Below are positions 1 through 64,000 of a stretch of DNA of 64,000 bases, piece by piece; position 1 is the first letter of the stretch; each line of letters begins with the position of its first letter. This stretch comes from an uncultured Gemmatimonadota bacterium (GTDB lineage: Bacteria > ARS69), in NCBI GenBank assembly GCA_964571855.1, contig CAZNDO010000001.1, positions 863,629 through 927,628 of the forward strand. The letters are read 5' to 3'. The notes beneath the pieces were generated by a model. It did no database searches. It was not told the DNA's origin and saw only the letters and a program-made list of their open reading frames with translations. The position numbers were made by a program, and so were the translations under genes.

Positions 1-1
1 C

Positions 2-478
2 GGCGAGGCTCTCTTCCACCTTCCAGTGGTGGCCGTTGAACGCCTCCTCCGGGAAGAAGAGGTTCTGCCCGTCCTGCATGTAGATCACCGGGTAGCGTTC
101 GAGACGGTTCTCGTCGTAGCCCGGCGGGAGGAAGACGCGGACGGTGTGCTCGCGCGAACCGTCGGCGGAGCGCACCGTGTGGGCGCCGCAGACGCTGCAC
201 TTCGGCTCGTCGAAGAAGTGCGGGAACACCTCCACCGGCGCGTCCACGTTCGCCAGCGCGAGGGCGTCGTCGCCCTTCGCCCAGTGCAGCACGCCGTCCC
301 GGTGGATCACCGGCTTGAAGTACGCATGCGTGCCGTCCACCGGCAGCGCGAAGTCGAAGCGTCCGGCGCCGTCCACGCGCACCGGAGCGATGTCGGTCTC
401 CCAGTCCGCGCTCGCGCGCAGGGTCATGCTTCCCCCGGCCAAGGGGTAGCGCACCCGCACGGCCACGTTCCTCGGCAT
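2..478 (-). CDS. Putative esterase / alpha-beta hydrolase, N-terminal part (runs off the window edge)
   Basis: Translated by hand (absent from the ORF track): GGAGG RBS, then MPRNVAVRVRYP...HTVRVFLPPGYDENRLERYPVIYMQDGQNLFFPEEAF. YPVIYMQDGQNLF is typical of the putative esterase family. Confidence 0.8.
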   Translation of the reverse strand, partial: MPRNVAVRVRYPLAGGSMTLRASADWETDIAPVRVDGAGRFDFALPVDGTHAYFKPVIHRDGVLHWAKGDDALALANVDAPVEVFPHFFDEPKCSVCGAHTVRSADGSREHTVRVFLPPGYDENRLERYPVIYMQDGQNLFFPEEAFNGHHWKVEESLA

Positions 479-686
479 CTCGTCCTCCCTCGTTCGAGGT
501 CCGCACGCTTCGAGTCGCCCGGAAAGGGACCGGTTTCGCACCCGCAATCGGGCGACCTGACGGAAATCAGTTTCGAGGCAGACGGATAGCAGGATCCCGG
601 TAACCGTGCGCGAGGTGCCGTATCAAACGGGCGTGTTCGTTGCCGATGAGACGGATGTCTCCCAACCCGTTCCGGAGAACACCCCC

Positions 687-1604
687 ATGACCGAACCGGC
701 CCCCGCTCCCTGGGCGCTCCTTCTCGCCGCTGGCGACGGGACGCGTCTCTCCGAGGTCACCCGCGGCAATGACGGCGTGCCCGTGCCCAAGCAGTTCTGC
801 TCGTTCGGGGGCGACGCGTCGCTCCTCGGACTCGCGCGTGACCGCGCGCGGCGCGTCGTGGCCGACGCGCGAATCGTGACCGTGGTGGCCGAGCGCCACG
901 AGCGGTGGTGGCGGCGCGAGCTGACGGGCGGGCGCAACGTGGTCGTGCAGCCGGAGAACCGCGGGACCGCCGTGGGGCTGCTGCTTCCGCTCCTCGCGAT
1001 CGCGGAGCGGGACCCGGACGCGCGCGTGTGGGTGCTGCCGTCCGACCACTGGGTGCGCGACGAGGACACGCCGGCGCGGTGCGCGCGCGAAGCGCTCGCG
1101 CGCGTTCACGCGGAGCCCGACCGGATCGTGCTGATGGGGATCGAGCCGGACGACGCGGACTCGCAGTACGGATGGGTGCTTCCCGTGGAAGCGCGCGACG
1201 ACCGGGACTTCCGGCCGGTCGCGTCGTTCGTGGAGAAGCCGCCGGTACACGAGGCCCGGCGCCTCCGGGAGCGCGGAGCGGTCTGGAACAGCTTCCTCAT
1301 CGTGGCCCGCGCGCGCGCGCTGGTGCGCCTGTACGAGCGCCGGCTGCCCGGTCTCCTGGCCACCATGCGGCGGGCGCTCGCCGCCCGGGAGCTGGCGCCG
1401 GCATACGCCAGCCTTCCCGTCCTGGACTTCTCGAAGGACGTCCTCCAGGGATCGGAGGACGACCTTCTCCTGCAGCGCGTTCCCGCGTGCGGATGGAGCG
1501 ACCTCGGCACGCCCGACCGGCTCCGGTCGTGCCTGGCGGACATCCGCACGGTGGGCACCGGCCGGACGTGGAGCTTCGCGGAGGGGGCGCAGGCGGCCGC
1601 GTGA
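687..1604 (+). CDS. Sugar-phosphate nucleotidyltransferase (mannose-1-phosphate guanylyltransferase-like)
   Basis: LLLAAGDGTRL, PKQF, QPENRGTA, LPSDH, FVEKP and WSDLGTP motifs. Start moved to ATG 687 after GGAGA. Confidence 0.85.
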   Translation: MTEPAPAPWALLLAAGDGTRLSEVTRGNDGVPVPKQFCSFGGDASLLGLARDRARRVVADARIVTVVAERHERWWRRELTGGRNVVVQPENRGTAVGLLLPLLAIAERDPDARVWVLPSDHWVRDEDTPARCAREALARVHAEPDRIVLMGIEPDDADSQYGWVLPVEARDDRDFRPVASFVEKPPVHEARRLRERGAVWNSFLIVARARALVRLYERRLPGLLATMRRALAARELAPAYASLPVLDFSKDVLQGSEDDLLLQRVPACGWSDLGTPDRLRSCLADIRTVGTGRTWSFAEGAQAAA

Positions 1605-1649
1605 CGCGCGGGGGGCACGGGGCGGCCGAGGCCGCCCCGCGGGCCGCGC

Positions 1650-4175
1650 CTACCGCGTGACGACCACCTTGCGCGTGATCTTCGCCTCGCCCGCGCGCAG
1701 CACCGCGAAGTACGCGCCGGGCGTGACGCCCTCCGTGACCCAGGTCGCGGACCGGATCACGCCGTCGGCGGTCACCGTGCCGAGATCCCGCACGAGGCGC
1801 CCCGCCACGTCGTACACGGCGAGCTCGGCGGGGCCGTCGTGCCGCGCCGCGAAGCGGAGCGTGACCGCGGCGCGCGCCGGGTTCGGGAACGGCGGATCCA
1901 GCATCAGGTTCCGCGGCTCCGCCTCCAGCCGCGTCACGTCCGTGGCGCCGCCCGTGATGGACACCTCCCACGCGCCGCGACCGTAGGTGCCGGCCACGAG
2001 CTTGCGCGCCGTGTTCCGGATCTCCAGGTCCGTGACGACCGCGTTCGGCAGCGCGTCCGAGAACGGCAGCCACGTGGTCCCGCCGTCCGTGCTCTTCCAC
2101 ACCGCCACGTCCGTCCCGATGTACCACTCGGCCGGGAACATGGGATCCACGGCGATGCAGTTCACGGGCTGCGCGGGGAGATCCCCGGTCACGTTCGTCC
2201 ACGTGGCCCCGAGGTCCGTGGTGCGCGCGACGTGCGCGCCGACCCCGTAGCCGCCGAACGTGACGAACGCCGTGCTGGCGTCCGTGGGGTGGGCCAGGAT
2301 CTTCGTGGGCGACCCGCCGGTGCCGAACCCGTAGGCGCTCGCGATCGTCCAGCTCGTGCCGCCGTTCGTCGTGCGGCGCGGCGTGCTCTCCACGGTCCAG
2401 ACCACGTTGCCGTCGGCCGGGCTGATGGAGATCCAGATGGCGGAGTGCGTGGACACCTGGCTCCAGGACGAGCCGCCGTTGGTCGTGCGGTAGATGCCGG
2501 CATTCGTGTCCGTGAAGAGCCGGTTCGAGTTCGACGGATCCAGGTCCGTGGCGGCCAGCCAGTCCCCGGAGCCCAGGCCCGTCTGGATGTTGAACCACGA
2601 GTTCCCGCCGTCCGTGCTCTTCACGTGGTTCCCGAACTGCCACTCGGAGTACACGAGGTTCGCGTCCGCGGGCGAGATGTTGCACACGAAGCCGTCGGCG
2701 AACAGGTTCGACGTGAACCAGGTGTCCATCACGACGCGGCCGGGCACGCCGTTGTCCTGCGCGCCGCCCACGATGTACTCGGGATCGGACTGCGCCACGC
2801 TGATGTCGTAGAACTGGTACGTGCCCATGCCCTCGCGGCGGGACGTCCATGTGGCGCCGTCGTCCGTGGAGCGCCAGACGCCGCCGTCCGTGCCGGCCCA
2901 CACGTTCGAGGTGGAGCCCGGCTCGTACTCCAGCACGTGGTGGTCCCAGTGCAGGGCCGTGTCCGTGCCGAGGCCGTAGCCGTCGCCCACCTCGCTGAAG
3001 TTCGTGCCGGCGTTGGACGAGGCGAAGTTCTCCACGCCGCCCATGATGACGCGGCTGGCGTTGTCCGGGTCCACGGCCATCGTGAGGTTGTACCAGCCCT
3101 GGCCGCCGCCCGCGTTCGTCGTGTTGTTCCGCAGGGACCACGTGGCGCCGTCGTTCGTGCTGCGGTACACGCCCAGCGTGCCGTACGTGGACGAGCTGGA
3201 GAGGTGGACGAAGATCGTGGCGGACGTGTTGCGGCAGACGGAGAGCTTCGCCTTGCCGATGGACGAGGACGAGGGGAGGCCGCTGGTGGTGTTGGTCCAC
3301 GTGGCGCCGTCGTCCGTGGAGACCTGCATCAGGTTCCCGCCGAACGTGCTGCCGCCGCCGATCGTGTAGACGCGGCTCGTGCCCGTCTTCCACTCCGCGT
3401 CCCAGTAGTCCCCGGACGCGCGCACCTTCGTCCACGTGGCGCCGTCGTTCGTGGAGCGCCACATCCCGGAGCGCTCCCCGGCCAGCATCGTGCCGGTGGA
3501 CGGGTTGACCTCGATGAAGTGGAAGCCGGTGCCCGAATCCACCGCGTACGTGACGTTCGTGGGACTCCACGTGCCGCCCGCGTCCGTGGACCGGAGGATG
3601 CCGACGCCGGAGACGGCATCCGCGTTCAGCGTGCCCTCGCCGGTCCCGATCACCACGATGTCGGGGTCGTTCACGCTCACGCCCACGCCGCCGATCGCGA
3701 GCGAGGGGAGTTCGTCCGTGCGCGGGCTCCAGGTGTCCCCGCCGTCCGTGGTCTTCCACAGCCCGCCGCTCGCTGCGCCCGCGTACACGGTGAGCGGGTC
3801 CGTGGGATGGAACGCCAGCGCCAGCACGCGGCCGGAGAGGTTCACGGGACCCAGCTCGAACCACGCGGCGCGGCCGAGCTGGCCGGCCTCGCGCTGCCGC
3901 TTCACCTCCCAGGCGTCCCAGCGCCGCTGCGGATCCGCCGTGACGCCGCGCTCCACGCGCGGCGTGCGGAACCACTTCGCGCGGTTGAACGGCTTCCAGC
4001 CGGTGCTCGGCCGCGTCTTCAGCTCGGGGTGCTCCTCGAAGTACCGCTCCATCCGGTCCAGGTCCGTGAGGAAGGCGTCGTGCTCCGGCGGCGGGGCCGA
4101 GGCGGCCGGTCCGGCGGTCAGCGCCAGCAGGCAGAGCGCGACGAGCGCGCCGCCTCCCGTGGGGATTCGGGTCAT
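1650..4175 (-). CDS. Secreted BNR/Asp-box beta-propeller protein (YCF48/GH74-like fold) with FlgD-Ig/T9SS-like C-terminal domain
   Basis: Signal peptide, many S/T-T-[DN]-G-G-x-[ST]-W boxes, and C-terminal PFPNP...VYDVAGRLVRDL...GAYF. Confidence 0.85.
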   Translation of the reverse strand: MTRIPTGGGALVALCLLALTAGPAASAPPPEHDAFLTDLDRMERYFEEHPELKTRPSTGWKPFNRAKWFRTPRVERGVTADPQRRWDAWEVKRQREAGQLGRAAWFELGPVNLSGRVLALAFHPTDPLTVYAGAASGGLWKTTDGGDTWSPRTDELPSLAIGGVGVSVNDPDIVVIGTGEGTLNADAVSGVGILRSTDAGGTWSPTNVTYAVDSGTGFHFIEVNPSTGTMLAGERSGMWRSTNDGATWTKVRASGDYWDAEWKTGTSRVYTIGGGSTFGGNLMQVSTDDGATWTNTTSGLPSSSSIGKAKLSVCRNTSATIFVHLSSSSTYGTLGVYRSTNDGATWSLRNNTTNAGGGQGWYNLTMAVDPDNASRVIMGGVENFASSNAGTNFSEVGDGYGLGTDTALHWDHHVLEYEPGSTSNVWAGTDGGVWRSTDDGATWTSRREGMGTYQFYDISVAQSDPEYIVGGAQDNGVPGRVVMDTWFTSNLFADGFVCNISPADANLVYSEWQFGNHVKSTDGGNSWFNIQTGLGSGDWLAATDLDPSNSNRLFTDTNAGIYRTTNGGSSWSQVSTHSAIWISISPADGNVVWTVESTPRRTTNGGTSWTIASAYGFGTGGSPTKILAHPTDASTAFVTFGGYGVGAHVARTTDLGATWTNVTGDLPAQPVNCIAVDPMFPAEWYIGTDVAVWKSTDGGTTWLPFSDALPNAVVTDLEIRNTARKLVAGTYGRGAWEVSITGGATDVTRLEAEPRNLMLDPPFPNPARAAVTLRFAARHDGPAELAVYDVAGRLVRDLGTVTADGVIRSATWVTEGVTPGAYFAVLRAGEAKITRKVVVTR

Positions 4176-4236
4176 TGTGCACCTCGATGTCCGGGCCGTC
4201 GCGGGGGGTGGAACGGCACGTGATGAGTGTCGCTGC

Positions 4237-5214
4237 CTAGCGGACGCGGATCAGCTTGCCCGTGCGCTCTTCCTGCGCGGTGCTCAGGCGGAAGAAGTAT
4301 ACCCCGGTGGCGGCGCCGAAGTCCGCTCCCGGGATGAAGAGCTCGTGCGAACCGGCGGAGGCTTCCGAGTCCGCGAGCGTCCGGAGGTGGCGGCCCGAGA
4401 GGTCGTAGAGGTCCAGGACGGCGCGGCCCTCCCGCGGGAGCGTGTACCGGATGGCGGTGCCGGCGGAGAACGGGTTCGGGGAGGCGAAGACGTGCAGCGC
4501 GTCGCCGGCGGCGCCGGGTGTCCCGCGGGCGCCGGTCGGGGCGATCGCCCCCCACACGTCCCGCGCGTCCACCCGCGCGAACAGGATGCCGTGCGCCGCG
4601 TCGTTCAGGTGGACGCCGTCGCCGCTGTCCCAGGCGCCGTTGATGGTCCCGTCCGCGTTCGCGATCGTCGTCCAGAAGTCGAGGGCCATGTCGCCCCAGC
4701 GCGCCAGCGTGGAGTCCCGCATCTCCATGAGGTTCGCGCGCGTGGCGGCCGTGGTGTTGCGCGGCTGCGTCGTGCTGATCCACACGGGGATGCCCGCCGC
4801 CGCGGCCAGCATCCCGTCGAAGTTCGCCAGCTGCGTTCCCACGGACCAGCCGTTCATCGCGTCGTTCGACGGGAGGTTGATGAGGATGGCGTCCGCGCCG
4901 AGGTCCACTGCCTCGGTGATGTTGCGCGCGGTGTCCGGCGTGGGGCGGCCCGCGGGGGGCACGAAGCCGTCCGGCATGAGGTGGTACGTGGTGTAGCCCG
5001 GCCACGCCAGGTTGGTGACGGTGCGCGCGGGGTCCACGGCCTGCGCGGTGTCGCGGAAGCGGTTCACCCACGCGCTGTCGGGGTCCGATGGGCCCATCCC
5101 GTACGCGGTGGACGAGCCGAGCACGACCACGTGGGTGCCGCCGGTGGCGGCGGCGGGGGACGCGAAGGCCGGGAGCAACGCAAGAAGACAAACGACAGCG
5201 ACGGCCGACCTCAT
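4237..5214 (-). CDS. Secreted SGNH/GDSL hydrolase with C-terminal sorting-like domain
   Basis: MRSAVAVVCLL signal peptide; VVLGSST (block I), NLPSND (block III), DGVHLN (block V); SPNPF...YDLSGRHLRTL tail. Real start is ATG 5214, not 8394. Confidence 0.85.
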   Translation of the reverse strand: MRSAVAVVCLLALLPAFASPAAATGGTHVVVLGSSTAYGMGPSDPDSAWVNRFRDTAQAVDPARTVTNLAWPGYTTYHLMPDGFVPPAGRPTPDTARNITEAVDLGADAILINLPSNDAMNGWSVGTQLANFDGMLAAAAGIPVWISTTQPRNTTAATRANLMEMRDSTLARWGDMALDFWTTIANADGTINGAWDSGDGVHLNDAAHGILFARVDARDVWGAIAPTGARGTPGAAGDALHVFASPNPFSAGTAIRYTLPREGRAVLDLYDLSGRHLRTLADSEASAGSHELFIPGADFGAATGVYFFRLSTAQEERTGKLIRVR

Positions 5215-5418
5215 CGGAAGGGCTCCTCGTGCTGGGCGAGTGGCACGGCGCCCCCCGGCGACGGGCCGGGCGGTCGCGGGATTCGTGTCCCCAAGGATGC
5301 CCGAAAACGCGCCCGCGGCGCAAGCGGGGGTGGCGCAACGCGTTGCCGGCGCGTCACCTGCGGCGCCCGCCGGTGCCGGCCCCGGCGCTTCCGCCGCGCG
5401 ATCCCGACCCCGGATGCG

Positions 5419-5424
5419 TATAAT
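5419..5424 (+). promoter_or_regulatory. Possible sigma70 -10 box (TATAAT) upstream of the BNR protein gene at 5500
   Basis: Perfect TATAAT in a very GC-rich intergenic region; no correctly spaced -35 found. Confidence 0.35.
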
Positions 5425-5499
5425 CGGAGCCGACATCCCCCCGCATGCGACCCCGGCGCGCGCTCGCCGGCTCCCGCCCACCCGGATGAGGCGACCCCG

Positions 5500-8163
5500 A
5501 TGAACCGACTCCGCGCCCCGCTCGCCGCGACCGCGATCCTCCTGACCGCCGCCTGGACCGCGCGCTTCGACGCCGCCCTTCCCGTGCCGTCCCCCGTGGA
5601 GCGGATGTCCCTCCGCTACGCCGACCGCGAGATGGAGGAGCTGCGCGAAGGGAACACGAAGGAGGAGGGCCACATCCTCGAGATGTTCGAGTGGTGGTAC
5701 GGGCAGCGCGCGTTCCCGAACGCCGAGATCCCGGCGGACGCCTGGGGACGCGCCGTGGCGTACGCGCGCGAGGCCCTCGCGCCGGAGCGCGCGGACGGCG
5801 CCGGGCCGCGCGGCAGCGGCTGGACGTCCATCGGGCCGGACAACATCGGCGGGCGCGTGCTCGCGCTGGCGGTGGATCCGGCGACGCCGTCGCGCCTGTG
5901 GGCGGGCATGGCCGCGGGCGGTCTCTGGCTCTCCACGACGGCGGGAGCCGGCGCCGACGCCTGGGACCTGATCGACACGGGCTTCCCCACCGTGTCCGTG
6001 AGCACGATCGTGATCGACCCCGCGGACACCGACCGGATGTGGATCGGCACGGGCGAGATCGGGCGGTACAACCGCGGCCAGGTGGGCACGCCGGGCGCGC
6101 GGTCGGGCTACGGGCTCGGCGTGCTGCGCTCCACGGACGGCGGCGCCACGTGGCTCGCCACCGGGCTCGACTGGACCTTCGACCAGAACCGGTGCGTGCA
6201 GCGGCTGCAGCAGGATCCGGCCACGCCGTCCGTGCTGTGGGCCGCCACCACCGAGGGCGTGTACAAGTCCACGGACTCCGGCGCCACGTGGGCGGTGTCG
6301 AACGCGGTGCTCATGGCCATGGATCTCGTGGTCGATCCGGGCGCGCCGAACACCGTGTACGCCTCGCACGGCCAGCTCGGCGTGCCGGACGACACGCAGG
6401 CCGGCATCTGGCGCACGACGGACGGCGGATCGTCGTGGGCGCGGCTCGGCGGCGGGCTGCCGACCACGAACTTCGGCCGCACCGCGCTCACCGCGTACGA
6501 GTCCGGCGCGGGGCCCGCGGTGGTGTACGCCGGCGTCTCCAGCTCCACGACGCGGCAGGTGGTGGGCCTGTACCGGACCACGAACGGCGGCTCCACGTGG
6601 ACGCAGCAGTCGTCGCAGAACTGGGCGTCCTCGCAGGCCTGGTACGACAACGTGATCGCGGTGCACCCCAGCGACGCGAACCTGGTGCTGTGCGCCGGAC
6701 TGGACATGTGGCGCACCACGAACGGCGGCGGCAACCTCACCGACGTCACCGCGTGGTACCTGGGCTACGACTTCGTGGTGCCGGCCGGCGGCCCCGAGGG
6801 CCCGCCCGACTACATCCACGCGGACTCGCACGCCATCGTGTTCGACCCGACGAACCCGGGCATCGTGTACGTGGGGACGGACGGCGGCGTCTTCCGGTCC
6901 ACCGACACCGGCGCGACGTGGGCGGGCCGCAACGGCGGGCTCGTGACCACGCAGTTCTACGCGGGGTTCGCGAACGGGTACACCACGCAGGACCTGGCGC
7001 TCGGCGGCCTGCAGGACAACGGGACGATCAAGTACCTGGGCACGCCGTCCTGGTCCAAGGTGTTCGGCGGCGACGGCGGCTGGTGCGCCATCGACCCCAC
7101 CGACGAGGACGTGCTGTACGAGGAGTACGTGTACGCGAACATGTACAAGAGCACGGACGGCGGGAACAGCTGGTTCGAGGTGCACGAGTACAACTCGTCG
7201 GTGGCGAACTTCATCGCGCCGTTCGTGCTGGCGGAGAGCAGCCCGAACGTGCTCTACGTCGGGCAGCTCGCCGTGCAGAAGACCACGAACGGCGGGGCGA
7301 GCTGGTCCTACACGGGCGGCTCGTCCAACTGGAACGGCACGCCGGTGTGCACGATCGGCGTGTCCTTCACCAGTCCGGACACGGCGCTGGCGGCCACGGG
7401 CTCGTCGTCCGCCACGGCCACGTTCGAGCTGCGCCGCACGGTGAACGGCAGCGTGTGGACGGACGTGACCGCGGGGCTGCCGAACCGGTACCTCACGGAC
7501 ATCGCGTACGACCCGAACGACAGCCGCGACGTGTGGATCTCGTTCTCCGGATACGGCACGCCGCACGTGTTCTCGTCCACGGACGCGGGCGCCACCTGGG
7601 CGGACCGCACCGCGAACCTGCCCGACATCCCCTGCCAGGCGGTGGTGGTGGACCCGGTGAACCCCGCGCACGTGTACGTGGGCACGGACCTGAGCGTGTA
7701 CCGGACCACGGACGGCGGCGCCTCCTGGCACGACTTCAGCGCGGGGATGCCGCCGGCGATGATCACGGATCTCGTGTTCAAGAAGGACGACCGGCTGCTG
7801 CGCTGCGCCACCTTCGGCAACGGCGTGTACGAGCGCGACGTCACGAGCGACCCGACCGGCGCGCCCCAGGTGGCGGCGGCCGGCGCCGACCTGCGGATGT
7901 CCGCCCCGGCGCCGAACCCGTTCCGCACGGGGACGTCGGTGGCCCTCACGCTGCCGCACGCGGCGAACGTGCGGGCCGTGGTGTACGACGCGGCGGGCCG
8001 GCGCGTGCGCACCCTGACGGACGGCGCGCGGACCGCCGGCACGGTGCGGCTGGACTGGGACGGGGCGGACGACGCGGGCCGCCGCGTGGCGGCCGGGGCG
8101 TACTTCGTGAAGGTGCGCGCGGGGGGCGAGGAGCGGTCGGCGAAGGTGACGCTGCTGCGTTAG
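5500..8163 (+). CDS. Secreted BNR/Asp-box beta-propeller protein with FlgD-Ig/T9SS-like C-terminal domain
   Basis: Start MNRLRAPLAATAILL; WTSIGPDNIGGR, repeated STDGGATW boxes, and PAPNPF...YDAAGRRVRTL...WDGADDAGRRVAAGAYF tail. Confidence 0.85.
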   Translation: MNRLRAPLAATAILLTAAWTARFDAALPVPSPVERMSLRYADREMEELREGNTKEEGHILEMFEWWYGQRAFPNAEIPADAWGRAVAYAREALAPERADGAGPRGSGWTSIGPDNIGGRVLALAVDPATPSRLWAGMAAGGLWLSTTAGAGADAWDLIDTGFPTVSVSTIVIDPADTDRMWIGTGEIGRYNRGQVGTPGARSGYGLGVLRSTDGGATWLATGLDWTFDQNRCVQRLQQDPATPSVLWAATTEGVYKSTDSGATWAVSNAVLMAMDLVVDPGAPNTVYASHGQLGVPDDTQAGIWRTTDGGSSWARLGGGLPTTNFGRTALTAYESGAGPAVVYAGVSSSTTRQVVGLYRTTNGGSTWTQQSSQNWASSQAWYDNVIAVHPSDANLVLCAGLDMWRTTNGGGNLTDVTAWYLGYDFVVPAGGPEGPPDYIHADSHAIVFDPTNPGIVYVGTDGGVFRSTDTGATWAGRNGGLVTTQFYAGFANGYTTQDLALGGLQDNGTIKYLGTPSWSKVFGGDGGWCAIDPTDEDVLYEEYVYANMYKSTDGGNSWFEVHEYNSSVANFIAPFVLAESSPNVLYVGQLAVQKTTNGGASWSYTGGSSNWNGTPVCTIGVSFTSPDTALAATGSSSATATFELRRTVNGSVWTDVTAGLPNRYLTDIAYDPNDSRDVWISFSGYGTPHVFSSTDAGATWADRTANLPDIPCQAVVVDPVNPAHVYVGTDLSVYRTTDGGASWHDFSAGMPPAMITDLVFKKDDRLLRCATFGNGVYERDVTSDPTGAPQVAAAGADLRMSAPAPNPFRTGTSVALTLPHAANVRAVVYDAAGRRVRTLTDGARTAGTVRLDWDGADDAGRRVAAGAYFVKVRAGGEERSAKVTLLR

Positions 8164-8438
8164 GCCGGGCCGGCTCCGGGCTCCGCTTCCGCAGGCAGGT
8201 CGCGGATGGCCTCCGGCGCGAGGTCCGTTCCGTTCGGCCAACCGACCGTCCCGGTCACGCCGTCCACGCGCACGCGCGCGAAGTACGCCGGATCCCGCAG
8301 CGGCTCGAAGACGGGGCCGACCAACAGGGGCAGGAGGTTGACGCGCTTGCGCATGCCGTCGCTGAAGCGCACGCGCAAGGAGTGTCCGCCGCACGGCCGA
8401 ACCTCGAGTATCCGGAGGACGTCACGAGATACCACCAC
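8160..8438 (-). CDS. DUF2442-family protein (putative antitoxin of a DUF4160-DUF2442 pair)
   Basis: ILEVRPCGGHSLRVRFSDG...GPVFEPLRDPAYFARVRVDGVTGTVGWPNGTDLAPE; lies immediately downstream of a DUF4160 gene. Confidence 0.8.
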   Translation of the reverse strand: MVVSRDVLRILEVRPCGGHSLRVRFSDGMRKRVNLLPLLVGPVFEPLRDPAYFARVRVDGVTGTVGWPNGTDLAPEAIRDLPAEAEPGAGPA

Positions 8439-8440
8439 GA

Positions 8441-8701
8441 TCACTCCAGGGGCGGGACGGGAAGCAACGGAAGACCGCGCCGTGCCCGGCGCCAGTTCCG
8501 CGCCAGCGCGTGTGCGTGGAGTGTACTCCACTCGCGCACCATGGCCAGCGCCCGACGGGGCAAGGCGCCCGCGAGGACCTCTCCATCGGCGACTCGAATC
8601 GCGGCCTGGTCGGAGCCGTAGATCGCGTGGAAGTGCGGCGGCTCGTGATCCCGTCAGTAGATGTAGATCGAGATGCCGAAGAACTCCGAGATCCGCGGCA
8701 A
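8441..8701 (-). pseudogene. DUF4160-family gene with in-frame TGA at codon 16
   Basis: Hand translation from TTG 8701: (M)PRISEFFGISIYIY*RDHEPPHFHAIYG...VREW...H...NW...PPLE*. The internal stop is at 8654-8656 and the frame is otherwise intact. Confidence 0.75.
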
Positions 8702-8815
8702 TGAGGCCCCCCGGTCTTCCCGGGAACCGGCCTGCGGAGGCGCAAGGCGGCCCGGAGCCGTACGCTGCCGGCGGGCGCATGTTCGTCAATCCCGCGCGGG
8801 AACATCCGGTCCTGT

Positions 8816-8844
8816 TTGACACACCCCGGGGCCGTTGCTAGCCT
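8816..8844 (+). promoter_or_regulatory. Sigma70-type promoter of the pspA-like operon
   Basis: TTGACA (8816-8821), 17-nt spacer, TAGCCT (8839-8844) preceded by an extended -10 TG. Confidence 0.6.
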
Positions 8845-8917
8845 GCCGCAAAATCCGTACCAGACGCCGCACCCGCTCGCGGCCGAAGGGGCCGTCCTCG
8901 ACGCGAAGGAGCCTCTC

Positions 8918-9673
8918 ATGTGGAACCGGGTCGCCAACCTCTTCAAGGGCTTCCTCAGCCTCTTCATCTCCGGCATCGAGCGCGAGAACCCGCGCGCGCT
9001 GATCGAGGTGGAGAAGGAGAACCTGCGCAATCAGATCGCCCGGTTCAACGACAACCTCGCCACCCACGCCGGCTTCTGCGAGCGGCTGCTCCGGCAGGTG
9101 AAGAACCTGGAGACGCAGGAGCGTGATCTGGCCGCGAAGGCGGCCGCGAACCTCAAGGTGGGGAACCGCGGCCCGGCCGCGCAGTACGCGCTGCAGCTCA
9201 AGACCGTGAAGGAGCAGCTGGAGGAGAACCGCGCGCAGCTCAAGGCCGCGGAGGAGACCTACACGAAGCTGGTCCAGGCGCGCGACGTGTCGGTGCGCGA
9301 TGCGCAGGCGAAGATCGAGAAGCTGAAGCGCATGCTGACCGAGACGGAGATGATGGAGGCGCAGGCCGAGCTGCAGGAGATGGCCACGGGGATGATCTCG
9401 TCCATCGGCGGCGCGGGCGAGACGATCAACCGCGTGGAGGAGTACCTGACCGAGCGGCACGACAAGGCCGCGGGCCGCGCCCGCGTGGCCGGCTCCACGA
9501 TGGACACGTCCAAGGTGCAGCTGATGGAGGCCGAGCAGCAGGCGCTCGCGGACCAGGCGCTGAGCGAGTTCGCCGCCGCGTACGGGCTGGACGTGCCCCC
9601 GGCGGAGGCGGCCACGGAGGCGCCCGCGGCACCGCCGCCCGCGCGCGACATGGGACCGGTGAAGGAAGGCTAG
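8918..9673 (+). CDS. pspA: PspA/IM30 (ESCRT-III-like) family protein
   Basis: MWNRVANLF amphipathic N-terminus, ENPRALIE (cf. EDP in PspA), long coiled coil and KAAGRARVA; AAGGAG RBS before ATG 8918. The symbol denotes the family, not proven orthology. Confidence 0.8.
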   Translation: MWNRVANLFKGFLSLFISGIERENPRALIEVEKENLRNQIARFNDNLATHAGFCERLLRQVKNLETQERDLAAKAAANLKVGNRGPAAQYALQLKTVKEQLEENRAQLKAAEETYTKLVQARDVSVRDAQAKIEKLKRMLTETEMMEAQAELQEMATGMISSIGGAGETINRVEEYLTERHDKAAGRARVAGSTMDTSKVQLMEAEQQALADQALSEFAAAYGLDVPPAEAATEAPAAPPPARDMGPVKEG

Positions 9674-9725
9674 GGACCCGCGGGCGCACGCCGCACGGCG
9701 GCCCGACTGACGAGGAGGGAAGACG

Positions 9726-11462
9726 ATGGCCGAGGAGAAAGTCGGACCGACCGCCCTGGGCAAGCTGATCCTGTTCGTGTTCGTGGCGGCCGCGCTGGCC
9801 GGCTCCGCGTACTACTTCCGCGACACGCTCTTCCCGGCCGGCGAGGACGGCCAGCGGCAGGTGAACCTGGACGCCTTCAAGGACCAGGCGGGGAAGGTGG
9901 AGGCGCCGGACACGAAGGGCATCACCACCGTCAACGAGTACACGTACATCCCGGCGGACAAGCTCCCGCCGGTGAAGGGCGTCTCGAACTACAAGTGGGA
10001 CGAGGCGGAGAAGGTGGTGCAGTTCCCGATCAACGTGTGGATCGGCTGGCTCCCCATCGTGGCGGCGAACCACGGCTTCGCCCCGAACGAGGAGTCGATC
10101 TTCTTCAGGAAGTACGGCTTCAAGGTCAACCTGAAGCTGATCGACGACCCGGTCACCGCGCGGGACGCCTTCGCCGCCGGCGAGAGCCACATCCTGTGGG
10201 GCACGCTGGACATGATCGCGCTGTTCGCGCCGGACCTGATGAAGGATTCGCGCACGGCGCCCCGCGTGTACCAGCAGATCGACTGGTCCAACGGCGGCGA
10301 CGGCATCGTCGTGCGCGGCACGGTGAGCACGGTGCGGGACCTCAAGGGCAAGACCGTGGTCTACGCGCAGAACAGCCCGTCGCAGTACTTCATCAACAAC
10401 CTGCTGATCGCGGGCGGCATCCAGCCCTCCGAGGTGAACCACAAGTACACCGCCACCGCGTTCGAGGCGGCGGCGGCGTTCGTGGCCGACAAGCGGATCG
10501 ACGCGTGCGTCTCCTGGGCGCCGGACATCTACAACATCCCGGAGAAGGTGGCGGGGACGCGCATCCTCACCACCACGTCGGAGGCGAACAAGCTGATCGC
10601 GGACGTGTGGGCGGCGCGCGCGGACTTCGCGAAGGACCACCCGGACATCATCAAGGGCCTGGTGGCGGGGATCTTCGAGGGGATGGACCAGCTCGGCGAC
10701 GACGGGTTCAAGGCGCAGGCCTTCCAGTGGATGGCCGAGGGCTACGGCATGCCCGTGGAGGAGGTGCAGGGGATGGCGCTGGACGCGCACTCCACGAACT
10801 TCGCCGAGAACAAGGACTTCTTCCTGAACGCGAACAGCCCCACGAACTTCGAGCGCACCTGGAAGAACATCACCTTCGTGTACCGGGAGCTGGGGCTCAT
10901 CGCCACGCCGGCCCGCTTCGACGAGGTGCTGGACTTCTCCGTGATCCAGGCCCTGGACGCCGAGGGGCTGTTCAAGCACCAGAAGGACACGTACGCGTCC
11001 ACGTTCGCGCCGATGTCGTACTCGAAGGTGTCTGCGGAGGCGCCGATCGTCACGCAGACGATCCGCATCAACTTCTACCCCAACTCGTCGAACCTGCGCG
11101 AGCCGCAGCACGACGACCTGGGCAACCCGATGCCGGGCACCCTGTACGATCCCACGGTGGACGCCACGCTGGACAAGGTGGGGCGCCTGGCCGGGCAGTA
11201 CGAGCGCGCCGTGATCGCGGTGCTCGGGCACACGGACTCGTCCATGAAGGGGAAGGGCGTGCCGTACGACGAGGTGCAGAAGCTCTCCGCGGAGCGCGCG
11301 AACGCCGTCATGCAGGAGCTGGTGAAGCAGTTCAAGTTCGACCCCAACAAGTTCGTCGTGGAGGGGAAGGCGTGGGACGAGCCGGCCGATCCGGAGGATC
11401 CCCTGAACCACGCGATGAACCGCCGGGTCGAGATCGCGGTGTACCCGCCCGAGGCCAAGTAG
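9726..11462 (+). CDS. ABC substrate-binding protein (NMT1/SsuA-like) fused to a C-terminal OmpA-like peptidoglycan-binding domain
   Basis: N-terminal TM anchor; WIGWLP, DWSNGGDGIVVR, DLKGK (SBP); GHTD, LSAERANAV, NRRVEI (OmpA C-domain). Confidence 0.85.
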   Translation: MAEEKVGPTALGKLILFVFVAAALAGSAYYFRDTLFPAGEDGQRQVNLDAFKDQAGKVEAPDTKGITTVNEYTYIPADKLPPVKGVSNYKWDEAEKVVQFPINVWIGWLPIVAANHGFAPNEESIFFRKYGFKVNLKLIDDPVTARDAFAAGESHILWGTLDMIALFAPDLMKDSRTAPRVYQQIDWSNGGDGIVVRGTVSTVRDLKGKTVVYAQNSPSQYFINNLLIAGGIQPSEVNHKYTATAFEAAAAFVADKRIDACVSWAPDIYNIPEKVAGTRILTTTSEANKLIADVWAARADFAKDHPDIIKGLVAGIFEGMDQLGDDGFKAQAFQWMAEGYGMPVEEVQGMALDAHSTNFAENKDFFLNANSPTNFERTWKNITFVYRELGLIATPARFDEVLDFSVIQALDAEGLFKHQKDTYASTFAPMSYSKVSAEAPIVTQTIRINFYPNSSNLREPQHDDLGNPMPGTLYDPTVDATLDKVGRLAGQYERAVIAVLGHTDSSMKGKGVPYDEVQKLSAERANAVMQELVKQFKFDPNKFVVEGKAWDEPADPEDPLNHAMNRRVEIAVYPPEAK

Positions 11463-11466
11463 ACGC

Positions 11467-12291
11467 GTGAGCGGCGCGAAGGCGGGCGGCGGCATGCTGC
11501 GCATCCGCGAGCGGATCCCGGCGTGGCAGTCCTGGGCGCTCGGGGCCGTGCCGGTCGCGCTGCTGCTCCTCGTCTGGACGGTGATGACGTGGGGGAAGGA
11601 GGCGGAGAGCCGCCTCATCTCCCCCACGATCCTGCCGAGCCCCCGGGAGGTGCTGCTCTCGTTCCGCGAGCTGTGGTTCGAGCGGGCCGTGGCGCGGAAC
11701 CTCCTGGTGTCGTTCGGGCGGGTGGTCGAGGGCTTCGCGCTGGCGGTGGCGGTGGTCTTCCCGCTCGGCGTGGCCATGGGCGCGTTCACGAAGGTGCGCG
11801 CGGCGTTCACGCCCATCTCGGTCTTCGGCGCGTACCTGCCCATCCCCACGCTGGTGCCGCTCACGCTGAGCCTGTTCGGCACCGGCGAGCTGCAGAAGGT
11901 GGTGTTCCTGGCGCTGGCGTTCGGCATCTACCTGCTGCCGCTGATCGCGGCGGCGGTGGAGTCCGTGGAGGACACGTACCTCAAGGGCGCGTACACGCTG
12001 GGCGCGAGCCGCCGGCAGATCGTGGGGAAGGTGATGCTGCCGATCGCGTGGCCGCAGATCTGGGAGGCGCTGCGGCTGGGGTTCGGCGTGGGCTGGAGCT
12101 ACATCCTGCTGGCCGAGATGGTGGACATCGGGAAGGGGTTGGGCGGGATCATCATGACGTCGCAGCGGCGCGGGCCGCGCGAGCACATCTACCTGGTGCT
12201 GGTGCTCATCGTCGTCGTGGCGTTCCTCACCGACAAGGCGTGGATGGCGGCGGGGAAGCGGCTGTTCCCGTGGAAGGCCGCGCCGCGATGA
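11467..12291 (+). CDS. ABC transporter permease (TauC/SsuC-like)
   Basis: ILPSP.EV motif, multiple TM segments, EAA-like loop YLKGAYTLGASRRQ, and GWSYILLAEM. Confidence 0.9.
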   Translation: MSGAKAGGGMLRIRERIPAWQSWALGAVPVALLLLVWTVMTWGKEAESRLISPTILPSPREVLLSFRELWFERAVARNLLVSFGRVVEGFALAVAVVFPLGVAMGAFTKVRAAFTPISVFGAYLPIPTLVPLTLSLFGTGELQKVVFLALAFGIYLLPLIAAAVESVEDTYLKGAYTLGASRRQIVGKVMLPIAWPQIWEALRLGFGVGWSYILLAEMVDIGKGLGGIIMTSQRRGPREHIYLVLVLIVVVAFLTDKAWMAAGKRLFPWKAAPR

Positions 12292-13151
12292 CGGCCCCGG
12301 CGGCGGGCGGGGCGGCGGCGAAAGCCGCGGCGGTCCCCGCGGTGGTGGAGTTCCGCGACGTCTCCAAGACGTTCAACCCCGGCACGCCGCGCGCCTTCAC
12401 CGCGATCAAGGACGTGACGTTCCGCGTGGAGGACAAGCCGGACTACGGCGAGTTCATCTCCATCGTGGGCCCGTCGGGCTGCGGGAAGTCCACCATCCTG
12501 AACCTGATCCAGGGCTTCGACGACGTGTACCCGCCCACCACCGGCGACGTGCTGGTGCGGGACCGGAAGGTGGAGGGTCCCGGCCGGGACCGCGGCATGA
12601 TCTTCCAGAAGTACAGCTCGTTCCCGCACCGCACGGTGCTGCAGAACGTGACGCTCGGCCTGGAGATCAACCATGCGGAGCTGGGGATGTCGGCATCCGC
12701 GCGGGAGGACCTGGCCGCGACGTGGCTGAAGAAGGTGGGGCTGCACGGCCACGAGCACAAGTACCCCGGCCAGCTCTCGGGCGGGCAGCAGCAGCGCGTG
12801 GCCATCGCGCGCACGCTGGTGCTGAAGCCGCGCATCATCCTCATGGACGAGCCCTTCTCGGCGCTGGACGAGCCCACGCGGTGCGACATGCAGCGGCTCA
12901 TCATGGAGCTGTGGCACGAGGTGCAGGCCACGGTGTTCCTGGTGACGCACTCGCTGATCGAGGCCGTGTACCTGGGGGATCGCGTGTGGATCATCACGCG
13001 CGCGCCGGGGCGGATCGGCCGGGAGTTCGCGGACATCATCCCGCCCACGCGGGACGCGGACCCGCTGGCCGTGCAGGAGTCGCCGCCGTTCAAGGCGGCG
13101 GTGGCCGAGGTGGGCGAGGCGTTCCGCGCGCTCGAAGCGCAGCGGGGGTGA
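12288..13151 (+). CDS. ABC transporter ATP-binding protein (TauB/SsuB-like)
   Basis: GPSGCGKST, LSGGQQQRVAIAR, ILMDEPFSALD and VTH; ATGA overlap with the permease stop. Confidence 0.92.
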   Translation: MTAPAAGGAAAKAAAVPAVVEFRDVSKTFNPGTPRAFTAIKDVTFRVEDKPDYGEFISIVGPSGCGKSTILNLIQGFDDVYPPTTGDVLVRDRKVEGPGRDRGMIFQKYSSFPHRTVLQNVTLGLEINHAELGMSASAREDLAATWLKKVGLHGHEHKYPGQLSGGQQQRVAIARTLVLKPRIILMDEPFSALDEPTRCDMQRLIMELWHEVQATVFLVTHSLIEAVYLGDRVWIITRAPGRIGREFADIIPPTRDADPLAVQESPPFKAAVAEVGEAFRALEAQRG

Positions 13152-13155
13152 CGCC

Positions 13156-14064
13156 GTGGCCGACGCGCCGCTGACCTACTGGGACTACGTGAAGGCGGCG
13201 TTCTCGCGCGGGCATCGCGTGCCCGGCATGGGGCGCATGCCCCTCAACCAGATGGGCCTGTTCGTGTTCGGCCTGCTCGGCATCGCGAACCCGGGCTTCT
13301 GGTTCCTGGGCGCGGCGGCGGAGCTGGCGTACCTGGGGACGCTGTCGTCGAACCCCCGCTTCCAGCGGCTCGTGCAGGGCGAGCGCCTGGAGAAGCGGCA
13401 GCAGCGCGTGGACACGCAGGTGCGACGGAGCCTCGCGTCGCTGGACCCGGCCTCCTACGAACGCTACCGCCGGCTGCACAACGAGTGCACGCAGATCCTC
13501 GGGCTCGCGCCCGCGCGCAACGAGCGGGAGCTGGGCGCCTTGACGGACATGCGGGCCGGCGGGCTGAACCAGCTCCTGGCCCTGTTCCAGCGCCTGCTCA
13601 TGTCGCGGCGCGTGATCCTGGCGAACCTGTCCACGCTGGACCGCGAGGCGCTGGAGGCGGACGTGGCGCGGCTCGCGGAGCGGCTGAAGGAGGCGGGGCC
13701 GGACACGCCGCTCGCGCGCTCGCTCTCGGCCACGCACGACATCCAGACGAAGCGGCTGGCGAACCTGGCGAAGGCGCAGGAGAGCCTGGTGGTGATCGAC
13801 GCGGAACTCACGCGGATCGAGCAGCAGGTGCGGCTCATCCGCGAGGAGACCGCGGTGTCCGGCGGACCGGAGGTGCTGTCCTCGCGCCTGGACGCGGTGA
13901 CCGCCACGCTGGACGAGACCTCGAAGTGGATGGACCAGAACGCGGAGATCCTGGGCGGGCTGACCGACGACATCGAGCTGGGCGCGCGGCTGCCGGAGCT
14001 GGGGCCGGAACCCGGGCCGGAGCGCCCGCCGCCGCCCCCGCGCGGGAGGCGGCAGCGGGAGTGA
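13156..14064 (+). CDS. Hypothetical protein with N-terminal membrane hairpin and long coiled-coil/helical region
   Basis: Hydrophobic GLFVFGLLGIANPGFWFLGAAAELAYL followed by heptad-rich helices; 4 nt after the ABC ATPase gene. Confidence 0.75.
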   Translation: MADAPLTYWDYVKAAFSRGHRVPGMGRMPLNQMGLFVFGLLGIANPGFWFLGAAAELAYLGTLSSNPRFQRLVQGERLEKRQQRVDTQVRRSLASLDPASYERYRRLHNECTQILGLAPARNERELGALTDMRAGGLNQLLALFQRLLMSRRVILANLSTLDREALEADVARLAERLKEAGPDTPLARSLSATHDIQTKRLANLAKAQESLVVIDAELTRIEQQVRLIREETAVSGGPEVLSSRLDAVTATLDETSKWMDQNAEILGGLTDDIELGARLPELGPEPGPERPPPPPRGRRQRE

Positions 14065-14171
14065 CGGCGGCGACCTGACGTTGCTCAGCGCGCCGGCTGA
14101 CCTCCGGCATGGCCGCCGCGATGCGCCCGGTGCAGCTTCGTGACGCGTCAACTTCCCGGAGGAGGCGCGTC

Positions 14172-14621
14172 ATGTCGTCCCGTCGCAGGAACGCGTTCAT
14201 CGGCATCATCCCGATCGCGGCGCTCGGCGCGGCCGGTTGCGCCGGCCCCGCCGGCCCGTCGCCGGGCGAGATCACGGGCACCTGGAACGCCACGCGGATC
14301 GAGTACGTGAGCAAGGCCACGAGCGAGACCGTGGACGCCGTGCCGCTCGGCTGGGCGGCCGCCCTGGTCCTCAACGCGGACGCCACCTTCGTCTTCACGC
14401 TCACGCCGGCCGGGGAAGCGCCGCAGGTGCTCTCGTCGAACTGGGAGCTGGACGGCGACCTGCTGCGTCTCGTGTTCCCCGGCGGCGGCGTGATCGCGTG
14501 GGACGCGGCGCTGCAGGGCGACGTGCTGGAGCTGACGGGGGCCGACGGCGCCTACGACTTCGACGCCGACGGCACGATGGACCCCGCCAAGCAGAACATC
14601 ACGCTGACCCGCGCGCCGTGA
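14172..14621 (+). CDS. Putative lipoprotein, lipocalin-like beta-barrel
   Basis: GGAGG RBS, lipobox-like AAGC, and ITGTWNAT (GxW lipocalin-like motif). Confidence 0.6.
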   Translation: MSSRRRNAFIGIIPIAALGAAGCAGPAGPSPGEITGTWNATRIEYVSKATSETVDAVPLGWAAALVLNADATFVFTLTPAGEAPQVLSSNWELDGDLLRLVFPGGGVIAWDAALQGDVLELTGADGAYDFDADGTMDPAKQNITLTRAP

Positions 14622-14628
14622 GCGCGCG

Positions 14629-15189
14629 CTACTTCGGCCAGAGCCAGCCGAACGTGCCCGCGGTGAGGAAGGCGTAGATGAGGCCGTCCAGCGTGTACTT
14701 CACGCTCATGGACCACGGGCGCCTGTACCAGATGGACATCTGCCAGAGCGCCACCGTGTAGCCGATGAACGACGTGGCGCCGGCGAAGCGGAAGACGTCC
14801 AGGTAGTGCGCGCCCGGCGCGAGCGCGCGACCGGCGATGTACGCGGCGAAGAAGCCCACGACCGCGCAGTACACGAACCACGTGGCCAGGTTCTTCCCCA
14901 TGGTGAACGGCCCGTTCGGCATCACCGTGAGCATCATCACGGGACCCTGCTGCAGCTTCTCGGCGAACTCGGGCGTGCGCATCTCCGCGCCGCTGGACGC
15001 GCGCGGCATCATGTAGTCGCCCGGCGGGATGGCCAGCGGGCGCAGCGCGTCCCGCACCTTGTCCTCGTTCGGGAGCTTCGGGTAGTCCGTGCGGTGCCAG
15101 AGCGGACCCATGTGCAGGATGGAGCTGGCAACGAACACGATCACGGCGGACACGAGCGTGGGCACGAGCAGGGAATCGAGACCGGTCAT
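14629..15189 (-). CDS. Conserved hypothetical membrane protein (about 4 TM)
   Basis: [27 protein letters not shown]...[13 protein letters not shown] plus three further hydrophobic segments; strong codon bias. Confidence 0.7.
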
Positions 15190-15392
15190 CGCGGCCCTCC
15201 TGGGGTGGGGGAACGGGCGGGAGGGTAGCGCGAAGCGTCCGTGCCACCAAGGGCCACCGGGTGGCCGGCGATCGGCCGGGGGGGGCACCCGCGGCGGCGT
15301 CCCGCCGGCGAGCGACGGTTGCCGGATCCCGGGGAGCGCCGGCGGGTTCATTCCGCGTTCGCCTCGACCCGTCCACTCCCTGGGGGTCCACC

Positions 15393-15869
15393 GTGTTGCC
15401 AGTCCGTCTGCTGCTCCCGCTCCTTCCCCTGCTGCTCGCGGCGGCCGACCCGGCGGCGGCCGGGGAGCCCGGGGAGCGGGTCTTCACCGTGCATCTGGGC
15501 AACGCCGTCACGCACCACCGGGACCGACCGGATCACAACAACCGCCCACGCCTCGTGGGGCTGGAGGTACGGCGCGAGGACGACTGGCTCGCCGGGGCGG
15601 CCACCTTCCGGAACTCCTATCGGCAGCGCTCGGCCTACACGTTCCTCGGGCGTCGATTCGAGGGGGCCCACGGCCGGCTCTACGGGAAGGTGACCGGCGG
15701 CCTGCTCGTGGGTTACCGTGGCGAGCACCGCGACAAGATCCCGCTGAACCGCTTCGGCGTGGCGCCTGCCGTGATTCCGTCCGCGGGAGTGCAGGTGCGA
15801 CGCTACAGCGGGGAACTGGTCGTGCTCGCGGCGTCCGCCCTCATGCTCAACGTGGGGGTCACGTTCTGA
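15393..15869 (+). CDS. Small outer-membrane beta-barrel-like exported protein
   Basis: Signal peptide; [35 protein letters not shown]; C-terminal aromatic residue (GVTF). Confidence 0.6.
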
Positions 15870-15883
15870 GCCCGGAGGTGCCC

Positions 15884-17740
15884 ATGCACGCGGAGTCCGC
15901 CGCCCCGTCCGCCGCGCCGCCGTCGCCGTCCGCACCCTTTCCCGCGTGGGCGCGCGAGATGCGCGAGCTGTTCCGCGCCGGCACCACCAGCCAGTTCATG
16001 CTGCACGGCAACATCTTCGACCTCGTCCCCTCGCCGGACGGCAAGGACTTCCTGCCGCTGCGGCAGTACCTCACGGAGGTGATGTTCGATCCCTTCGAGG
16101 TCGTGGTGCAGTACGACCGGGGCAAGGGCATCCGCGTGCGCAAGGGGATGGAGGCGTTCCACCGGTTCCTCAAGGCGTTCGACACGTTCCAGGGGACGTC
16201 CTGGGCGTCGCTGCCGGCGGAAGGGGACGACAAGCTGGAGGGGCTGGCGCTGGCCGGGCAGCTCCCGCGGGATCCGAAGCGCGCGCTGGAGCTGATCGAC
16301 CGCTTCCTCCGCGGCGCCCTCGCGCGCACGAAGGCGGAGAACGGGAAGACCGTGGCGGATCCCATGCGCGTGGCGGTGATCCTGGATTACGCGCACTTCA
16401 TCGCGCCGCAGGGCGACCCGCTGTACATGGCGGATCTCAGCCAGACGCTCATCCAGATCGTGGACTGGGGGTCCGACCCCGCCGTGACCGGCGCGTTCGT
16501 GGCCACCGTACTGATCACGGAGAACCTGGCGGACCTGAACCGGCAGCTCGTGGAGAGCCCGTACAGCGCGAAGCTCCGGATCGAGCTGCCGCAGGCGGAG
16601 GAGTTGCGCGCCTTCGTGGAGCACGCCACCGCGGACGTCGCGGACTTCGCCGCGGCGTGCGAGGTGCCGCGCGAGACGCTGGCTTCGCGGCTCGTGGGGC
16701 TGTCGCGCGTGTCCGTGCGCACCATGCTGCGGCGCGCGGTCTCGTCGGGCGAGCGCATCACCGGCGCCTACCTCACGAAGGTGAAGAAGGAGATCATCGA
16801 GAAGGAGGCGTTCGGGCGGCTGGAGTTCCTGGAGTCGAAGCGCACGCTGGACGACGTGGCCGGGCACGACGAGGCCAAGGCGTGGCTGCGCCAGGACGCG
16901 GTGCTGCTGCGCAAGGGCGTGACCGCGGCCATCCCCATGGGCTACCTCTTGACCGGCCGCATCGGCACCGGCAAGACCTACCTGGTGGAGTGCCTGGCCG
17001 GCGAGATCGGGATCCCGTGCGTGGAGCTCAAGAACTTCCGCGAGAAGTGGGTGGGCGCCACCGAGGGGAACCTGGAGAAGGTGTTCCACATCCTGCACGC
17101 GCTGGGGCAGGTCATCGTCTTCGTGGACGAGGCGGACCAGGCCATGGGCAAGCGCGGCGGCGACGACGGGGACTCCGGGTTGTCCGGCCGCATCTACGCG
17201 ATGATGGCGAAGGAGATGAGCGACACGAGGAACCGCGGGAGGATCATCTGGATCTTCGCCACGTCGCGGCCGGACCTCCTGGAGGTGGACCTGAAGCGGC
17301 AGGGGCGCCTGGACGTGCACATCCCGCTCTTCCCGCCGGGGACGAAGGAGGGGCGCGCCGCGCTCTTCGCGGCGATGGCGCGCAAGCTCCGCGTGCCGAT
17401 CAAGCCGGAGGAGCTGCCGGAGCTTCCGGCGAACGACGGGCTCGGCGGCAACGAGATGGAAGGCATCCTCGTGCGCGCACTGCGCGTGTTCGAGACCCAG
17501 GGCGAGGCGCGCGGCGATGCGAAGGAAGGTCCGGGCGCGCCGGGGAAGTCCCTGCCGGACGTGATCCGCGAGGTGATCAAGGACGTGCGTCCCTCCGCGC
17601 ACACGGAGCGCCTGGAGCTGATGGACATGCTGGCCGTGAAGGAGTGCACGGACACGCGCTTCCTGCCGGAGCGCTTCCGCAAGCTGGTGGCCGCCGACGT
17701 GAACGAGCGCATCGCGCGGCTCAAGGCGGCGATCGAGTAG
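15884..17740 (+). CDS. AAA+ ATPase with degenerate N-terminal and intact C-terminal AAA module
   Basis: N-terminal QFMLHGNIFD and VILDYAH; C-terminal Walker A GRIGTGKT, Walker B VIVFVDEAD, ATSRPD and KRQGRLD; GGAGG RBS before ATG 15884. Confidence 0.85.
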   Translation: MHAESAAPSAAPPSPSAPFPAWAREMRELFRAGTTSQFMLHGNIFDLVPSPDGKDFLPLRQYLTEVMFDPFEVVVQYDRGKGIRVRKGMEAFHRFLKAFDTFQGTSWASLPAEGDDKLEGLALAGQLPRDPKRALELIDRFLRGALARTKAENGKTVADPMRVAVILDYAHFIAPQGDPLYMADLSQTLIQIVDWGSDPAVTGAFVATVLITENLADLNRQLVESPYSAKLRIELPQAEELRAFVEHATADVADFAAACEVPRETLASRLVGLSRVSVRTMLRRAVSSGERITGAYLTKVKKEIIEKEAFGRLEFLESKRTLDDVAGHDEAKAWLRQDAVLLRKGVTAAIPMGYLLTGRIGTGKTYLVECLAGEIGIPCVELKNFREKWVGATEGNLEKVFHILHALGQVIVFVDEADQAMGKRGGDDGDSGLSGRIYAMMAKEMSDTRNRGRIIWIFATSRPDLLEVDLKRQGRLDVHIPLFPPGTKEGRAALFAAMARKLRVPIKPEELPELPANDGLGGNEMEGILVRALRVFETQGEARGDAKEGPGAPGKSLPDVIREVIKDVRPSAHTERLELMDMLAVKECTDTRFLPERFRKLVAADVNERIARLKAAIE

Positions 17741-17807
17741 CGTCCGGCCCGGGGACGGATCGCCGGGCGGCGCGGCGGGGACCGATGGGGGCGGATTGAG
17801 AATCGCA

Positions 17808-17836
17808 TTGACAATCAGCCCCACACGACCGATCTT
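17808..17836 (+). promoter_or_regulatory. Sigma70-type promoter, probably leaderless, for the AAA_14/DUF4143 gene
   Basis: TTGACA, 17 nt, GATCTT, then 6 nt to ATG 17843; no Shine-Dalgarno. Confidence 0.5.
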
Positions 17837-17842
17837 CCCGGC

Positions 17843-19045
17843 ATGATCCGCCGCGACCTCGAGCCCCGCCTCCGGGCGCTGGCCCGGAAGTTCCCCATCG
17901 TGACCGTCACGGGGCCCCGCCAGTCGGGCAAGACGACACTTTGCCGGGCCGTCTTCGGGGGGCTCCCGTACGTGTCCCTCGAGGCACCGGACATCCGCGC
18001 GTACGCGCAGGAGGATCCCCGCGGCTTCCTGGAGGGGTACCGGGAAGGCGCGGTCCTGGATGAGATCCACCGGGCGCCCGACCTGCTCTCGTACCTGCAG
18101 CCGCTGGTGGATGCCCGTCCGGAGGCCCGGGGCAGGTTCGTCCTGACCGGATCCGCGAACTTCGCCCTCCTGCAGTCCCTGGGGCAGACGCTGGCCGGAC
18201 GAACGGCCCTGCTGGAGCTGCTGCCGCTCGGACTTGCGGAGACACGCCGCTTCGAGGGCGCGCCGGATGATCCGTGGGCGCTGCTGGTGCGGGGCAGCTA
18301 CCCCGCGACCTACGACCGGGACCTCGACTCCGGGGACTGGTACCCGAGCTACGTGGCCACGTACCTCGAGCGCGACGTGCGCGCGCTGCTGAACGTGGGC
18401 GACCTGGTCGCCTTCCAGACGTTTCTCCGCCTGTGCGCGGGGCGGGTGGCGCAGCTCGTGAACCTGTCGTCACTGGGCGCGGATGCCGGGATCACGCACA
18501 ACACGGCGAAGGCGTGGCTATCGGTCCTGGAGGCGGGGTACGTGGCCTGGCGCCTGCCGCCGCTGCACGCCAACGTCGCGAAGCGACTCGTGAAGACGCC
18601 GAAGCTGCACTTCCTGGACGCCGGCCTGGTCTGCCACCTCCTCGGCATCCGATCCGCGCGGCAGCTCCTCGATCATCCGCTGCGCGGTCCGATCTTCGAG
18701 ACGTGGGTGGCCGCCGAGATCCGGAAGGCGCGCGCGCATCGCGGGCTCGGCGCCGATCCGCTGGCGTTCTACCGGGATCGGCGCGGCGCGGAGGTCGATC
18801 TGGTTGTCGAGACCGCGGCGGAGATCCTGGCGGTGGAGTGCAAGAGCGGCGCGACCGTCGCCGCGGACTCGCTCGCCGGACTGGAGGCGTTCGCGGGCGT
18901 CATGCGCACCGCGTCGCCCGCGCGGAAGGTCCGCGGCTTCCTCGTCTACCCGGGACGGGAGAAGCAGAAGCGCGCGGCCGGCTCGGTCGTGCCGTGGACG
19001 GCGATGGACCGCGCGAGATGGTGGGACCCCGAGGAGGTCGGCTGA
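17843..19045 (+). CDS. AAA_14 + DUF4143 ATP-binding protein
   Basis: VTGPRQSGKTT, LDEIHR, LTGS, LAGR, KRLVKTPKLHFLDAGL, FETWV, and YRD...EVDLV...VECKSG (PD-(D/E)xK-like tail). Confidence 0.9.
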   Translation: MIRRDLEPRLRALARKFPIVTVTGPRQSGKTTLCRAVFGGLPYVSLEAPDIRAYAQEDPRGFLEGYREGAVLDEIHRAPDLLSYLQPLVDARPEARGRFVLTGSANFALLQSLGQTLAGRTALLELLPLGLAETRRFEGAPDDPWALLVRGSYPATYDRDLDSGDWYPSYVATYLERDVRALLNVGDLVAFQTFLRLCAGRVAQLVNLSSLGADAGITHNTAKAWLSVLEAGYVAWRLPPLHANVAKRLVKTPKLHFLDAGLVCHLLGIRSARQLLDHPLRGPIFETWVAAEIRKARAHRGLGADPLAFYRDRRGAEVDLVVETAAEILAVECKSGATVAADSLAGLEAFAGVMRTASPARKVRGFLVYPGREKQKRAAGSVVPWTAMDRARWWDPEEVG

Positions 19046-19048
19046 GCG

Positions 19049-20536
19049 ATGACGCGTCACGTGCTCGCGGTGGATCAGGGCACCACGGGGACCACGGTCC
19101 TCCTGCTGGATCGCAAGGGCCGCATCCGCGGGCGCGGCTACGCGGAGCTGCCGCAGCACTTCCCGAAGCCGGGGTGGGTGGAGCACGACGGGGAAGAGAT
19201 CCTCGGCAGCGTGGCCGCCGCGACGAAGCGCGCGCTGAAGGATGCCGGCGCGAAGGCGGCGAGCGTGGACGCCGTGGGCATCACGAACCAGCGGGAAACC
19301 ACGTTGGTGTGGGACCGGCGGACGTCGCGGCCGATCCACCGCGCCATCGTGTGGCAGGATCGGCGGACGGCGGCGCGCTGCGCCGAGCTGCGGCGCGAGG
19401 GTCGCGAGCGGGACATCCGCCGCCGCACGGGGCTCGTCCCGGATCCGTACTTCTCGGCCACGAAGCTCGAGTGGCTGCTGCGGCACGTGCCGCGCGCGGC
19501 GTCCCGCGCCGCGAAGGGCGCCCTGGCGTTCGGCACCGTGGACACGTGGCTCGTGTGGAAGCTCGCCGGCGGCGCGCACGTCACGGATCCCACGAACGCA
19601 TCGCGCACGATGCTCTACGGGCTGCGGTCCCTGGACTGGGACGACGCGATGCTGGACCGCTTCGGCGTCCCGAGGGACGTCCTGCCGGAAGTTCGCCCGT
19701 CCTCCGGCGTCTTCGCGACGACGAAGGGCGCCGGCTTCCTGCCGGACGGCATCCCGATCGCGGGGATCGCCGGCGACCAGCAGGCCGCGCTGTTCGGCCA
19801 GGGCTGCGTGGCCGCCGGGCAGAGCAAGAACACGTACGGCACGGGCTGCTTCCTGCTGCTGCACACGGGCGCGAAGCCGGTGGCGTCGCGCAGCGGGCTG
19901 CTCACCACGGTGGCGTGCGGGCCGCGCGGGGAGCCGGCGTACGCGCTGGAGGGGAGCGTGTTCGTCGCGGGCGCCGCGCTGCAGTGGCTGCGCGACGGGC
20001 TGCGCATCCTGGACCGCGCCGCCGACAGCGAGGCCGCGGCGCGCTCCGTGCCGGACGCGGGCGGCGTGGTGCTCGTGCCCGCCTTCGCGGGACTGGGCGC
20101 GCCGCACTGGCGGCCCGACGTGCGCGGCGCGCTGCTCGGCGTCACGCGCGGGACCACGCGCGCGCACGTGATCCGCGCCGCGCTGGAGTCGCTGGCGCTG
20201 CAGAGCCTGGACCTCGTGCGCGCGATGGAGCGGGACGCCGCGCGCCGAGCCCGCCGGCTGCGCGTGGACGGCGGCGCCGCCGCGAACGACTGGCTCATGC
20301 AGTACCAGGCGGACGTGCTCGGCGTGCCGGTGGAACGGCCCGCCGTGATCGAGACCACGGCGCTCGGGGCGGGACTGCTGGCCGGGATCGCGGTGGGCTT
20401 CTGGTCCTCGCAGGCGGAGGCGGCGCGGGCGCGACGGATCGAGCGCGTGTTCCGGCCGGCGCGAAGCGCGGCGTGGCGGCGCGGCGAGGTGGAGCGGTGG
20501 CAGGCCGCCGTGCGCTGCCTGCTCGGTCCCGCCTGA
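19049..20536 (+). CDS. glpK: Glycerol kinase
   Basis: [70 protein letters not shown] and ETTALGA. Confidence 0.92.
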
Positions 20537-20725
20537 GTCCCAGGCGGCGCACGAGGGCGGCGTAACGCGCGACGCCGCCCGCTGCCGTCTCGTCGAAGCG
20601 GCCCAGCGCCTCCCGCCGAGGCGGGAACCCGCCCGGGAAAGCCGAGGCCGGCCAGGGGCGGACCCCGGCCGGCCTCTTGCGCGGCCGCGTCGTGAGACCG
20701 CGGCTTCGCGCACGAACGTTGCGTG

Positions 20726-23700
20726 CTACTGCACGCGGATGACCTTCCGGATCCGCTCCCCCTCCGAGGTGGAGAGGCGGGCGAAGTAGACGCCGGTGGC
20801 CACGCGACGCCCGGCGTCGTCGCGCCCGTCCCAGCGGGACGTGTGGGACCCGGCGCCCACCGTGTCGTCCACGAGCGAGCGCACGAGGCGCCCCGCCGCG
20901 TCGAAGACGGACAGGCTCACGCGGTCCTCGCGCGGCACGCTGAACCGGAAGTCCGAGCCCTCGCGGAACGGGTTCGGCGACGTGGCCAGGTCCAGCGCGG
21001 CCGGGCCCGCGACGACCGCGGCGTCCGTGGCGGACGGCGACCCGATGATGATCTCGTAGCTGCCCGCGTTGTCGTTCTGGTTGAAGACGACGAGACCGTA
21101 CCAGTCGGCCGCGGGCGAAAAGTACTCGAACGCCTCGCTGCCGCCGGCGCCGTTCACGTCGGCCTGGTCCACCGCGCTCGTGGGCGCGGCGTAGTAGGTG
21201 GCGCCGTTCGACTTGAAGAGCGCCATGCCGAGATCCGGGCTGCCGGACAGCGTGTTGAGCTGCACGTGCACGTTCGTGCCCGCCGGGAGGAACACGTCGT
21301 ACACCTCCACGACGTCGCCGGCCGGCCAGCTCTGCACCGTGCTCACGGGACCCGCCCCGAGCCAGATCAGGGACTCGGTGCCGGCCTCCATCTCCACGTC
21401 CAGCGCGCCGGATCCCGACGTGCGCCACACGCGCGGGTACACGGTCTCGGCCGGGTTGTGGTTGTAGTCGCCCACGACGAAGTTCACCACGCCGGTGCCG
21501 GACTGGTCGCTGGCCTTGAGCGTGGAGATCGTGTAACCGTCGTCGCCGTACAGCGAGATGGACGCGCCCTGCCCGGCGGACGGCCGGACGCCGAACACGT
21601 GCCAGTACGACGTGTTCGCCGTGCCCGTGCCCCACTGCACCTCGTCCGTGTTCGTCAAGGCCACGTCGTTCGCGAGCGTGATCTTCCGGCCCAGCCAGTT
21701 CGCGTAGGAGCCGCTGGACTCGTCGTTCACGATCTGGACGATGCCGTGCCAGTCGGACTCCGTGGCCGTGTAGCTGAACCACTCGCCCTCGGCGGCGGTG
21801 CGGAAGTTCGCCGCGCCGGCGAACGCCGCGCGCTGCTTGTAGTAGTCGCCGTCGCCGGATCGGAACACGTACAGGCCCTGGTCGATGCCGCCGCTGTAGC
21901 TGCGCAGCATGTACGGGACGCCGTCCTGCAGGTACGCGTCCCACACCTTCGCCACGTGTCCGGCATCCCACGCGGCCGAGGGCAGGATGCCCGAGATGAT
22001 GTCGGCGTCGTGCTCCCATTCCGTGCGGTGCGTGCCGGCGCCGCTCTCCCGGATGACGCGCAGGTAGTCCGGCACGCCGCTCGCGTGGTTGTAGTCCACC
22101 GCGATGAAGTCCGCGTTGTTCGGCGGACCGGCGGCGTTGTAGTCGTCGGAGATCTCGAGCGGGGTGACGTACGTGGCGTCGTTGAACAGCCGCACGGTGG
22201 TGTTCGTGCCGGCGGCCGGACGGTTGCCCACCACGGACCAGTACGCCGCGTTCGGGTCGTAGTCGAACAGCCGGAGATCCAGGCCGGAGAGGAACGGCGT
22301 CTCCTCGGCCAGCGTGGCCGGGGTCGGGCCGATCTGGATCGTGAAGTTCCCGTCGGCCGGGTTGTTCGCGAAGATCACCAGGCCGTACACGTCGTCCGCG
22401 GGGACGGTGTACGTCCAGGACTCGGTGCCGGCGTCGCCGGCCGCGTCCCGGGTCCACTGGGCGCTGGAACGCCCGGCCCAGTACTCGCCGCCGAAGGAGC
22501 GGAAGAGCGACATGCCGAAGTCCGTGGAGCCGGAGGTCACGTCCAGCACGAACGTGACGGTCTCCCCGGCGAAGAGCGGCACGTCCCACACGCGGACCAC
22601 GGACTCCGCGGTCCAGCTGCCCGCGCGGTCCACGCCGTCGGGGTACAGAGTGCCGCCGCCGCTCTCGTACCCGAGGCGGTAGTCGTCCGAGGCGCCGGAG
22701 TAGCGCACGATCTCCACGTGCTCGTTGCCGAGCGGCGAGTGGTTGTAGTCGCCCACCACGAAGTCCACGGTCTGCCCCGCGTACGACGAGGACGCCAGCT
22801 CGTAGCGGTGGTTGTTCTCTCCGTACAGGTGCATGTCGTAGTCGGCGGTGGACGGGCTGCGCAGGCCGACCACGCCCCACGCCGTGTCGTTCTGGTGCGC
22901 CACCATGCCGTGGCTCGTGCTGTTCCACAGGAACCAGCCGCCGTCCCACAGCTCGTAGATGTTCGCGAACGAGTTGCCCATGACGCGGCGCTTCACCAGG
23001 TCCGCCTGGCCGTTCGAGTCGTCGTCCACCCAGCCCCAGTGCTCGCGGGTGTACGGGCAGATCGCCGAGAACGTGTTGTTGATCATCACGCAGCCCACGT
23101 CCGTGGGGCACGTGACGAGCTGGCAGTTCCCGTTGTCGATCACGTCCGTGAGGTACGTGCTCTGGCAGGCGCCGCAGTCCATGTCGCCGTTGCAGCCGCC
23201 GCTCTCCACGTACTCGTCGCACGAGCCGAACAGGTGGCCCCACTCGTGGGCGCGCACGTTCGCCGAGTCGTCCGTGTAGATGCGGGTGCGGGCGAACGCG
23301 TACGACGCGAACGCGCGGCCGGTGATGTCCGCCGGCTGGAAGACGGCGAGCACGTTGTCCCAGCCGCCGCCCCAGTTCTGCAGCCAGATCGTGAGGTCGT
23401 CCACGAAGTACGTGTCGCCGTCCCCGTCGCCGAAGCCGAGCGCCGCGACCGCGTCCTCGGTCATCTCCCAGGTGAACCCGTCGGTCGGGATGTTGTACGG
23501 GAGCGTGGCGGTGTACTCCCAGTAGCCGTTCGTGCCCTGGTTGTCGAAGTACACGTTCGCGTTCGCCGGGGCGTTGTCCAGGAAGAAGTCCTTCGCCACG
23601 GAGTTGCGCGCCGCCTTGTCCTCCTTCTCGGCGGTGGACCACGTGCCGCCCGTGTGGTTGACGAAGATGTTGATCACGAGCGTGCGGCCGCGCTTGTAGT

Positions 23701-23977
23701 GCGCCGTGTCGTTGTCGTCGTTGCCGATCATCCGGAGTCCGCCCTGGCGCATGCGCGCGGCCTCCTCCAGGCGCAGCTCCTCCTCGTGCGAGTCGTCGGC
23801 TTCCCAGTCGTGGCCGCGCAGCGGGCCTTCGGCCTGCGCCTCCGCGATGGCCTGCGCCTTCGCGGCGTCCGTGAACGTGCCGTACCGGGGAGCCGCGGGC
23901 TCGGCCGTCGCGGTCCCCGCGACCAGCGCGAGCAGGGCGACGCCGAGGAGGACGGGAGTGGTGATTGCGCTATTCAT
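20726..23977 (-). CDS. Secreted zinc-metalloprotease-like protein with PPC-like beta-sandwich repeats and C-terminal sorting-like domain
   Basis: Signal peptide; RAHEWGHLFGSCDEY zincin motif, Cys-rich segment, repeated DYNH-containing beta domains, and SPNPF...FDAAGRLVRSL...WDGRDDAG tail. Confidence 0.75.
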   Translation of the reverse strand: MNSAITTPVLLGVALLALVAGTATAEPAAPRYGTFTDAAKAQAIAEAQAEGPLRGHDWEADDSHEEELRLEEAARMRQGGLRMIGNDDNDTAHYKRGRTLVINIFVNHTGGTWSTAEKEDKAARNSVAKDFFLDNAPANANVYFDNQGTNGYWEYTATLPYNIPTDGFTWEMTEDAVAALGFGDGDGDTYFVDDLTIWLQNWGGGWDNVLAVFQPADITGRAFASYAFARTRIYTDDSANVRAHEWGHLFGSCDEYVESGGCNGDMDCGACQSTYLTDVIDNGNCQLVTCPTDVGCVMINNTFSAICPYTREHWGWVDDDSNGQADLVKRRVMGNSFANIYELWDGGWFLWNSTSHGMVAHQNDTAWGVVGLRSPSTADYDMHLYGENNHRYELASSSYAGQTVDFVVGDYNHSPLGNEHVEIVRYSGASDDYRLGYESGGGTLYPDGVDRAGSWTAESVVRVWDVPLFAGETVTFVLDVTSGSTDFGMSLFRSFGGEYWAGRSSAQWTRDAAGDAGTESWTYTVPADDVYGLVIFANNPADGNFTIQIGPTPATLAEETPFLSGLDLRLFDYDPNAAYWSVVGNRPAAGTNTTVRLFNDATYVTPLEISDDYNAAGPPNNADFIAVDYNHASGVPDYLRVIRESGAGTHRTEWEHDADIISGILPSAAWDAGHVAKVWDAYLQDGVPYMLRSYSGGIDQGLYVFRSGDGDYYKQRAAFAGAANFRTAAEGEWFSYTATESDWHGIVQIVNDESSGSYANWLGRKITLANDVALTNTDEVQWGTGTANTSYWHVFGVRPSAGQGASISLYGDDGYTISTLKASDQSGTGVVNFVVGDYNHNPAETVYPRVWRTSGSGALDVEMEAGTESLIWLGAGPVSTVQSWPAGDVVEVYDVFLPAGTNVHVQLNTLSGSPDLGMALFKSNGATYYAAPTSAVDQADVNGAGGSEAFEYFSPAADWYGLVVFNQNDNAGSYEIIIGSPSATDAAVVAGPAALDLATSPNPFREGSDFRFSVPREDRVSLSVFDAAGRLVRSLVDDTVGAGSHTSRWDGRDDAGRRVATGVYFARLSTSEGERIRKVIRVQ

Positions 23978-24644
23978 TGCGGGTCTCCTTCCCGTCGGTC
24001 GCGGGGGCGGGCGCCGCGATCGGCGCGCCGTCGCCGGGCGCGGACGCGCCGCCCTCGAGCGAAGCGGACGCCGGCGGCACGGGCGAGATCGGCAGGATCC
24101 CGCCGCGGAGCTTGGCCTCCTCGGCGGACGTGAGGCCGGACGGGCCGACCTCCTGGACGGACGGCAGGTCGGCGCCGACGCCGGCGATCGGGTCGGGCGC
24201 GGGCGCGATCGTCTCGCGCGCGGTCAGCTGCTGCATCTTCATGGCGGCCAGCTCGTCCGGCGTGGCCCGCGGCGTCTCGACCGGCAGGTGCGTCACGAAC
24301 AGCGTGCCCGCCGCGCGGGACGCCTCCACCGCGGCGCGGGCCGCGTCGAGCTTGGCGCGCTCGCCCGCCGTGACGACCGGCAGCGCGCGCGCCGCGTTCG
24401 TCAGCACGCCGCCGCGGTGCTCGTGATCCGCCGGCACCGCCTCGGACACCAGCGGCGTCACGTCGAAGCGCAGGCCATCCGCATCCGGGGCGACCGGAGG
24501 CGCGGGAACGAACAGGCTTTCCACTTCCTGCGGAACGGCCGCGACCGGCGCCGGCTCGTTGATCGGCTCGGTTGCCGCCGCGGCCGCGGGCAGGAGAAGG
24601 GCCGCGATGGCGGCGGCCTTCGCGGTGCGGTGTGGGGTGTGCAT
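23970..24644 (-). CDS. Hypothetical secreted Ala/Pro-rich protein
   Basis: GAGGAGG RBS, then MHTPHRTAKAAAIAALLLPAAAAA signal peptide; its stop overlaps the start of the protease gene. Confidence 0.6.
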   Translation of the reverse strand: MHTPHRTAKAAAIAALLLPAAAAATEPINEPAPVAAVPQEVESLFVPAPPVAPDADGLRFDVTPLVSEAVPADHEHRGGVLTNAARALPVVTAGERAKLDAARAAVEASRAAGTLFVTHLPVETPRATPDELAAMKMQQLTARETIAPAPDPIAGVGADLPSVQEVGPSGLTSAEEAKLRGGILPISPVPPASASLEGGASAPGDGAPIAAPAPATDGKETRNE

Positions 24645-24773
24645 TGGGGTTCCTCCTCGGGTGGACTGAAGCGCGCTCGTCTCGGCGCTCCCCCCGAGAA
24701 CGGTCCACGACCTCCGGACCGAACCCTTGTGGTTCACAGATTGTGGACGGCCCCGGATTCGGCGTCCGGGGGG

Positions 24774-26489
24774 TCAGGAATGGAGGAGGGAGAGGGTCTT
24801 CAGGGAGATGCGGCGGTGGAGGGTCGGGTCGGAGGCGATCCGGCGGCGGAGGGACTCCAGGACCTCCTCCGGGCGCGCCCCCGGGGCGTCCGGCACGGAC
24901 GTCGCGCGGCCCACGCCGCGCAGGAGACCGGAGAGGGCGGACGGGGGGATATCGCCGGCGGTTTCCACCTGGACCCGCGGGGTCTCGGCGAGGGCGCGTT
25001 CGAAGTCCTCGAGGCGTTCCGCGCTCGCGATCACGGCGAACGACTCGCGGCCCGCGCCGGAGGAGACCTCCCAGGCGAAGGGGCGGCCCGCCACGAGGCC
25101 GGGGAGGTGGTGCGGCGTGCCGCCCGGGATCGGGTTGCGCAGCTCCGAGGCGTCCATGGGGAAGAGCAGGTAGGCGCGGCCGCGGTCATCCCAGTTGATC
25201 ACGTAGACGTGCGCCGTGCGCGGCGACTCGAAGCGGAGCATCAGGCGATCGCCCACGGTCACGGTGGCGGCGTCGCCGGCGGGGATCGGGGCGAACGGGC
25301 CGTCGGGCGCGGCGCGCAGGAGTTCGGCCTCGAACGACAGCGGCGTCGTGGTGCGCACCGCGACGAACCAGGCCACGGCCGCGATCGCCAGCGCCGCGGC
25401 GGCGGACAGGAGGACCGGGCGTCGTGTCGCGCGCGGGGACGGCACCGCCTGCAGCGGCGGCTCCGCGTGCTCGGCGCGCTCGCGTCGTGGCGCGTGGGCC
25501 GGCGGGGCCGCGGCGCTGCCGACGTCGAGCGTCTCGAGCCAGTGGAGCGCCGACGCGAACCGCTTCGTGGGCTCCGGATCCAGCGCTCGGTCCACGGCGG
25601 CGGCGAAGTGCGGCGGGAGATCGGGACGCTCCTCTATCAGCCGGCGCCGCTCGCCGCGGGTGTGGGCGTCGCGCAGGGCGGAGACGGTGGAGGCATCCGT
25701 CGGGTAGCGGCCGGTCGCCAGCCGGAAAAGCAGCACCGCGAGCGCGTAGCCGTCGGTGCCCGGCGTCGGCGAGCCGCCGGCGAAAAGCTCCGGTGCCATG
25801 AAGCGCGGCGTGCCGGCGAACTCCGCGCGCGCGCCCTCGCCGTCGCGGCCCCGCGGCGCGCCGCATCCGAAGTCCGTGACGACCAGGCGGTCGTTCCGGT
25901 CGACGAGCACGTTCTCCGGCTTCAGGTCGCGGTGCAGCACGTGCGCGCCGTGGATGGCCGAGAGGGCCGCGAGGAGCTGCCGCGCGAAGGAGACGAGGCG
26001 GGCCTCCGGCAGCGGCGCGGCCTCGCGCGCCACGTCCTCCAGGGTCACGCCGTCCACGTACTCGGTCCAGATGCCCACGAAGCCGTCCTGCCGGTCCGCG
26101 CCGTACACGCGGGCCACGTGGTCGTGCCGCACGCGGGCGAGGAGGCGGGCTTCGCGCATCGCCTCGTCGGCGTCGGCCATCCGCGCGGGGATGAGCTTGA
26201 GCGCCACGTCGATGGACAGCTTCGGGTCCCACGCGCGGTGGACCTCGCCGTACGAGCCGGCGCCGATCCGCTCCAGCAGCGTGAGGTGCGCCCACGAGCC
26301 CTTCGGACCCTCGTCGTCCGCGAGCGCGAGCGGCGCGCCGTGATCGGCGATGCGCCGCAGCGCGCGCAGGTTGCGCACGAGCTCGCGATCCTCCGCGTTG
26401 CGCGACGTCCGCTCCAGCTCGTTCCAGTCCGCATCCATCCGATCGGATACCGCGGCGAGGAAGCGCTCGATCTGCTCGTCACGCGTCAT
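24774..26489 (-). CDS. Membrane Ser/Thr protein kinase with C-terminal extracytoplasmic DUF4384-like domain
   Basis: IGAGSYGEV, VALK, HRDLKPENV, TDFG, GTPRFMAPE; one TM (LLSAAAALAIAAVAWFVAV); GDRLMLRF...HVYVINWDDRGRAYLLFP (DUF4384-like). Confidence 0.85.
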   Translation of the reverse strand: MTRDEQIERFLAAVSDRMDADWNELERTSRNAEDRELVRNLRALRRIADHGAPLALADDEGPKGSWAHLTLLERIGAGSYGEVHRAWDPKLSIDVALKLIPARMADADEAMREARLLARVRHDHVARVYGADRQDGFVGIWTEYVDGVTLEDVAREAAPLPEARLVSFARQLLAALSAIHGAHVLHRDLKPENVLVDRNDRLVVTDFGCGAPRGRDGEGARAEFAGTPRFMAPELFAGGSPTPGTDGYALAVLLFRLATGRYPTDASTVSALRDAHTRGERRRLIEERPDLPPHFAAAVDRALDPEPTKRFASALHWLETLDVGSAAAPPAHAPRRERAEHAEPPLQAVPSPRATRRPVLLSAAAALAIAAVAWFVAVRTTTPLSFEAELLRAAPDGPFAPIPAGDAATVTVGDRLMLRFESPRTAHVYVINWDDRGRAYLLFPMDASELRNPIPGGTPHHLPGLVAGRPFAWEVSSGAGRESFAVIASAERLEDFERALAETPRVQVETAGDIPPSALSGLLRGVGRATSVPDAPGARPEEVLESLRRRIASDPTLHRRISLKTLSLLHS

Positions 26490-27084
26490 CGTGCAGATCC
26501 CGCATGGCCTCGGCCAGCCGCCGCACGGCACGGTTCACGGTCATGCGCGCGGCGTCCGGCGAGGGCTTCCCCACGGACTCGGCGATCTCCGCGTACGACA
26601 GACCCAGCTCGAGCCGGGCGATGACCGCCTCCTGCGCCTCCGGGTCGAGCTGCGCCAGCGCCCGCTCGTAGCGATCCACGGCATCGCGGCCGATGGCCTC
26701 CTCCAGCGGCGAAGCCGGCGCGACGTGCATCACGTCGCGGACCAGGTCCTCCTTGCGCTCGCGCACCTGCGCGCGCCGGATCTCGTCGCCCACGCGGTTC
26801 AGCACGGCCCGCCGCAGGTACGCCAGGAAGGAGCCCGCGCCGCGCGGCTCGTACGTGTCCAGCCGGCGCAGCGTGGAGATCACCGCCTCCTGCACGAGGT
26901 CGTCCGTGTCCATGAGATCGCGGGCGTGGTACGGGAGCCGCCGCGACGCCCACTGCCGCAGCGGCGCCAGGTAGCGCTGCAGCAGCAGCTGCAGCGCCGC
27001 GGGATCCCCCTCGCGCGCCCGGCCGACCAGGCTCGCAGTGGTCCCGCCGGCGGGATCGGGTTCCTGCGCATCCGGTGGGGACAC
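26479..27084 (-). CDS. ECF sigma factor (kinase-associated)
   Basis: ARAREGD..AL, DTDDLVQE, FLAYLRRAVLNRVGD, and region 4 GLSYAEIAESVGK...ARM...RA; overlaps the kinase start. Confidence 0.9.
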   Translation of the reverse strand: MSPPDAQEPDPAGGTTASLVGRAREGDPAALQLLLQRYLAPLRQWASRRLPYHARDLMDTDDLVQEAVISTLRRLDTYEPRGAGSFLAYLRRAVLNRVGDEIRRAQVRERKEDLVRDVMHVAPASPLEEAIGRDAVDRYERALAQLDPEAQEAVIARLELGLSYAEIAESVGKPSPDAARMTVNRAVRRLAEAMRDLHDDA

Positions 27085-27241
27085 GTCGCCTCTCCGTGTG
27101 GACCGCGACGATGCGCGCGGCGAGGCGAGTATAGGGCGGCCTGCGGACCATGGGTCCTCCTTCCGGGGGGACGACCGGGAAACGAGCCAGGAAGGGTGAA
27201 CCGAACGGGGGAGGGGACGCGGCCCGCGGTATCATCCCCGG

Positions 27242-30200
27242 ATGGAACGGAGAACCCGCCCCCGGGACGCCGTTCGCGCCCTCGTGGCGGCGCCGGTCGC
27301 CGCGTGGGCGCTCGCGGCGGCATGGGCGCCGGGGACCGCGGCGCCTTCCGCGCCGCCGGCGCCCGCCATTTCCCGCGCGCAGGCCGTGGTGGATTCGCTC
27401 GCGGAGGCGGAGCGCTGGGACGAGGTCGTCGCCGCGGCGCGCGCCGCGCTGCCCGGCGCGACCGATGCGGCGGCCGAGGCCGCGCTGCGGTCGTCGTTGA
27501 TGCTGGCGCACTTCCACTCCGGCGACCTGACGTCGGCGCGCGCGGAGCAGGAGCGCGTGGTGGCGCTCCGCGCGGCAGTGCTGCCCGCGACGGATCCGCA
27601 GCGGGCGGACGACCTGAACGACCTGGCGATCCTGTGCGATCGCACGGGGGACGACGCGGCGGCGCTGGACGCGTGGGAGCGCAGCCTGGCGCTCCTGCGC
27701 GCGCTGCCCGCGGCGGAGTCGGCCGCGCGCGCCGTGCCGCGCCTGTCGGCGGCGGCCGAGGCGGAGCGACGGCTCGGCCGCCACGCGGCATGCGAACGGC
27801 GGCTGCTCGAGGCGATCGCGCTGTCGGAGGCGCACCTCCCGCGCGACCAGCGGCACGCGCGTCTCCTCAACAACCTCGGCGCCCTGCAGTGGGACGAGCG
27901 CCGCTTCGACGAGGCGAGCCGCAACCTGCGCGAGGCGCTCCGGATCACGCGCGAGGATGCGTCGTCGTCGCCGCTGCGCGTGGCGGTCGCGCACCACAAT
28001 CTCGCCAACCTGAAGCGCGAGCAGGGCGAACCGGACGAGGCGGAGGCGCTTCACCGCGAGGCGCTGGCGCTGGCGCGCGCGCATCTCGCGGAGGATCCGC
28101 AGTTCCCGGTCTTCCTGAAGGAGCCGGCGGTGCTGTACGCGGAACAGGGCCGCTTCGACGAGGCGTTCGCGCTGTGGGACGAGGCCCTCGCGGCGCTCGG
28201 CGCGGAGCGCGCCGGCCTGCTCGGCTCGGAGATCCTGTACGAGCGGGCGCGCGCCGAGCTCGCGCGCGGCCGGCCCGATGCGGCGCGCGCCGCGCTGGAG
28301 GAGTGCCTCGCCATCCGGATGGCGAAGCGCACGGCGGACCATCCCATGACGGCGCAGGCGCGCGCGGCGCTCGGGACGGCGGCGATGCGTCTCGGCCGCG
28401 ACCGCGAGGCGCGGAAGCACTTCGAGGGCGCGCTCGCCGTCCTGCGTGCGTCGCCCGCCTACCCGGAGGAGCGGGCCGAGTCGCTCGAGGGCATCGCCCG
28501 CCTGGACTGGCGACGCGGCCGGCGCGAGGACGCCGTGGCCGCGATGCGCCAGGCGCTCGACGTGCTCGAGGGCCTGCGCTGGCATCGCACGGCGAGCGAG
28601 CGCGCACGGGCGGACTGGGCCCGCACCGCGGAGGAGCCCGCGCGCACGATGGTGGCGTGGCTGGCGCGTCTCGGTCGCGTGGCGGAGGCGCTGGAGTTCT
28701 CGGAGCGGATCCGCGGGCGGATCCTCGGCGACCAGATCGCGGCCGCGCACGTGGACTGGCGCCGCGACGTGCCGGCGGACGTGCAGGCGTCGCTGGCCGC
28801 GCGGGAGCGGGAGGCGCTGGCCACGATCGCGACCGCGCGCCGGCGGCTGGAGGCCGAGCTGCGCGACGACGGGGTCGCGCCCGCCGCCGGCACCGCGGAT
28901 GCCCTGGAGGCCGCGGCGCGCGCGTACCGCGACGTCCTCGAGGAGGGCCGCGCGCGCAGCCGCGCCTGGCGCGGCGCGATGGGCGCGCGCTCGCCCGAGG
29001 GCATCGCGGCGGCCGTGGGCGCCGCGCTCGGACCGGGCGAGATCGTGCTGTCGTGGCAGATCGGGGACGAGGCGTCGTTCCTCTTCGAACTCGAGGCCGG
29101 CGCGGCCCCGCGATGCACGGAGCTCGCCGTCCCGTCGGCCGTCGCGAAGGCGTGGGGCGTGGAGGCCGGGGCGCTGACGGGCGCGAAGCTCGCGGCAGCG
29201 CTGGCGGCCGGGCACGGACCGTTGCCCGCCGACGGCTCCGGCCCGCGCCGCGATGGTCTCCGCGGAGTGGGGCGCGCCACCCCGGCCGGCGCGCGCGCGG
29301 GCGAGACCGCCGCGTCGGCCGCCCGCCTCCGCGACCTCGCGCTCCTCGGGGACGCGCTGCTGCCCGAACCCGCGCGCCGCCGCGCGCTCGCCGCCGATCG
29401 GGTGTGGGTGATCCCCGACGGCCCGCTGCACGACGTCCCGGTGGAGGCCCTGGCCTTCGCCGCGAAGGACGGCGGCGCCGCGTACTGGCTCGACCTCGGT
29501 CCCCCCGTCTGCTACGGGGCGTCCCTCGCCACGCTCCTGGATCTCGCGGCGCGCGAGCGTTCGCCCACCCCCGGCTCGTACGTTCTCACGGTGAACGACC
29601 CGGACCGAGGGGTGACGGGCGACCGCCCCCGGCAGGAAGCGCCCGGCACTCTGGCCGAGTGGGCGCAGGCCGGCCGGTTCCACCCCCTTCCGGGCACGCG
29701 CCGCGAAGGCGACGCGCTCGCGCGCGCCTTCGGATCCGGCGGCGTGCGCCGGCTCGTGGGGGCCGACGCGCGCGAGGGGGAGGTGAAGCGGCTCGCGCCG
29801 GGCGCGCGGATCCTCCACCTGGGAACCCACGGTGTCGTGGAGAAGGAGCGAAGCGATCTGCTGGCGGCCCTGGTGCTGGCCGCCGAGCCCGAGGGGTCGG
29901 CCGAGGACGGCTTCCTGCACCTCTTCGAGGTCTACGACCTGCGTCTGGCCGCGGACCTCGTGGTGCTGTCCGCCTGCGAGACCATGCAGGGCGCGCGGGT
30001 GCCGGGCGAGGGCGTGCTGGCGCTCTCGCGCGGCTTCCTCGCCGCGGGGGCGCGGCGGACCGTCGCCAGCCTCTGGCCCGTGCACGACGAGGCCACGTCC
30101 GAGCTCATGGATGCGTTCGTCGCGGAGCTCGCGCGGGGGACGGCGGCCGCGGAGGCGCTGCGGGATGCGAAGCGTTCGCTGCGGCGGAAACCGGACCGCG

Positions 30201-30247
30201 CGGACCCCTTCTTCTGGGCGCCGTTCGTGCTCGGCGGGTCGTTCTGA
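27242..30247 (+). CDS. Exported TPR-CHAT (caspase-clan CD) protease
   Basis: Signal-peptide-like N-terminus; TPRs (LLNNLGAL, AHHNLANL); CHAT motifs VIPDGPLHDVP, ILHLGTHG (His), VVLSACET (Cys), FLAAGARRTVASLWPVHD and PFFWAPF. Confidence 0.88.
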   Translation: MERRTRPRDAVRALVAAPVAAWALAAAWAPGTAAPSAPPAPAISRAQAVVDSLAEAERWDEVVAAARAALPGATDAAAEAALRSSLMLAHFHSGDLTSARAEQERVVALRAAVLPATDPQRADDLNDLAILCDRTGDDAAALDAWERSLALLRALPAAESAARAVPRLSAAAEAERRLGRHAACERRLLEAIALSEAHLPRDQRHARLLNNLGALQWDERRFDEASRNLREALRITREDASSSPLRVAVAHHNLANLKREQGEPDEAEALHREALALARAHLAEDPQFPVFLKEPAVLYAEQGRFDEAFALWDEALAALGAERAGLLGSEILYERARAELARGRPDAARAALEECLAIRMAKRTADHPMTAQARAALGTAAMRLGRDREARKHFEGALAVLRASPAYPEERAESLEGIARLDWRRGRREDAVAAMRQALDVLEGLRWHRTASERARADWARTAEEPARTMVAWLARLGRVAEALEFSERIRGRILGDQIAAAHVDWRRDVPADVQASLAAREREALATIATARRRLEAELRDDGVAPAAGTADALEAAARAYRDVLEEGRARSRAWRGAMGARSPEGIAAAVGAALGPGEIVLSWQIGDEASFLFELEAGAAPRCTELAVPSAVAKAWGVEAGALTGAKLAAALAAGHGPLPADGSGPRRDGLRGVGRATPAGARAGETAASAARLRDLALLGDALLPEPARRRALAADRVWVIPDGPLHDVPVEALAFAAKDGGAAYWLDLGPPVCYGASLATLLDLAARERSPTPGSYVLTVNDPDRGVTGDRPRQEAPGTLAEWAQAGRFHPLPGTRREGDALARAFGSGGVRRLVGADAREGEVKRLAPGARILHLGTHGVVEKERSDLLAALVLAAEPEGSAEDGFLHLFEVYDLRLAADLVVLSACETMQGARVPGEGVLALSRGFLAAGARRTVASLWPVHDEATSELMDAFVAELARGTAAAEALRDAKRSLRRKPDRADPFFWAPFVLGGSF

Positions 30248-30345
30248 GGCGCCCCTCGACCGGGCGGGTCGCTCCCGGGGGCGCCGGCCCGCTACAATGA
30301 GCGTCCGCATCGCGCGGCGCGCCACCGCACCCGGGGGAGACCAGC

Positions 30346-32637
30346 ATGCCGTTCGCCCGCGCTTTCGCCCTCGCCGCCGCCGCCGGCTTTGCGCTCGCGC
30401 CCCCCGCGTTCGCGAAGGCGCTGCTGGGCGAGCCCGAGGTGGACCGCGCGTCGGACCAGTACGACGGGCTGTGGTGTCCCGCGGAGCAGATCCAGATGTA
30501 CGACGGGTCGTTCACGGCGGACGGTCCGCGCGCCACGTTCGTGTTCGTCGCGACGAACCATTCGCCCGTCACGAACGACTGGCGGCACGAGCGCATCGAC
30601 AACGTGGTCGTCGTGCCGGCGGCCGCGTACGCCGCGCACAAGCACCTGCCGGATTCCGCGTTCGCCGCGGCCTTCGGCTGCATCGAGCCGAACAAGAACT
30701 ACTTCCACTTCCAGGACGTGGCGCCCGGGGACCTCGTGTTCCTGGAGAAGTTCACCGCCGGCCCCGGCCCGGGCTGGGACATGGGCGACGGCGCGTACGC
30801 GAACCCGGGCTCGTCCGCGCCGAACGCGCTGTCGCTGCCGGTGGACACGTCGGGGCAGTCCCTGGGCCTGGGGCTGGACGAGGTGCCCACGACCGTGGCC
30901 ACCACCGAGATCACGATCGACGGGCTCGTGGCCGGCGAGGACTACGTGGTGTCCACGTGGACGCAGTGCGCGGACGCGTCGGTGGGCAGCGACCTGTACA
31001 TCCAGGTGTACGGCACGGAGTTCTTCTCGCTCACCGCCTCCGCGCCGGACACCGGACCCGGCCGCGGCTGCGCCTGGGGCGACGCGGACGGTGACGGCGA
31101 CCTCGATCTCTTCGTGACGAACTTCGACGCGCCGAGCCGCTACTGGCGCAACGACGGGCGCGACTACGTGGACGCCACCGCGTCCGCCGGGCTGACGCTC
31201 ACCACGCGCGCCACCGCGGTGTCCTGGGTGGACGGGGACGACGACGGCGACCCGGACCTGTACGTGGCGTCGCACGACGCGAACCGCTACTTCCGGAACG
31301 CCGGGAACGGATCCTTCACGAACGCCACGTCGCTCGTGCTGGGCGACACGCGACAGACCGTGTGCGCGGACTGGGCCGACGTGGACAACGACGGCGACCT
31401 GGACGCGTTCCTCGCGAACGTCGAAACCGACGCGCTCTTGCGGAACGACGGCGGGAAGTTCGTGGACGTGGCGTCCGGGGACCTGCTCGGCAGCGGCCGC
31501 GCGGTGGGCTGCTCGTTCGCCGACGTGGACGGGGACGGGGACGCGGACCTCTTCGTCACGTACAACGCGCAGCCGAACGAGCTGTTCGTGAACGCGGGCG
31601 GGTCATTCACGAAGTCCACCCCCGCGCTGCTGGCGGAGCCGCACGCGCTGTCCAACGCCGCGTGGGCCGACCACGACGACGACGGCGATCTTGACGTGCT
31701 GATCACCACGCGCGGCGAGGGAAACCGCCTGTGCCGCAACGACGGCGGCGGCGCGTTCGCGAACGTCACCCCGCCCGCGCTCGGCGCGCCGGGGGTCATC
31801 GTGGAGGCCGCGTGGGCCGACTGGGACAACGACGGCCGCGTCGACGTCTACCTCGCGAACGGCAACGGCCCGAACCGCCTCTTCCGCAACGACGGCGGCG
31901 GCGCGTTCGGCGTGCAGCCCACGGGCACGGTGGAGGACATGGGGCTGGCCACGGGCACGGCGTGGGGCGATCGCGACGGGGACGGCGACCCGGACCTGTG
32001 CGTGGTGAACTTCGGCGCGAACGCGATGTACCGGAACGAGTTCGGCAGCGAGAACACATGGCTGCACGTGGACCTCGAGGGCACGGTGTCGAATCGCTCC
32101 GGCGTGGGGGCGAAAGTGTATGTGACCGCCGGCGGGGTGACGCGGATGCGCGAGGTGGGCGGGGACGGCGGCTTCCGTTCGCAGAACTCGCTCACCGCGG
32201 AGTTCGGCCTGGGCGCGGCGACGGCGGCGGATCTCGTGACGGTGGCGTGGCCGTCGGGCATCACGCAGACGCTCGCCGGCGTGGCGGCGAACCAGCGCAT
32301 CACGATCGTGGAAGGCGGGCCCTCGGGGTCGCCCGCGGCCGTCGCGCCCGCGGTGCCGCGACCCGTGCTGGGCGCGCCGGCGCCGAATCCGTTCCGCGGA
32401 TCCTGTGCCGTCGCCTTCGATCTGCCGGCGCGCGCGGACGTGGAGCTGCGGGTCCTCGACGTCCGCGGCCGGCTCGTGCGCGTGCTCGAGGCCGGCGTGC
32501 GCGAGGCGGGCGAGCATCGCGCCGCCTGGGACGGGCGCGACGCCGCGGGCCATCCCGCGGCGCCGGGACTGTACTTCCTGGAGCTGCGCGGCCCCGGGAT
32601 CCGCGAGGCGCGCAAGACGGTGCGGATCACGAGGTAG
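30346..32637 (+). CDS. Secreted FG-GAP/CRTAC1-like protein with ASPIC/UnbV domain and C-terminal sorting-like domain
   Basis: Seven W.D.D.DGD.DL repeats, SNRSGVGAKV...EFGLG (ASPIC/UnbV), and PAPNPF...LDVRGRLVRVL...WDGRD tail. Confidence 0.85.
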   Translation: MPFARAFALAAAAGFALAPPAFAKALLGEPEVDRASDQYDGLWCPAEQIQMYDGSFTADGPRATFVFVATNHSPVTNDWRHERIDNVVVVPAAAYAAHKHLPDSAFAAAFGCIEPNKNYFHFQDVAPGDLVFLEKFTAGPGPGWDMGDGAYANPGSSAPNALSLPVDTSGQSLGLGLDEVPTTVATTEITIDGLVAGEDYVVSTWTQCADASVGSDLYIQVYGTEFFSLTASAPDTGPGRGCAWGDADGDGDLDLFVTNFDAPSRYWRNDGRDYVDATASAGLTLTTRATAVSWVDGDDDGDPDLYVASHDANRYFRNAGNGSFTNATSLVLGDTRQTVCADWADVDNDGDLDAFLANVETDALLRNDGGKFVDVASGDLLGSGRAVGCSFADVDGDGDADLFVTYNAQPNELFVNAGGSFTKSTPALLAEPHALSNAAWADHDDDGDLDVLITTRGEGNRLCRNDGGGAFANVTPPALGAPGVIVEAAWADWDNDGRVDVYLANGNGPNRLFRNDGGGAFGVQPTGTVEDMGLATGTAWGDRDGDGDPDLCVVNFGANAMYRNEFGSENTWLHVDLEGTVSNRSGVGAKVYVTAGGVTRMREVGGDGGFRSQNSLTAEFGLGAATAADLVTVAWPSGITQTLAGVAANQRITIVEGGPSGSPAAVAPAVPRPVLGAPAPNPFRGSCAVAFDLPARADVELRVLDVRGRLVRVLEAGVREAGEHRAAWDGRDAAGHPAAPGLYFLELRGPGIREARKTVRITR

Positions 32638-32652
32638 CGCGCGCGGGCGGGA

Positions 32653-32681
32653 TTGACGGTGCGCACCGCGTGGCCGACCAT
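32653..32681 (+). promoter_or_regulatory. Sigma70-type promoter, probably leaderless, for the kefF/kefC-like operon
   Basis: TTGACG, 17 nt, GACCAT, then 6 nt to ATG 32688. Confidence 0.4.
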
Positions 32682-32687
32682 CCCGCG

Positions 32688-33341
32688 ATGGGACCTCCGG
32701 ACGCCGGCGCGATCGTTCGGGAACCGGCCGTCCGCCGGATCCTGCTGCTCTTCGCGCACCCGGCGCTGCAGCGGTCCCGGGTGAACCGCGTGCTCGCGCG
32801 CGCGGCGCGCGGGACCGGAGGGGTCACGTTCCACGACCTGTACGAGGCCTATCCGGACTTCGCGATCGACGTCCCGCGCGAACAGTCGCTGCTGCGCGAC
32901 CACGACGTGATCGTGTTCCACCACCCGATGTTCTGGTACTCCGTGCCGGCGCTGCTCAAGGAGTGGCAGGACCTCGTGCTGGAGCACGGCTGGGCGTACG
33001 GGCGCGAGGGGACGGCGCTGCGCGGGAAGACCGCGATGACCGCCGTCACCACCGGAGGGCCGGCGTCCGCCTACACGCCGGACGGGCACGGGCGTTCGGT
33101 CCGCGGGTTCCTGGCCCCGGTGGAGCAGACCGCGCGTCTGTGCGGGATGAGGTACCTCGCGCCGTTCGTGGTCCACGGGACCCACGCCATGACCGCGGAG
33201 GAGATGGCGGCGCACGCCGCGGACTACGTGCGCCTCCTGTCGGCCCTGCGTGACGCGCGCGTCGACCTGGACCGCGCCGCCGCGGCGGACCTGCCGTTCG
33301 TGAACCCCGCGCTCGACCGGCTCATCGGGCAGGGGGCCTGA
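32688..33341 (+). CDS. KefF/KefG-like flavodoxin-fold NAD(P)H oxidoreductase
   Basis: LLFAHP...SRVNR, HDLYEAYPDFAIDV..EQ, HPMFWYSVPALLKEWQD.VL..GWAYG; directly upstream of a KefC-type antiporter. Confidence 0.88.
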   Translation: MGPPDAGAIVREPAVRRILLLFAHPALQRSRVNRVLARAARGTGGVTFHDLYEAYPDFAIDVPREQSLLRDHDVIVFHHPMFWYSVPALLKEWQDLVLEHGWAYGREGTALRGKTAMTAVTTGGPASAYTPDGHGRSVRGFLAPVEQTARLCGMRYLAPFVVHGTHAMTAEEMAAHAADYVRLLSALRDARVDLDRAAAADLPFVNPALDRLIGQGA

Positions 33342-33342
33342 C

Positions 33343-35280
33343 GTGTACGCCGAGCACCTCTTCGTGCAGGCGATGCTGTACCTGGCGGCGGCCGTCGTCG
33401 CCGTCCCGCTGGCGAAGCGCCTCGGGCTGGGCTCGGTGCTCGGGTACCTGCTGGCCGGGATGGCGATCGGGCCGTTCGGCCTCGGGCTGGTGGGACGCGA
33501 AGGGCAGGACGTCATGCACTTCGCGGAGTTCGGCGTGGTGATGATGCTGTTCCTGGTGGGCCTGGAACTCCGCCCGCGCGTGCTGTGGGAGATGCGCGTT
33601 CCCGTGCTCGGTCTGGGGGGAGCGCAGGTGGCCCTCACCGCGGCGGCCGTCTGCGGCGTGTCGATGGCGCTCGGTCTTCCCTGGCAGTCGTCCCTGGCCA
33701 TCGGGCTGACGCTCGCGATGTCCTCCACCGCGATCGTGTTGCAGAGCCTGCAGGAGAAGGGTCTGCTCCGCACGGATGCGGGCCAGTCCGCGTTCGCCGT
33801 GCTGCTGTTCCAGGACATCGCGGTGATCCCGATGCTCGCGGTGTTCCCGCTGCTCGCCGTGCACGAGGCGCACGGGGGCGGGGACCACGGCGCGGGCGCG
33901 GCCACGTGGCTGGAGAGCCAGGCGCTGCCCGGGTGGGCGGAGACGCTGGTGGTCCTGGGCGCGGTCGTGACGGTCGTGGGCGCGGGGCGGCTCCTCGGTC
34001 GGCCCTTCCTGCGCTGGGTGGCGGGCACGCGGCTGCACGAGACGTTCACCGCGGCCGCGCTGCTGCTGGTGGTCGGGATCGCGCTGCTGATGACGCGGGT
34101 GGGACTCAGCCCGGCGCTCGGGACGTTCCTCGCCGGCGTGGTGCTCGCGGGCAGCGAGTACCGGCACGAGCTGGAGGCCGACCTCGAGCCGTTCAAGGGA
34201 CTCCTGCTCGGCGTCTTCTTCATCGCGGTGGGGGCGTCGGTGGACTTCGCGCTGGTGGCGGCGGATCCGGGACGCATCGGCGCGATCGTGGGGGCGCTGA
34301 TCGGGATCAAGCTCGTGGTGCTGTTCGCGCTCGGGCGCGCGTTCCGCCTGCGGCCCGACCAGAACCTGCTCTTCACGTTCGCGCTGGCGCAGGGCGGCGA
34401 GTTCGCGTTCGTCCTGTTCTCCTTCGCCACGCAGTCCGGCGTGCTGACGCCGGACGAGGCGGCGCCGCTGATCGCGGCCGTGGCGCTGTCCATGGCGCTG
34501 ACGCCGCTGCTGATGATCCTGAACGACCGCGTGATCCGGCCGCGCTTCGGCACCCGGGAGTCCGGGCCCCGCGATCCCGACCTGATCGACCGCAAGGGCG
34601 CGGTGCTCGTGGCCGGGTTCGGGGAGTTCGGCGGCACGGTGGTACGGTTCCTCCGCGCCAACGGCGTCCGCCCCGTGGTCCTGGACAGCGACTCCGACCG
34701 CATCGACCTGCTGCGGCGGCTCGGGCTGGAGGCGTACTACGGGGACGCGCGGCGGCGGGATCTGCTGCACGCGGCCGGCGCGGCGGAGGCGCGGCTGCTC
34801 GTGGTGGCGTTGGGGGATCGCGAGCGGACGCTGGAGGTGCTGGACGTGGTGCGACGGCACTTCCCGCACCTGGAGGTATTCGCGGGCGCGGCGGGCTGGT
34901 TCGAGTCGTTCGACCTCGTGCGCGCCGGCGTGCGCCACGTGTACCGGCGCAACGCGGACACCGCCCTGCGGCTCGGGACGGACGCGCTGCGCGTGCTCGG
35001 CTTCCGCGCGTACCAGGTGCACCGCGCGGCGCAGCGCTTCTGCCGCCGGGACGACGAGGCCATGCACGAGCTGGCGGCCGCGTGGGGCGACGAGTCGGCG
35101 TACTTCCCGGCCGCGCGGGACCGGATCGCGAACGTGGAGAGGATCATGCTGGCCGAGATGGAGGCCGGCGGGATCCCGGACGCGGGCTGGGACAGCGAGT
35201 CCCTGCGGCGCGAGTACGGCGGGGCGCCGGGGCGGAACCCGGACGGGCCCGCCGACCGGCCGCCCGGGCCGCCGGTCTGA
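33343..35280 (+). CDS. KefC/KefB-type CPA2 K+/H+ antiporter with KTN domain
   Basis: LGLGSVLGYLLAG, FAEFGVVMMLF.VGLEL, MSSTAIVL, LLFQDIAVIP, HELEADLEPFKGLLLG, QGGEFAFV, AGFGEFG and YYGDA. Confidence 0.92.
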   Translation: MYAEHLFVQAMLYLAAAVVAVPLAKRLGLGSVLGYLLAGMAIGPFGLGLVGREGQDVMHFAEFGVVMMLFLVGLELRPRVLWEMRVPVLGLGGAQVALTAAAVCGVSMALGLPWQSSLAIGLTLAMSSTAIVLQSLQEKGLLRTDAGQSAFAVLLFQDIAVIPMLAVFPLLAVHEAHGGGDHGAGAATWLESQALPGWAETLVVLGAVVTVVGAGRLLGRPFLRWVAGTRLHETFTAAALLLVVGIALLMTRVGLSPALGTFLAGVVLAGSEYRHELEADLEPFKGLLLGVFFIAVGASVDFALVAADPGRIGAIVGALIGIKLVVLFALGRAFRLRPDQNLLFTFALAQGGEFAFVLFSFATQSGVLTPDEAAPLIAAVALSMALTPLLMILNDRVIRPRFGTRESGPRDPDLIDRKGAVLVAGFGEFGGTVVRFLRANGVRPVVLDSDSDRIDLLRRLGLEAYYGDARRRDLLHAAGAAEARLLVVALGDRERTLEVLDVVRRHFPHLEVFAGAAGWFESFDLVRAGVRHVYRRNADTALRLGTDALRVLGFRAYQVHRAAQRFCRRDDEAMHELAAAWGDESAYFPAARDRIANVERIMLAEMEAGGIPDAGWDSESLRREYGGAPGRNPDGPADRPPGPPV

Positions 35281-35336
35281 GCGGGCGGATCCGCGGCCGT
35301 GGTATCGTGGAAGCCCGCGAACCCCGGGGAGCACGC

Positions 35337-37580
35337 ATGCAACGCGAAGCGCGGCGGATGGCCGCTGCGGGGACCCTCCTGCTGTCGATGGCCGCCGTCG
35401 CACTGCCCGGCCCGGCCGGGGCGGTCCCGGTCACGTTCCGGGTGCGGATGGCGCAGCAGACCGCGCTCGGGGCCTTCGATCCTTCGACCGACCTCGTGGA
35501 CCTCGCCGGCTCGTTCAACGGCTGGGGCTCCCCGGTGGAGCCGCTCGCGGACGGCGACGGCGACACGATCTGGGAGATCACGCGGGACGGCCTCACGGCC
35601 GGGCAGACGATCGAGTTCAAGTTCCGCATCAACGGCCAGTGGGACGGGAGCGAGGAGTTCCCGGGCGGCGGGCCGAACCGTTCGTACACGGTGCAGCCGT
35701 CCGCGAACACCATCCTCGTCTGGTACAACGACCTCCCGCCGCCGGCCGGCACCGGCGAGCTGCACTGGTGGAACGACACGGTCTTCTACGAGATCTTCGT
35801 GCGCAGCTTCCACGACAGCGACGGCGACGGCATCGGGGATCTCGCCGGCCTCACGCAGAAGCTGGACTACCTGAACGACGGGGACCCGGCCACCACGGAC
35901 GACCTCGGCATCGGCGGCATCTGGCTGATGCCGGTGGCGAGTTCGCCCAGCTACCACGGCTACGACGCGGTGGACTACCGTGCGATCGAGCCGGACTACG
36001 GCACGCTCGCGGACTTCCAGGCGTTCCTGGATGCGGCGCACGTGCGCGGCATCAAGGTGATCGTGGACCTGGTGCTGAACCACTGCTCGTCGCAGCACCC
36101 GTGGTTTTCGGCCTCCGCGGCGAACGACCCCGGCTACCGGAGCTGGTTCCGCTGGTCGGCCACGGATCCCGGCGGCACCGGCCCGTGGGGGCAGCAGGTG
36201 TGGCACCCGAACGCGTCGGGCTGGTACTACGGGCTCTTCTGGGGCGGGATGCCGGACCTGAACTACGACACGCCGGCGCTGAAGACGGAGATGCTGGACA
36301 CCGCCACGTACTGGCTGGACACGGTGGGCGTGGACGGCTTCCGGCTGGACGCGGTGCTGTACATCGACGAGGACGGCGGGCAGCTCCAGAACACGCCGGG
36401 GACGCTGCAGTTCTGGCAGGAGTTCCGGACGCACATGGACACGGTGAAGCCGGATGCCCTCGCGGTGGGCGAGGCGTGGACGGCGAGCAGCATCGTGAAC
36501 CAGTACGTGATCGACGACCGGCTGGACCTCTGCTTCGAGTTCGACCTGGCGGGCGCCACGCTGGGCGCGGTCAACGGCGCCGACGCGGGGTGGCTCGCCA
36601 CGAAGGCCGCGCAGGTGTACGCGCTGTACCCCTTCCTGCAGTTCGGAACGTTCCTCACGAACCACGACCAGGACCGCGCGTACTCCGTGCTCGGCCAGGA
36701 CGAGGGCCGTGCGCGCGTGGCCGCCGGCATCTACCTCACGCTGCCCGGCGTCCCGTTCGTGTACTACGGCGAGGAGATCGGCATGACCGGCACCGGCGCG
36801 CACGAGAACATCCGCACGCCGATGCAGTGGTCGACGGCCGCGGGCGCGGGGTTCACGGCGGGCACGCCGTGGTACCCCGTGAACGCGGACTACCTGGCGA
36901 GGAACGTGGCCGTGCAGGAGCAGGATCCGGGCTCGCTGCTGGAGTGGTACAAGCGGTTGATCCACCTGCGCGGCGCCACGCCGGCGCTGCGTCGCGGCGC
37001 GCACCACGCGCTGCAGAGCTCCCGCGGATCCGTCCTCGCCTTCGCGCGCATCGACGGCGGGCAGTCGGTGCTGTGCCTGGCGAACACGTCGGCGTCGCCG
37101 CGGAGCGGGATCACGGTGACCGGCGCCGCGGCGAGCCTCCCGCCGGGGGAGCGCGCACTCGTGAACCTGCTCGATCCCGCGGACGTGCGCGAGATCACGA
37201 TCACCGCCGATCACCGCATCCAGGGACTGGACCTGGACGGCCACGAGGTGGCGGTCTACGAACTCCGGGACTCCACGGGCGTGATCCCCGGCGCCGCGCG
37301 GCCCGGACTCCGGCTCGAGGGCGCGAACCCGAACCCCTTCCAGCCGCCTGCGGCCATCCGCTACGAGCTGCCGCGGCGGGAGCGTGTACGAATCGGCGTG
37401 TACGACCTCGGCGGGCGGGAGGTGCGCATCCTGCGCGACGAGCCGCAGGACGCCGGCGTGTACGACGTCCCCTGGGACGGCACCGACCGGCAGGGCCGCC
37501 CGATGTCCGTGGGCGTGTACTTCGTCCGCCTGGAGGCCGGCGGCGAGACGCGGATCGCGAAGATCACGCTGCTGCGGTGA
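35337..37580 (+). CDS. Secreted GH13 alpha-amylase with N-terminal CBM-like domain and C-terminal sorting-like domain
   Basis: FYEIFVRSF.DSDGDGIGDL, YHGYD, VDLVLNH, GFRLDAV, VGEAW, FLTNHDQDR, YYGEEIGM, RTPMQW; NPNPF...YDLGGREVRIL...WDGTD tail. Confidence 0.9.
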   Translation: MQREARRMAAAGTLLLSMAAVALPGPAGAVPVTFRVRMAQQTALGAFDPSTDLVDLAGSFNGWGSPVEPLADGDGDTIWEITRDGLTAGQTIEFKFRINGQWDGSEEFPGGGPNRSYTVQPSANTILVWYNDLPPPAGTGELHWWNDTVFYEIFVRSFHDSDGDGIGDLAGLTQKLDYLNDGDPATTDDLGIGGIWLMPVASSPSYHGYDAVDYRAIEPDYGTLADFQAFLDAAHVRGIKVIVDLVLNHCSSQHPWFSASAANDPGYRSWFRWSATDPGGTGPWGQQVWHPNASGWYYGLFWGGMPDLNYDTPALKTEMLDTATYWLDTVGVDGFRLDAVLYIDEDGGQLQNTPGTLQFWQEFRTHMDTVKPDALAVGEAWTASSIVNQYVIDDRLDLCFEFDLAGATLGAVNGADAGWLATKAAQVYALYPFLQFGTFLTNHDQDRAYSVLGQDEGRARVAAGIYLTLPGVPFVYYGEEIGMTGTGAHENIRTPMQWSTAAGAGFTAGTPWYPVNADYLARNVAVQEQDPGSLLEWYKRLIHLRGATPALRRGAHHALQSSRGSVLAFARIDGGQSVLCLANTSASPRSGITVTGAAASLPPGERALVNLLDPADVREITITADHRIQGLDLDGHEVAVYELRDSTGVIPGAARPGLRLEGANPNPFQPPAAIRYELPRRERVRIGVYDLGGREVRILRDEPQDAGVYDVPWDGTDRQGRPMSVGVYFVRLEAGGETRIAKITLLR

Positions 37581-37613
37581 CGCGGCCCCGCGGCCACGAG
37601 GCCGCGAGGCCCG

Positions 37614-37643
37614 TTGACCGCGGGCCGCTCCCGTCCCTACGAT
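37614..37643 (+). promoter_or_regulatory. Sigma70-type promoter upstream of the kinase-ECF operon
   Basis: TTGACC (37614-37619), 18 nt, TACGAT (37638-37643), 46 nt before ATG 37690. Confidence 0.45.
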
Positions 37644-37689
37644 CCGGGAGTCCGTTCGGCTTCGAGCCACCTACCGCCCAGGACCCCCG

Positions 37690-40503
37690 ATGGACCGCGA
37701 TCGGTCGTGGAACCGGCTCCGCGAGCTGTTCGACCAGGCGGTGGATCTCGACCCCGACGGCCGCCGGCGGCTCCTCGAGCGGGAGGCCGTCGATCCGCTC
37801 CTGCGCTCCCGCGTGGAGGCCCTCCTCGTCGCGCACGACTCGGGCGGGGACATCCTGGACGAACCCGCCGCGCCCGCCGCCGCGGGGGGCGCCCCGGCGC
37901 TCGCCGGGGACTCGATCGGCCCGTACCGCCTGCTCGAGCAGATCGGCGAGGGCGGCTTCGGCGTGGTCTTCCTCGCGGAGCAGACGAAGCCGTTCCAGCG
38001 GCGGGTCGCGCTGAAGCTGCTGCGGGCGGACGCCAGCTCCGCGCAGGTGCTCGCCCGGTTCGAGGCGGAGCGGCAGGCGCTGGCGCTGATGGACCACCCG
38101 AACATCGCGAGCGTGTTCGACGCCGGCGCCACGCCCGCCGGGCAGCCGTACTTCGTGATGGAGTACGTGGACGGGGCGCCGATCACCGACTTCGCCGACG
38201 CGCAGCGGCTGCCCGTGGAGGAGCGGCTCCGGCTCTTCCTCCAGCTGTGCGAGGCGGTGCAGCACGCGCACCAGAAGGGCGTGATCCACCGCGATCTCAA
38301 GCCGTCCAACGTGCTCGTGGCCGCGGCCGACGACCGGCCGCAGGTGAAGGTGATCGACTTCGGCGTGGCCAAGGCGCTCGGCGCGCGGCTGACCGCCGAG
38401 ACCGTGTACACGCAGCTCGGCATGCTCATCGGGACGCCGGAGTACATGAGCCCGGAACAGGCGGACGCCGGCGCCCTGAAGGTGGACACGCGCTCGGACG
38501 TGTACTCGCTCGGCGTGCTGCTGTACGAGCTGCTGGTGGGCGCGCGCCCGCTGGATCGCGCGGCGCTGCGCGAGGCAGGGCTCTCGGCGATCCTGCGGGC
38601 GATCCGGGAGACCCAGCCGCCGCGGCTGTCCACGCGGCTCGCCGCGCTCGGCGCGGAGGCGGCCGCGGTGGCGGCGGCGCGACGATCGGACGCGACCACG
38701 CTCGCGCGGCGGCTTCGCGGGGACCTGGAGTGGATCACGCTGCGCGCCCTGGAGAAGGAGCCGGACCGGCGCTACCCGAGCGTGGGCGCCCTGGCGGAGG
38801 ACGTGGCGGGCGCGCTGGCCGGCCGCGCCGTCTCCGCGCACCCGCCCAGCGCCGCGTACCAGCTCCGCAAGCTCGTGCAGCGGCATCGCGTGGGCGTGGC
38901 CTTCGCGGGCACGGTGTTCGTGCTGCTCCTCGGGTTCGCCGTGGCGATGTCCATGCAGTACCGCGAGCAGCGCATCGAGCGGTTGCGCGCGGAGCGAATG
39001 AACGCCTTCCTGCAGACCATGATGGGCAGCGCGAACCCCACGCGGGCGCGCGGCGCGGACGTGCGGATGCGGGACGTGCTGGACGCGGCCGCGAAGGAGC
39101 TGGACGCGCTGCACGACGAGCCGGAGGTGGAGGGCGCCGCCGCCATGACGATGGCCTACTCCTACGAGATGCTCTCCGAGCTGGAGCCGGCGGAGGCGCT
39201 GGCCCGCCGGGCGATCGCGGCGTTCACGGCGGCGCAGGGCCCGGAGGGCCGCGACGCGCTCGCGGCGCGGATGCGGCTGGCGTCCATCTTCCGCAGCGGT
39301 GGGCAGGCGGACTCCGCCATCGCGCTGCAGGAGCAGGTGGCGGGGATCCTCGCCGTGCGCCGCGGGGCGTCGCCGCGCGATCGCGCCAACGCGCTCGGCG
39401 AGCTCGGGCGCAGCCTGCAGGACCGCGGCGACTACGACGGCGCGCTGCAGCGCGCGGAGGAGGCCCTGCGCATCCTGGAGGACGCGCGGCTCACGGACCA
39501 CGAACTGTACGGCTCCGTGTGGAACGACCTGGGCAAGACGTACCAGTCGCTCGGGCGGATCCCGGACGCGGAGCGCGCGTACCGGGCGGCGCTCGAGTCG
39601 CACCGCCGGCTGCTCGGCCCGGACCACCCCTTCCTGCCGATGGGCATGACCAACCTGGCGAGCACGCTGCGCGCGCAGCGCAAGTACGCGGAGGCGGAGA
39701 CGCTGCTGGCATCGGCGGCCGTGCTGCAGGAGAAGCTGCTCGGCCCGGAGCACCCGGGCGTGGCCTCGGTCTACAACAGCCTCGGCCTCCTCATGAAGCA
39801 GCAGGAGAAGTACGCGGAGGCGGAGAGCCTGTACCGCAAGTCGCTCGACATCCGGCGGCGCGCGTACGGGGAGGCCGGTCACCCGGACGTGGCCACGTCG
39901 CTGAACAACCTCGGGGTCCTGTACCGGGCGCAGGGGCGGCTGGCCGAGGCGGAGGCGTGCTACCGGGAGGCGCTGGAGGTGTACCGGCGCGCGTTCGGCG
40001 AGGAGCATCCGAACATCGCACTGTGCCTGAACAACATCTCGGGGCTGCTGGAGGACCAGGGGAAGGCCGCGGAGTCCGAGGCCGTGGCACGGCAGGCGCT
40101 GGCGATGCGCGAGAAGCTGCTCGGCCCGGACCACCCGGACACGATCAAGACCCAGCGCACGCTCGGGATCTCGCTGATGCGGGCGGGAAGGCCGGCGGAG
40201 GCGGAGGCGCTGCTCTCCGCGGCGATGGAACGGAGCGGCGCGGATTCCGTGCTCGTCTCGCTCGCGGCGGTCCCGCGCGGGGAGTGCCTCGTCACGGCGG
40301 GGCGCGCGAAGGAGGCGGAGCCTCTGTTCGCGCGGTGGCTGCCGGTCTTCCTCGAGCACGGCGGCGGCGCGACCGAGGCGAAGCTCCGCTACCTGGGGCT
40401 GGCGGCCGCGAGCAGCCGCGCGGCGGGCCGGGACTCCGCGGCCGCCGCGTTCGCGGCGGACTCGGTCCGGCTGGCGACATCCGCCCCGACGGGTGCGCCG
40501 TGA
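37690..40503 (+). CDS. Membrane Ser/Thr protein kinase with C-terminal TPR array
   Basis: IGEGGFGVV, VALK, HRDLKPSNV, VIDFG, GTPEYMSPEQ, DVYSLG; a TM segment; kinesin-light-chain-like TPRs (LGPEHP.VA.SLNNLG). Confidence 0.92.
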   Translation: MDRDRSWNRLRELFDQAVDLDPDGRRRLLEREAVDPLLRSRVEALLVAHDSGGDILDEPAAPAAAGGAPALAGDSIGPYRLLEQIGEGGFGVVFLAEQTKPFQRRVALKLLRADASSAQVLARFEAERQALALMDHPNIASVFDAGATPAGQPYFVMEYVDGAPITDFADAQRLPVEERLRLFLQLCEAVQHAHQKGVIHRDLKPSNVLVAAADDRPQVKVIDFGVAKALGARLTAETVYTQLGMLIGTPEYMSPEQADAGALKVDTRSDVYSLGVLLYELLVGARPLDRAALREAGLSAILRAIRETQPPRLSTRLAALGAEAAAVAAARRSDATTLARRLRGDLEWITLRALEKEPDRRYPSVGALAEDVAGALAGRAVSAHPPSAAYQLRKLVQRHRVGVAFAGTVFVLLLGFAVAMSMQYREQRIERLRAERMNAFLQTMMGSANPTRARGADVRMRDVLDAAAKELDALHDEPEVEGAAAMTMAYSYEMLSELEPAEALARRAIAAFTAAQGPEGRDALAARMRLASIFRSGGQADSAIALQEQVAGILAVRRGASPRDRANALGELGRSLQDRGDYDGALQRAEEALRILEDARLTDHELYGSVWNDLGKTYQSLGRIPDAERAYRAALESHRRLLGPDHPFLPMGMTNLASTLRAQRKYAEAETLLASAAVLQEKLLGPEHPGVASVYNSLGLLMKQQEKYAEAESLYRKSLDIRRRAYGEAGHPDVATSLNNLGVLYRAQGRLAEAEACYREALEVYRRAFGEEHPNIALCLNNISGLLEDQGKAAESEAVARQALAMREKLLGPDHPDTIKTQRTLGISLMRAGRPAEAEALLSAAMERSGADSVLVSLAAVPRGECLVTAGRAKEAEPLFARWLPVFLEHGGGATEAKLRYLGLAAASSRAAGRDSAAAAFAADSVRLATSAPTGAP

Positions 40504-41093
40504 CCGCGCGCGACGATCGGCCGCCCGGGGACGCCGGACCGCCGAAGCCGACGGAGAAGATGCTGGAGTCGCTGTACACGGAGCTGCGCGAGCTGGCGCA
40601 CGCGCGCATGCGCCGGGAGCGCGGCAAGACGCTCCGCACCACGGAGCTCGTGCACGAGGCGTATCTTCGGTTGCGCGGCGACGAGTCGCCCGCCTGGGAG
40701 AACCGCGCGCACTTCTTCGCCGCGGCGGCCGAGGCCATGCGGCGGATCCTGATCGAGCGGGCGCGCGCCCGCGGGCGGGCGAAGCGCGGGGGTGACGACG
40801 ACGGCCGGCCGCCGCAGCGCATCTCCTTCGCGGACGTGCCGGTCGCCGACATGGCCGTGGACTGCGACCCGGACGACCTGCTCGCGCTGGACCGCGCCAT
40901 CGAGACGCTTCGCCGCAACGATCCGCGCGCGGCCGAGGTGGTCCGCCTGCGCTTCTACACCGGGCTCAGCCTCGAGGAGACCGCGGAGGCGCTGGGGGTG
41001 GCGGTGCGCACCGTGAAGCGGGACTGGACCTTCGCGAAGGCGTGGCTCCTGGACCGGCTGGGAGAGCCGGGCGGTTCGCCCGGGGGCGACTGA
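40500..41093 (+). CDS. ECF sigma factor of the kinase-activated (ECF43/TIGR02999-like) type
   Basis: LYTELRELAH, TLRTTELVHEAYLRL, NRAHFFAAAAEAMRRILIERAR, KRGG and RDWTFAKAWL; GTGA overlap with the kinase stop. Confidence 0.9.
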   Translation: MTARDDRPPGDAGPPKPTEKMLESLYTELRELAHARMRRERGKTLRTTELVHEAYLRLRGDESPAWENRAHFFAAAAEAMRRILIERARARGRAKRGGDDDGRPPQRISFADVPVADMAVDCDPDDLLALDRAIETLRRNDPRAAEVVRLRFYTGLSLEETAEALGVAVRTVKRDWTFAKAWLLDRLGEPGGSPGGD

Positions 41094-41123
41094 CGCGGGG
41101 AGGCCGGAAGGGCGGAAGGCTGT

Positions 41124-41167
41124 CCGGATGCATCCGGGCCGCCCCGGGTGTATCCTGGATCCAGGAT
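41124..41167. promoter_or_regulatory. Two perfect palindromes upstream of the large surface-protein gene (candidate operators)
   Basis: CCGGATGCATCCGG (41124-41137) and ATCCTGGATCCAGGAT (41152-41167). Confidence 0.35.
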
Positions 41168-41192
41168 CCGGCAAGATCATCGGGGGTGTTGC

Positions 41193-44100
41193 ATGCGGGG
41201 CTTGCCGTGCGTTGCTGCGCTTGCGCTCATCGGTTCCTCGTCCGTATCCGCGGTTACCATCCACGTTCCCGCCGATCACACCACCATCGCCGCGGCCCTC
41301 GGTGCCGCCATGCCCGGCGACACGGTGCGCGTCTCGTGCGGTCTCTACGAGGAGACCGGTCTTGTCCTTCCGCGCGACGTGACGCTGCTCGGGGATCCGG
41401 CAGACTCGTCCTGCGTCGTGCTCCGATGTCCGTCGCCGGGCCGGCCCATCCTGCGCCGGGAGGTTGCCTTCGGGACGAACACGATCCGGTGGATCACGTT
41501 CCGTGACGGCAACTGCACCGACTACGGCGGCGGAGGCGCGATCCGCGGTTCCGGCTACAGCACGACGCACATCTCGAACTGCCGGTTCGAGGGGAACACC
41601 GCGAACAGCGGCGGGGGTGCGGTGGCCACGGTGTCCTCCATCCGGGATTGCGTCTTCGTCGGGAATCACGCCCGGACGGGCGGCGCGGCGTCGTCGACCA
41701 CGATGCAGGTCGTGGGTTGCACGTTCCTCCGCAACCGCGCCACGGACTCGGGCGGTGCGTTGCACCTCGTCAGCGGGCTGGTGGCGGACTGCATCCTCGA
41801 GGAGAACGTGGCGGAGAACCACGGTGGCGGCGTTCGTGTCTCCGGCAACGGATACGCGCGCATCGAGGACTGCTTCTTCCGCGCGGACTCCGCGACCTAC
41901 GGGGGAGGGCTGGCGTACAACGGGTACACGGATCCCGCCCGCTGCGTCTTCCGGGACAACCACGCGTCCCTGGATGGCGGCGGCCTGTACCTCCAGTCCG
42001 CCGTCGTGGACGACTGGTGGCATGACGACATCGTGTACCCCGTCGGTTGCGCCTCCAGCCGGTTCCTCGGGAATCGAGCCGAGAGACGGGGAGGGGCCAT
42101 CGCGCAGGGGCTGGGTTTCGGCACGATCCGGGACTGCTCCCTGGTAGGCAACTCGTCGCCCGACGCCGGGGGGTATGCCGCGGCGCGAGGCGGGAGGATC
42201 GAGCGGTGCCTCATCGAGGGTTCTCCCCAGGGAGCCGCTGTGACGGCGCTCGTTCCCGCGGAGTACCCGTGGGTGGAGTGCTCCGACTTCCACGCGAACG
42301 CGGGGGGCGACTGGACGCCCGGCCTGGCGATCTACATCGGCTTCAATGGCAATTTCTCGGCGGATCCGCTGCTGTGCGCCTCCTCCGGGGACTCCCTGGC
42401 CGTGGCCGCCGCCTCCCCGCTCCTGCCGGAGAACAACGAGTGCGGCGTCCTCATCGGGGCGAGCGGCGCTGCGTGCGAGTCCCCCGGGGTCGTGGTGACG
42501 ACCACGCCGCCCGGGCTCACCGTGGATGTGGACGGCGTACCGGTCGTGGCGCCCGCGGTGTTCGATTGGACCGAGGGGTCGTTCCACACGGTCGGCGTGC
42601 CCGACTCCGTGCTGCCGGGCCCCGGCGTGCGCATCCTCTTCCAGTCGTGGTCCGACGGCGGTGGCGCCACGCACGGCGTCCCGGCCCCGCCATCCCCCGC
42701 GACGATTCGTGCGACGCTGGACAAGACCTACCGCTTCACCGCCACGGCGGGCGCCGGCGGCACCGTCACGCCGCCCACGGACTGGCACCCCGCGCAGGAG
42801 CGCCTCCTCGTCCTCGCGATTCCGGATTCGGTCCATCGACCGGCCGGATGGGTCGGCACCGGCCTCGGCTCGTACACCGGCGGCGGCACGGGGATCGCGC
42901 TCGTCCTGGGTGCTCCGATCTCGGAGCACGCGTCGTTCGAGTACGACGGAACGTATCCCGTGACCATGATCGCGGTCGGGGGCGGGACGGTCTCGCCGCC
43001 GAGCGGCGAATTCCACGTCGGCGACGACGTGGAGATCGTCGCCCAGGCCCCTGTCGGCTACATCTTCGACGGCTGGGTGGGAGAGGGCAGCGGCTCGTAC
43101 ACGGGCCCGGACGCCACCGCGGTCATCCGGATCCTCGGTCCGATCACGCAGACCGCCACGTTCCGGAACGTCGGCTTCGTGCCCGTGGTCGTTCAGGCCT
43201 GGGGCGGCGGCACCGTCGAGCCGGCGAGCGGGGACTACCTGCGCGAGGCGCCGCTCGGGATCTATGCCTACCCGTCGCCCGGCTTCGCCTTCCATTACTG
43301 GGGCGGCGACGGACCGGGGTCGTACACCGGCCCCGAGCAGGCCGCGACCATCCGGCCCATGGGGCCAGTGACGCAGACGGCGTACTTCACCACGGGCACG
43401 TTCCCCTTCACGATCACCGCCGGTCCGGGCGGCGTGGTGTCGCCGGACAGCGGGGATCGCGCGGCGGGTGCCGGACTGTCGATCTACGCCACGCCGTTCA
43501 GCGGCTGGCGCTTCCGCGAGTGGCAAGGCACGGGTCCCGGTTCGTACTCGGGCCCGCTGGCGAACGCGTCCGTGACCGTGCACGGGCCCATCACGCAGCA
43601 TGCCGTGTTCGAGCCGGAGGAGACACAGCACGGCTACGAGTTCTCCGTGAGCCGGAGCGCCACCGATCCGTTCGCCACATCAGGTCCGCCCACGGGGGTG
43701 CCGCGAACCCTCTACCTCTGGCTGACCTGCAGCCAGCTCGGACTCTCGGCGCTCGAGCTCGGCGTGCAGAGCACGATTCCGCTCACGGAGTTCGCGCCCG
43801 CGGCGGGCGTGTACAACGTGGGCTCCGGATCGGACCTCCTCCTGGCGGTCGCCGGCTGCCCCACCGGGAACGACGTGGCCCACGTTCTCGGCTCCTGGAC
43901 CGCTCTCGATACGGGAGGCGAGGTGTGCCTCGGACCGTCCGCCGCGAACGGAGTGTTCGCCGCCGTCGATTGCGGGCCACAGCCCTTCGTGTGGCCTGAC
44001 CCTGTCGCGCGAGGGTTCTCCTCCCTCACGCCGTCGCCGTGCGTGACGGGAGCCAACGGGTGCGGCACGCCCGTGTCGCTCGTGCTGAGCCAACTGGAGG

Positions 44101-44654
44101 CTTCGCCGGGCGATCGGCGGGTCGTGCTGACGTGGACGACCTCGTTCGAAGTGAACCACGCCGGGTTCCACGTCTACCGCGGCGAGGGCATGGACGGTCC
44201 CTACATCCGTCTCACGCCGGACATGCTGACCGGACGCAGCCCGCATCGGTTCGAGGACAGCACCGTGGAAGCGGATCGGATCTACCACTACAAGGTCGGC
44301 GCCGTGGAGGTCGGAGGCCACGAGGACCTCTACGGGCCGGTCGCCGTCACGACCCCGAAGTGGGCTCCCTTGGAGACCGCTCTGACGGGGGCGGTGCCGA
44401 ACCCGTTCCGGGGGGAGACACGGATCCGCTTCTCCCTCGCGCGCCCCGGCCCGGCGAAGCTCGTGATCTACGACGTTGCGGGGCGTGCCGTCGCTTCGCT
44501 GGTCGACGGCCCCCTGCCGGCCGGCGATCACTCGGTCCTGTGGGATGGGCGAACGAGTACGGGGCGCGCCGCGTCCGGCATCTACTTCGCGCGTTTCGAT
44601 GCGGTGTCGAAGCGTCAAACGGAGCGCATCGTGTTCCTGGGAGGGAAGCGATGA
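41193..44654 (+). CDS. Large secreted protein: right-handed beta-helix (GG[AG]-FxxN repeats), InlB-B-repeat-like domains and C-terminal sorting-like domain
   Basis: Signal peptide; IHVPADHTTIAAAL, repeated FxxN..GGA, NGNFSADPLLC, four WxGxGxGSY[ST]G repeats; AVPNPF...YDVAGR...WDG tail. Confidence 0.8.
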   Translation: MRGLPCVAALALIGSSSVSAVTIHVPADHTTIAAALGAAMPGDTVRVSCGLYEETGLVLPRDVTLLGDPADSSCVVLRCPSPGRPILRREVAFGTNTIRWITFRDGNCTDYGGGGAIRGSGYSTTHISNCRFEGNTANSGGGAVATVSSIRDCVFVGNHARTGGAASSTTMQVVGCTFLRNRATDSGGALHLVSGLVADCILEENVAENHGGGVRVSGNGYARIEDCFFRADSATYGGGLAYNGYTDPARCVFRDNHASLDGGGLYLQSAVVDDWWHDDIVYPVGCASSRFLGNRAERRGGAIAQGLGFGTIRDCSLVGNSSPDAGGYAAARGGRIERCLIEGSPQGAAVTALVPAEYPWVECSDFHANAGGDWTPGLAIYIGFNGNFSADPLLCASSGDSLAVAAASPLLPENNECGVLIGASGAACESPGVVVTTTPPGLTVDVDGVPVVAPAVFDWTEGSFHTVGVPDSVLPGPGVRILFQSWSDGGGATHGVPAPPSPATIRATLDKTYRFTATAGAGGTVTPPTDWHPAQERLLVLAIPDSVHRPAGWVGTGLGSYTGGGTGIALVLGAPISEHASFEYDGTYPVTMIAVGGGTVSPPSGEFHVGDDVEIVAQAPVGYIFDGWVGEGSGSYTGPDATAVIRILGPITQTATFRNVGFVPVVVQAWGGGTVEPASGDYLREAPLGIYAYPSPGFAFHYWGGDGPGSYTGPEQAATIRPMGPVTQTAYFTTGTFPFTITAGPGGVVSPDSGDRAAGAGLSIYATPFSGWRFREWQGTGPGSYSGPLANASVTVHGPITQHAVFEPEETQHGYEFSVSRSATDPFATSGPPTGVPRTLYLWLTCSQLGLSALELGVQSTIPLTEFAPAAGVYNVGSGSDLLLAVAGCPTGNDVAHVLGSWTALDTGGEVCLGPSAANGVFAAVDCGPQPFVWPDPVARGFSSLTPSPCVTGANGCGTPVSLVLSQLEASPGDRRVVLTWTTSFEVNHAGFHVYRGEGMDGPYIRLTPDMLTGRSPHRFEDSTVEADRIYHYKVGAVEVGGHEDLYGPVAVTTPKWAPLETALTGAVPNPFRGETRIRFSLARPGPAKLVIYDVAGRAVASLVDGPLPAGDHSVLWDGRTSTGRAASGIYFARFDAVSKRQTERIVFLGGKR

Positions 44655-44986
44655 CCTTCCTCTACCTCTGCGCGGACACGATGGGCTCGGGGGACCCGGT
44701 GCTGGGCCGGAAGCTCCTCGCGAAGTTCCTGGCGGAGCTCGCCGCGTCGGACGTGCGCGTGGACCTCGTGGGCTGCGTGAACGACGGCGTTCGGCTCACC
44801 ACGTCGGATGGCCCCGCGCTGGAGAGTCTCCAGGCGCTGCAGGCTCGCGGCGCACGCATCGCGTCGTGCGGCACGTGCCTGGACCATCTCGGGTTGCGGG
44901 AGGCGCTCCGCATCGGGGAGATCGGCGACATGGCCGGGACCGTGCAGGTCATGGCCTCCGCGGACCGCGTGATCCGTCCCTGCTGA
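44651..44986 (+). CDS. DsrE/YedF-like sulfur (or selenium) relay protein
   Basis: DTMGSGDPVLGRKLL..FL, NDGVRLT, I.SCGTCLDHLGL, IGEIGDM; ATGA overlap with the upstream gene. Confidence 0.75.
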   Translation: MTFLYLCADTMGSGDPVLGRKLLAKFLAELAASDVRVDLVGCVNDGVRLTTSDGPALESLQALQARGARIASCGTCLDHLGLREALRIGEIGDMAGTVQVMASADRVIRPC

Positions 44987-45201
44987 GTCCGGGCCCGCCG
45001 GCCCCGCGGGGTCCCCGGTGGTCCCGCGGCAGACGGGCGTGTATCCAACTGTGGAGTCGCCCGTCCTGTTTTGGAGACGGCGCGCCTCGCCCGCGCTGCG
45101 GAACCCGCGCCCCCGCCCCTTCGGTGGCGACGGAGCCTCGCCCCCGGTTGTCCGCCCCCCGGACTCCGGATGTCCCATGATCCGGAAAGGACATCCCAGC
45201 A

Positions 45202-46314
45202 ATGAGTTACAAGCCTATCGACCTGCCGGCGGCCTCCCGCCCCCGGTGGAGCCGCGGCCTCGCCGGGCTCCTGACGCCGGCGATCCTCGCGATCACTTCC
45301 CCGGCCCTCGGCGCCTGGGAGATCCAGAGCCCGCGCCCCACGCACCTGGACGTCCGCGGCGTGGCGGCCCCGACGCCCGGGCATCTCTTCGTGGCCACGG
45401 ACGACGACTTCTTCGACAGCGGCGGCTCGCTCTTCGAATCCACGGACGGCGGCATCACCTGGGTCCAGCGGGACATCCCGGCCAGCCTCGCCTCCGCGCT
45501 CGACGGCCTCTTCTTCCTCGACGGCGCGAACGGCTGGACCTGGGGCAACGAGAACTACCGCACCACGGACGGCGGCGCCACGTGGACCGCCCTCCCGTTC
45601 CTCGGCTCCACGTACTTCATGGAGTTCTCCACCGCGGACTTCGGCGTGGCCACGGGCAACTTCGGCCAAGCCGTGTCCCTGGACGGCGGCCTCACGTGGT
45701 CGCCCGCCCCGGACGGCATGTTCCGCTTCGACTTCGCGAACGCCACGACCGGCCTGGGCGTCTCCGGCACCGGGATCCGGCGCACGACCGACGGCGGCGC
45801 CACGTTCACGCCGGTGCTCGCGGGCGGCGCGGACGCCGTGACGTTCCTCTCCGGGACCGTGGCGGTCGGCATCGTGGACGACGCGTTCGTGCGCTCGACG
45901 GATGCCGGCATCACCTGGACTGCCGGGTCGTCGGCCGCGGGACGCACGGAGCTCGTGGCCGCGTCGTCCGACGTGGTGCTGGCGTGGGGCCGCACCGGCG
46001 TGTACCCATCGTATGACGATCGCGTGCTGCGCTCGAGCGACGGTGGCGCCACGTGGACGGATCTGGGCGAGGTGCTCGATCCGCCGGCCGGCGCCGCCAC
46101 CACCTTCGCGTTCGCGCTGCCGCAGCCGGCGCGCGTGCAGCTCGCGGTGTACGACGTGGCGGGGCGGCTGGTGACACACCTCGTGGACGAAACGCGCCCG
46201 GCCGGCCGGTACGAGGCGACGTGGGACGCACGCGGCATGGCCAGCGGGGCGTACTTCGTGAGGATGACGGCGGGGACGTTCACGCGCACGCAGCGCGTGC
46301 TGCTGGTGCGGTAG
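45202..46314 (+). CDS. Secreted YCF48/BNR-like protein with incomplete propeller and truncated C-terminal sorting-like domain
   Basis: STDGG.TW repeats run directly into FAFALPQPARVQLAVYDVAGRLVTHL...WDARGMASGAYF; the PNPF start of the domain is missing. Confidence 0.65.
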   Translation: MSYKPIDLPAASRPRWSRGLAGLLTPAILAITSPALGAWEIQSPRPTHLDVRGVAAPTPGHLFVATDDDFFDSGGSLFESTDGGITWVQRDIPASLASALDGLFFLDGANGWTWGNENYRTTDGGATWTALPFLGSTYFMEFSTADFGVATGNFGQAVSLDGGLTWSPAPDGMFRFDFANATTGLGVSGTGIRRTTDGGATFTPVLAGGADAVTFLSGTVAVGIVDDAFVRSTDAGITWTAGSSAAGRTELVAASSDVVLAWGRTGVYPSYDDRVLRSSDGGATWTDLGEVLDPPAGAATTFAFALPQPARVQLAVYDVAGRLVTHLVDETRPAGRYEATWDARGMASGAYFVRMTAGTFTRTQRVLLVR

Positions 46315-46326
46315 GGGCGGACGGAC

Positions 46327-46354
46327 GCCGCGGCCCCGGGAACGGGGCCGCGGC
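46327..46354 (+). terminator. GC-rich hairpin after the gene ending at 46314
   Basis: GCCGCGGCCCC-gggaac-GGGGCCGCGGC, an 11-bp stem with no U tract. Confidence 0.35.
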
Positions 46355-46528
46355 CCGCCGCCTCCGGATCGCGAGTCCGTCAAGACGAGTCCGCGTTCGT
46401 CTACTCGACGACGGCAACGGAGCGCACGCCGGCAGGCCGTGACCGGGGTCGTCCGATGCAACGGACGTGCAATCGCCGGCCGCGCGGGAGTAGGCTCAGG
46501 GTAACCGACCGCCACCGGGAGGTGTCCC

Positions 46529-49500
46529 GTGCGCAGCCTCACGTTTGCCGTGGTACCAGTGGTGCTCGGCATCGCCGCAGCCTCCGCCGACGTTATCCGC
46601 GTTCCCGAGGATCATCCCACGATCGCGGCGGCGCTGGGCGCGAGTGTCGCCGGCGACACCGTCCGCGTGGCCTGCGGCCTCTACGAGGAGGGCGGGCTCG
46701 TCCTTCCCGGGGGCGTGACCCTTCTCGGCGACTCGTCCGACTCCTCGTGCACGGTGCTCCGCAGTCCGGGGCCGGGGGCATCGATCCTTCTGCCCCAGCC
46801 GGGCGCGGGGGAGATCCGCTGGCTCACCTTCCGGGACGGAGACGCCACCTTCGGCTCCGCGATCCGCGGCTCCCCCTGGGTCGGCATCGGGGCGATCTCG
46901 AACTGCCGGTTCGAACAGAACGTCGCGAGTCAATCCGGCGGAGCGATCTACGCGCTCACCTCCGTGCGCGACTGCTACTTCGCGGGCAACCGGGCGCAGA
47001 ACGGCGGCGCCATCCACCTGTTCGGCGTCGTCGACATCGCGGACTGCGTCTTCGTCGGCAACGTCGCGACGGCGTCCGGGGGCGCACTCTCGGCGTCGGA
47101 CGGTCGGGTGGCGCGTTGCCGATTCGAGCAGAACACGGCCACGTTCAGCGGTGGCGCCGTGCACGGCGCCGCGTCCGTGCGCGACTGCGAGTTCGTGGGA
47201 AACCAGGCGCGCGACGGGGGAGGGGCACGGCTGTTCGATGGAGTCGCCGCAGACTCGCGGTTCATCGGCAACCGCGCCGGCGAGCGCGGCGGCGGCCTGC
47301 GGATCCGGGACGGCGAGGTCGAGGGCTGCCTCTTCGAGGAGAACGTGGCCCTGGACGCCGGAGGCGGCGTGTATCTCTCCGTGGGCGCCGCCGCCGTGAT
47401 CGGGTGCACGTTCCGCGCGGACTCGGCCGCTTTCGGCGGCGGCCTCGCGGCGTTCGGCTACACCGATCCCTCGGACTGCGTCTTCCGGGAGAACCATGCG
47501 TCCCAGGAGGGTGGGGGCCTCTACCTGTACTCGGTGGTCGACGACGATCCGATCGGGCCCGACACCGTGTTCCCGCTCGGGTGCGCTTCGTCGACATTCT
47601 TGGGGAACCGCGCCGGCGTGCGGGGCGGAGCCATCGCACAGGGGCGCGGCTTCGGCACGATCCGGTCGTGCTCCATCGTGGGGAACGCCGCCCCGGCGGC
47701 CGGCGGATACTGGTCCAGCGCCGGGAGCCGCGTCGAGCAGTGCCTCATCTCGGGATCGCCGGCCGGCTCCGCGGTCGCCGCGCCGAGCTTGGCGAGCATC
47801 CCGTGGGTGGAGTGCTCGGACTTCCACGGGAACGCCGGCGGGGACTGGACCACCGAGCTGGCCGCGTACGCCGGGATCAACGGCAACTTCTCGGGGGATC
47901 CGCTCCTGTGCGCGGACTTCGCGGGACACGCGTCGGTCTCGAGTGCGTCGCCGCTGCTCGCGGAGCACAACGAGTGCGGCGCGCACATCGGGGCCGGGGC
48001 GGCGGCGTGCGAGACCGAGGGGGTGGTCATCACCACCACGCCGCCCGGCGCCACGATGGAAGTGGATGGGGCGCCCGTCGTGTCGCCTGCCGTGTTCCAG
48101 TGGGCCGCCGGGTCGCTCCACACGATCGGCGTGCCCGACTCGATCCACACCGCTCCCGGCGTCCGCTGGGTCTTCCAGTCGTGGTCCGATGGAGGAGCAT
48201 CCACGCACGGGATCTCCGCACCGTCGTCGCCGGCCACCGTGCGCGCCACGATCTCGAAAGGATACCTGCTTGCCACGTCGTGGAGCTCCGGGGGAACCGT
48301 CACACCCGCCACCGGTTGGCACCCGGCACGAGTGTTCGTCCCGGTGATCGCGGTGCCCGACTCCCTGTACCGGCCGGACGGGTGGGTGGGCACGGGACTC
48401 GGATCCCACACGGGCGGCGGCGGCGGCATCAACCTGCTCCTGCGCGGACCGATCTCGGAGCATTGCCGGTTCGCGTACGACGGGACCTACCCGGTGATGA
48501 TGATCGCGCAGGGGGGCGGCAGCGTATCGCCGGCCAGCGGCGACTACCACGTCAACGACACGATCGAGATCGTGGCGAGCACGCCGCCGGGGTACGCCTT
48601 CGACGGCTGGTCGGGAACCGGAAGCGGCTCCTACACGGGCCCGAACGCGGTGGCGGCGATCCAGGTTCTCGGACCGATCACCGAGACCGCGACATTCCGC
48701 AGCACCGGGTTCGCGAACGTCATCGTGCAGGCGTGGGGCAACGGCACCGTGACCCCCGAAAGCGGGGTGTACACCGTCGACGTTCCGATCGGCATCTCCG
48801 CGTACGACGGTCCCGGTCATACGTTCCACAGCTGGTACGGGGAGGGGCCCGGTTCGTACACCGGCCCCGACAGGAACGCGAGCATCCGGCCGCTGGGCCC
48901 GGTGACGCAAACCGCGTACTTCACAGCCGGGACCTTCCCGTTCACGATCTCCGCGTCCCCGGGTGGCGTGGTCTCCCCGGCGAGCGGCGACCGGCCCGCG
49001 GGATCCGGCCTCGCCATCTATGCAACGCCCATGACCGGCTGGCGCTTTCGCGAGTGGCACGGCACCGGCCCGGGCTCGTACTCGGGGCCCGAGCGCAACG
49101 CCACCGTCGCCATGAACGGGGCGATCACCCAGCACGCCGTGTTCGAGCCGGACGAGTCCCGGCACGGCTACGAGTTCTCCGTGAGTCTCAGCGACACCGA
49201 TCCGTTCGCCACGTCCGGTCCGCCCACCGGAGGCGTACGCCCGTTGCACCTGTGGCTCACTTGCAGCGAGCTCGGCCTCTCGGCCCTGGAGGTCGGCGTT
49301 CAAAGCACGCTCCCGCTCACCGAGTTCTCGGCCGCCCCGGGGGTGTACAACGTCGGTACCGGGGCGGACCTGCTGCTCGCAGTCGCGGAGTGCCCGACGG
49401 GAGAAGAGGTGGCGCATCGGCTCGGCTCCTGGATGGTCCTGGATACGGGAGGCCAGGTGTGCCTCGGTCCCTCGGCCGCGAGCGGCATCTTCGCCGCGGT

Positions 49501-50188
49501 GGACTGCGGGCCGCAGCCCTCGCTCTGGCCGGAGCCGCTCGTGCGCGGGTTCTCGTCGCTCTCGCCCACGCCGTGCCTGACCGGTTTCAACGGCTGCGAG
49601 TCGCCGGTGTCGCTCGAGCTGAGTGCGCTGCAGGCCGCGCCGGGGGACCGGTGCGTCTCGCTCACCTGGGTGACCGCGGCCGAGGCGGATCATGCCGGCT
49701 ACCACGTGTACCGCGCGAATGGTGCCGGCGAACCGTACGAGCGCCTCACGGCGGAACCGCACGGGAGTGCGCCCCCGCACCGATTCGACGACACCACGGT
49801 CGACGGCGACCGTACCTACCACTACAAGCTGGGAGCCGTGGAAGCGGACGGAAGCGAGCAGCTGTTCGGTCCCGTCATGGTGACGACCCCGGACTGGGTG
49901 CCGCGAGTGACTGCGCTCCGCGGCGCGGTGCCCAACCCCTTCCGGGACGGGACCGAAGTCCGGTTCTCGCTCGCCCAGCCGGGTCGTGCCCGCCTGGTGG
50001 TTTACGATGTCGCGGGCCGGCGCGTCGCGCCGCTCCTGGATGCGGATCTTCCCGCCGGGGACCATGTGGCCGAATGGGATGGCCGCACCAGTGCAGGACG
50101 CGCGGCCTCGGGCATCTACTTCGTGCGGTTCACGGCGGGCACGCACCGCGAGACGGGACGCATCGTTCACCTGGGCGGGACGCGCTAG
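46529..50188 (+). CDS. Paralog of the 41193-44654 beta-helix/B-repeat surface protein
   Basis: Same domain order and many shared blocks (RVACGLYEE.GLVLP, PWVECSDFH.NAGGDWT, HGYEFSVS.S.TDPFATSGPP, AVPNPF tail). Confidence 0.8.
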   Translation: MRSLTFAVVPVVLGIAAASADVIRVPEDHPTIAAALGASVAGDTVRVACGLYEEGGLVLPGGVTLLGDSSDSSCTVLRSPGPGASILLPQPGAGEIRWLTFRDGDATFGSAIRGSPWVGIGAISNCRFEQNVASQSGGAIYALTSVRDCYFAGNRAQNGGAIHLFGVVDIADCVFVGNVATASGGALSASDGRVARCRFEQNTATFSGGAVHGAASVRDCEFVGNQARDGGGARLFDGVAADSRFIGNRAGERGGGLRIRDGEVEGCLFEENVALDAGGGVYLSVGAAAVIGCTFRADSAAFGGGLAAFGYTDPSDCVFRENHASQEGGGLYLYSVVDDDPIGPDTVFPLGCASSTFLGNRAGVRGGAIAQGRGFGTIRSCSIVGNAAPAAGGYWSSAGSRVEQCLISGSPAGSAVAAPSLASIPWVECSDFHGNAGGDWTTELAAYAGINGNFSGDPLLCADFAGHASVSSASPLLAEHNECGAHIGAGAAACETEGVVITTTPPGATMEVDGAPVVSPAVFQWAAGSLHTIGVPDSIHTAPGVRWVFQSWSDGGASTHGISAPSSPATVRATISKGYLLATSWSSGGTVTPATGWHPARVFVPVIAVPDSLYRPDGWVGTGLGSHTGGGGGINLLLRGPISEHCRFAYDGTYPVMMIAQGGGSVSPASGDYHVNDTIEIVASTPPGYAFDGWSGTGSGSYTGPNAVAAIQVLGPITETATFRSTGFANVIVQAWGNGTVTPESGVYTVDVPIGISAYDGPGHTFHSWYGEGPGSYTGPDRNASIRPLGPVTQTAYFTAGTFPFTISASPGGVVSPASGDRPAGSGLAIYATPMTGWRFREWHGTGPGSYSGPERNATVAMNGAITQHAVFEPDESRHGYEFSVSLSDTDPFATSGPPTGGVRPLHLWLTCSELGLSALEVGVQSTLPLTEFSAAPGVYNVGTGADLLLAVAECPTGEEVAHRLGSWMVLDTGGQVCLGPSAASGIFAAVDCGPQPSLWPEPLVRGFSSLSPTPCLTGFNGCESPVSLELSALQAAPGDRCVSLTWVTAAEADHAGYHVYRANGAGEPYERLTAEPHGSAPPHRFDDTTVDGDRTYHYKLGAVEADGSEQLFGPVMVTTPDWVPRVTALRGAVPNPFRDGTEVRFSLAQPGRARLVVYDVAGRRVAPLLDADLPAGDHVAEWDGRTSAGRAASGIYFVRFTAGTHRETGRIVHLGGTR

Positions 50189-50229
50189 CCCGGACGCCTC
50201 TCACGCCGGGCTCCGGCGCGAGGATGCGG

Positions 50230-50688
50230 TCAGCGGACCAGCACGACGCGCCGCGTCTCATGCCGGTCGCCGCTCTCGACCGAGAGGAAGTAGACGCCCG
50301 GGGCGAAGCGACGGAGGTCGAGCGGGACCGTGACGCGCGCGCCCTCGGTCAGGTCGCGGTCCAGCAACCGGCGCATGCGCCGGCCGGACACATCCAGCAG
50401 GTCCACCCGCACTGCTGCGTCCGGGACGAGCTCAAGTCGACGTGGCCCGATGCCCGCAGGGGCGAGGGCCACGGCCCGGCGATTCGGAGCGCCGTCGCGG
50501 GCGCCGCCTCCGGCGTGGCCGACGGTGCCGGCCGCGAAGGACCAGCCGCGAAGATCACGGAGTCCTCGGCGGCGTCGAAGGTCGGCGGAGGTGTTGAGAT
50601 CGACCACGCTCCACTCCTGCGAGGCGGCTACGGCGGCGAACGTGGCGCCCCGCGCGAACGCGGCCACGATAGCAGAGCAGTCACCCAT
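50230..50688 (-). pseudogene. Degenerate remnant of a secreted protein with C-terminal sorting-like domain
   Basis: GGAGG-ATG 50688, QEWSVVDLNTSADL, then the linker ATPEAAPATALRIAGPWPSPLR in a shifted frame, then ELVPDAAVRVDLLDVSGRR...PGVYFL...RRVVLVR. Confidence 0.55.
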
Positions 50689-50920
50689 GAAATCCTCCGT
50701 ATCTCCGGTGTGGCTACCCGAAGCACGGAATTCGGGACCGTCCGCCGCCATCCGTCCCACGACGCGGCGGGGTCCTTGAATCGCCGGGGGGCGGGGCGTA
50801 GGGTCCGTCGCGTCCGGGCAGTGGGCGCCCCCTCGAGGCATCTTGCCTCGCTCGCCTTCCCGGCTTGCTGGCTTCCGCGGTCGTCGTCGGCGCCACGGCG
50901 TCCGTGCGGAGGTGCCCCCG

Positions 50921-51514
50921 ATGAACCCTCGTGCTTTTTCGTTCCTGCTCCTGCTCGTTGCGTTGCTCTTGCCCGCGACGGACACGCGTGCGGCGGGCGG
51001 ACCGGGCTACATCTACCTCGATCTCGAGGATCCCATCCCGCTCGGCCCCGCGATCCCCGGGACCTGCTCCACGTGGCACGAACTCTGGCCCGCGTTCTGC
51101 GCGCCGCGGCATCAGGACGCGTACGACGACGGGGACGGCGACGGCATGATCTCACCCTGCGACGGGATCACGCTGGACGGCGTGACGTACCACATCGTCT
51201 GGGTAGGCCCGACGTACTTCCTCACGTGCCTGGACAACGGACAGCAGTCCGGCATGGAACCGACCCAGCCCACCAGCGGCGGCAACCCCACGTGCGAGAT
51301 CTGGCACGAGGTGTTCCCGAACTTCTCCCAGGAGCTGCATGTCGACGACTGGCAGGACAACGGGGACGGCGTGATCAGCCCGTGCGACAACGTCGCGATC
51401 GGCGGACGGCTGTACCACATCGACCGGATCGGCTTGAACATCATCATCGAGCCGGGCACGGTGTCCGTGGATCCCGAGAGCTGGGGCAAGGTGAAGGACG
51501 CGTACCGCGAGTGA
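50921..51514 (+). CDS. Small secreted Cys/His-rich protein with two internal repeats and a C-terminal SWGKVKDAYRE motif
   Basis: GGAGG RBS, signal peptide, and two copies of TC..WHE..P.F....H.D...(D)GDG.ISPCD.....G..YHI...G. Confidence 0.8.
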   Translation: MNPRAFSFLLLLVALLLPATDTRAAGGPGYIYLDLEDPIPLGPAIPGTCSTWHELWPAFCAPRHQDAYDDGDGDGMISPCDGITLDGVTYHIVWVGPTYFLTCLDNGQQSGMEPTQPTSGGNPTCEIWHEVFPNFSQELHVDDWQDNGDGVISPCDNVAIGGRLYHIDRIGLNIIIEPGTVSVDPESWGKVKDAYRE

Positions 51515-51529
51515 GCCGACCGGGCCCGT

Positions 51530-51549
51530 CCCGCCCCGCGCGGGGCGGG
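51530..51549. terminator. Hairpin between convergent genes
   Basis: CCCGCCCCG-cg-CGGGGCGGG inverted repeat between the stops at 51514 and 51558. Confidence 0.35.
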
Positions 51550-51557
51550 CCCCCGCC

Positions 51558-52781
51558 TCAGCGTGTCGCCGGGACCTCGACGGCCCCGTCGCGGGCCTTC
51601 CACTCCGCCATCCCGCCGCGGAACCACAGCACCTCGCGGAACCCCAGGCGCGAGGCCACCGTCGTGCAATTCCGGCTGCGGACACACTCCTCGCCGTAGC
51701 AGTACGCGATGAACGCCGCTTGCGAGCGCTCGATGTCCGGCCACTCACGGTCGACGACCGTGGCCAGCGAATCCGCCAGCCGCACGGGAGACACCGGCCG
51801 CGCGCCGGGCAGGTGTCCCGCGGTCCAGTCGGGGCGTCCGCGCACGTCCGCCAGAACGACCGGCCCACGCGACCCATCGAGCAGCGCGGCCACTTCCTCC
51901 GCCGACGCGATCCGGACGACGGGCTCCCCGAGGGCACGCCACTCCGCCACGCCGCCGGGGAACCAGGCCACGTCCGCCACCGCCGCGACGCGCAGCGCGA
52001 GGTAGGCCAGCGCTCCCGAACCGGACGCTCCGTCGTCCATGACCACGAAACGCGATGCGAGGTCCACCGTCGTGGCGGCGCGCGGTCCGAGTCCATCCAC
52101 TCGCGCGCGGATGGACTCCGGCGGCGCGAACCTGCCGTCCGGCCGCAGCATCTCCGCCGGATCGAAGGGGAGGCTGTGCGGCACGTGTCCGGTCTCCCAG
52201 TCCCCGCTCGCGCGCACGTCGAGGACCTCGAAGTCGGCATGTCCGGGGTCGGGCCGCCCGTAGCGCTCCCGGATCTCGTCCCGCCCGGCGCGAGGGCGCG
52301 CATCGGGCCGTGCGGCGAACGGCGCGGCCGCGACACGGGTCCCCGGTGGCGGTTCGAGCGCATGGCCCGCCGCCAGCCACGTCTCGACGCCGCCGTCGAG
52401 CACGACGACGTCCTTCATCCCCGCGGTCTCCAGAAGCCAGAACAGTCGCGCCGCGATCGCGGCGTCCCCCGCCGGCCCCGCGCACGCCACGCGCTCCGTT
52501 CCGGTCAACCCCAGAGCGCCGAGCGCGATCGCCGGCGTGTGCGCCGCCAGCGAGTCCGGCGGGGCGCACCGTGCGCCGGGAATCGTGCCGCGCGCCCACT
52601 CGGCGGGGGAACGCGCGTCGAGCACCACGTGCCCTCCGTTCGCCAGCGAGTCCGGCCCGATCAGGATGGGCGGATAGGCCGGGGGTGGCGCGTCCGTCGC
52701 CATCCACGGCGGCCACTGGCACCGCGCGTCGGTGGCCGCGAGCGTCAGCGCAAGGACGGCCGCCGCGGCGCGGCGCCTCAC
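51558..52781 (-). CDS. Exported multi-domain rhodanese/sulfurtransferase
   Basis: GTG start overlapping the htrA stop; signal peptide; three rhodanese modules (VLDARS..EW..GTIPGA; VLDVR...W..GHVPHS; LADVRG..DW..GHLPGA), VVVLDGG...W, and AYCYGEEC. Confidence 0.8.
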   Translation of the reverse strand: MRRRAAAAVLALTLAATDARCQWPPWMATDAPPPAYPPILIGPDSLANGGHVVLDARSPAEWARGTIPGARCAPPDSLAAHTPAIALGALGLTGTERVACAGPAGDAAIAARLFWLLETAGMKDVVVLDGGVETWLAAGHALEPPPGTRVAAAPFAARPDARPRAGRDEIRERYGRPDPGHADFEVLDVRASGDWETGHVPHSLPFDPAEMLRPDGRFAPPESIRARVDGLGPRAATTVDLASRFVVMDDGASGSGALAYLALRVAAVADVAWFPGGVAEWRALGEPVVRIASAEEVAALLDGSRGPVVLADVRGRPDWTAGHLPGARPVSPVRLADSLATVVDREWPDIERSQAAFIAYCYGEECVRSRNCTTVASRLGFREVLWFRGGMAEWKARDGAVEVPATR

Positions 52782-54184
52782 GGGATCTCGCAGGGGACGA
52801 ACAGCAGCCGGCCGCGGCGCTCCACGTGCAGGACGACCCAGGAACCCGAGGCGTTCGTGCCCAGCGCCCCCCGCAGGTCCGCCAGCGTCCTCACCGGCCG
52901 GCGCCCCACGGCCCGGATCACGTCCCCCGGCACGAGCGCCGCGCCACCCGGCGGCGCATCCCCGGCGCTCAGCGCCACGAGCACGCCCCACGGCACGCGC
53001 ATCGGCACCATGCGAGCGAGCGTCTCGTCCACCTCGATCGCGAGAATGCGCAGCGCCTCCACGAGGTGCTCCTCGGGGCGCACGAGGGCCGCGAGCCGGT
53101 CGGGATCGCCGGGGCGTTCCACCAGCGCGACCGGCACGATGCGCGTCTTCCCCTCGCGGCGGATGCCGAGCACCACCTCCTCGCCGGCGCGGCGCCGGTA
53201 GAGGTTCACGTCCAGCTGCCGGCCGTTCTCGAGGATCTTCCCGTCCAGCGTCTCCACCACGTCGCCCGGTACGAGGCCGGCGGCCTCGGCGGGGCTCCCG
53301 GGGAGAACGTCGCCCAGGATCACTCCCCAGTCGCGGTCCAGCCCGAGCCCGGCCGCAAGCTCCGGCGTGATCGTCTGCGCGCGCACGCCGATCTCGCCGC
53401 GGATCACGCGCCCGTGCTCGCGGATCTGGCGATACACGGCGGTCACGATGTTGCTGGGCGCCGCGAAGCCCACCGAGGTCCCCACGGGCGGATCCAGGAG
53501 GAACGTGTTGATGCCCACGACCTGGCCGCGCGTGTCCACGAGCGGGCCGCCGCTGTTGCCCGGGTTGATCGCGGCGTCGGTCTGCAGGTAGATCATGGGC
53601 GAATCGGGCTCGAGCTGCCGCACGGTGGCGCTGATCACGCCGACGCTCACGGAGTTCGACAGCCCCAGCGGGCTGCCGAACGCCAGCACGGCCTGTCCCT
53701 GGCGCAGGTCATCCGAGTCGGCGAAGGGAAGGAACGGGAGCTTCGCCGCATCGATCTTCAACACGGCGAGATCCGTCTCCAGATCGCTGCCGACCAGGCG
53801 CGCGTCGTACCGCGGACCGGCGGGCTTGAGGACCGAGCGCCCCGGGGAGCCCTTCCGCGGCTCCGCGAGCGCGACCTGGATCCGCCGCGCGCCGGCCACC
53901 ACGTGCAGGTTCGTCACGATGTATCCGTCCGGGTCCACGATCACGCCGGACCCGGAGCCGCGCTGCTGCGCGAGGAGCCCGGCGGCCTCGTCGCCGCGAC
54001 CCGGTGCGGGCGCGAGCGACGTGGCGAAGATCTCCACGACGGCGGGGCTCACGCGCAGGGCGAGGGCCTGGATGTCCTCGCTCAGCGAGTCGAGCGGCGA
54101 GGCGACGGCGGCCGGCGGGGCGAAGGCGAGCACCGCGTGCACCGCGAGCCCGAGGGCGACTGCGCAGCCGGGTCTCCGCCTCAC
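52778..54184 (-). CDS. HtrA/DegP-like serine protease with PDZ domains
   Basis: GSGSGVIV, TNLHVV, TDLAVLKI, AFGSPLG, LQTDAAINPGNSGGPL; PDZ G.IGV...GSPAEAAGL. Confidence 0.92.
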   Translation of the reverse strand: MRRRPGCAVALGLAVHAVLAFAPPAAVASPLDSLSEDIQALALRVSPAVVEIFATSLAPAPGRGDEAAGLLAQQRGSGSGVIVDPDGYIVTNLHVVAGARRIQVALAEPRKGSPGRSVLKPAGPRYDARLVGSDLETDLAVLKIDAAKLPFLPFADSDDLRQGQAVLAFGSPLGLSNSVSVGVISATVRQLEPDSPMIYLQTDAAINPGNSGGPLVDTRGQVVGINTFLLDPPVGTSVGFAAPSNIVTAVYRQIREHGRVIRGEIGVRAQTITPELAAGLGLDRDWGVILGDVLPGSPAEAAGLVPGDVVETLDGKILENGRQLDVNLYRRRAGEEVVLGIRREGKTRIVPVALVERPGDPDRLAALVRPEEHLVEALRILAIEVDETLARMVPMRVPWGVLVALSAGDAPPGGAALVPGDVIRAVGRRPVRTLADLRGALGTNASGSWVVLHVERRGRLLFVPCEIP

Positions 54185-54555
54185 GCCGACGCTCCGCGCT
54201 CCACGAGCCACACCGTCTCGCGCCGGAGCGTCGCGGCGAAGCGCCCCCCCTCGCGCATCATCCGGACCCACTCGTCCTCGCCATACACCAGAAGCTCCGC
54301 GGGGACCGGCAGGGGATCCAGGTTCCAGGAAATCGCGCGGCGCTCGAACGGTTCGGTCGCGTTCCGGACCACGGCAATCAGGTCCAGATCGCTGCCCACT
54401 CCCCAGGTCCCATTGGCATACGAGCCGAAGTAACCGAGGCGCACGACATCGGGGCGGCGCTCCGCCTCGTGCCGGGCCCACGTTTCGGCGGCCTTCCGGA
54501 CCTCGCGGTCGTCAGGCCATCTGAGAACGGGCGAACTCGAGGATCGCACCGGCAT
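54181..54555 (-). CDS. Minimal nucleotidyltransferase (MNT) antitoxin-like protein
   Basis: YFGSYANGTWGVGSDLDL (GSxxxG...SDxD); overlaps the HEPN gene. Confidence 0.85.
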   Translation of the reverse strand: MPVRSSSSPVLRWPDDREVRKAAETWARHEAERRPDVVRLGYFGSYANGTWGVGSDLDLIAVVRNATEPFERRAISWNLDPLPVPAELLVYGEDEWVRMMREGGRFAATLRRETVWLVERGASA

Positions 54556-54895
54556 GGTCGATCGCCTCCCGGCTCTGGAGCGGTCCGAAGTGCTCGAACG
54601 GCGGTCCTTCCGGATGCCCGTTGGGGTATCGGGCGGGGACGTAGAAGTTGTCGAGGACCTTCGCGCGGTCGATCAACCCGGGATCCACGGGAACCGGGAG
54701 CTCGCGCAGGAGGCGAGCCACGACGTGTCCCCATGCCTCCTGCCGCTTCGCGAGGTGGATGGCCTTCACGGCCTTCTCGGCGGCTTGGTGGGCCGCGAAG
54801 CACGCCCACTCGTGCCGGCCCTGTTCCTGGGAAGCCCGCGCCTGGTCCAGGTCGCGCTCGGCCTGGGCAAGCCAGTCCCGCGAACGGTCCGCCAC
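54512..54895 (-). CDS. HEPN domain protein
   Basis: GGAGG RBS; WLAQAERDL..A, WACFAAHQAAEKAVKA, WGHVV and YVPARYPNGH. Confidence 0.88.
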   Translation of the reverse strand: MADRSRDWLAQAERDLDQARASQEQGRHEWACFAAHQAAEKAVKAIHLAKRQEAWGHVVARLLRELPVPVDPGLIDRAKVLDNFYVPARYPNGHPEGPPFEHFGPLQSREAIDHAGAILEFARSQMA

Positions 54896-55018
54896 GACGC
54901 CACCTCCTCGATTCCCGGGAGGATAGGGCAAGGAAGGTACGCCTGTCCCGGGCCGGACGCACGAGGGGGACGGACCTGGCCGGCCCGTCCCCCCCGCTCC
55001 CCCCGCCGGCGACCGGCG

Positions 55019-57307
55019 CTACACCAACGCCGGCTTCGCCGCCGCCCGCTCCGGCACCCGTCCCGCCGCGGGCGCCAGGCTCCGCCCGGTCACCAGGCCC
55101 AGCATGAACCACGCGAGCGACGCCACCCCGGTGAGGAAGATCGTGTCGCCGATCACGCGGAGCCACCGCAGGGTCTGCAGCGCCGGCTGCTGCAGGAAGT
55201 CCGCGCTGCGCGCGTACCAGAGCCCGTGCTCCACGCTGGCCCACGCCTGCGCGAGGCCGATGGGCAGGAGGCTCAGCAGCACCATCAGCGCCAGCCCGAC
55301 GTTCATGGCCCAGAACGCGTACGCCAGGTGCGCCTCCTTCCACGCCCGCGACGTCATGAGCCGCGCCACCGTGAGCACCAGCCCCAGCGCCAGCAACCCG
55401 TACACGCCGAACAGCGCGGTGTGCGCATGCACCGGCGTGGTGTTGAGGCCCTGCATGTAGTACAGCGCCAGCGGCGGGTTGATGAGGAAGCCGAAGAGCC
55501 CGGCGCCCACGAGATTCCAGAACGCCACGCCCACGAAGAACCGGATCGGCCAACGGTAGCGCTGCATCCACGGCGCGGCGTGCTGCATGCGGTACGTCTG
55601 GAACGCCTCCAGCCCGATCAGCACGAGCGGCACGACCTCCAGCGCGCTGAACGTGGCGCCGATGGCCATGATCGCGGTGGGCGTGCCGCTGAAGTACAGG
55701 TGGTGGAAGGTGCCCGGGATGCCGCCCAGGAGGAACAGCGCGCTGGACGCGATCACCGCGCCGCCCGCGTGCGCCGGCTTCACCAGCCCGAGGCGCGCGA
55801 AGATGAACGCCAGCGCGGCGGTGGCGAACACCTCGAAGAAGCCCTCCACCCAGAGGTGCACCACCCACCAGCGCCAGTACTCCATGACCGAGAGGTGCGT
55901 GCGCGCGCTGAAGAAGAACCCGGCACCGTACATCAGCCCGATGGCGGCGGACGCGCCGGTGAACATGAGCGTGAGGGACCGGTGGTCGTCCCGGCGGCCG
56001 AGCGCCGGCCACAGCCCGCGCAGCATCAGGCCCAGCCACAGCACGAGGCCCACGAACAGCGCCACCTGCCACGCGCGGCCGAGGTCCACGTACTCGTACC
56101 CCTGGTGCCCGAACCAGAATCCCGCGTTCAGCCCCAGCTTCTGGTGGATGGAGAGGAACTCGCCGGCGAGCGAGCCTCCGACCACCACGAGCAGCGCGCC
56201 GAACAGGAGGTTCACGCCGGCGCGCTGGAAGCGCGGCTCGCGCCCGCCGATGGCCGGCGCGAGAAACAGCCCGGCCGCGAGGAACGCCGTGGCGATCCAG
56301 AACACGCCGGTCTGCACGTGCCAGGTGCGCGTGAGCGAGTACGGCAGCCAGTCCCCGATCGGCAGCCCGAAGAAGGACTGCCCCTCCACCGTGTAGTGCG
56401 CGGTGAGCGCGCCGAGCAGTACCTGCAGGGCGAACACGGCGATCGTGACGCCGAGGTACTTGCCCACCGCGCGCATGGACGGCGTGATGCGGATGCCGGC
56501 CAGCGGATCGGCGTCCGGCGGCGGCGCCGCCTCGTCGTCGCCGCTGCGGAACGCCTGCCACCACACGAGCGCGCCCACGCCGCCCAGCAGCAGCACGACG
56601 CTCACGAACGTCCACAGCACGTTCGCGCCGGTGGGCGTGTTGCCGATGAGCGCCTCGTGCGGCCAGTTGTTCGTGTAGGTGGCGTGGCTGCCGGGGCGCT
56701 CCGTGGCGCACGCCCAGCTCGTCCAGAAGAAGAAGTCCGTCAGGGGACCCAGCCGCGCGGGGTCGGCCACGGTGACCGACGCCATGGCGTAGTCCTCGCG
56801 CAGCGCGTCGAGCCGCACGTCCCCGCCGAAGAGCGCCTCGTAGTGCGCGGCCACGCGCGCGATCGCCTCGGCCCGCGCCGGGCTCACCGTGATCGCGCCG
56901 GTGGCCGGATCGAACGTGTTCGTCCGCATCTCGGCCTTCACCGCGTCGCGCAGCGCGGCCTGCGCGGCGGGATCGAGATCGGCGAACGGCATGCCGCGCT
57001 CGAGCTCCGCGCGCACGTCCAGGAGCGCCGTGATCTCGCGGTGCAGCCAGTCCGCCGACCAGTCCGGCGCCTGGTACGCGCCGTGGCCCCAGATCGAGCC
57101 GAGCTGCTGTCCCCCGGTGCTCTGCCACACCTGCTGCCCGTCCAGGATGGACTCCTTCGTCATCAGCACGCGCCCCTCGGTGGTCCGCACCTGGGCGGGG
57201 ATGGGCGGCGCCTGCCGGTAGACCTCGCGGCCGAAGAAGCCCAGCAACGTGAACGCGACCAGGAGCGTCGCGCCGAGCAGGATCCAGTTCCTGCGATGGC
57301 TCGTCAT
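55019..57307 (-). CDS. norB: Quinol-dependent nitric oxide reductase (qNOR, NorZ-type NorB)
   Basis: GSIWGHGAYQAPDWSADWLH, YTNNWP, RTWHVQ, WWVVHLWVEGFFEVF, GTFHHLYF, LEVVPL, PVHAHTALFGVYG and WLRVIGDT. Confidence 0.95.
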   Translation of the reverse strand: MTSHRRNWILLGATLLVAFTLLGFFGREVYRQAPPIPAQVRTTEGRVLMTKESILDGQQVWQSTGGQQLGSIWGHGAYQAPDWSADWLHREITALLDVRAELERGMPFADLDPAAQAALRDAVKAEMRTNTFDPATGAITVSPARAEAIARVAAHYEALFGGDVRLDALREDYAMASVTVADPARLGPLTDFFFWTSWACATERPGSHATYTNNWPHEALIGNTPTGANVLWTFVSVVLLLGGVGALVWWQAFRSGDDEAAPPPDADPLAGIRITPSMRAVGKYLGVTIAVFALQVLLGALTAHYTVEGQSFFGLPIGDWLPYSLTRTWHVQTGVFWIATAFLAAGLFLAPAIGGREPRFQRAGVNLLFGALLVVVGGSLAGEFLSIHQKLGLNAGFWFGHQGYEYVDLGRAWQVALFVGLVLWLGLMLRGLWPALGRRDDHRSLTLMFTGASAAIGLMYGAGFFFSARTHLSVMEYWRWWVVHLWVEGFFEVFATAALAFIFARLGLVKPAHAGGAVIASSALFLLGGIPGTFHHLYFSGTPTAIMAIGATFSALEVVPLVLIGLEAFQTYRMQHAAPWMQRYRWPIRFFVGVAFWNLVGAGLFGFLINPPLALYYMQGLNTTPVHAHTALFGVYGLLALGLVLTVARLMTSRAWKEAHLAYAFWAMNVGLALMVLLSLLPIGLAQAWASVEHGLWYARSADFLQQPALQTLRWLRVIGDTIFLTGVASLAWFMLGLVTGRSLAPAAGRVPERAAAKPALV

Positions 57308-57320
57308 TTCGTTCCTCCGA

Positions 57321-57995
57321 TCACTCGCACAGCGCGCGCGGGAACAGGACGTTGTTCTCGAGGTGGATGTGGTCCATCAGCTCGCCCTCGAGCGCGGCGA
57401 GCCGCAGGTACAGGGCGCGCCACGTGGTGCACGCCTCGGCGGGCGGCGCGAGATCCCCGGTCAGCTCGCGCACGCGCGCGAGGTTCCGGCCGTGGTCCTT
57501 GTGCTCGTGCTCCATCACCTGCACGGGGGCGCCCGCCTGCCGGCCCTGCCCGGCCAGGATCATGGGGAAGAGCACGTGCTCCTCCTTGAGCAGGTGGTCG
57601 AGGACCTCGGCATGCATCATCGCGAGGTGGTCGTGCAGCCCCTTCGGCACGCTCGGCTTCTCCGCGTGCACGCGCTCCACCTTGCGGGCCAGCTCCATCA
57701 GCTCCGGCAGCTCGCGGCGGAGCGGCTCGTGGTACCGCACGAGGATGTGCTCCACGAGTTCGTTCAGCGGGCGGGCGGACCAGTCCACGTCCGGCGACGC
57801 GCCCGCCGGTTCGCTCCCGATCTCGCGGAGCAGGGCGTCGGCGTCCAGGCCGCGCGCCCGGCACGCCTCGGCCAGGGAGCGGTTGCCGCTGCAGCAGTAG
57901 TCCAGCCCCACGCGCCGGAAGACGCGCGAGGCCGCGGGGATCCCGGTGGCCAGTTCGGCGAGCGTGGTCTCGGTGCCGTTTCGCGGGTTCGACAT
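57321..57995 (-). CDS. ytfE: Iron-sulfur cluster repair di-iron protein (RIC/YtfE/ScdA)
   Basis: GLDYCCSGNRSL, HILVRYHEPLR, HLLKEEHVLFP, MEHEH, ACTTWR.LY and HIHLENNVLFP. Confidence 0.93.
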   Translation of the reverse strand: MSNPRNGTETTLAELATGIPAASRVFRRVGLDYCCSGNRSLAEACRARGLDADALLREIGSEPAGASPDVDWSARPLNELVEHILVRYHEPLRRELPELMELARKVERVHAEKPSVPKGLHDHLAMMHAEVLDHLLKEEHVLFPMILAGQGRQAGAPVQVMEHEHKDHGRNLARVRELTGDLAPPAEACTTWRALYLRLAALEGELMDHIHLENNVLFPRALCE

Positions 57996-58027
57996 GGGAG
58001 AACCCTCCTTTCCTCGCACGCCCTCGT

Positions 58028-58043
58028 TGCAGCGGACGTGCCA
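58028..58043 (-). promoter_or_regulatory. Sigma54 -24/-12 promoter of ytfE-norB
   Basis: Minus strand TGGCACG-tccg-CTGCA, one mismatch from TGGCACGN4TTGC, about 33 nt upstream of the ytfE ATG and divergent from a sigma54 activator. Confidence 0.75.
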
Positions 58044-58127
58044 CCTCGGAAGACGAGGACTGGCAACGACTTGAAGAGCGCGTTATACTTGCGACAACGT
58101 CGGGCCGTTGTGAAAGGAGCAACGCAG

Positions 58128-59681
58128 TTGTCGGAAGCGCAACGCGAGCACCGCTTCGAGGTCGTGCTGGAGATCGCGCGGGACCTGACCGCATCCCTGG
58201 CGGCGGCCGATCGCTACGACCGCCTGTTGCGGGCGGTCCGCCGGATCATCCCCTGCGACGCGGCGGCGCTCATGCGCCTGGACGGGGACGAGCTCGTGCC
58301 GGTCGCCGCGTACGGGTTGAGCGAGGAGGCGAAGGTCCGCCGGTACCGTCGCAAGCAGCACCCGCGGCTGGACATCATCCTGTCCGCGCCGGGACCGGTC
58401 CGCTTCCCGCCCGACTCGCCGCTGCCCGACCCGTTCGACGGTCTCCTGGAGTCCGACCCGCACGCCACCGAGCACATCCACGCGTGCCTGGGCTGTCCGC
58501 TCGTGGAGCGCGGCGAGGTCGTGGGGGCGCTGACCGCGGACGCGGTGGCGCCGCACGCGTTCGACGACCTGGAGCCGCACTGGCTCGAGGCGCTCGGCGC
58601 GCTCGCGGGCGCCGCGCTGCACACGACCGCCCTGATCGAGTCCATCGAGCGCCTGGCCGAGCGCAAAGGCGCCGTGGCGCGCGAGCTCCAGCGCGGCACC
58701 GCGGAGGTGCAGGTGGTCGGCCGCAGTCCCGCGGCGCTGCGGCTGCTGCAGGACATCGAGATGGTCGCGGCCAGCGACCTGCCCGTGCTCATCGTGGGGG
58801 AGACCGGCACCGGCAAGGAGGTCGTGGCGCACCAGCTGCACCAGCGCTCCCGGCGGCGCGACGAGGCCATGATCCACGTGAACTGCGCGGCGCTCCCGGA
58901 GTCCATCGCGGAGAGCGAGCTCTTCGGCCACGTGCAGGGAGCGTTCACCGGCGCCACGCGGGACCGCGCCGGCAAGTTCGAGATCGCGCACGGCGCCACG
59001 CTGTTCCTGGACGAGATCGGCGAGCTGCCGATCACGCTGCAACCGAAGCTGCTCCGCGCGCTGCAGCAGGGGGAGATCCAGCGCATCGGCGACGATCGGG
59101 TGCACCGCGTGGACGCGCGCGTGATCGCGGCCACGAACCGCGACCTCGAGCGCGAGGTGGAGGCCGGACGCTTCCGCGCGGACCTGTACCACCGCCTCGC
59201 CGTCTATCCGCTGCGGGTGCCGCCGCTGCGCGAGCGCACGGAGGACATTCCGCTGCTCGCCGCGCACTGCCTGGACCAGGCGCGGCGGCGCCTCGGGCTC
59301 GGCCCGCTGCGGCTCTCCCCCGGCGCGCGGGAAGCGCTGATGGCGGCGGATTGGCCGGGGAACGTGCGCGAGCTGGAGAACGTGCTGAATCGCGCCGCGC
59401 TGCGGGCCCGCGCGGCGGTGAAGGATCGGGAGACCGTGGTGCTCGAGCCGGAGCACCTGGACCTGCCGGGGCCGGGCGCGTCGGCCGAGGCGCCGCGATC
59501 CCGCCCCGGCGCGGCCGCGGTCGCCGGTCCCCTGCGCGCCCGCGTGAAGGAGTTCCAGCGCCGCAGCATCGAGGAGGCGATGGCGCGCCACGACGGGAGC
59601 TGGGCGGCGGCGGCACGCGAGCTGGGCATGCACCGGAGCAACCTGCACCACCTGGCGCGGCGGCTGGGCCTGCTGGGTTGA
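58128..59681 (+). CDS. norR: NorR-type sigma54-dependent NO-responsive activator
   Basis: AAGGAG RBS and TTG start; GAF domain with PDPFDGL and CLGCPL; GETGTGKE, ESELFGHVQGAFTGA, LFLDEIGEL, WPGNVRELEN; C-terminal HTH. Confidence 0.9.
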   Translation: MSEAQREHRFEVVLEIARDLTASLAAADRYDRLLRAVRRIIPCDAAALMRLDGDELVPVAAYGLSEEAKVRRYRRKQHPRLDIILSAPGPVRFPPDSPLPDPFDGLLESDPHATEHIHACLGCPLVERGEVVGALTADAVAPHAFDDLEPHWLEALGALAGAALHTTALIESIERLAERKGAVARELQRGTAEVQVVGRSPAALRLLQDIEMVAASDLPVLIVGETGTGKEVVAHQLHQRSRRRDEAMIHVNCAALPESIAESELFGHVQGAFTGATRDRAGKFEIAHGATLFLDEIGELPITLQPKLLRALQQGEIQRIGDDRVHRVDARVIAATNRDLEREVEAGRFRADLYHRLAVYPLRVPPLRERTEDIPLLAAHCLDQARRRLGLGPLRLSPGAREALMAADWPGNVRELENVLNRAALRARAAVKDRETVVLEPEHLDLPGPGASAEAPRSRPGAAAVAGPLRARVKEFQRRSIEEAMARHDGSWAAAARELGMHRSNLHHLARRLGLLG

Positions 59682-59779
59682 CGCCCCGGCCGGGCGCCTG
59701 GAACCGTCGCGGCCGGTCCGGTATCCTCCTCGCGCCCCTTCGAACCATTCCGGATTCCTCCAGGCACGGGGAGGCCGTC

Positions 59780-60097
59780 ATGGCCCACACGTTCGAGGAG
59801 CTGAAGAAGAAGACCGTCGCCGAGCTGCGCGAGATCGCCAAGGGCATCGAGCACGACGCCGTGAAGGGGTTCTCGCAACTCAACAAGGAGCACCTGCTCA
59901 CCGCCCTGTGCGAGGCGCTCGGCATCGAGGCGCACGCGCACACGGTGCACAAGGGCAAGGAGAAGCTCCGCCTCAAGGGGCACATCCGCACGTGGAAGAA
60001 GCGCCGCGAGGAGGCGCTGGCCGGGAAGGATCCCGCGAAGCTGCGGCACGCGCGCCGCACGATCCACCGGCTGAAGCGGGCGATCGCGAAGATCTGA
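59780..60097 (+). CDS. Small basic protein with Rho-termination-factor N-terminal-like helical domain
   Basis: Hand translation: MAHTFEELKKKTVAELREIAKGIEHDAVKGFSQLNKEHLL...RLKRAIAKI; GGAGG RBS; not called in the ORF track. Confidence 0.75.
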   Translation: MAHTFEELKKKTVAELREIAKGIEHDAVKGFSQLNKEHLLTALCEALGIEAHAHTVHKGKEKLRLKGHIRTWKKRREEALAGKDPAKLRHARRTIHRLKRAIAKI

Positions 60098-60172
60098 GCC
60101 GCGGAGCCGGACGACGGCGGGCCCCGGAGCGATCGCCCCGGGGCCCGCGCCTTCCCGGCGGACCGGCTCGCG

Positions 60173-63100
60173 CTACTTCAGCACGACGACCCGCTGCACT
60201 TCGGTAGTGCGCGCCGTGACCAGCCGGGCGAAGTACGTGCCCGACGCCACCCGGCTCCCGTTCGCATCCTCGAGATCCCAGCGGACCTCGTGCCGCCCGG
60301 CCGGCATCACGCGGTCGAGCAGCGTGCGGACCCGGCGGCCCGTGACGTCGAAGACCTCCAGCGTCGCCGCGCCCGCGTGTTCCGCCGGCAGGTCGAAGCG
60401 GAGGGCGGACGCGTTGCGCGCGGGATTCGGGAACGGCCGGGCGAAGGCGAACCGCACAGGCGCGGCCTCGGGCTCCTCCGCCGCCGTCACGGTCGTGACG
60501 TGCTGGAACGTCAGCGTGTAGGACCCCGTCTGGTCCAGGCCGGCGTCCTCCAGCTGGATGGTGTAGGTGCCCGGGGTCGTGATCGCGTAGTTCACGTTGT
60601 CGGCCGATGTGGCGATCACCGCATTGCCGCCGCCCGGCGGGTAGATGCGCACCATCGTGTCCATCGCGCCGGCGGTCACCACCGCGGTGATCTTCGCCGT
60701 GTCGCCCGCCGCGGCGCTGAAGGTCCAGCCGTCGAGATCCGGGAGCGGCGTGATCTGCGCGAGCTTCACGTCGCCGCCGAGGATCGGGCCCCCGTCGGCG
60801 TCCGTGCCCGAGGTGTAGGGCCCGGCGGAGACGTTCATGAGGGATGCGGTGTAGTTCCCCGCGTTGGTCATGAAGAAGTCCTGGACGACGACGGTGTAGG
60901 TGCCGGAGGCGGCGAGCTGGGCGTCGAGCCGGTCGCCGCTGAAGGTGCTGGTCTGCGCGGGTCCGCCGCCCGGGGGGTAGAGGTAGATCTCGGTGTTGAA
61001 GGAGGCGCCACTCGTGGCCAGCGCCGCGAAGACGACGCGCTGTCCGGCAGACCCGGTGAAGGTGAAGGCGTCGAAGTCCCCGGGCTGGTGCATCTGCCCG
61101 GTCTTGATCTCGGCGGAGGCGATGGCGCCGCCGTCCGTGTCCGCGCCGCTGGTGAGCGGCCCCGCGGTGACGTTCAGGAGCGAGAGGTTGTAGGAGCCGG
61201 TGTGGTCGAAGCCGGCGTCCTGGACGAGGACGACCCAGGTTCCGGTGGCGTTGAGCTGGAGGTCGGCGCGGTCCCCGCTGGTGGCCACGATGGCAGCGCC
61301 GCCGCCGGGTGGGTAGAGGTAGATCTGGGTGTCGGCAGAGCCGGCGGGGGTGAGGACGGTGCTGAAGAGGACGCGGTCCCCGTTCGTGGCGGAGAAGGAC
61401 CACGCGTCCATGTCGGTGAGGGATCCGAAGGTGGCGCTCTTCACTTCCGCGGAGGCGATGGAGCCGCCGTTCGTGTCGGAGCCGGTGGTGTAGGGCCCGG
61501 CGGAGACGTTCATGAGGGATGCGGTGTAGTTCCCCGCGTTGGTCATGAAGAAGTCCTGGACGACGACGGTGTAGGTGCCGGAGGCGGCGAGCTGGGCGTC
61601 GAGCCGGTCGCCGCTGAAGGTGCTGGTCTGCGCGGGTCCGCCGCCCGGGGGGTAGAGGTAGATCTCGGTGTTGAAGGAGGCGCCACTCGTGGCCAGCGCC
61701 GCGAAGACGACGCGCTGTCCGGCAGACCCGGTGAAGGTGAAGGCGTCGAAGTCCCCGGGCTGGTGCATCTGCCCGGTCTTGATCTCGGCGGAGGCGATGG
61801 CGCCGCCGTCCGTGTCCGCGCCGCTGGTGAGCGGCCCCGCGGTGACGTTCAGGAGCGAGAGGTTGTAGGAGCCGGTGTGGTCGAAGCCGGCGTCCTGGAC
61901 GAGGACGACCCAGGTTCCGGTGGCGTTGAGCTGGAGGTCGGCGCGGTCCCCGCTGGTGGCCACGATGGCAGCGCCGCCGCCGGGTGGGTAGAGGTAGATC
62001 TGGGTGTCGGCAGAGCCGGCGGGGGTGAGGACGGTGCTGAAGAGGACGCGGTCCCCGTTCGTGGCGGAGAAGGACCACGCGTCCATGTCGGTGAGGGATC
62101 CGAAGGTGGCGCTCTTCACTTCCGCGGAGGCGATGGAGCCGCCGTTCGTGTCGGAGCCGGTGGTGTAGGGCCCGGCGGAGACGTTCATGAGGGATGCGGT
62201 GTAGTTCCCCGCGTTGGTCATGAAGAAGTCCTGGACGACGACGGTGTAGGTGCCGGAGGCGGCGAGCTGGGCGTCGAGCCGGTCGCCGCTGAAGGTGCTG
62301 GTCTGCGCGGGTCCGCCGCCCGGGGGGTAGAGGTAGATCTCGGTGTTGAAGGAGGCGCCACTCGTGGCCAGCGCCGCGAAGACGACGCGCTGTCCGGCAG
62401 ACCCGGTGAAGGTGAAGGCGTCGAAGTCCCCGGGCTGGTGCATCTGCCCGGTCTTGATCTCGGCGGAGGCGATGGCGCCGCCGTCCGTGTCCGCGCCGCT
62501 GGTGAGCGGCCCCGCGGTGACGTTCAGGAGCGAGAGGTTGTAGGAGCCGGTGTGGTCGAAGCCGGCGTCCTGGACGAGGACGACCCAGGTTCCGGTGGCG
62601 TTGAGCTGGAGGTCGGCGCGGTCCCCGCTGGTGGCCACGATGGCAGCGCCGCCGCCGGGTGGGTAGAGGTAGATCTGGGTGTCGGCAGAGCCGGCGGGGG
62701 TGAGGACGGTGCTGAAGAGGACGCGGTCCCCGTTCGTGGCGGAGAAGGACCACGCGTCCATGTCGGTGAGGGATCCGAAGGTGGCGCTCTTCACTTCCGC
62801 GGAGGCGATGGAGCCGCCGTTCGTGTCGGAGCCGGTGGTGTAGGGCCCGGCGGAGACGTTCATGAGGGATGCGGTGTAGTTCCCCGCGTTGGTCATGAAG
62901 AAGTCCTGGACGACGACGGTGTAGGTGCCGGAGGCGGCGAGCTGGGCGTCGAGCCGGTCGCCGCTGAAGGTGCTGGTCTGCGCGGGTCCGCCGCCCGGGG
63001 GGTAGAGGTAGATCTCGGTGTTGAAGGAGGCGCCACTCGTGGCCAGCGCCGCGAAGACGACGCGCTGTCCGGCAGATCCGGTGAACGTGAAGGCGTCGAA

Positions 63101-63556
63101 GTCCCCGGGCTGCTGCATCTGCCCGGTCTTGATCTCGGCGGAGGCGATGGCGCCGCCGTCGGTGTCCGATCCGCTCGTCAGCGGCCCCGCGGTGACGTTC
63201 AGGAGCGAGAGGTTGTAGCCGCCGGCGTCGTTCAGTCCGGAGTCCTCGACGAAGATGGTGTAGGTGCCGGTGGAGAGGAGCTGGTAGTCCACCCGGTCGG
63301 CCGTGGTGTTCAGCACCTCCGTGAGCGCCGGGTTGCGGAGCCGGATCCGCGTGTCCACGGCGCCGCTCGTGGTGACGGCGGCGATCAGGACGCGGTCTCC
63401 CGCGGTGCCCGTGAAGGTCCAGGACTCCTGGTACGTGGGGCTCGCGAGTGCTCCGCCAAGCACCTGGCCGGACGTGATCGGTCCCGCGGCGAGCGCGGCA
63501 GCGGGTGCGAGGATGAGGAGCGACAGCAGCGACGCCAGCGAAGCGGATCGGTTCAT
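60173..63556 (-). CDS. Secreted protein made of about nine PPC-like beta-sandwich repeats plus C-terminal sorting-like domain
   Basis: Signal peptide; repeated D.[FW]TF.G.AG.RV...D..I.LY.P.G...L...GTY.V.V.D...G.Y; PFPNP...FDVTGRRVRTL...WDLED tail. Confidence 0.85.
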   Translation of the reverse strand: MNRSASLASLLSLLILAPAAALAAGPITSGQVLGGALASPTYQESWTFTGTAGDRVLIAAVTTSGAVDTRIRLRNPALTEVLNTTADRVDYQLLSTGTYTIFVEDSGLNDAGGYNLSLLNVTAGPLTSGSDTDGGAIASAEIKTGQMQQPGDFDAFTFTGSAGQRVVFAALATSGASFNTEIYLYPPGGGPAQTSTFSGDRLDAQLAASGTYTVVVQDFFMTNAGNYTASLMNVSAGPYTTGSDTNGGSIASAEVKSATFGSLTDMDAWSFSATNGDRVLFSTVLTPAGSADTQIYLYPPGGGAAIVATSGDRADLQLNATGTWVVLVQDAGFDHTGSYNLSLLNVTAGPLTSGADTDGGAIASAEIKTGQMHQPGDFDAFTFTGSAGQRVVFAALATSGASFNTEIYLYPPGGGPAQTSTFSGDRLDAQLAASGTYTVVVQDFFMTNAGNYTASLMNVSAGPYTTGSDTNGGSIASAEVKSATFGSLTDMDAWSFSATNGDRVLFSTVLTPAGSADTQIYLYPPGGGAAIVATSGDRADLQLNATGTWVVLVQDAGFDHTGSYNLSLLNVTAGPLTSGADTDGGAIASAEIKTGQMHQPGDFDAFTFTGSAGQRVVFAALATSGASFNTEIYLYPPGGGPAQTSTFSGDRLDAQLAASGTYTVVVQDFFMTNAGNYTASLMNVSAGPYTTGSDTNGGSIASAEVKSATFGSLTDMDAWSFSATNGDRVLFSTVLTPAGSADTQIYLYPPGGGAAIVATSGDRADLQLNATGTWVVLVQDAGFDHTGSYNLSLLNVTAGPLTSGADTDGGAIASAEIKTGQMHQPGDFDAFTFTGSAGQRVVFAALATSGASFNTEIYLYPPGGGPAQTSTFSGDRLDAQLAASGTYTVVVQDFFMTNAGNYTASLMNVSAGPYTSGTDADGGPILGGDVKLAQITPLPDLDGWTFSAAAGDTAKITAVVTAGAMDTMVRIYPPGGGNAVIATSADNVNYAITTPGTYTIQLEDAGLDQTGSYTLTFQHVTTVTAAEEPEAAPVRFAFARPFPNPARNASALRFDLPAEHAGAATLEVFDVTGRRVRTLLDRVMPAGRHEVRWDLEDANGSRVASGTYFARLVTARTTEVQRVVVLK
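60812..63076. repeat. Intragenic tandem repeat, 675-bp unit, about 3.4 copies, apparently identical
   Basis: Shadow ORFs recur at 60993, 61668, 62343 and 63018 (spacing 675). Translations are identical; the first DNA mismatches found are at 60811 and 63077. Confidence 0.9.
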
Positions 63557-63825
63557 GGGGGCGAACTCCCTCGGAAGTCATGGCGGTGGCACCATCGATC
63601 GACGGCGCCAAAGGCAAGCCGCATGCCAGTGGCGGGCAGCCGGCCACCCATCGCGCAACACCTTGGGAAACAAGGGTTTGGCCCCGGAGCCGGGTCCCTC
63701 GAGCACCCGCCCTCTCGCCGGGGTGTCACGAACCAATACACACCGATCTGTCCCGCCCCGGGACATGTCCGTCGGGCCCGCGCATGGATTACGCTGGAGG
63801 CACCGCTCCGCCTCGAGGCCCCCGC

Positions 63826-64000
63826 GTGAACCGAAGCCCCGCGCTCGCCGTCCTTGCCGCCGCATCCGTGCTCCTCGCCGCCGCCCCCGCGCGGTCGGCC
63901 GGCGCCGTGGATGCCCCCGCGCCCTCGCAGCTCGTGCACGACGTGTGGACGATCGATGACGGCCTCCCGCAGAACAGCGTGCTCGCGGTCCGCCGCACGC
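63826..64000 (+). CDS. 5' part of a protein with two-component-regulator propeller repeats (ligand-binding sensor)
   Basis: Hand translation from GTG 63826: signal peptide, then QLVHDVWTIDDGLPQNSVLAVRRT; runs off the window edge. Confidence 0.75.
   Translation, partial: MNRSPALAVLAAASVLLAAAPARSAGAVDAPAPSQLVHDVWTIDDGLPQNSVLAVRRT

Follow-up and report, generated by a model that had tools for sequence, protein, structure and literature searches.

A conserved gene cassette of probable envelope function encodes a divergent PspA, a membrane coiled-coil protein, an AAA+ ATPase and an ABC importer

The locus described here is probably a conserved envelope module in which PspA maintains the membrane in an ATP-driven manner and an importer is co-expressed. 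Within the window, i.e. the whole 64-kb stretch of DNA that was analysed, it begins with five co-oriented genes separated by gaps of 52, 4, -4 and 4 nt, as described in the original prediction and in agreement with the gene coordinates (Table 1), and no intrinsic terminators were predicted on the + strand between these five genes. Position 8816, which had been given as the start of the locus, is the -35 hexamer of the promoter, and the coding sequence of pspA starts at 8918. The idea of a five-gene unit did not hold, however: the conserved partners of PspA are the membrane coiled-coil protein encoded by gene 5 and a 618-aa AAA+ ATPase encoded further downstream, the latter having been missed. 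In the window, the AAA+ gene is separated from gene 5 by three inserted genes (14172 to 15869) for which no Pfam matches were found. This insertion was seen only in the window and in its closest relatives, the loci L001 and L038, and is thus lineage-specific; spanning 1.8 kb and with one gene on the opposite strand, it has probably cut the ATPase gene off from the operon in this genome.

Table 1. Features of the locus, in positions of the window
Feature	Position	Strand	Description
Promoter	8816..8844	+	-35 TTGACA 8816-8821, 17-nt spacer, extended-10 TG 8836-8837, -10 TAGCCT 8839-8844
Putative 5' leader	8851..8917	+	~67 nt, inferred; Shine-Dalgarno GAAGGAG at 8905-8911
pspA (gene 1)	8918..9673	+	251 aa, divergent PspA/IM30; ATG start, GAAGGAG 5' of ATG
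SBP-OmpA (gene 2), substrate-binding protein	9726..11462	+	Pfam OmpA + NMT1
ABC permease (gene 3)	11467..12291	+	BPD_transp_1; TauC/SaoP-like
ABC ATPase (gene 4)	12288..13151	+	TauB/NrtCD-like; start overlaps permease stop by 4 nt
Gene 5, TM coiled-coil protein	13156..14064	+	302 aa
Inserted gene, lipoprotein-like	14172-14621	+	Between gene 5 and AAA+ gene
Inserted gene, membrane protein	14629-15189	-	Between gene 5 and AAA+ gene
Inserted gene	15393-15869	+	Between gene 5 and AAA+ gene
AAA+ ATPase	15884..17740	+	618 aa; Pfam AAA 86 bits

The ABC genes had been predicted to be syntenic with this PspA clade, and this was confirmed across at least four phyla. Of 37 genome loci found with gene 5 as seed, 35 have all five genes in the order seen in the window; they come from Gemmatimonadota, Eisenbacteria, Krumholzibacteriota and, within Acidobacteriota, several classes. 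In 32 of these loci, the AAA+ gene is present on the same strand, usually directly after gene 5; it is not adjacent in the Thermoanaerobaculaceae/Holophagae loci L013, L024 and L025 and lies 8.9 kb away in L014, and in most other loci it is found directly 3' of gene 5 or within a few hundred nt. Metagenome loci found with PspA as seed gave the same picture. Where PspA is at least 61% identical, the gene for SBP-OmpA is next to pspA in 30/32 loci, and all six genes are present in 11 of the 12 loci with enough sequence. In a sister clade, in which PspA is 55-59% identical, gene 5 is next to pspA (28/29 loci) and the AAA+ gene is present (19/19), while the ABC genes are absent. Because the loci of the sister clade are limited to PspA, gene 5 and the ATPase, we conclude that these three form the core and that the ABC genes are an insertion. 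Thus, the ABC system is not at the heart of the machine but is an accessory to it. The inserted module also varies: in locus L039 it consists of two RDD proteins and a CitMHS-like transporter, and on another contig of SBP_bac_11 and VWA.

These observations raise the possibility that an ordinary solute importer entered the interval between pspA and gene 5 and was then carried along with the cassette in horizontal transfer, with no functional coupling to it. That the core triad does without the importer in the sister clade and that unrelated transport modules fill the same slot would both fit this scenario, and so would the flanks of the cassette, which show no conservation across the compared loci. 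Moreover, identity across phyla within the cassette is unusually high, 70-85%, as would be expected if it had spread as a block. However, gene order, orientation and the tight spacing and overlaps are kept in essentially all clade-A loci of the four phyla, whereas some lineages should have lost or rearranged a neutral passenger, and the binding protein is about as strongly conserved as PspA. We therefore regard an uncoupled passenger as quite improbable.

The assignment of gene 1 to the PspA/ESCRT-III-fold proteins is borne out by Pfam, by an AlphaFold2 model and by Foldseek. The protein scores 38.5 bits against PF04012, a small margin over the cutoff of 33.9, and the match covers profile positions 2-216 of 220. 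The AlphaFold2 model, which is of moderate confidence (pLDDT 69), has helices alpha0-alpha5 at residues 2-23, 25-81, 84-137, 142-161 and 166-187, and in this model the ESCRT-III fold is recognised by the alpha1-alpha2/3 hairpin, alpha4, alpha5 and the N-terminal alpha0; an additional conserved C-terminal helix is present at residues 205-222. The best Foldseek matches of the model are Vipp1, PspA, CdvB2, Asgard ESCRT-IIIB, CHMP2A/3 and CHMP1B, most of them with a probability of 0.9-1.0 and the best with E = 1.4e-3. By contrast, a profile of the PspA clade found no PspA or Vipp1 chain among the PDB sequences and, therefore, the clade is divergent.

The predicted promoter of sigma70 type, TTGACA-17-TAGCCT, is present, carries an extended-10 TG in addition and is conserved across loci. 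A generic promoter scan missed it because the -10 rule of the scan requires a closer match to TATAAT. In phylogenetic footprinting with a cut-off of at least 9/10, the element TTGACn-17/18-TGnTAnnCT was detected 80-100 nt 5' of the pspA ATG in 26 of 36 loci and in none of 700 control windows; moreover, it is unique in the window when both strands are scanned. The putative leader folds no better than shuffled sequence (z = 0.52), has no Rfam match, and shows no conserved structure across 26 leaders. Metatranscriptome contigs, from runs some of which may contain DNA, cover the operon, reading beyond the pspA stop codon and bridging the SBP/permease and permease/ATPase junctions. At the 5' end, contigs from RNA runs end at 8805-8842, i.e. 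at or slightly 5' of the predicted start site, although these ends neither map the start precisely nor confirm it.

The match to the PspA family is also what a classical enterobacterial phage-shock response would predict, and it is the one observation that favours such a response here. The absence of pspB, pspC and pspF that had been noted was confirmed, as no PspB-, PspC- or PspF-like domains were detected among the neighbours. Moreover, no sigma54 -24/-12 motif was found upstream of pspA, the best match agreeing at 6/10 positions, and the lone sigma54-type activator signature (GAFTGA) in the window lies at ~58.9 kb, about 45 kb away. Given that pspF, pspB and pspC are not nearby and that a conserved sigma70-type promoter takes the place of a sigma54 promoter, we rejected a classical Psp regulon, the probability of which we consider negligible.

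The C-terminal half of the AAA+ ATPase contains a Walker A motif (GRIGTGKT), a Walker B motif (VFVDEAD), a pore loop (KWVG) and the arginines of an RQGR motif, and judging from these motifs is clearly an active-type classical AAA domain. Among PDB sequences, those of the D2 domains of VAT, Cdc48 and p97 come closest to the ATPase. In the N-terminal 320 residues, Walker motifs are absent, and the N-terminal half has no match among PDB sequences and does not significantly match the C-terminal half in a profile comparison; at the level of sequence, we could not reproduce the label 'inactive AAA' given to this half by Ravi et al. 2024. PF00004 is the sole domain detected in the protein, which has no MIT domain and scores 42.7 bits against a CdvC model with a cutoff of 650. 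The ATPase resembles Vps4/CdvC in proposed function only, without belonging to that family by homology.

Gene 5 encodes a protein with two short hydrophobic helices (residues 30-44 and 46-65) separated by an NPGFW turn; it also has a predicted cytoplasmic helical/coiled-coil domain and a Pro-rich basic tail (LPxLPE...PPPPPR). The family comprises 1304 clusters at 50% identity, and gene 5 has no matches in Pfam or NCBIfam. We could not reproduce the label 'divergent Snf7' that Ravi et al. 2024 gave to this protein. No Snf7/PspA Pfam matches were found in 117 members of the family, even at E <= 1, and profiles of gene 5 found no ESCRT-III chains in the PDB. With the AlphaFold2 model (pLDDT 81.5), the best Foldseek match is to BAR domains, with E = 0.13, and CdvB2 is at rank 32 with a probability of 0.11; the same method did recognise the co-encoded PspA. 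Similarly, an hhalign comparison of gene 5 with the co-encoded PspA clade did not score above the reversed control. The helices at 135-180, 185-235, 238-261 and 263-277 form a pattern that is compatible with an ESCRT-III core and is not evidence for one. As gene 5 was not shown to be ESCRT-III/Snf7-like, the adaptor role proposed for it is based on context.

The importer genes encode a complete NitT/TauT set comprising an NMT1/PBP2 binding protein, a BPD_transp_1 permease and an ABC ATPase. The binding protein has an N-terminal hydrophobic anchor/signal, an NMT1/TauA-like PBP2 domain at ~100-390 and a C-terminal OmpA-like domain at ~475-575; the latter had been predicted and was verified with 35 bits against PF00691 (cutoff 27.2). 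In known OmpA-like members, the conserved residues TD...LSxxRA contact peptidoglycan, and here they are present as GHTDS...LSAERANAV. Among PDB sequences, TauA (6ssy; 6e-8) and the OmpA-like domain of Omp38 are nearest to the binding protein. In NCBIfam, no transporter of known substrate was matched at equivalog level, all scores being far below the cutoffs (TauB 192 vs 357; TauC 103 vs 342; a putative urea-associated SBP 71 vs 334). The binding protein, permease and TauB-like ATPase are of the same types as in TauABC, SsuABC and NrtABCD; by contrast, the binding protein is fused here to an OmpA-like peptidoglycan-binding domain, and the importer genes sit within a PspA operon. It is unusual for the binding protein of an importer to be tethered to the wall in this way.

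The original prediction held that the ABC complex is not a simple nutrient importer. Following this idea, the wall-tethered binding protein would sense or set the distance between membrane and wall, or sense wall damage, and signal through the permease to PspA. Consistent with a sensory or mechanical role, the OmpA fusion is kept in 120/120 homologues among the matches listed, which are 74-96% identical and have the same architecture; binding-protein-like genes, such as SBP_bac_11 with VWA, recur beside gene 5 without permease or ATPase; and the ABC genes lie within the PspA operon rather than alongside it. However, the components of the importer and their catalytic motifs are all intact and typical of relatives of TauABC, SsuABC and NrtABC, which goes against the original idea. 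Moreover, in the AlphaFold2 model gene 5 exposes only the NPGF turn to the periplasm; being nearly devoid of a periplasmic part, it is unlikely to contact the binding protein directly. Finally, the sister clade works without the ABC genes, and we know of no precedent for a NitT/TauT-type transporter as a mechanosensor. Altogether, a sensor in place of an importer seems unlikely to us.

Near the cassette, the window contains a DUF4160/DUF2442 pair and a DUF4143 ATPase, which are of kinds common in mobile regions.

If these neighbours were read together with the weak generic matches to IetA/IteA models (AAA+ protein) and to defence ATPases (ABC ATPase), the locus might be taken for an anti-phage defence system. 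However, the PADLOC matches are explained by shared P-loop/AAA domains and no system-specific component was matched, the DUF neighbours are not conserved at other loci, and composition and conservation resemble those of an envelope housekeeping or stress module. A role in defence is accordingly highly improbable.

Returning to the envelope module that we favour, we infer that the divergent PspA would polymerise at the inner membrane, on its cytoplasmic side, via the amphipathic helix alpha0, into membrane-binding homopolymers such as the rings, rods or carpets of its family. Gene 5, inserted in the membrane, would most likely anchor or nucleate PspA, a role taken elsewhere by LiaI, PspB/C and archaeal CdvA. 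The AAA+ ATPase with its intact aromatic pore loop would then most likely extract subunits from the assembly of PspA and/or gene 5 for recycling, and in doing so would be a functional analogue of Vps4/CdvC. In the clade of the window, a complete NitT/TauT-type ABC importer occupies the interval between pspA and gene 5 as an insertion, under the same strong conserved sigma70-type promoter as pspA, and its binding protein would be fixed to peptidoglycan through the OmpA-like domain; the importer would most likely bring in a small polar solute within the same programme of envelope or osmotic homeostasis. A bolder version, which we consider decidedly unlikely, is a self-contained bacterial ESCRT-III machine, mobile by horizontal transfer, in which gene 5, as a new fold class, nucleates PspA, a Cdc48-like unfoldase disassembles it, and the ABC permease couples it to the wall-tethered protein so that remodelling responds to the state of the wall. 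If this were true, the AAA+ unfoldase would be the 'missing' bacterial counterpart of Vps4.

The architecture itself is not new. A comparative genomics study (Ravi et al. 2024, mSystems; PMC11237479) lists the same gene order with a similar proposal, i.e. an operon type with PspA, a membrane-anchored Snf7 and a tandem AAA+ ATPase (plus ABC ATPase, permease and PBPB-OmpA), exemplified by OGG56892.1 of Candidatus Handelsmanbacteria. The six proteins of the window show the same domain architectures, encoded in the same order: PspA, SBP+OmpA, permease, ABC ATPase, TM coiled-coil protein and the ~600-aa AAA+ protein follow each other in this order, with the 1.8-kb insertion before the last. The window differs from the published example in the displacement of the AAA+ gene by these three genes and in the host, which is a Gemmatimonadota bacterium from activated sludge. 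Since architecture and idea have been published, the value of the locus is that of a well-delimited, testable example rather than of a discovery.

A similar three-part logic is found in the archaeal Cdv system (the recruiter CdvA, the ESCRT-III protein CdvB and the Vps4-like CdvC) and in eukaryotic ESCRT-III/Vps4, which likewise combine, encoded together, a polymer of ESCRT-III fold with a membrane adaptor and an AAA+ ATPase of the classical clade whose pore loop is aromatic. However, the ATPase of the window has neither an MIT domain nor the C-terminal helix of Vps4, has twice the length and is closest to the D2 domain of Cdc48/VAT; gene 5 is unrelated to CdvA; and the polymer protein belongs to the PspA/Vipp1 branch and not to the Snf7/CdvB branch. 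With pspF-pspABCDE of E. coli and liaIH of B. subtilis, the locus shares the pairing of a PspA-family effector with a small membrane partner, LiaI and PspB/C being the analogues of gene 5. It differs from them in lacking PspF/sigma54 control and PspB/C or LiaI-LiaF-TM domains, and in having a dedicated non-transcriptional AAA+ ATPase and an embedded ABC importer.

According to a 2025 review (PMC7619361), a Vps4-like ATPase 'appears absent in bacteria'. With PspA encoded beside a pore-loop AAA+ ATPase and a membrane partner, the cassette bears on the question of how bacterial ESCRT-III-like polymers such as PspA and Vipp1 are disassembled, and the three-gene systems of the sister clade and the six-gene systems of the clade of the window are compact settings in which to reconstitute ATP-driven PspA dynamics. 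The cassette is also abundant in soils and sludge, where it is represented by thousands of protein clusters.

The sequence bore out the five plus-strand genes within 8816-14064, with the spacing given in the original prediction (see table). However, position 8816, which had been taken as the start of the unit, marks the -35 hexamer of the promoter TTGACA-17-TAGCCT and not the beginning of a coding sequence. Moreover, a unit of five genes leaves out a partner, an AAA+ protein encoded downstream. The operon stood as an observation and in part as an interpretation, the unit being one of six genes with a three-gene core. No intrinsic terminators were predicted on the plus strand inside the cluster. 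The G+C content of the window is 70-78%.

Coordinates in the window of the cassette genes and of neighbouring features
Feature	Positions	Strand	Remarks
Large secreted protein	5401-8163	+	Sortilin/Vps10-type repeats and C-terminal FlgD_ig domain; unrelated to the operon
DUF4160/DUF2442 pair	8160-8699	-	Divergent from pspA
pspA (gene 1)	8918-9673	+	ATG 6 nt past GAAGGAG
SBP-OmpA binding protein (gene 2), 578 aa	9726-11462	+	
Permease (gene 3)	11467-12291	+	
ABC ATPase (gene 4)	12288-13151	+	4-nt overlap with permease
Membrane protein (gene 5), 302 aa	13156-14064	+	
Insertion	14172-15869		Three small genes, one on the opposite strand
AAA+ protein, 618 aa	15884-17740		Downstream of gene 5
DUF4143/AAA_14 ATPase	17843-19045	+	Directly after the AAA+ gene
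GlpK glycerol kinase	19049-20536	+	693 bits, over cutoff

Scanning genomes with gene 5 as the seed yielded 37 loci, which span Gemmatimonadota (90% identity; probably the phylum of the window itself), Eisenbacteria, Krumholzibacteriota and several classes of Acidobacteriota. The order pspA, SBP-OmpA, permease, ATPase and gene 5 recurred in the same orientation in 35 of these loci, with short intergenic gaps or overlapping genes, and in most of the 37 the AAA+ gene lay directly 3' of gene 5 or no more than a few hundred nt away. Only in the window and its nearest relatives (L001 and L038) are these two genes separated by a 1.8-kb insertion, which encodes a lipoprotein-like protein (+), a membrane protein (-) and a 158-aa protein (+), none of which matched Pfam. 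A 42%-identical copy of this membrane protein is encoded upstream of pspA at a metagenome locus (L069).

To counter ascertainment bias, we also scanned metagenomes with PspA as the seed, and found two groups. For PspA at least 61% identical to that of the window, the next gene was SBP-OmpA at 30 of 32 loci, and all six genes were present at 11 of 12 sufficiently long loci; by contrast, for PspA 55-59% identical to that of the window, the next gene was gene 5 (28 of 29 loci), the AAA+ gene was present (19 of 19) and the ABC genes were absent. Moreover, the same slot is filled by two RDD proteins and a CitMHS-like transporter in one variant (L039) and by SBP_bac_11 and VWA proteins on another contig. 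Because the sister group lacks the ABC genes and other modules occupy the slot, we conclude that, as judged from gene content, PspA, gene 5 and the AAA+ ATPase are the core, and that in one clade the ABC importer has been stably inserted. That the ABC genes are purely hitch-hiking is quite improbable in our view. At a locus from a low-G+C organism (L081), a PspA of the same clade (63% identity, with the same C-terminal helix) is solitary and followed by ispG; with no partner at this locus, the clade is not always partner-associated.

No conserved flanking genes or synteny were found outside the cassette. Between phyla, the cassette proteins (L002-L037 compared with the window) share 70-85% amino acid identity, which is unusually high, and gene 5 shares 50-64%. 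Together with the unshared flanks, this identity suggests that the cassette spread horizontally as a whole, which is how we read it, or that it is under extreme constraint.

The predicted promoter is present, carries in addition an extended -10 TG and is conserved across loci. Of 36 loci, 26 have the element TTGACn-17/18-TGnTAnnCT with a score of at least 9/10, at 80-100 nt before the ATG of pspA, and all 700 control windows score below 8; within the 64-kb window the element is unique. A generic promoter scan detected no promoter and was replaced by this cross-locus footprinting. Neither a sigma54 motif nor PspF lies nearby, in agreement with the original prediction, and we regard a classical Psp regulon as exceedingly improbable. 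The only GAFTGA, the signature of sigma54 enhancer-binding proteins, in the window is at ~58.9 kb (+), 45 kb from pspA. A regulatory RNA in the leader was considered and rejected, as there was no Rfam match, folding did not exceed that of shuffled sequences and the 26 leaders had no consensus structure.

In wastewater and sludge metatranscriptomes, contigs of close strains gave shallow coverage of the operon. One contig extends from 8842 past the pspA stop codon to 9718, others bridge the SBP/permease and permease/ATPase junctions, and coverage upstream of ~8800 is low. Public RNA runs were rejected as a source for the start site, because contig starts (8805-8842) are too imprecise and some libraries may contain DNA. 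At 12512-12835, over conserved ABC ATPase motifs, the depth of both RNA and DNA contigs rises sharply to 80-525x; this is cross-mapping from ABC genes of other organisms and not expression of this gene.

Gene 1 barely passes the Pfam model PspA_IM30 (38.5 bits; threshold 33.9). A profile of its clade matched no PspA or Vipp1 chain among PDB sequences, and we therefore consider this PspA clade divergent at the sequence level. Its AlphaFold2 model has helices alpha0-alpha5 and an additional conserved C-terminal helix (EAEQQALADQALxEFAAAYG, with the protein ending in ...DMGP), and the best ranks in Foldseek were Vipp1, PspA, CdvB2, Asgard ESCRT-IIIB and CHMP proteins, at probabilities of up to 1.00.

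Gene 5 matched neither Pfam nor NCBIfam, and its family comprises 1304 clusters at 50% identity. Its model (pLDDT 81.5) has two short hydrophobic helices with an NPGFW turn between them, a helical domain containing a long hairpin, and a disordered, Pro-rich, basic tail. For the protein in this place, Ravi et al. 2024 (PMC11237479) used the label "membrane-associated Snf7". We did not recover Snf7/ESCRT-III by Pfam scans of 31 and then 117 family members or by profile searches against PDB sequences; in Foldseek, BAR domains were best (E = 0.13) and CdvB2 only reached rank 32. Similarly, hhalign of gene 5 against the co-encoded PspA clade did no better than the reversed control; narrow profiles gave one weak local match between the C-terminal tails of gene 5 and PspA (P = 0.012) that was lost with a deeper profile. 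Because the Snf7 assignment was not recovered while the identical Foldseek procedure recognised PspA as ESCRT-III, we label gene 5 only as a membrane coiled-coil partner.

In its C-terminal half, the AAA+ protein carries the Walker A and Walker B motifs, a KWVG pore loop and arginine fingers; this half is nearest to the D2 domains of VAT, Cdc48 and p97. The N-terminal half is without nucleotide-binding motifs. Ravi et al. 2024 (PMC11237479) described a two-domain AAA+ ATPase with an inactive N-terminal copy; as a degenerate AAA domain, the N-terminal half matched nothing in a phmmer search of the PDB, and its hhalign match to the C-terminal half was not significant. The tail of gene 5 (residues ~278-296, LPxLPE...PPPPPR(x)KQK) is conserved within the close clade. 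In eukaryotes, proline-rich MIM2-type motifs recruit Vps4, and this tail resembles them. Either the gene 5 tail or the PspA C-terminal region could be the docking site for the ATPase.

The binding protein has a hydrophobic N-terminal segment, an NMT1/TauA-like domain and a C-terminal OmpA-like domain in which the TD...LSxxRA motif is kept; genes 3 and 4 encode a TauC-like permease and a TauB-like ATPase. All scores of genes 3 and 4 were far under equivalog cutoffs, so that family models pointed to no importer substrate, and neither did the nearest solved relatives. We consider it reasonably probable that the cassette combines a PspA polymer, a gene 5 anchor and a recycling ATPase with a co-expressed importer. 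PspA would polymerise on the inner membrane with gene 5 as its anchor or nucleator, and the AAA+ ATPase would thread subunits through its pore and so recycle the polymer. The importer, from the same promoter and with its binding protein held at the peptidoglycan, would take in a small solute within a shared envelope or osmotic programme. A stronger reading, in line with the original prediction, takes the ABC complex for a tether or sensor and not an importer; the main point in its favour is that binding-protein genes recur beside gene 5 in permease-less variants, and we regard it as unlikely. A defence role is very improbable, since defence-system models gave generic ATPase matches only; like hitch-hiking and a classical Psp regulon, it is less likely than either the recycled polymer with a co-expressed importer or the tether or sensor.

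Table S3 of Ravi et al. 2024 (PMC11237479) lists the identical six-gene order in a Handelsmanbacteria genome, and these authors proposed an ATP-dependent remodelling of membranes with a link to solute transport. A literature search found no experimental work on the module, and according to a 2025 review (PMC7619361) bacteria appear to lack a Vps4-like ATPase. The architecture is thus already published as a computational prediction, and the locus in the window is a further member with a rearranged ATPase gene. It is no new discovery but a good experimental entry to how bacterial ESCRT-III polymers are disassembled.

Among the flanking genes, the DUF4143/AAA_14 ATPase gene is absent downstream in the closest relative (L001), and therefore may be mobile or a recent insertion. 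The DUF4160 frame has a TTG start at 8699 and an in-frame TGA at codon 16, a normally aromatic site (...ISIYIY*RDHEPPHFH...). With W put at this codon, the match of the frame to PF13711 reaches 69.9 bits; a pseudogene or a sequencing error is the probable explanation.

Follow-up and report, generated by a model that had tools for sequence, protein, structure and literature searches.

A short peptide, conserved and matched between partner proteins in many bacteria, points to an undescribed signalling module that runs from a protease through a kinase to a sigma factor, whether the peptide is cut or serves for docking. The module would comprise an ECF sigma factor, a membrane Ser/Thr kinase whose translation is coupled to that of the sigma factor, and a TPR-CHAT cysteine protease that is secreted. 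All three are encoded in the 64,000-nucleotide stretch of DNA analysed here, apparently from a Gemmatimonadota genome (the window; Table 1).

The locus and its products

The first-pass annotation had read the locus as a kinase with a DUF4384 domain, an overlapping ECF sigma gene and a TPR-CHAT protease, and Pfam supports all three domain calls. The kinase open reading frame (24774-26531, minus strand) encodes a Pkinase domain, one transmembrane (TM) helix and DUF4384, with the motif discussed below about 30 residues past DUF4384; its 571-aa product is exactly database protein P0001. Direct reading of the sequence places the kinase ATG within the final ECF codons, so that it overlaps the ECF stop by 11 nt. 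The sigma protein matches NCBIfam sigma70-ECF, and its nearest model is Sig-70_plancto1, with a score under that model's cut-off. The TPR-CHAT gene is divergent from this operon across an intergenic gap of 157 nt. Its AlphaFold2 model has a mean pLDDT of 79.7, and the best Foldseek matches are DdvA, separase and Csx29.

Table 1. Features of the module in the window (positions counted from its first nucleotide)
Feature	Position	Strand	Details
Membrane Hanks-type Ser/Thr kinase gene	24774..26489	-	571 aa; Pfam Pkinase E=6e-41
Cytoplasmic kinase catalytic domain	25554..26279	-	Residues 71-312; Pfam PF00069; confident AlphaFold2 fold
Single TM helix LLSAAAALAIAAVAWFVAVR	25353..25412	-	Residues 360-379; hydrophobic helix H360-379 in AlphaFold2 model and sequence
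Extracytoplasmic DUF4384 beta-sandwich	25017..25262	-	Residues 410-491; Pfam PF14326 E=4.6e-12; strands pLDDT 85-97
Disordered exposed motif loop, kinase ectodomain	24882..24962	-	Residues 510-536; pLDDT <50, confident domains on either side
LRGVGRAT, kinase copy	24900-24923	-	Residues 523-530; R524 invariant, G525 nearly so among relatives
Conserved C-terminal helix and beta strand after the loop	24780..24872	-	Residues 540-570; H540-560, E561-570; pLDDT ~91-92
ECF sigma factor gene	26479..27084	-	201 aa from GTG start; Pfam Sigma70_r2, Sigma70_r4_2, Sigma70_ECF
Secreted TPR-CHAT (clan CD, caspase/separase-like) gene	27242..30247	+	1001 aa; Pfam CHAT E=1e-58, TPR_12
Signal-peptide-like N-terminus MERRTRPRDAVRALVAAPVAAWALAAAWAPGT	27242..27337	+	Sequence reading
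TPR / helical-repeat array	27374..28984	+	Pfam TPR families; continuous helical repeats H45-581 (AlphaFold2)
Disordered motif loop, N-terminal half of CHAT module	29222..29317	+	Residues 661-692; block pLDDT 55/44/36; 676-688 <50
LRGVGRAT, protease copy	29258-29281	+	Residues 673-680; R674 nearly invariant, G675 invariant among orthologues
CHAT protease domain	29339..30238	+	Pfam residues 700-999
Catalytic His863	29828-29830	+	Invariant in alignment A2; codon position checked
Catalytic Cys912	29975-29977	+	>=90% conserved in alignment A2; codon position checked
FG-GAP x6 / UnbV_ASPIC / FlgD_ig secreted protein gene	30346..32637	+	Pfam; downstream of CHAT

An octapeptide shared by kinase and protease

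Translation reproduced the annotated octapeptide LRGVGRAT exactly in both proteins. The kinase region (24870-24953, minus strand) translates to ...SGLLRGVGRATSVPD... and the protease region (29228-29311, plus strand) to ...RDGLRGVGRATPAG..., the latter placing the motif 20 aa ahead of the Pfam CHAT start. The codons are CTG CGC GGC GTG GGC CGC GCG ACG in the kinase and CTC CGC GGA GTG GGG CGC GCC ACC in the protease; 19/24 nucleotides are identical and the flanks are unrelated. Five of the eight codons differ synonymously. The analysis bears out the proposal that selection acts on the peptide and that the DNA was not copied.

For the kinase-CHAT pair, 0.0028 shared 8-mers are expected from i.i.d. 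composition and 0.0027 from shuffling, and 0.14 across all protein pairs of the window (72% GC). Because the search was post hoc, and with 0.14 expected over all these pairs, the octapeptide by itself is only suggestive. The real reading frames of the window contain RGVG only in the kinase, in the CHAT protein and once in a further, stop-to-stop frame upstream of the 50780 ORF, where it probably lies ahead of the start codon. Coincidence, with common residues (L, R, G, V, A and T) matching between two low-complexity loops of a 72-78% GC genome, would accord with the window-wide expectation, and with an unbiased scan in which 6/9 matches between the two proteins were ordinary background. The match nevertheless exceeds chance, because its core is conserved at aligned positions in both families, across hundreds of sequences, and its variants agree between specific partners; the motif also foretold the neighbourhood of an unrelated CHAT gene (see below). 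We therefore consider coincidence very improbable. The 8/8 identity is partly luck; the core R-G-x-G is not.

Both copies lie in exposed extracytoplasmic loops

As had been proposed, both copies appear to be extracytoplasmic: the kinase copy lies in the tail past the TM helix; the N-terminus of the CHAT protein resembles a signal peptide, and the CHAT orthologues likewise begin with a hydrophobic segment. AlphaFold2 models agree with the suggested exposure, placing both copies in disordered, low-pLDDT loops between confident domains; neither loop was docked in the monomer models. In the kinase, the flanks of the motif loop are variable across alignment A1 and the terminal segment (residues 540-570) is conserved. 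A cut at R|G, if made, would part this helix-strand from the remaining ectodomain.

The core of the motif is strongly conserved on the kinase side. The invariance of R524 and near invariance of G525 hold among 33 kinase homologues, down to 35% identity. The ectodomain family is extensive, with 656 representatives at E<=1e-30, and its 146 cluster representatives, with the consensus xLRG[IV]GG[LV], have R in 146/146, G at +1 in 141/146 and G at +3 in 138/146. In the CHAT orthologues, R-G-V-G occurs in 21/23 sequences as the sole conserved island of a hypervariable loop (alignment A2); it is mostly absent from generic TPR-CHAT matches, and the P0138 and P0144 CHAT proteins are without the motif by the pattern used. 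Rather than the locus-specific octapeptide first annotated, the element is thus a family-wide R-G-phi-G-(G/R)-(L/V/A), and the 8/8 of the window is the extreme of the usual 5-6/8.

The motif is matched between genomic partners

The ECF-kinase pair has a TPR-CHAT gene no more than 10 kb away in the window and in the compared loci L001-L003, L006-L008, L013-L016, L018 and L019. Partner motifs are RLRGAGAIA (kinase) and GLRGAGEIA (CHAT) in L006, and are the same in both proteins in L008 (RGLGG), L013 (RGIGG), L018 (RGVGAL) and L019 (RGIG), as well as in L015 (RGVTG), which is another module of the MAG that holds L001. Partners differ at the variable position in L007 (A/V) and in P0015/P0135 (V/T). 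A permutation test on 16 kinase/CHAT gene pairs gave an identity at +1 to +6 of 63 for true partners, compared with 44.9±3.4 for shuffled ones (0/200000 permutations). The check suggested in the first-pass annotation, for an xRGxG peptide that co-varies between partners in homologous loci, came out positive. With 12 clade representatives the result was 1/200000, and exact tests within clades gave 22/5040 and 8/120, the latter for the clade of the window. Shared ancestry of the partners accounts for part of this signal.

On the protease side the motif occupies three non-homologous loops that differ by clade: the TPR-CHAT linker loop, a loop after the catalytic His (the commonest place) and a position near the C-terminus. 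The annotated TPR-CHAT loop therefore holds for the window, whereas most relatives carry the motif at one of the other two places. In the largest CHAT clade, GTR[GAS][VI]GGL follows the catalytic His-Gly by ~14 residues in 86/118 proteins; the other 32/118 of this post-His clade are without it, and Arg is missing from the homologous column of the L014 CHAT. A CHAT protein selected by the post-His loop motif alone had as neighbours an ECF sigma factor and a DUF4384 kinase whose motif matched its own.

These data bear on what recognizes the peptide. One alternative is a third factor that recognizes R-G-phi-G, for example an envelope receptor, another protease of the periplasm, or an enzyme for sorting or modification, with the protease and the kinase as its separate clients. 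Such a factor would account for two kinase loci (L009-L011 and L012) where the motif persists and the nearest 10 kb contain no CHAT gene, and would suit loci rich in secreted proteins with FlgD_ig or T9SS-type tails. However, no third gene was conserved across the compared loci, the motif was found in no other protein of coding-like frames in these loci, and partner agreement, with two variants in one genome (L001 and L015), is hard to explain in this way; we regard a third factor as improbable.

A second alternative, possible though on balance unlikely, is a docking or competition motif that is not cleaved: both loops would bind one pocket, such as the protease's TPR groove or the kinase's DUF4384 sandwich, either with tails swapping by competition or with the kinase tail as a securin-like protease inhibitor, and no bond would be cut. 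Conservation spans six or seven residues, mostly on the would-be prime side (R-G-phi-G-G-L), as in short linear docking motifs, and partner agreement at +2 to +5 fits a binding interface; such prime-side conservation is no less characteristic of docking motifs than of scissile sites. TPR arrays bind peptides, the window protein has TPRs (Pfam), and pseudosubstrate inhibition is documented for the same fold (separase securin, AIL3). By contrast, the pairing of an invariant Arg with a very small next residue (Gly or, rarely, Ser or Ala) is the P1-P1' pattern of clan CD, and most CHAT partners carry the motif ~14 residues from the catalytic His, beside the active site and not the TPR array. Every CHAT partner examined retains both catalytic residues, His and Cys, and the AlphaFold2 monomer predicted no docking of the kinase tail in cis on DUF4384.

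A model for protease-kinase-sigma signalling

With moderate confidence, we favour a protease-kinase-sigma module joined by the shared R-G-phi-G peptide as a periplasmic protease recognition site. The kinase ectodomain would consist of the DUF4384 beta-sandwich, a flexible loop and the C-terminal helix-strand, and R-G-phi-G-(G/R)-(L/V/A) would be the element that links each protease with the kinase of its own module. Arg would occupy P1 and Gly P1' when the peptide is bound in the CHAT active site (His863/Cys912); we infer cleavage after Arg for this enzyme, and for the characterised TPR-CHAT protease Csx29 cutting after Leu is described. The motif loop of the protease itself might reach the active site, as an auto-processing site or as a pseudosubstrate that keeps or sets the state of the enzyme. 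A signal sensed by the TPR array would free or activate the protease, which would then engage the kinase peptide and cut or clamp it, so that the C-terminal helix-strand is detached or rearranged and inhibition of the cytoplasmic kinase by the ectodomain is presumably relieved. The kinase would then phosphorylate the ECF sigma factor, probably at the invariant Thr of D-T-x-D in sigma 2.2, and switch transcription on.

The last step, from kinase to ECF as annotated, is backed by sequence features of the sigma gene. The 'DAED' position of sigma 2.2 reads DTDD in the window, and within (D/E)-T-x-D the Thr is present in 16/16 loci compared. The identical 11-nt ECF/kinase overlap recurs in L007, L008, L009, L013 and L019, and no anti-sigma domain was detected near the ECF/kinase pair of the window. 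Direct phosphorylation of sigma as in ECF43 (PMC8999054) fits the overlap and the invariant Thr.

Relation to known systems

We found no literature description of the module or of a motif shared by kinase and protease, in keeping with the earlier view of the circuit as undescribed, although TPR-CHAT/ECF and kinase/ECF precedents exist. Given Csx29-Csx30-RpoE, DdvA-DdvS and the established phosphorylation of ECF factors by kinases (PMC8999054), the circuit is not unprecedented.

Csx29, the TPR-CHAT protease of the type III-E CRISPR 'Craspase', cleaves Csx30, a binder of the ECF sigma RpoE whose C-terminal domain is DUF4384 in one Csx30 group (10.1101/2022.08.17.504292). As in Craspase, a TPR-CHAT protein is encoded here with an ECF sigma and a protein linking both, and the window TPR-CHAT model matches the Csx29 structures 8eey, 7y9x and 8eex (Foldseek). 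Csx29 acts on a flexible linker beside the C-terminal domain; its counterpart here would be the loop beside the C-terminal helix-strand, where we propose cutting. No Cas7-11, CRISPR or Csx30/Csx31 genes are present at the locus. Csx29 is cytoplasmic, whereas the window protease, by its signal-peptide-like N-terminus, is probably secreted; the linking protein is a receptor Ser/Thr kinase, unlike the anti-sigma-like Csx30; and the motif centres on Arg-Gly, whereas the cuts described for Csx29 fall after Leu, within IDLD motifs (PMC11506125). For Craspase, no common protease/substrate motif was described.

In DdvA-DdvS, a periplasmic TPR-CHAT with a His-Cys dyad controls an ECF sigma, with proposed trans cleavage of a flexible linker (PMC11506125). 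The window protein finds its closest structural counterpart in DdvA (Foldseek E=8e-16), but DdvA joins a zinc anti-sigma domain, a TM helix and TPR-CHAT in one polypeptide, whereas the window TPR-CHAT is separate, secreted and without an anti-sigma domain, and is partnered at the membrane by a kinase. Three helices are absent from the active site of DdvA, and cleavage by DdvA is likewise a proposal.

ECF factors activated by Ser/Thr kinases include ECF43 (EcfP/PknT, EcfK/PknS) and ECF59-62, 217, 267 and 283 (PMC8999054, PMC7826278, PMC13147305). As in these systems, the ECF gene adjoins (here overlaps) that of a single-pass Hanks kinase, without a detected anti-sigma nearby, and has Ser/Thr at the DAED position; ECF43, however, is without the acidic DAED residues (STTA), compared with D-T-x-D here. 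The periplasmic domain of PknS appears to keep its kinase off, as we propose for the window kinase. The ECF-pairing kinases described have other ectodomains (for example, the TPRs of PknS), and neither a partner protease nor a DUF4384-plus-RGxG tail is reported for any of them.

In separase the P1 Arg is invariant, the enzyme cleaves itself within its insert loops, and its AIL3 loop occupies the substrate site (PMC10317155). It shares the TPR-like plus CHAT-type fold class (Foldseek), bears copies of its recognition motif in disordered insert loops and has securin as a pseudosubstrate partner. We liken the two at the level of the fold: separase is eukaryotic and intracellular, with an ExxR site as against R-G-phi-G and no kinase or sigma output.

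The type III-B SAVED-CHAT/PCaspase cascade, with the sigma factor PCc-sigma and the Ser/Thr kinase PCk (10.1101/2023.06.23.546230), likewise has a CHAT protease, a sigma-70-type factor and a Ser/Thr kinase encoded at one locus, with the logic of a proteolytic cascade. It differs in being cytoplasmic, driven by cyclic oligoadenylate through the SAVED domain, and in using a second caspase, with no ectodomain or shared motif reported.

A further neighbour is the gene for the FG-GAP/UnbV_ASPIC/FlgD_ig protein, which stays beside CHAT in this clade, following it also in L003, L002 (partial) and the paralogous module L015. Its product is possibly an accessory or regulon member, and its place in the mechanism is conjectural.

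A conserved Arg-Gly motif shared by a receptor kinase and a CHAT protease

Within the window (70-78% GC, with reading frames picked by codon-position GC), a gene pair for an ECF sigma factor and a Ser/Thr kinase stands beside a divergent gene for a TPR-CHAT protein (see the table of features). The true start of the kinase is the ATG at 26489, which gives a 571-residue product that exactly matches the database protein P0001. The ECF stop codon and this ATG lie in an 11-nt overlap, as they also do in L007-L009, L013 and L019 among the related loci (L001-L019) collected for comparison. Both proteins carry the octapeptide LRGVGRAT, and the codons of its two copies are those listed in the first-pass annotation: 19 of 24 nucleotides are identical, with five synonymous codon differences and unrelated flanks. 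Because five of the eight codons differ and the flanks are unrelated, DNA copying or conversion was discarded as the origin of the shared peptide.

Coordinates of the module and its neighbours in the window
Feature	Position	Strand	Basis
Ser/Thr kinase ORF	24774-26531	-	Pfam Pkinase + DUF4384
TPR-CHAT protein, 1001 aa	27242-30247	+	Pfam TPRs + CHAT
ECF sigma ORF	26479-27084	-	Pfam sigma-70 r2/r4_2/Sigma70_ECF
LRGVGRAT, kinase copy	24900-24923	-	translation
LRGVGRAT, protease copy	29258-29281	+	translation
Small Ala/Pro-rich ORF	23970-24644	-	
1083-aa protein	20726-23977		T9SS-type sorting tail
FG-GAP protein	30346-32637	+	FG-GAP x6, UnbV_ASPIC, FlgD_ig
1135-aa secreted protein	60173..63577	-	PNPF/FlgD_ig-type tail
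Four tandem 675-nt units	60759-63299		repeat search

A shared 8-mer is expected 0.003 times for the kinase-protease pair and 0.14 times over all window protein pairs, and 6/9 matches are ordinary between these proteins, so the octapeptide alone is not convincing. Family alignments of the kinase and the CHAT protein, by contrast, reject chance or composition as its source. Across 33 kinase homologues with identities as low as 35%, the segment around the motif varies, yet all keep the Arg and nearly all the next Gly. A profile search with the ectodomain returned 656 cluster representatives at E<=1e-30; counting positions from the Arg, the best 146 of these retain Arg in 146, Gly+1 in 141 and Gly+3 in 138, with the consensus xLRG[IV]GG[LV]. 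Across 23 CHAT orthologues, R-G-V-G is the sole conserved island in a hypervariable loop, with G675 invariant and R674 nearly so, and it is mostly absent from generic TPR-CHAT proteins. The window CHAT protein has a further RGVT at residue 789, which is not conserved. Thus the core of the peptide reported in the first-pass annotation is conserved in both families, but its 8/8 identity is only the extreme of a 5-6-residue correspondence. An unbiased scan for the best shared 9-mer per locus, which has low power and a background in which 6/9 matches are common, ranked the motif alone at the top in just two loci, the window and L006.

The motif agrees between linked partners

A search for related loci with close sequences gave only two genome and three metagenome loci, and pairs were therefore gathered by contig look-ups. 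These placed an ECF/DUF4384-kinase pair within 10 kb (<=10 kb) of a TPR-CHAT gene at L001-L003, L006-L008, L013-L016, L018 and L019; the L017 contig breaks off inside a TPR gene, and no CHAT gene was found within 10 kb at L009-L011 (which are one locus) or L012.

Motif pairs in kinase tails and CHAT proteins
Locus	Kinase	CHAT protein
Window	LLRGVGRAT	GLRGVGRAT
L002	VLRGVGRAS	AVRGVGAAR
L003	LLRGVGRAT	EVRGVGVAR
L006	RLRGAGAIA	GLRGAGEIA
L007	RLRGAGGLA	GTRGVGGVA
L008	VLRGLGGVD	RRRGLGGIA
L013	RLRGIGGIA	RRRGIGGVY
L015	LSRGVTGVT	RARGVTGAV
L016	LLRGVGGLT	STRGVGALS
L018	PIRGVGALQ	TPRGVGALG
L019	HLRGIGGMS	GARGIGAAE

Permuting partners among all 16 pairs, we counted 63 identities at positions +1 to +6 against 44.9±3.4 in shuffled pairs (0/200000); 12 clade representatives gave 1/200000 and position +2 by itself 522/200000. 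Shared ancestry inflates these global figures, and the conservative ones are the exact within-clade permutations, at 22/5040 for the post-His/C-terminal clade and 8/120 for the window's clade. The co-variation of an xRGxG peptide in homologous loci, raised in the first-pass annotation, is borne out by this agreement beyond shuffling. The interpretation given there is supported in part: the kinase and protease are coupled. No third motif-bearing protein in a coding-like frame was found in the loci. Given this result and the partner agreement, we consider it improbable that both proteins share a third factor that recognizes the motif, and a chance match is hardly credible.

L015 is a second module of the same Gemmatimonadota MAG as L001, GCA_964471155.1, so one genome holds both an RGVGR pair and an RGVTG pair. 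An earlier reading of L014 as Gly-to-Ser in both partners was withdrawn: the homologous CHAT column reads SVSGAHAAT, with LERSAQVAR 13 residues downstream, and this ambiguous locus was scored against the hypothesis in the partner permutation. The CHAT gene of L002 (807-3920, P0136) appears frameshifted just before the catalytic Cys, with the C-terminal part in another frame (ORF 989-1447), through either a sequencing error or pseudogene formation.

The position of the motif in the protease differs among loci. Members of the window's clade have it in a loop within the N-terminal half of the CHAT module. L006, L007, L008, L013, L016 and L019 have it in an insertion immediately behind the catalytic His-Gly, and L018 has it in an insertion preceding the last strand. 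Among relatives of the L008 CHAT domain with a recognizable His motif, 86 of 118 carry R[GAS][VI]GGL, at a median of 14 residues past His-Gly, and the post-His consensus, GTRGVGGL, is nearly that of the kinases. As a prospective test, we took P0200, a distant CHAT protein noticed solely for its post-His loop motif; the next two genes, which share the 11-nt overlap, encode an ECF sigma factor and a DUF4384 kinase whose motif is HLRGIGGMS. Because the motif recurs at non-homologous CHAT positions and always resembles the tail of its partner, it behaves as a portable short linear motif and not as a structural element.

Protease, kinase and sigma factor

The window protease matches the CHAT profile PF12770 (E=1.1e-58, residues 700-999 of 1001). 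Its catalytic dyad is conserved in the 23 orthologues (H863 and the adjoining G864 invariant, C912 in at least 90%), and the His and Cys are also retained in distant CHAT partners. By AlphaFold2 and Foldseek, the fold is of the separase/Craspase type, with TPRs and a caspase-like domain; the nearest match is DdvA (E=8e-16), followed by separase (E=5e-14) and Csx29 (E=8e-12), with global TM-scores that are low owing to domain orientation. The protease and its orthologues have a hydrophobic N-terminus; in the window protein, no more than about 40 residues, which are signal-peptide-like, come before the repeats.

The kinase fits a family of DUF4384-tail receptor kinases that we define here by a Pkinase domain, a TM helix, DUF4384, an L-R-G-φ-G loop (φ, hydrophobic) and a C-terminal helix-strand; it is a variant with R-A in place of G-L at +4 and +5. 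The sigma factor, encoded beside this Hanks-type kinase, consists of sigma2 and sigma4 only (Pfam r2 and r4_2). Its 2.2 motif is D-T-D-D, and (D/E)-T-x-D occurs in 16 loci with Thr invariant and the acidic residues kept. Assignment to ECF43 proper was rejected: that group has lost the acidic DAED and has Ser/Thr instead, and the acidic residues are retained here. The window sigma factor resembles other kinase-linked ECF groups that keep them. No anti-sigma domain was found among the locus neighbours scanned for families, which include the small ORF at 23970-24644 that has no family match.

A proposed cleavage and pseudosubstrate code

Given the invariant Arg followed by a very small residue, the clan CD fold and the precedent of separase, we read the motif as a putative recognition site of the CHAT protease. 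In separase the P1 Arg is invariant, the enzyme cleaves itself within its insert loops, and an autoinhibitory loop occupies the substrate site (PMC10317155); for the window CHAT protein we infer a P1 Arg only from the invariant Arg-Gly and separase, and no stated CHAT cleavage site was found in the Steens preprint. The kinase-loop copy would be the target in trans, and the protease copy an element for auto-processing or a pseudosubstrate. Cleavage would lift ectodomain inhibition of the kinase, which is plausible by analogy with PknS, because truncated kinases without the periplasmic domain become phosphorylated (PknS/EcfK study). The freed kinase would then phosphorylate the ECF sigma factor, for which the invariant Thr of (D/E)-T-x-D is a candidate acceptor analogous to, and not the same as, that of ECF43. 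We give this favoured reading about an even chance; its chemistry and signalling direction are proposals.

In AlphaFold2 models built from orthologue alignments (mean pLDDT 79.7 for the protease and 80.5 for the kinase), both motif copies lie in low-confidence loops, with pLDDT <50 at protease residues 676-688 and kinase residues 510-536. In the kinase, the loop runs from the DUF4384 sandwich to a C-terminal helix (540-560) and strand (561-570) that are modelled with confidence. Low confidence also marks the active-site loops of the protease, as it does in resting CHAT enzymes. Neither motif loop docked in the monomer models. The main rival to recognition and cleavage, in which the motif is an uncleaved docking or competition motif, we regard as rather unlikely.

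Several known systems share parts with this module, which is a member of none of them. Csx29 cleaves the RpoE-holding protein Csx30, and in one Csx30 group the C-terminal domain is DUF4384, described there as a frequent fusion partner of proteases (10.1101/2022.08.17.504292); according to that literature, the DUF4384 domain alone is common to that group and the window kinase. Unlike the Craspase module, with its Cas7-11/gRAMP and CRISPR array, the window module neighbours an FGGY kinase, T9SS-tail proteins, an FG-GAP/ASPIC protein and a Na/H exchanger, and no cas genes were found in 13 related loci; a Pkinase-TM-DUF4384 protein takes the place of a Csx30-type sigma-binding substrate. For the anti-sigma factor DdvA, whose TPR-CHAT region is periplasmic, cleavage of its own linker has been proposed (PMC11506125), whereas the window TPR-CHAT protein has neither a zinc anti-sigma domain (Pfam) nor a TM helix fused to it. 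A SAVED-CHAT cascade is encoded together with a sigma factor and a kinase (10.1101/2023.06.23.546230), and phosphorylation of an ECF by a kinase is established for ECF43 (PMC8999054). The window's own set comprises a putatively secreted stand-alone protease, a receptor kinase partner and a sigma factor with acidic 2.2 residues, with no cas genes and no anti-sigma domain found in the neighbours scanned. It is a variant of putatively protease-gated and kinase-linked ECF signalling that is, by MAG names, widespread in Gemmatimonadota as well as other soil phyla. Full-text literature on DUF4384, on CHAT with ECF and kinase, and on TPR-CHAT with periplasm yielded no description of this triad or the shared motif.

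The module bears on how ectodomains of ECF-linked Ser/Thr kinases sense signals; the PknS/EcfK study leaves activation through the periplasmic region to future work. For a large family, with 656 ectodomain representatives at E<=1e-30 and related CHAT proteins in the thousands, it suggests a specific answer that can be tested, supplying a six-residue peptide, a catalytic dyad, a candidate sigma phospho-acceptor and natural specificity variants. It bears equally on the substrates of bacterial CHAT proteases outside CRISPR systems. More broadly, and tentatively, R-G-φ-G-G-L may specify both the cleavage site and the pseudosubstrate of a periplasmic caspase-like protease that is widespread and that activates a receptor Ser/Thr kinase through a cut in the kinase's DUF4384 ectodomain, with motif variants (RGVGR versus RGVTG in one genome) insulating paralogous modules. 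If so, bacteria would have an equivalent of protease-activated receptors, and one with a direct line to an ECF sigma factor. Confirmation would extend the known modes of ECF sigma control to a receptor kinase gated by a protease, give DUF4384 a role and provide orthogonal protease-peptide pairs of possible use in synthetic signalling.

Neighbouring genes

The CHAT gene is followed directly by a gene for an FG-GAP/UnbV_ASPIC/FlgD_ig protein in the window, in the close relatives L003 (2719-4926) and L002 (1-683), and in L015 (5374-7692), the paralogous module of another MAG. The protein lacks the RGxG motif and may be a fourth, clade-specific module member or a regulon target. The small ORF that comes directly after the kinase is secreted-looking (signal-like MHTPHRTAKAAAIAALLLPAAAAA) and conserved in L001 (73%) and L005; the gene for the 1083-aa protein follows.

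Large secreted proteins with C-terminal PNPF(R), FlgD_ig or Por_Secre_tail regions occur window-wide (for example, 1650-4250, 3409-8163, 20726-24223, 41094-44654, 46505-50188 and 60173-63577), those at 41094-44654 and 46505-50188 being clear paralogues. This abundant T9SS-type cargo explains most other shared 8-mers in the window. The four units in the gene for the 1135-aa protein are 93-100% identical, and each consists of two subrepeats of about 338 nt (about 72% identical), which makes eight tandem domains in the product, each of about 112 residues. Tandem Repeats Finder gave nothing in 59500-64000, as the period exceeds 500, and another repeat search resolved the units. Long repeats with so little divergence suggest that the array expanded recently or evolves in concert; they also carry a risk of assembly collapse.

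L016 has two further genes: one for a Peptidase_C11 (clostripain-like, Arg-specific clan CD; 1134-2783), upstream of CHAT, and one for another ECF sigma factor (9190-9741), downstream of the kinase. In the Vicinamibacterales-like loci L008 (6701-9037) and L013 (7406-9177), small ORFs of 80-122 residues and a gene for a radical SAM enzyme separate the CHAT gene from the ECF-kinase pair, a layout reminiscent of a peptide-modification cassette.
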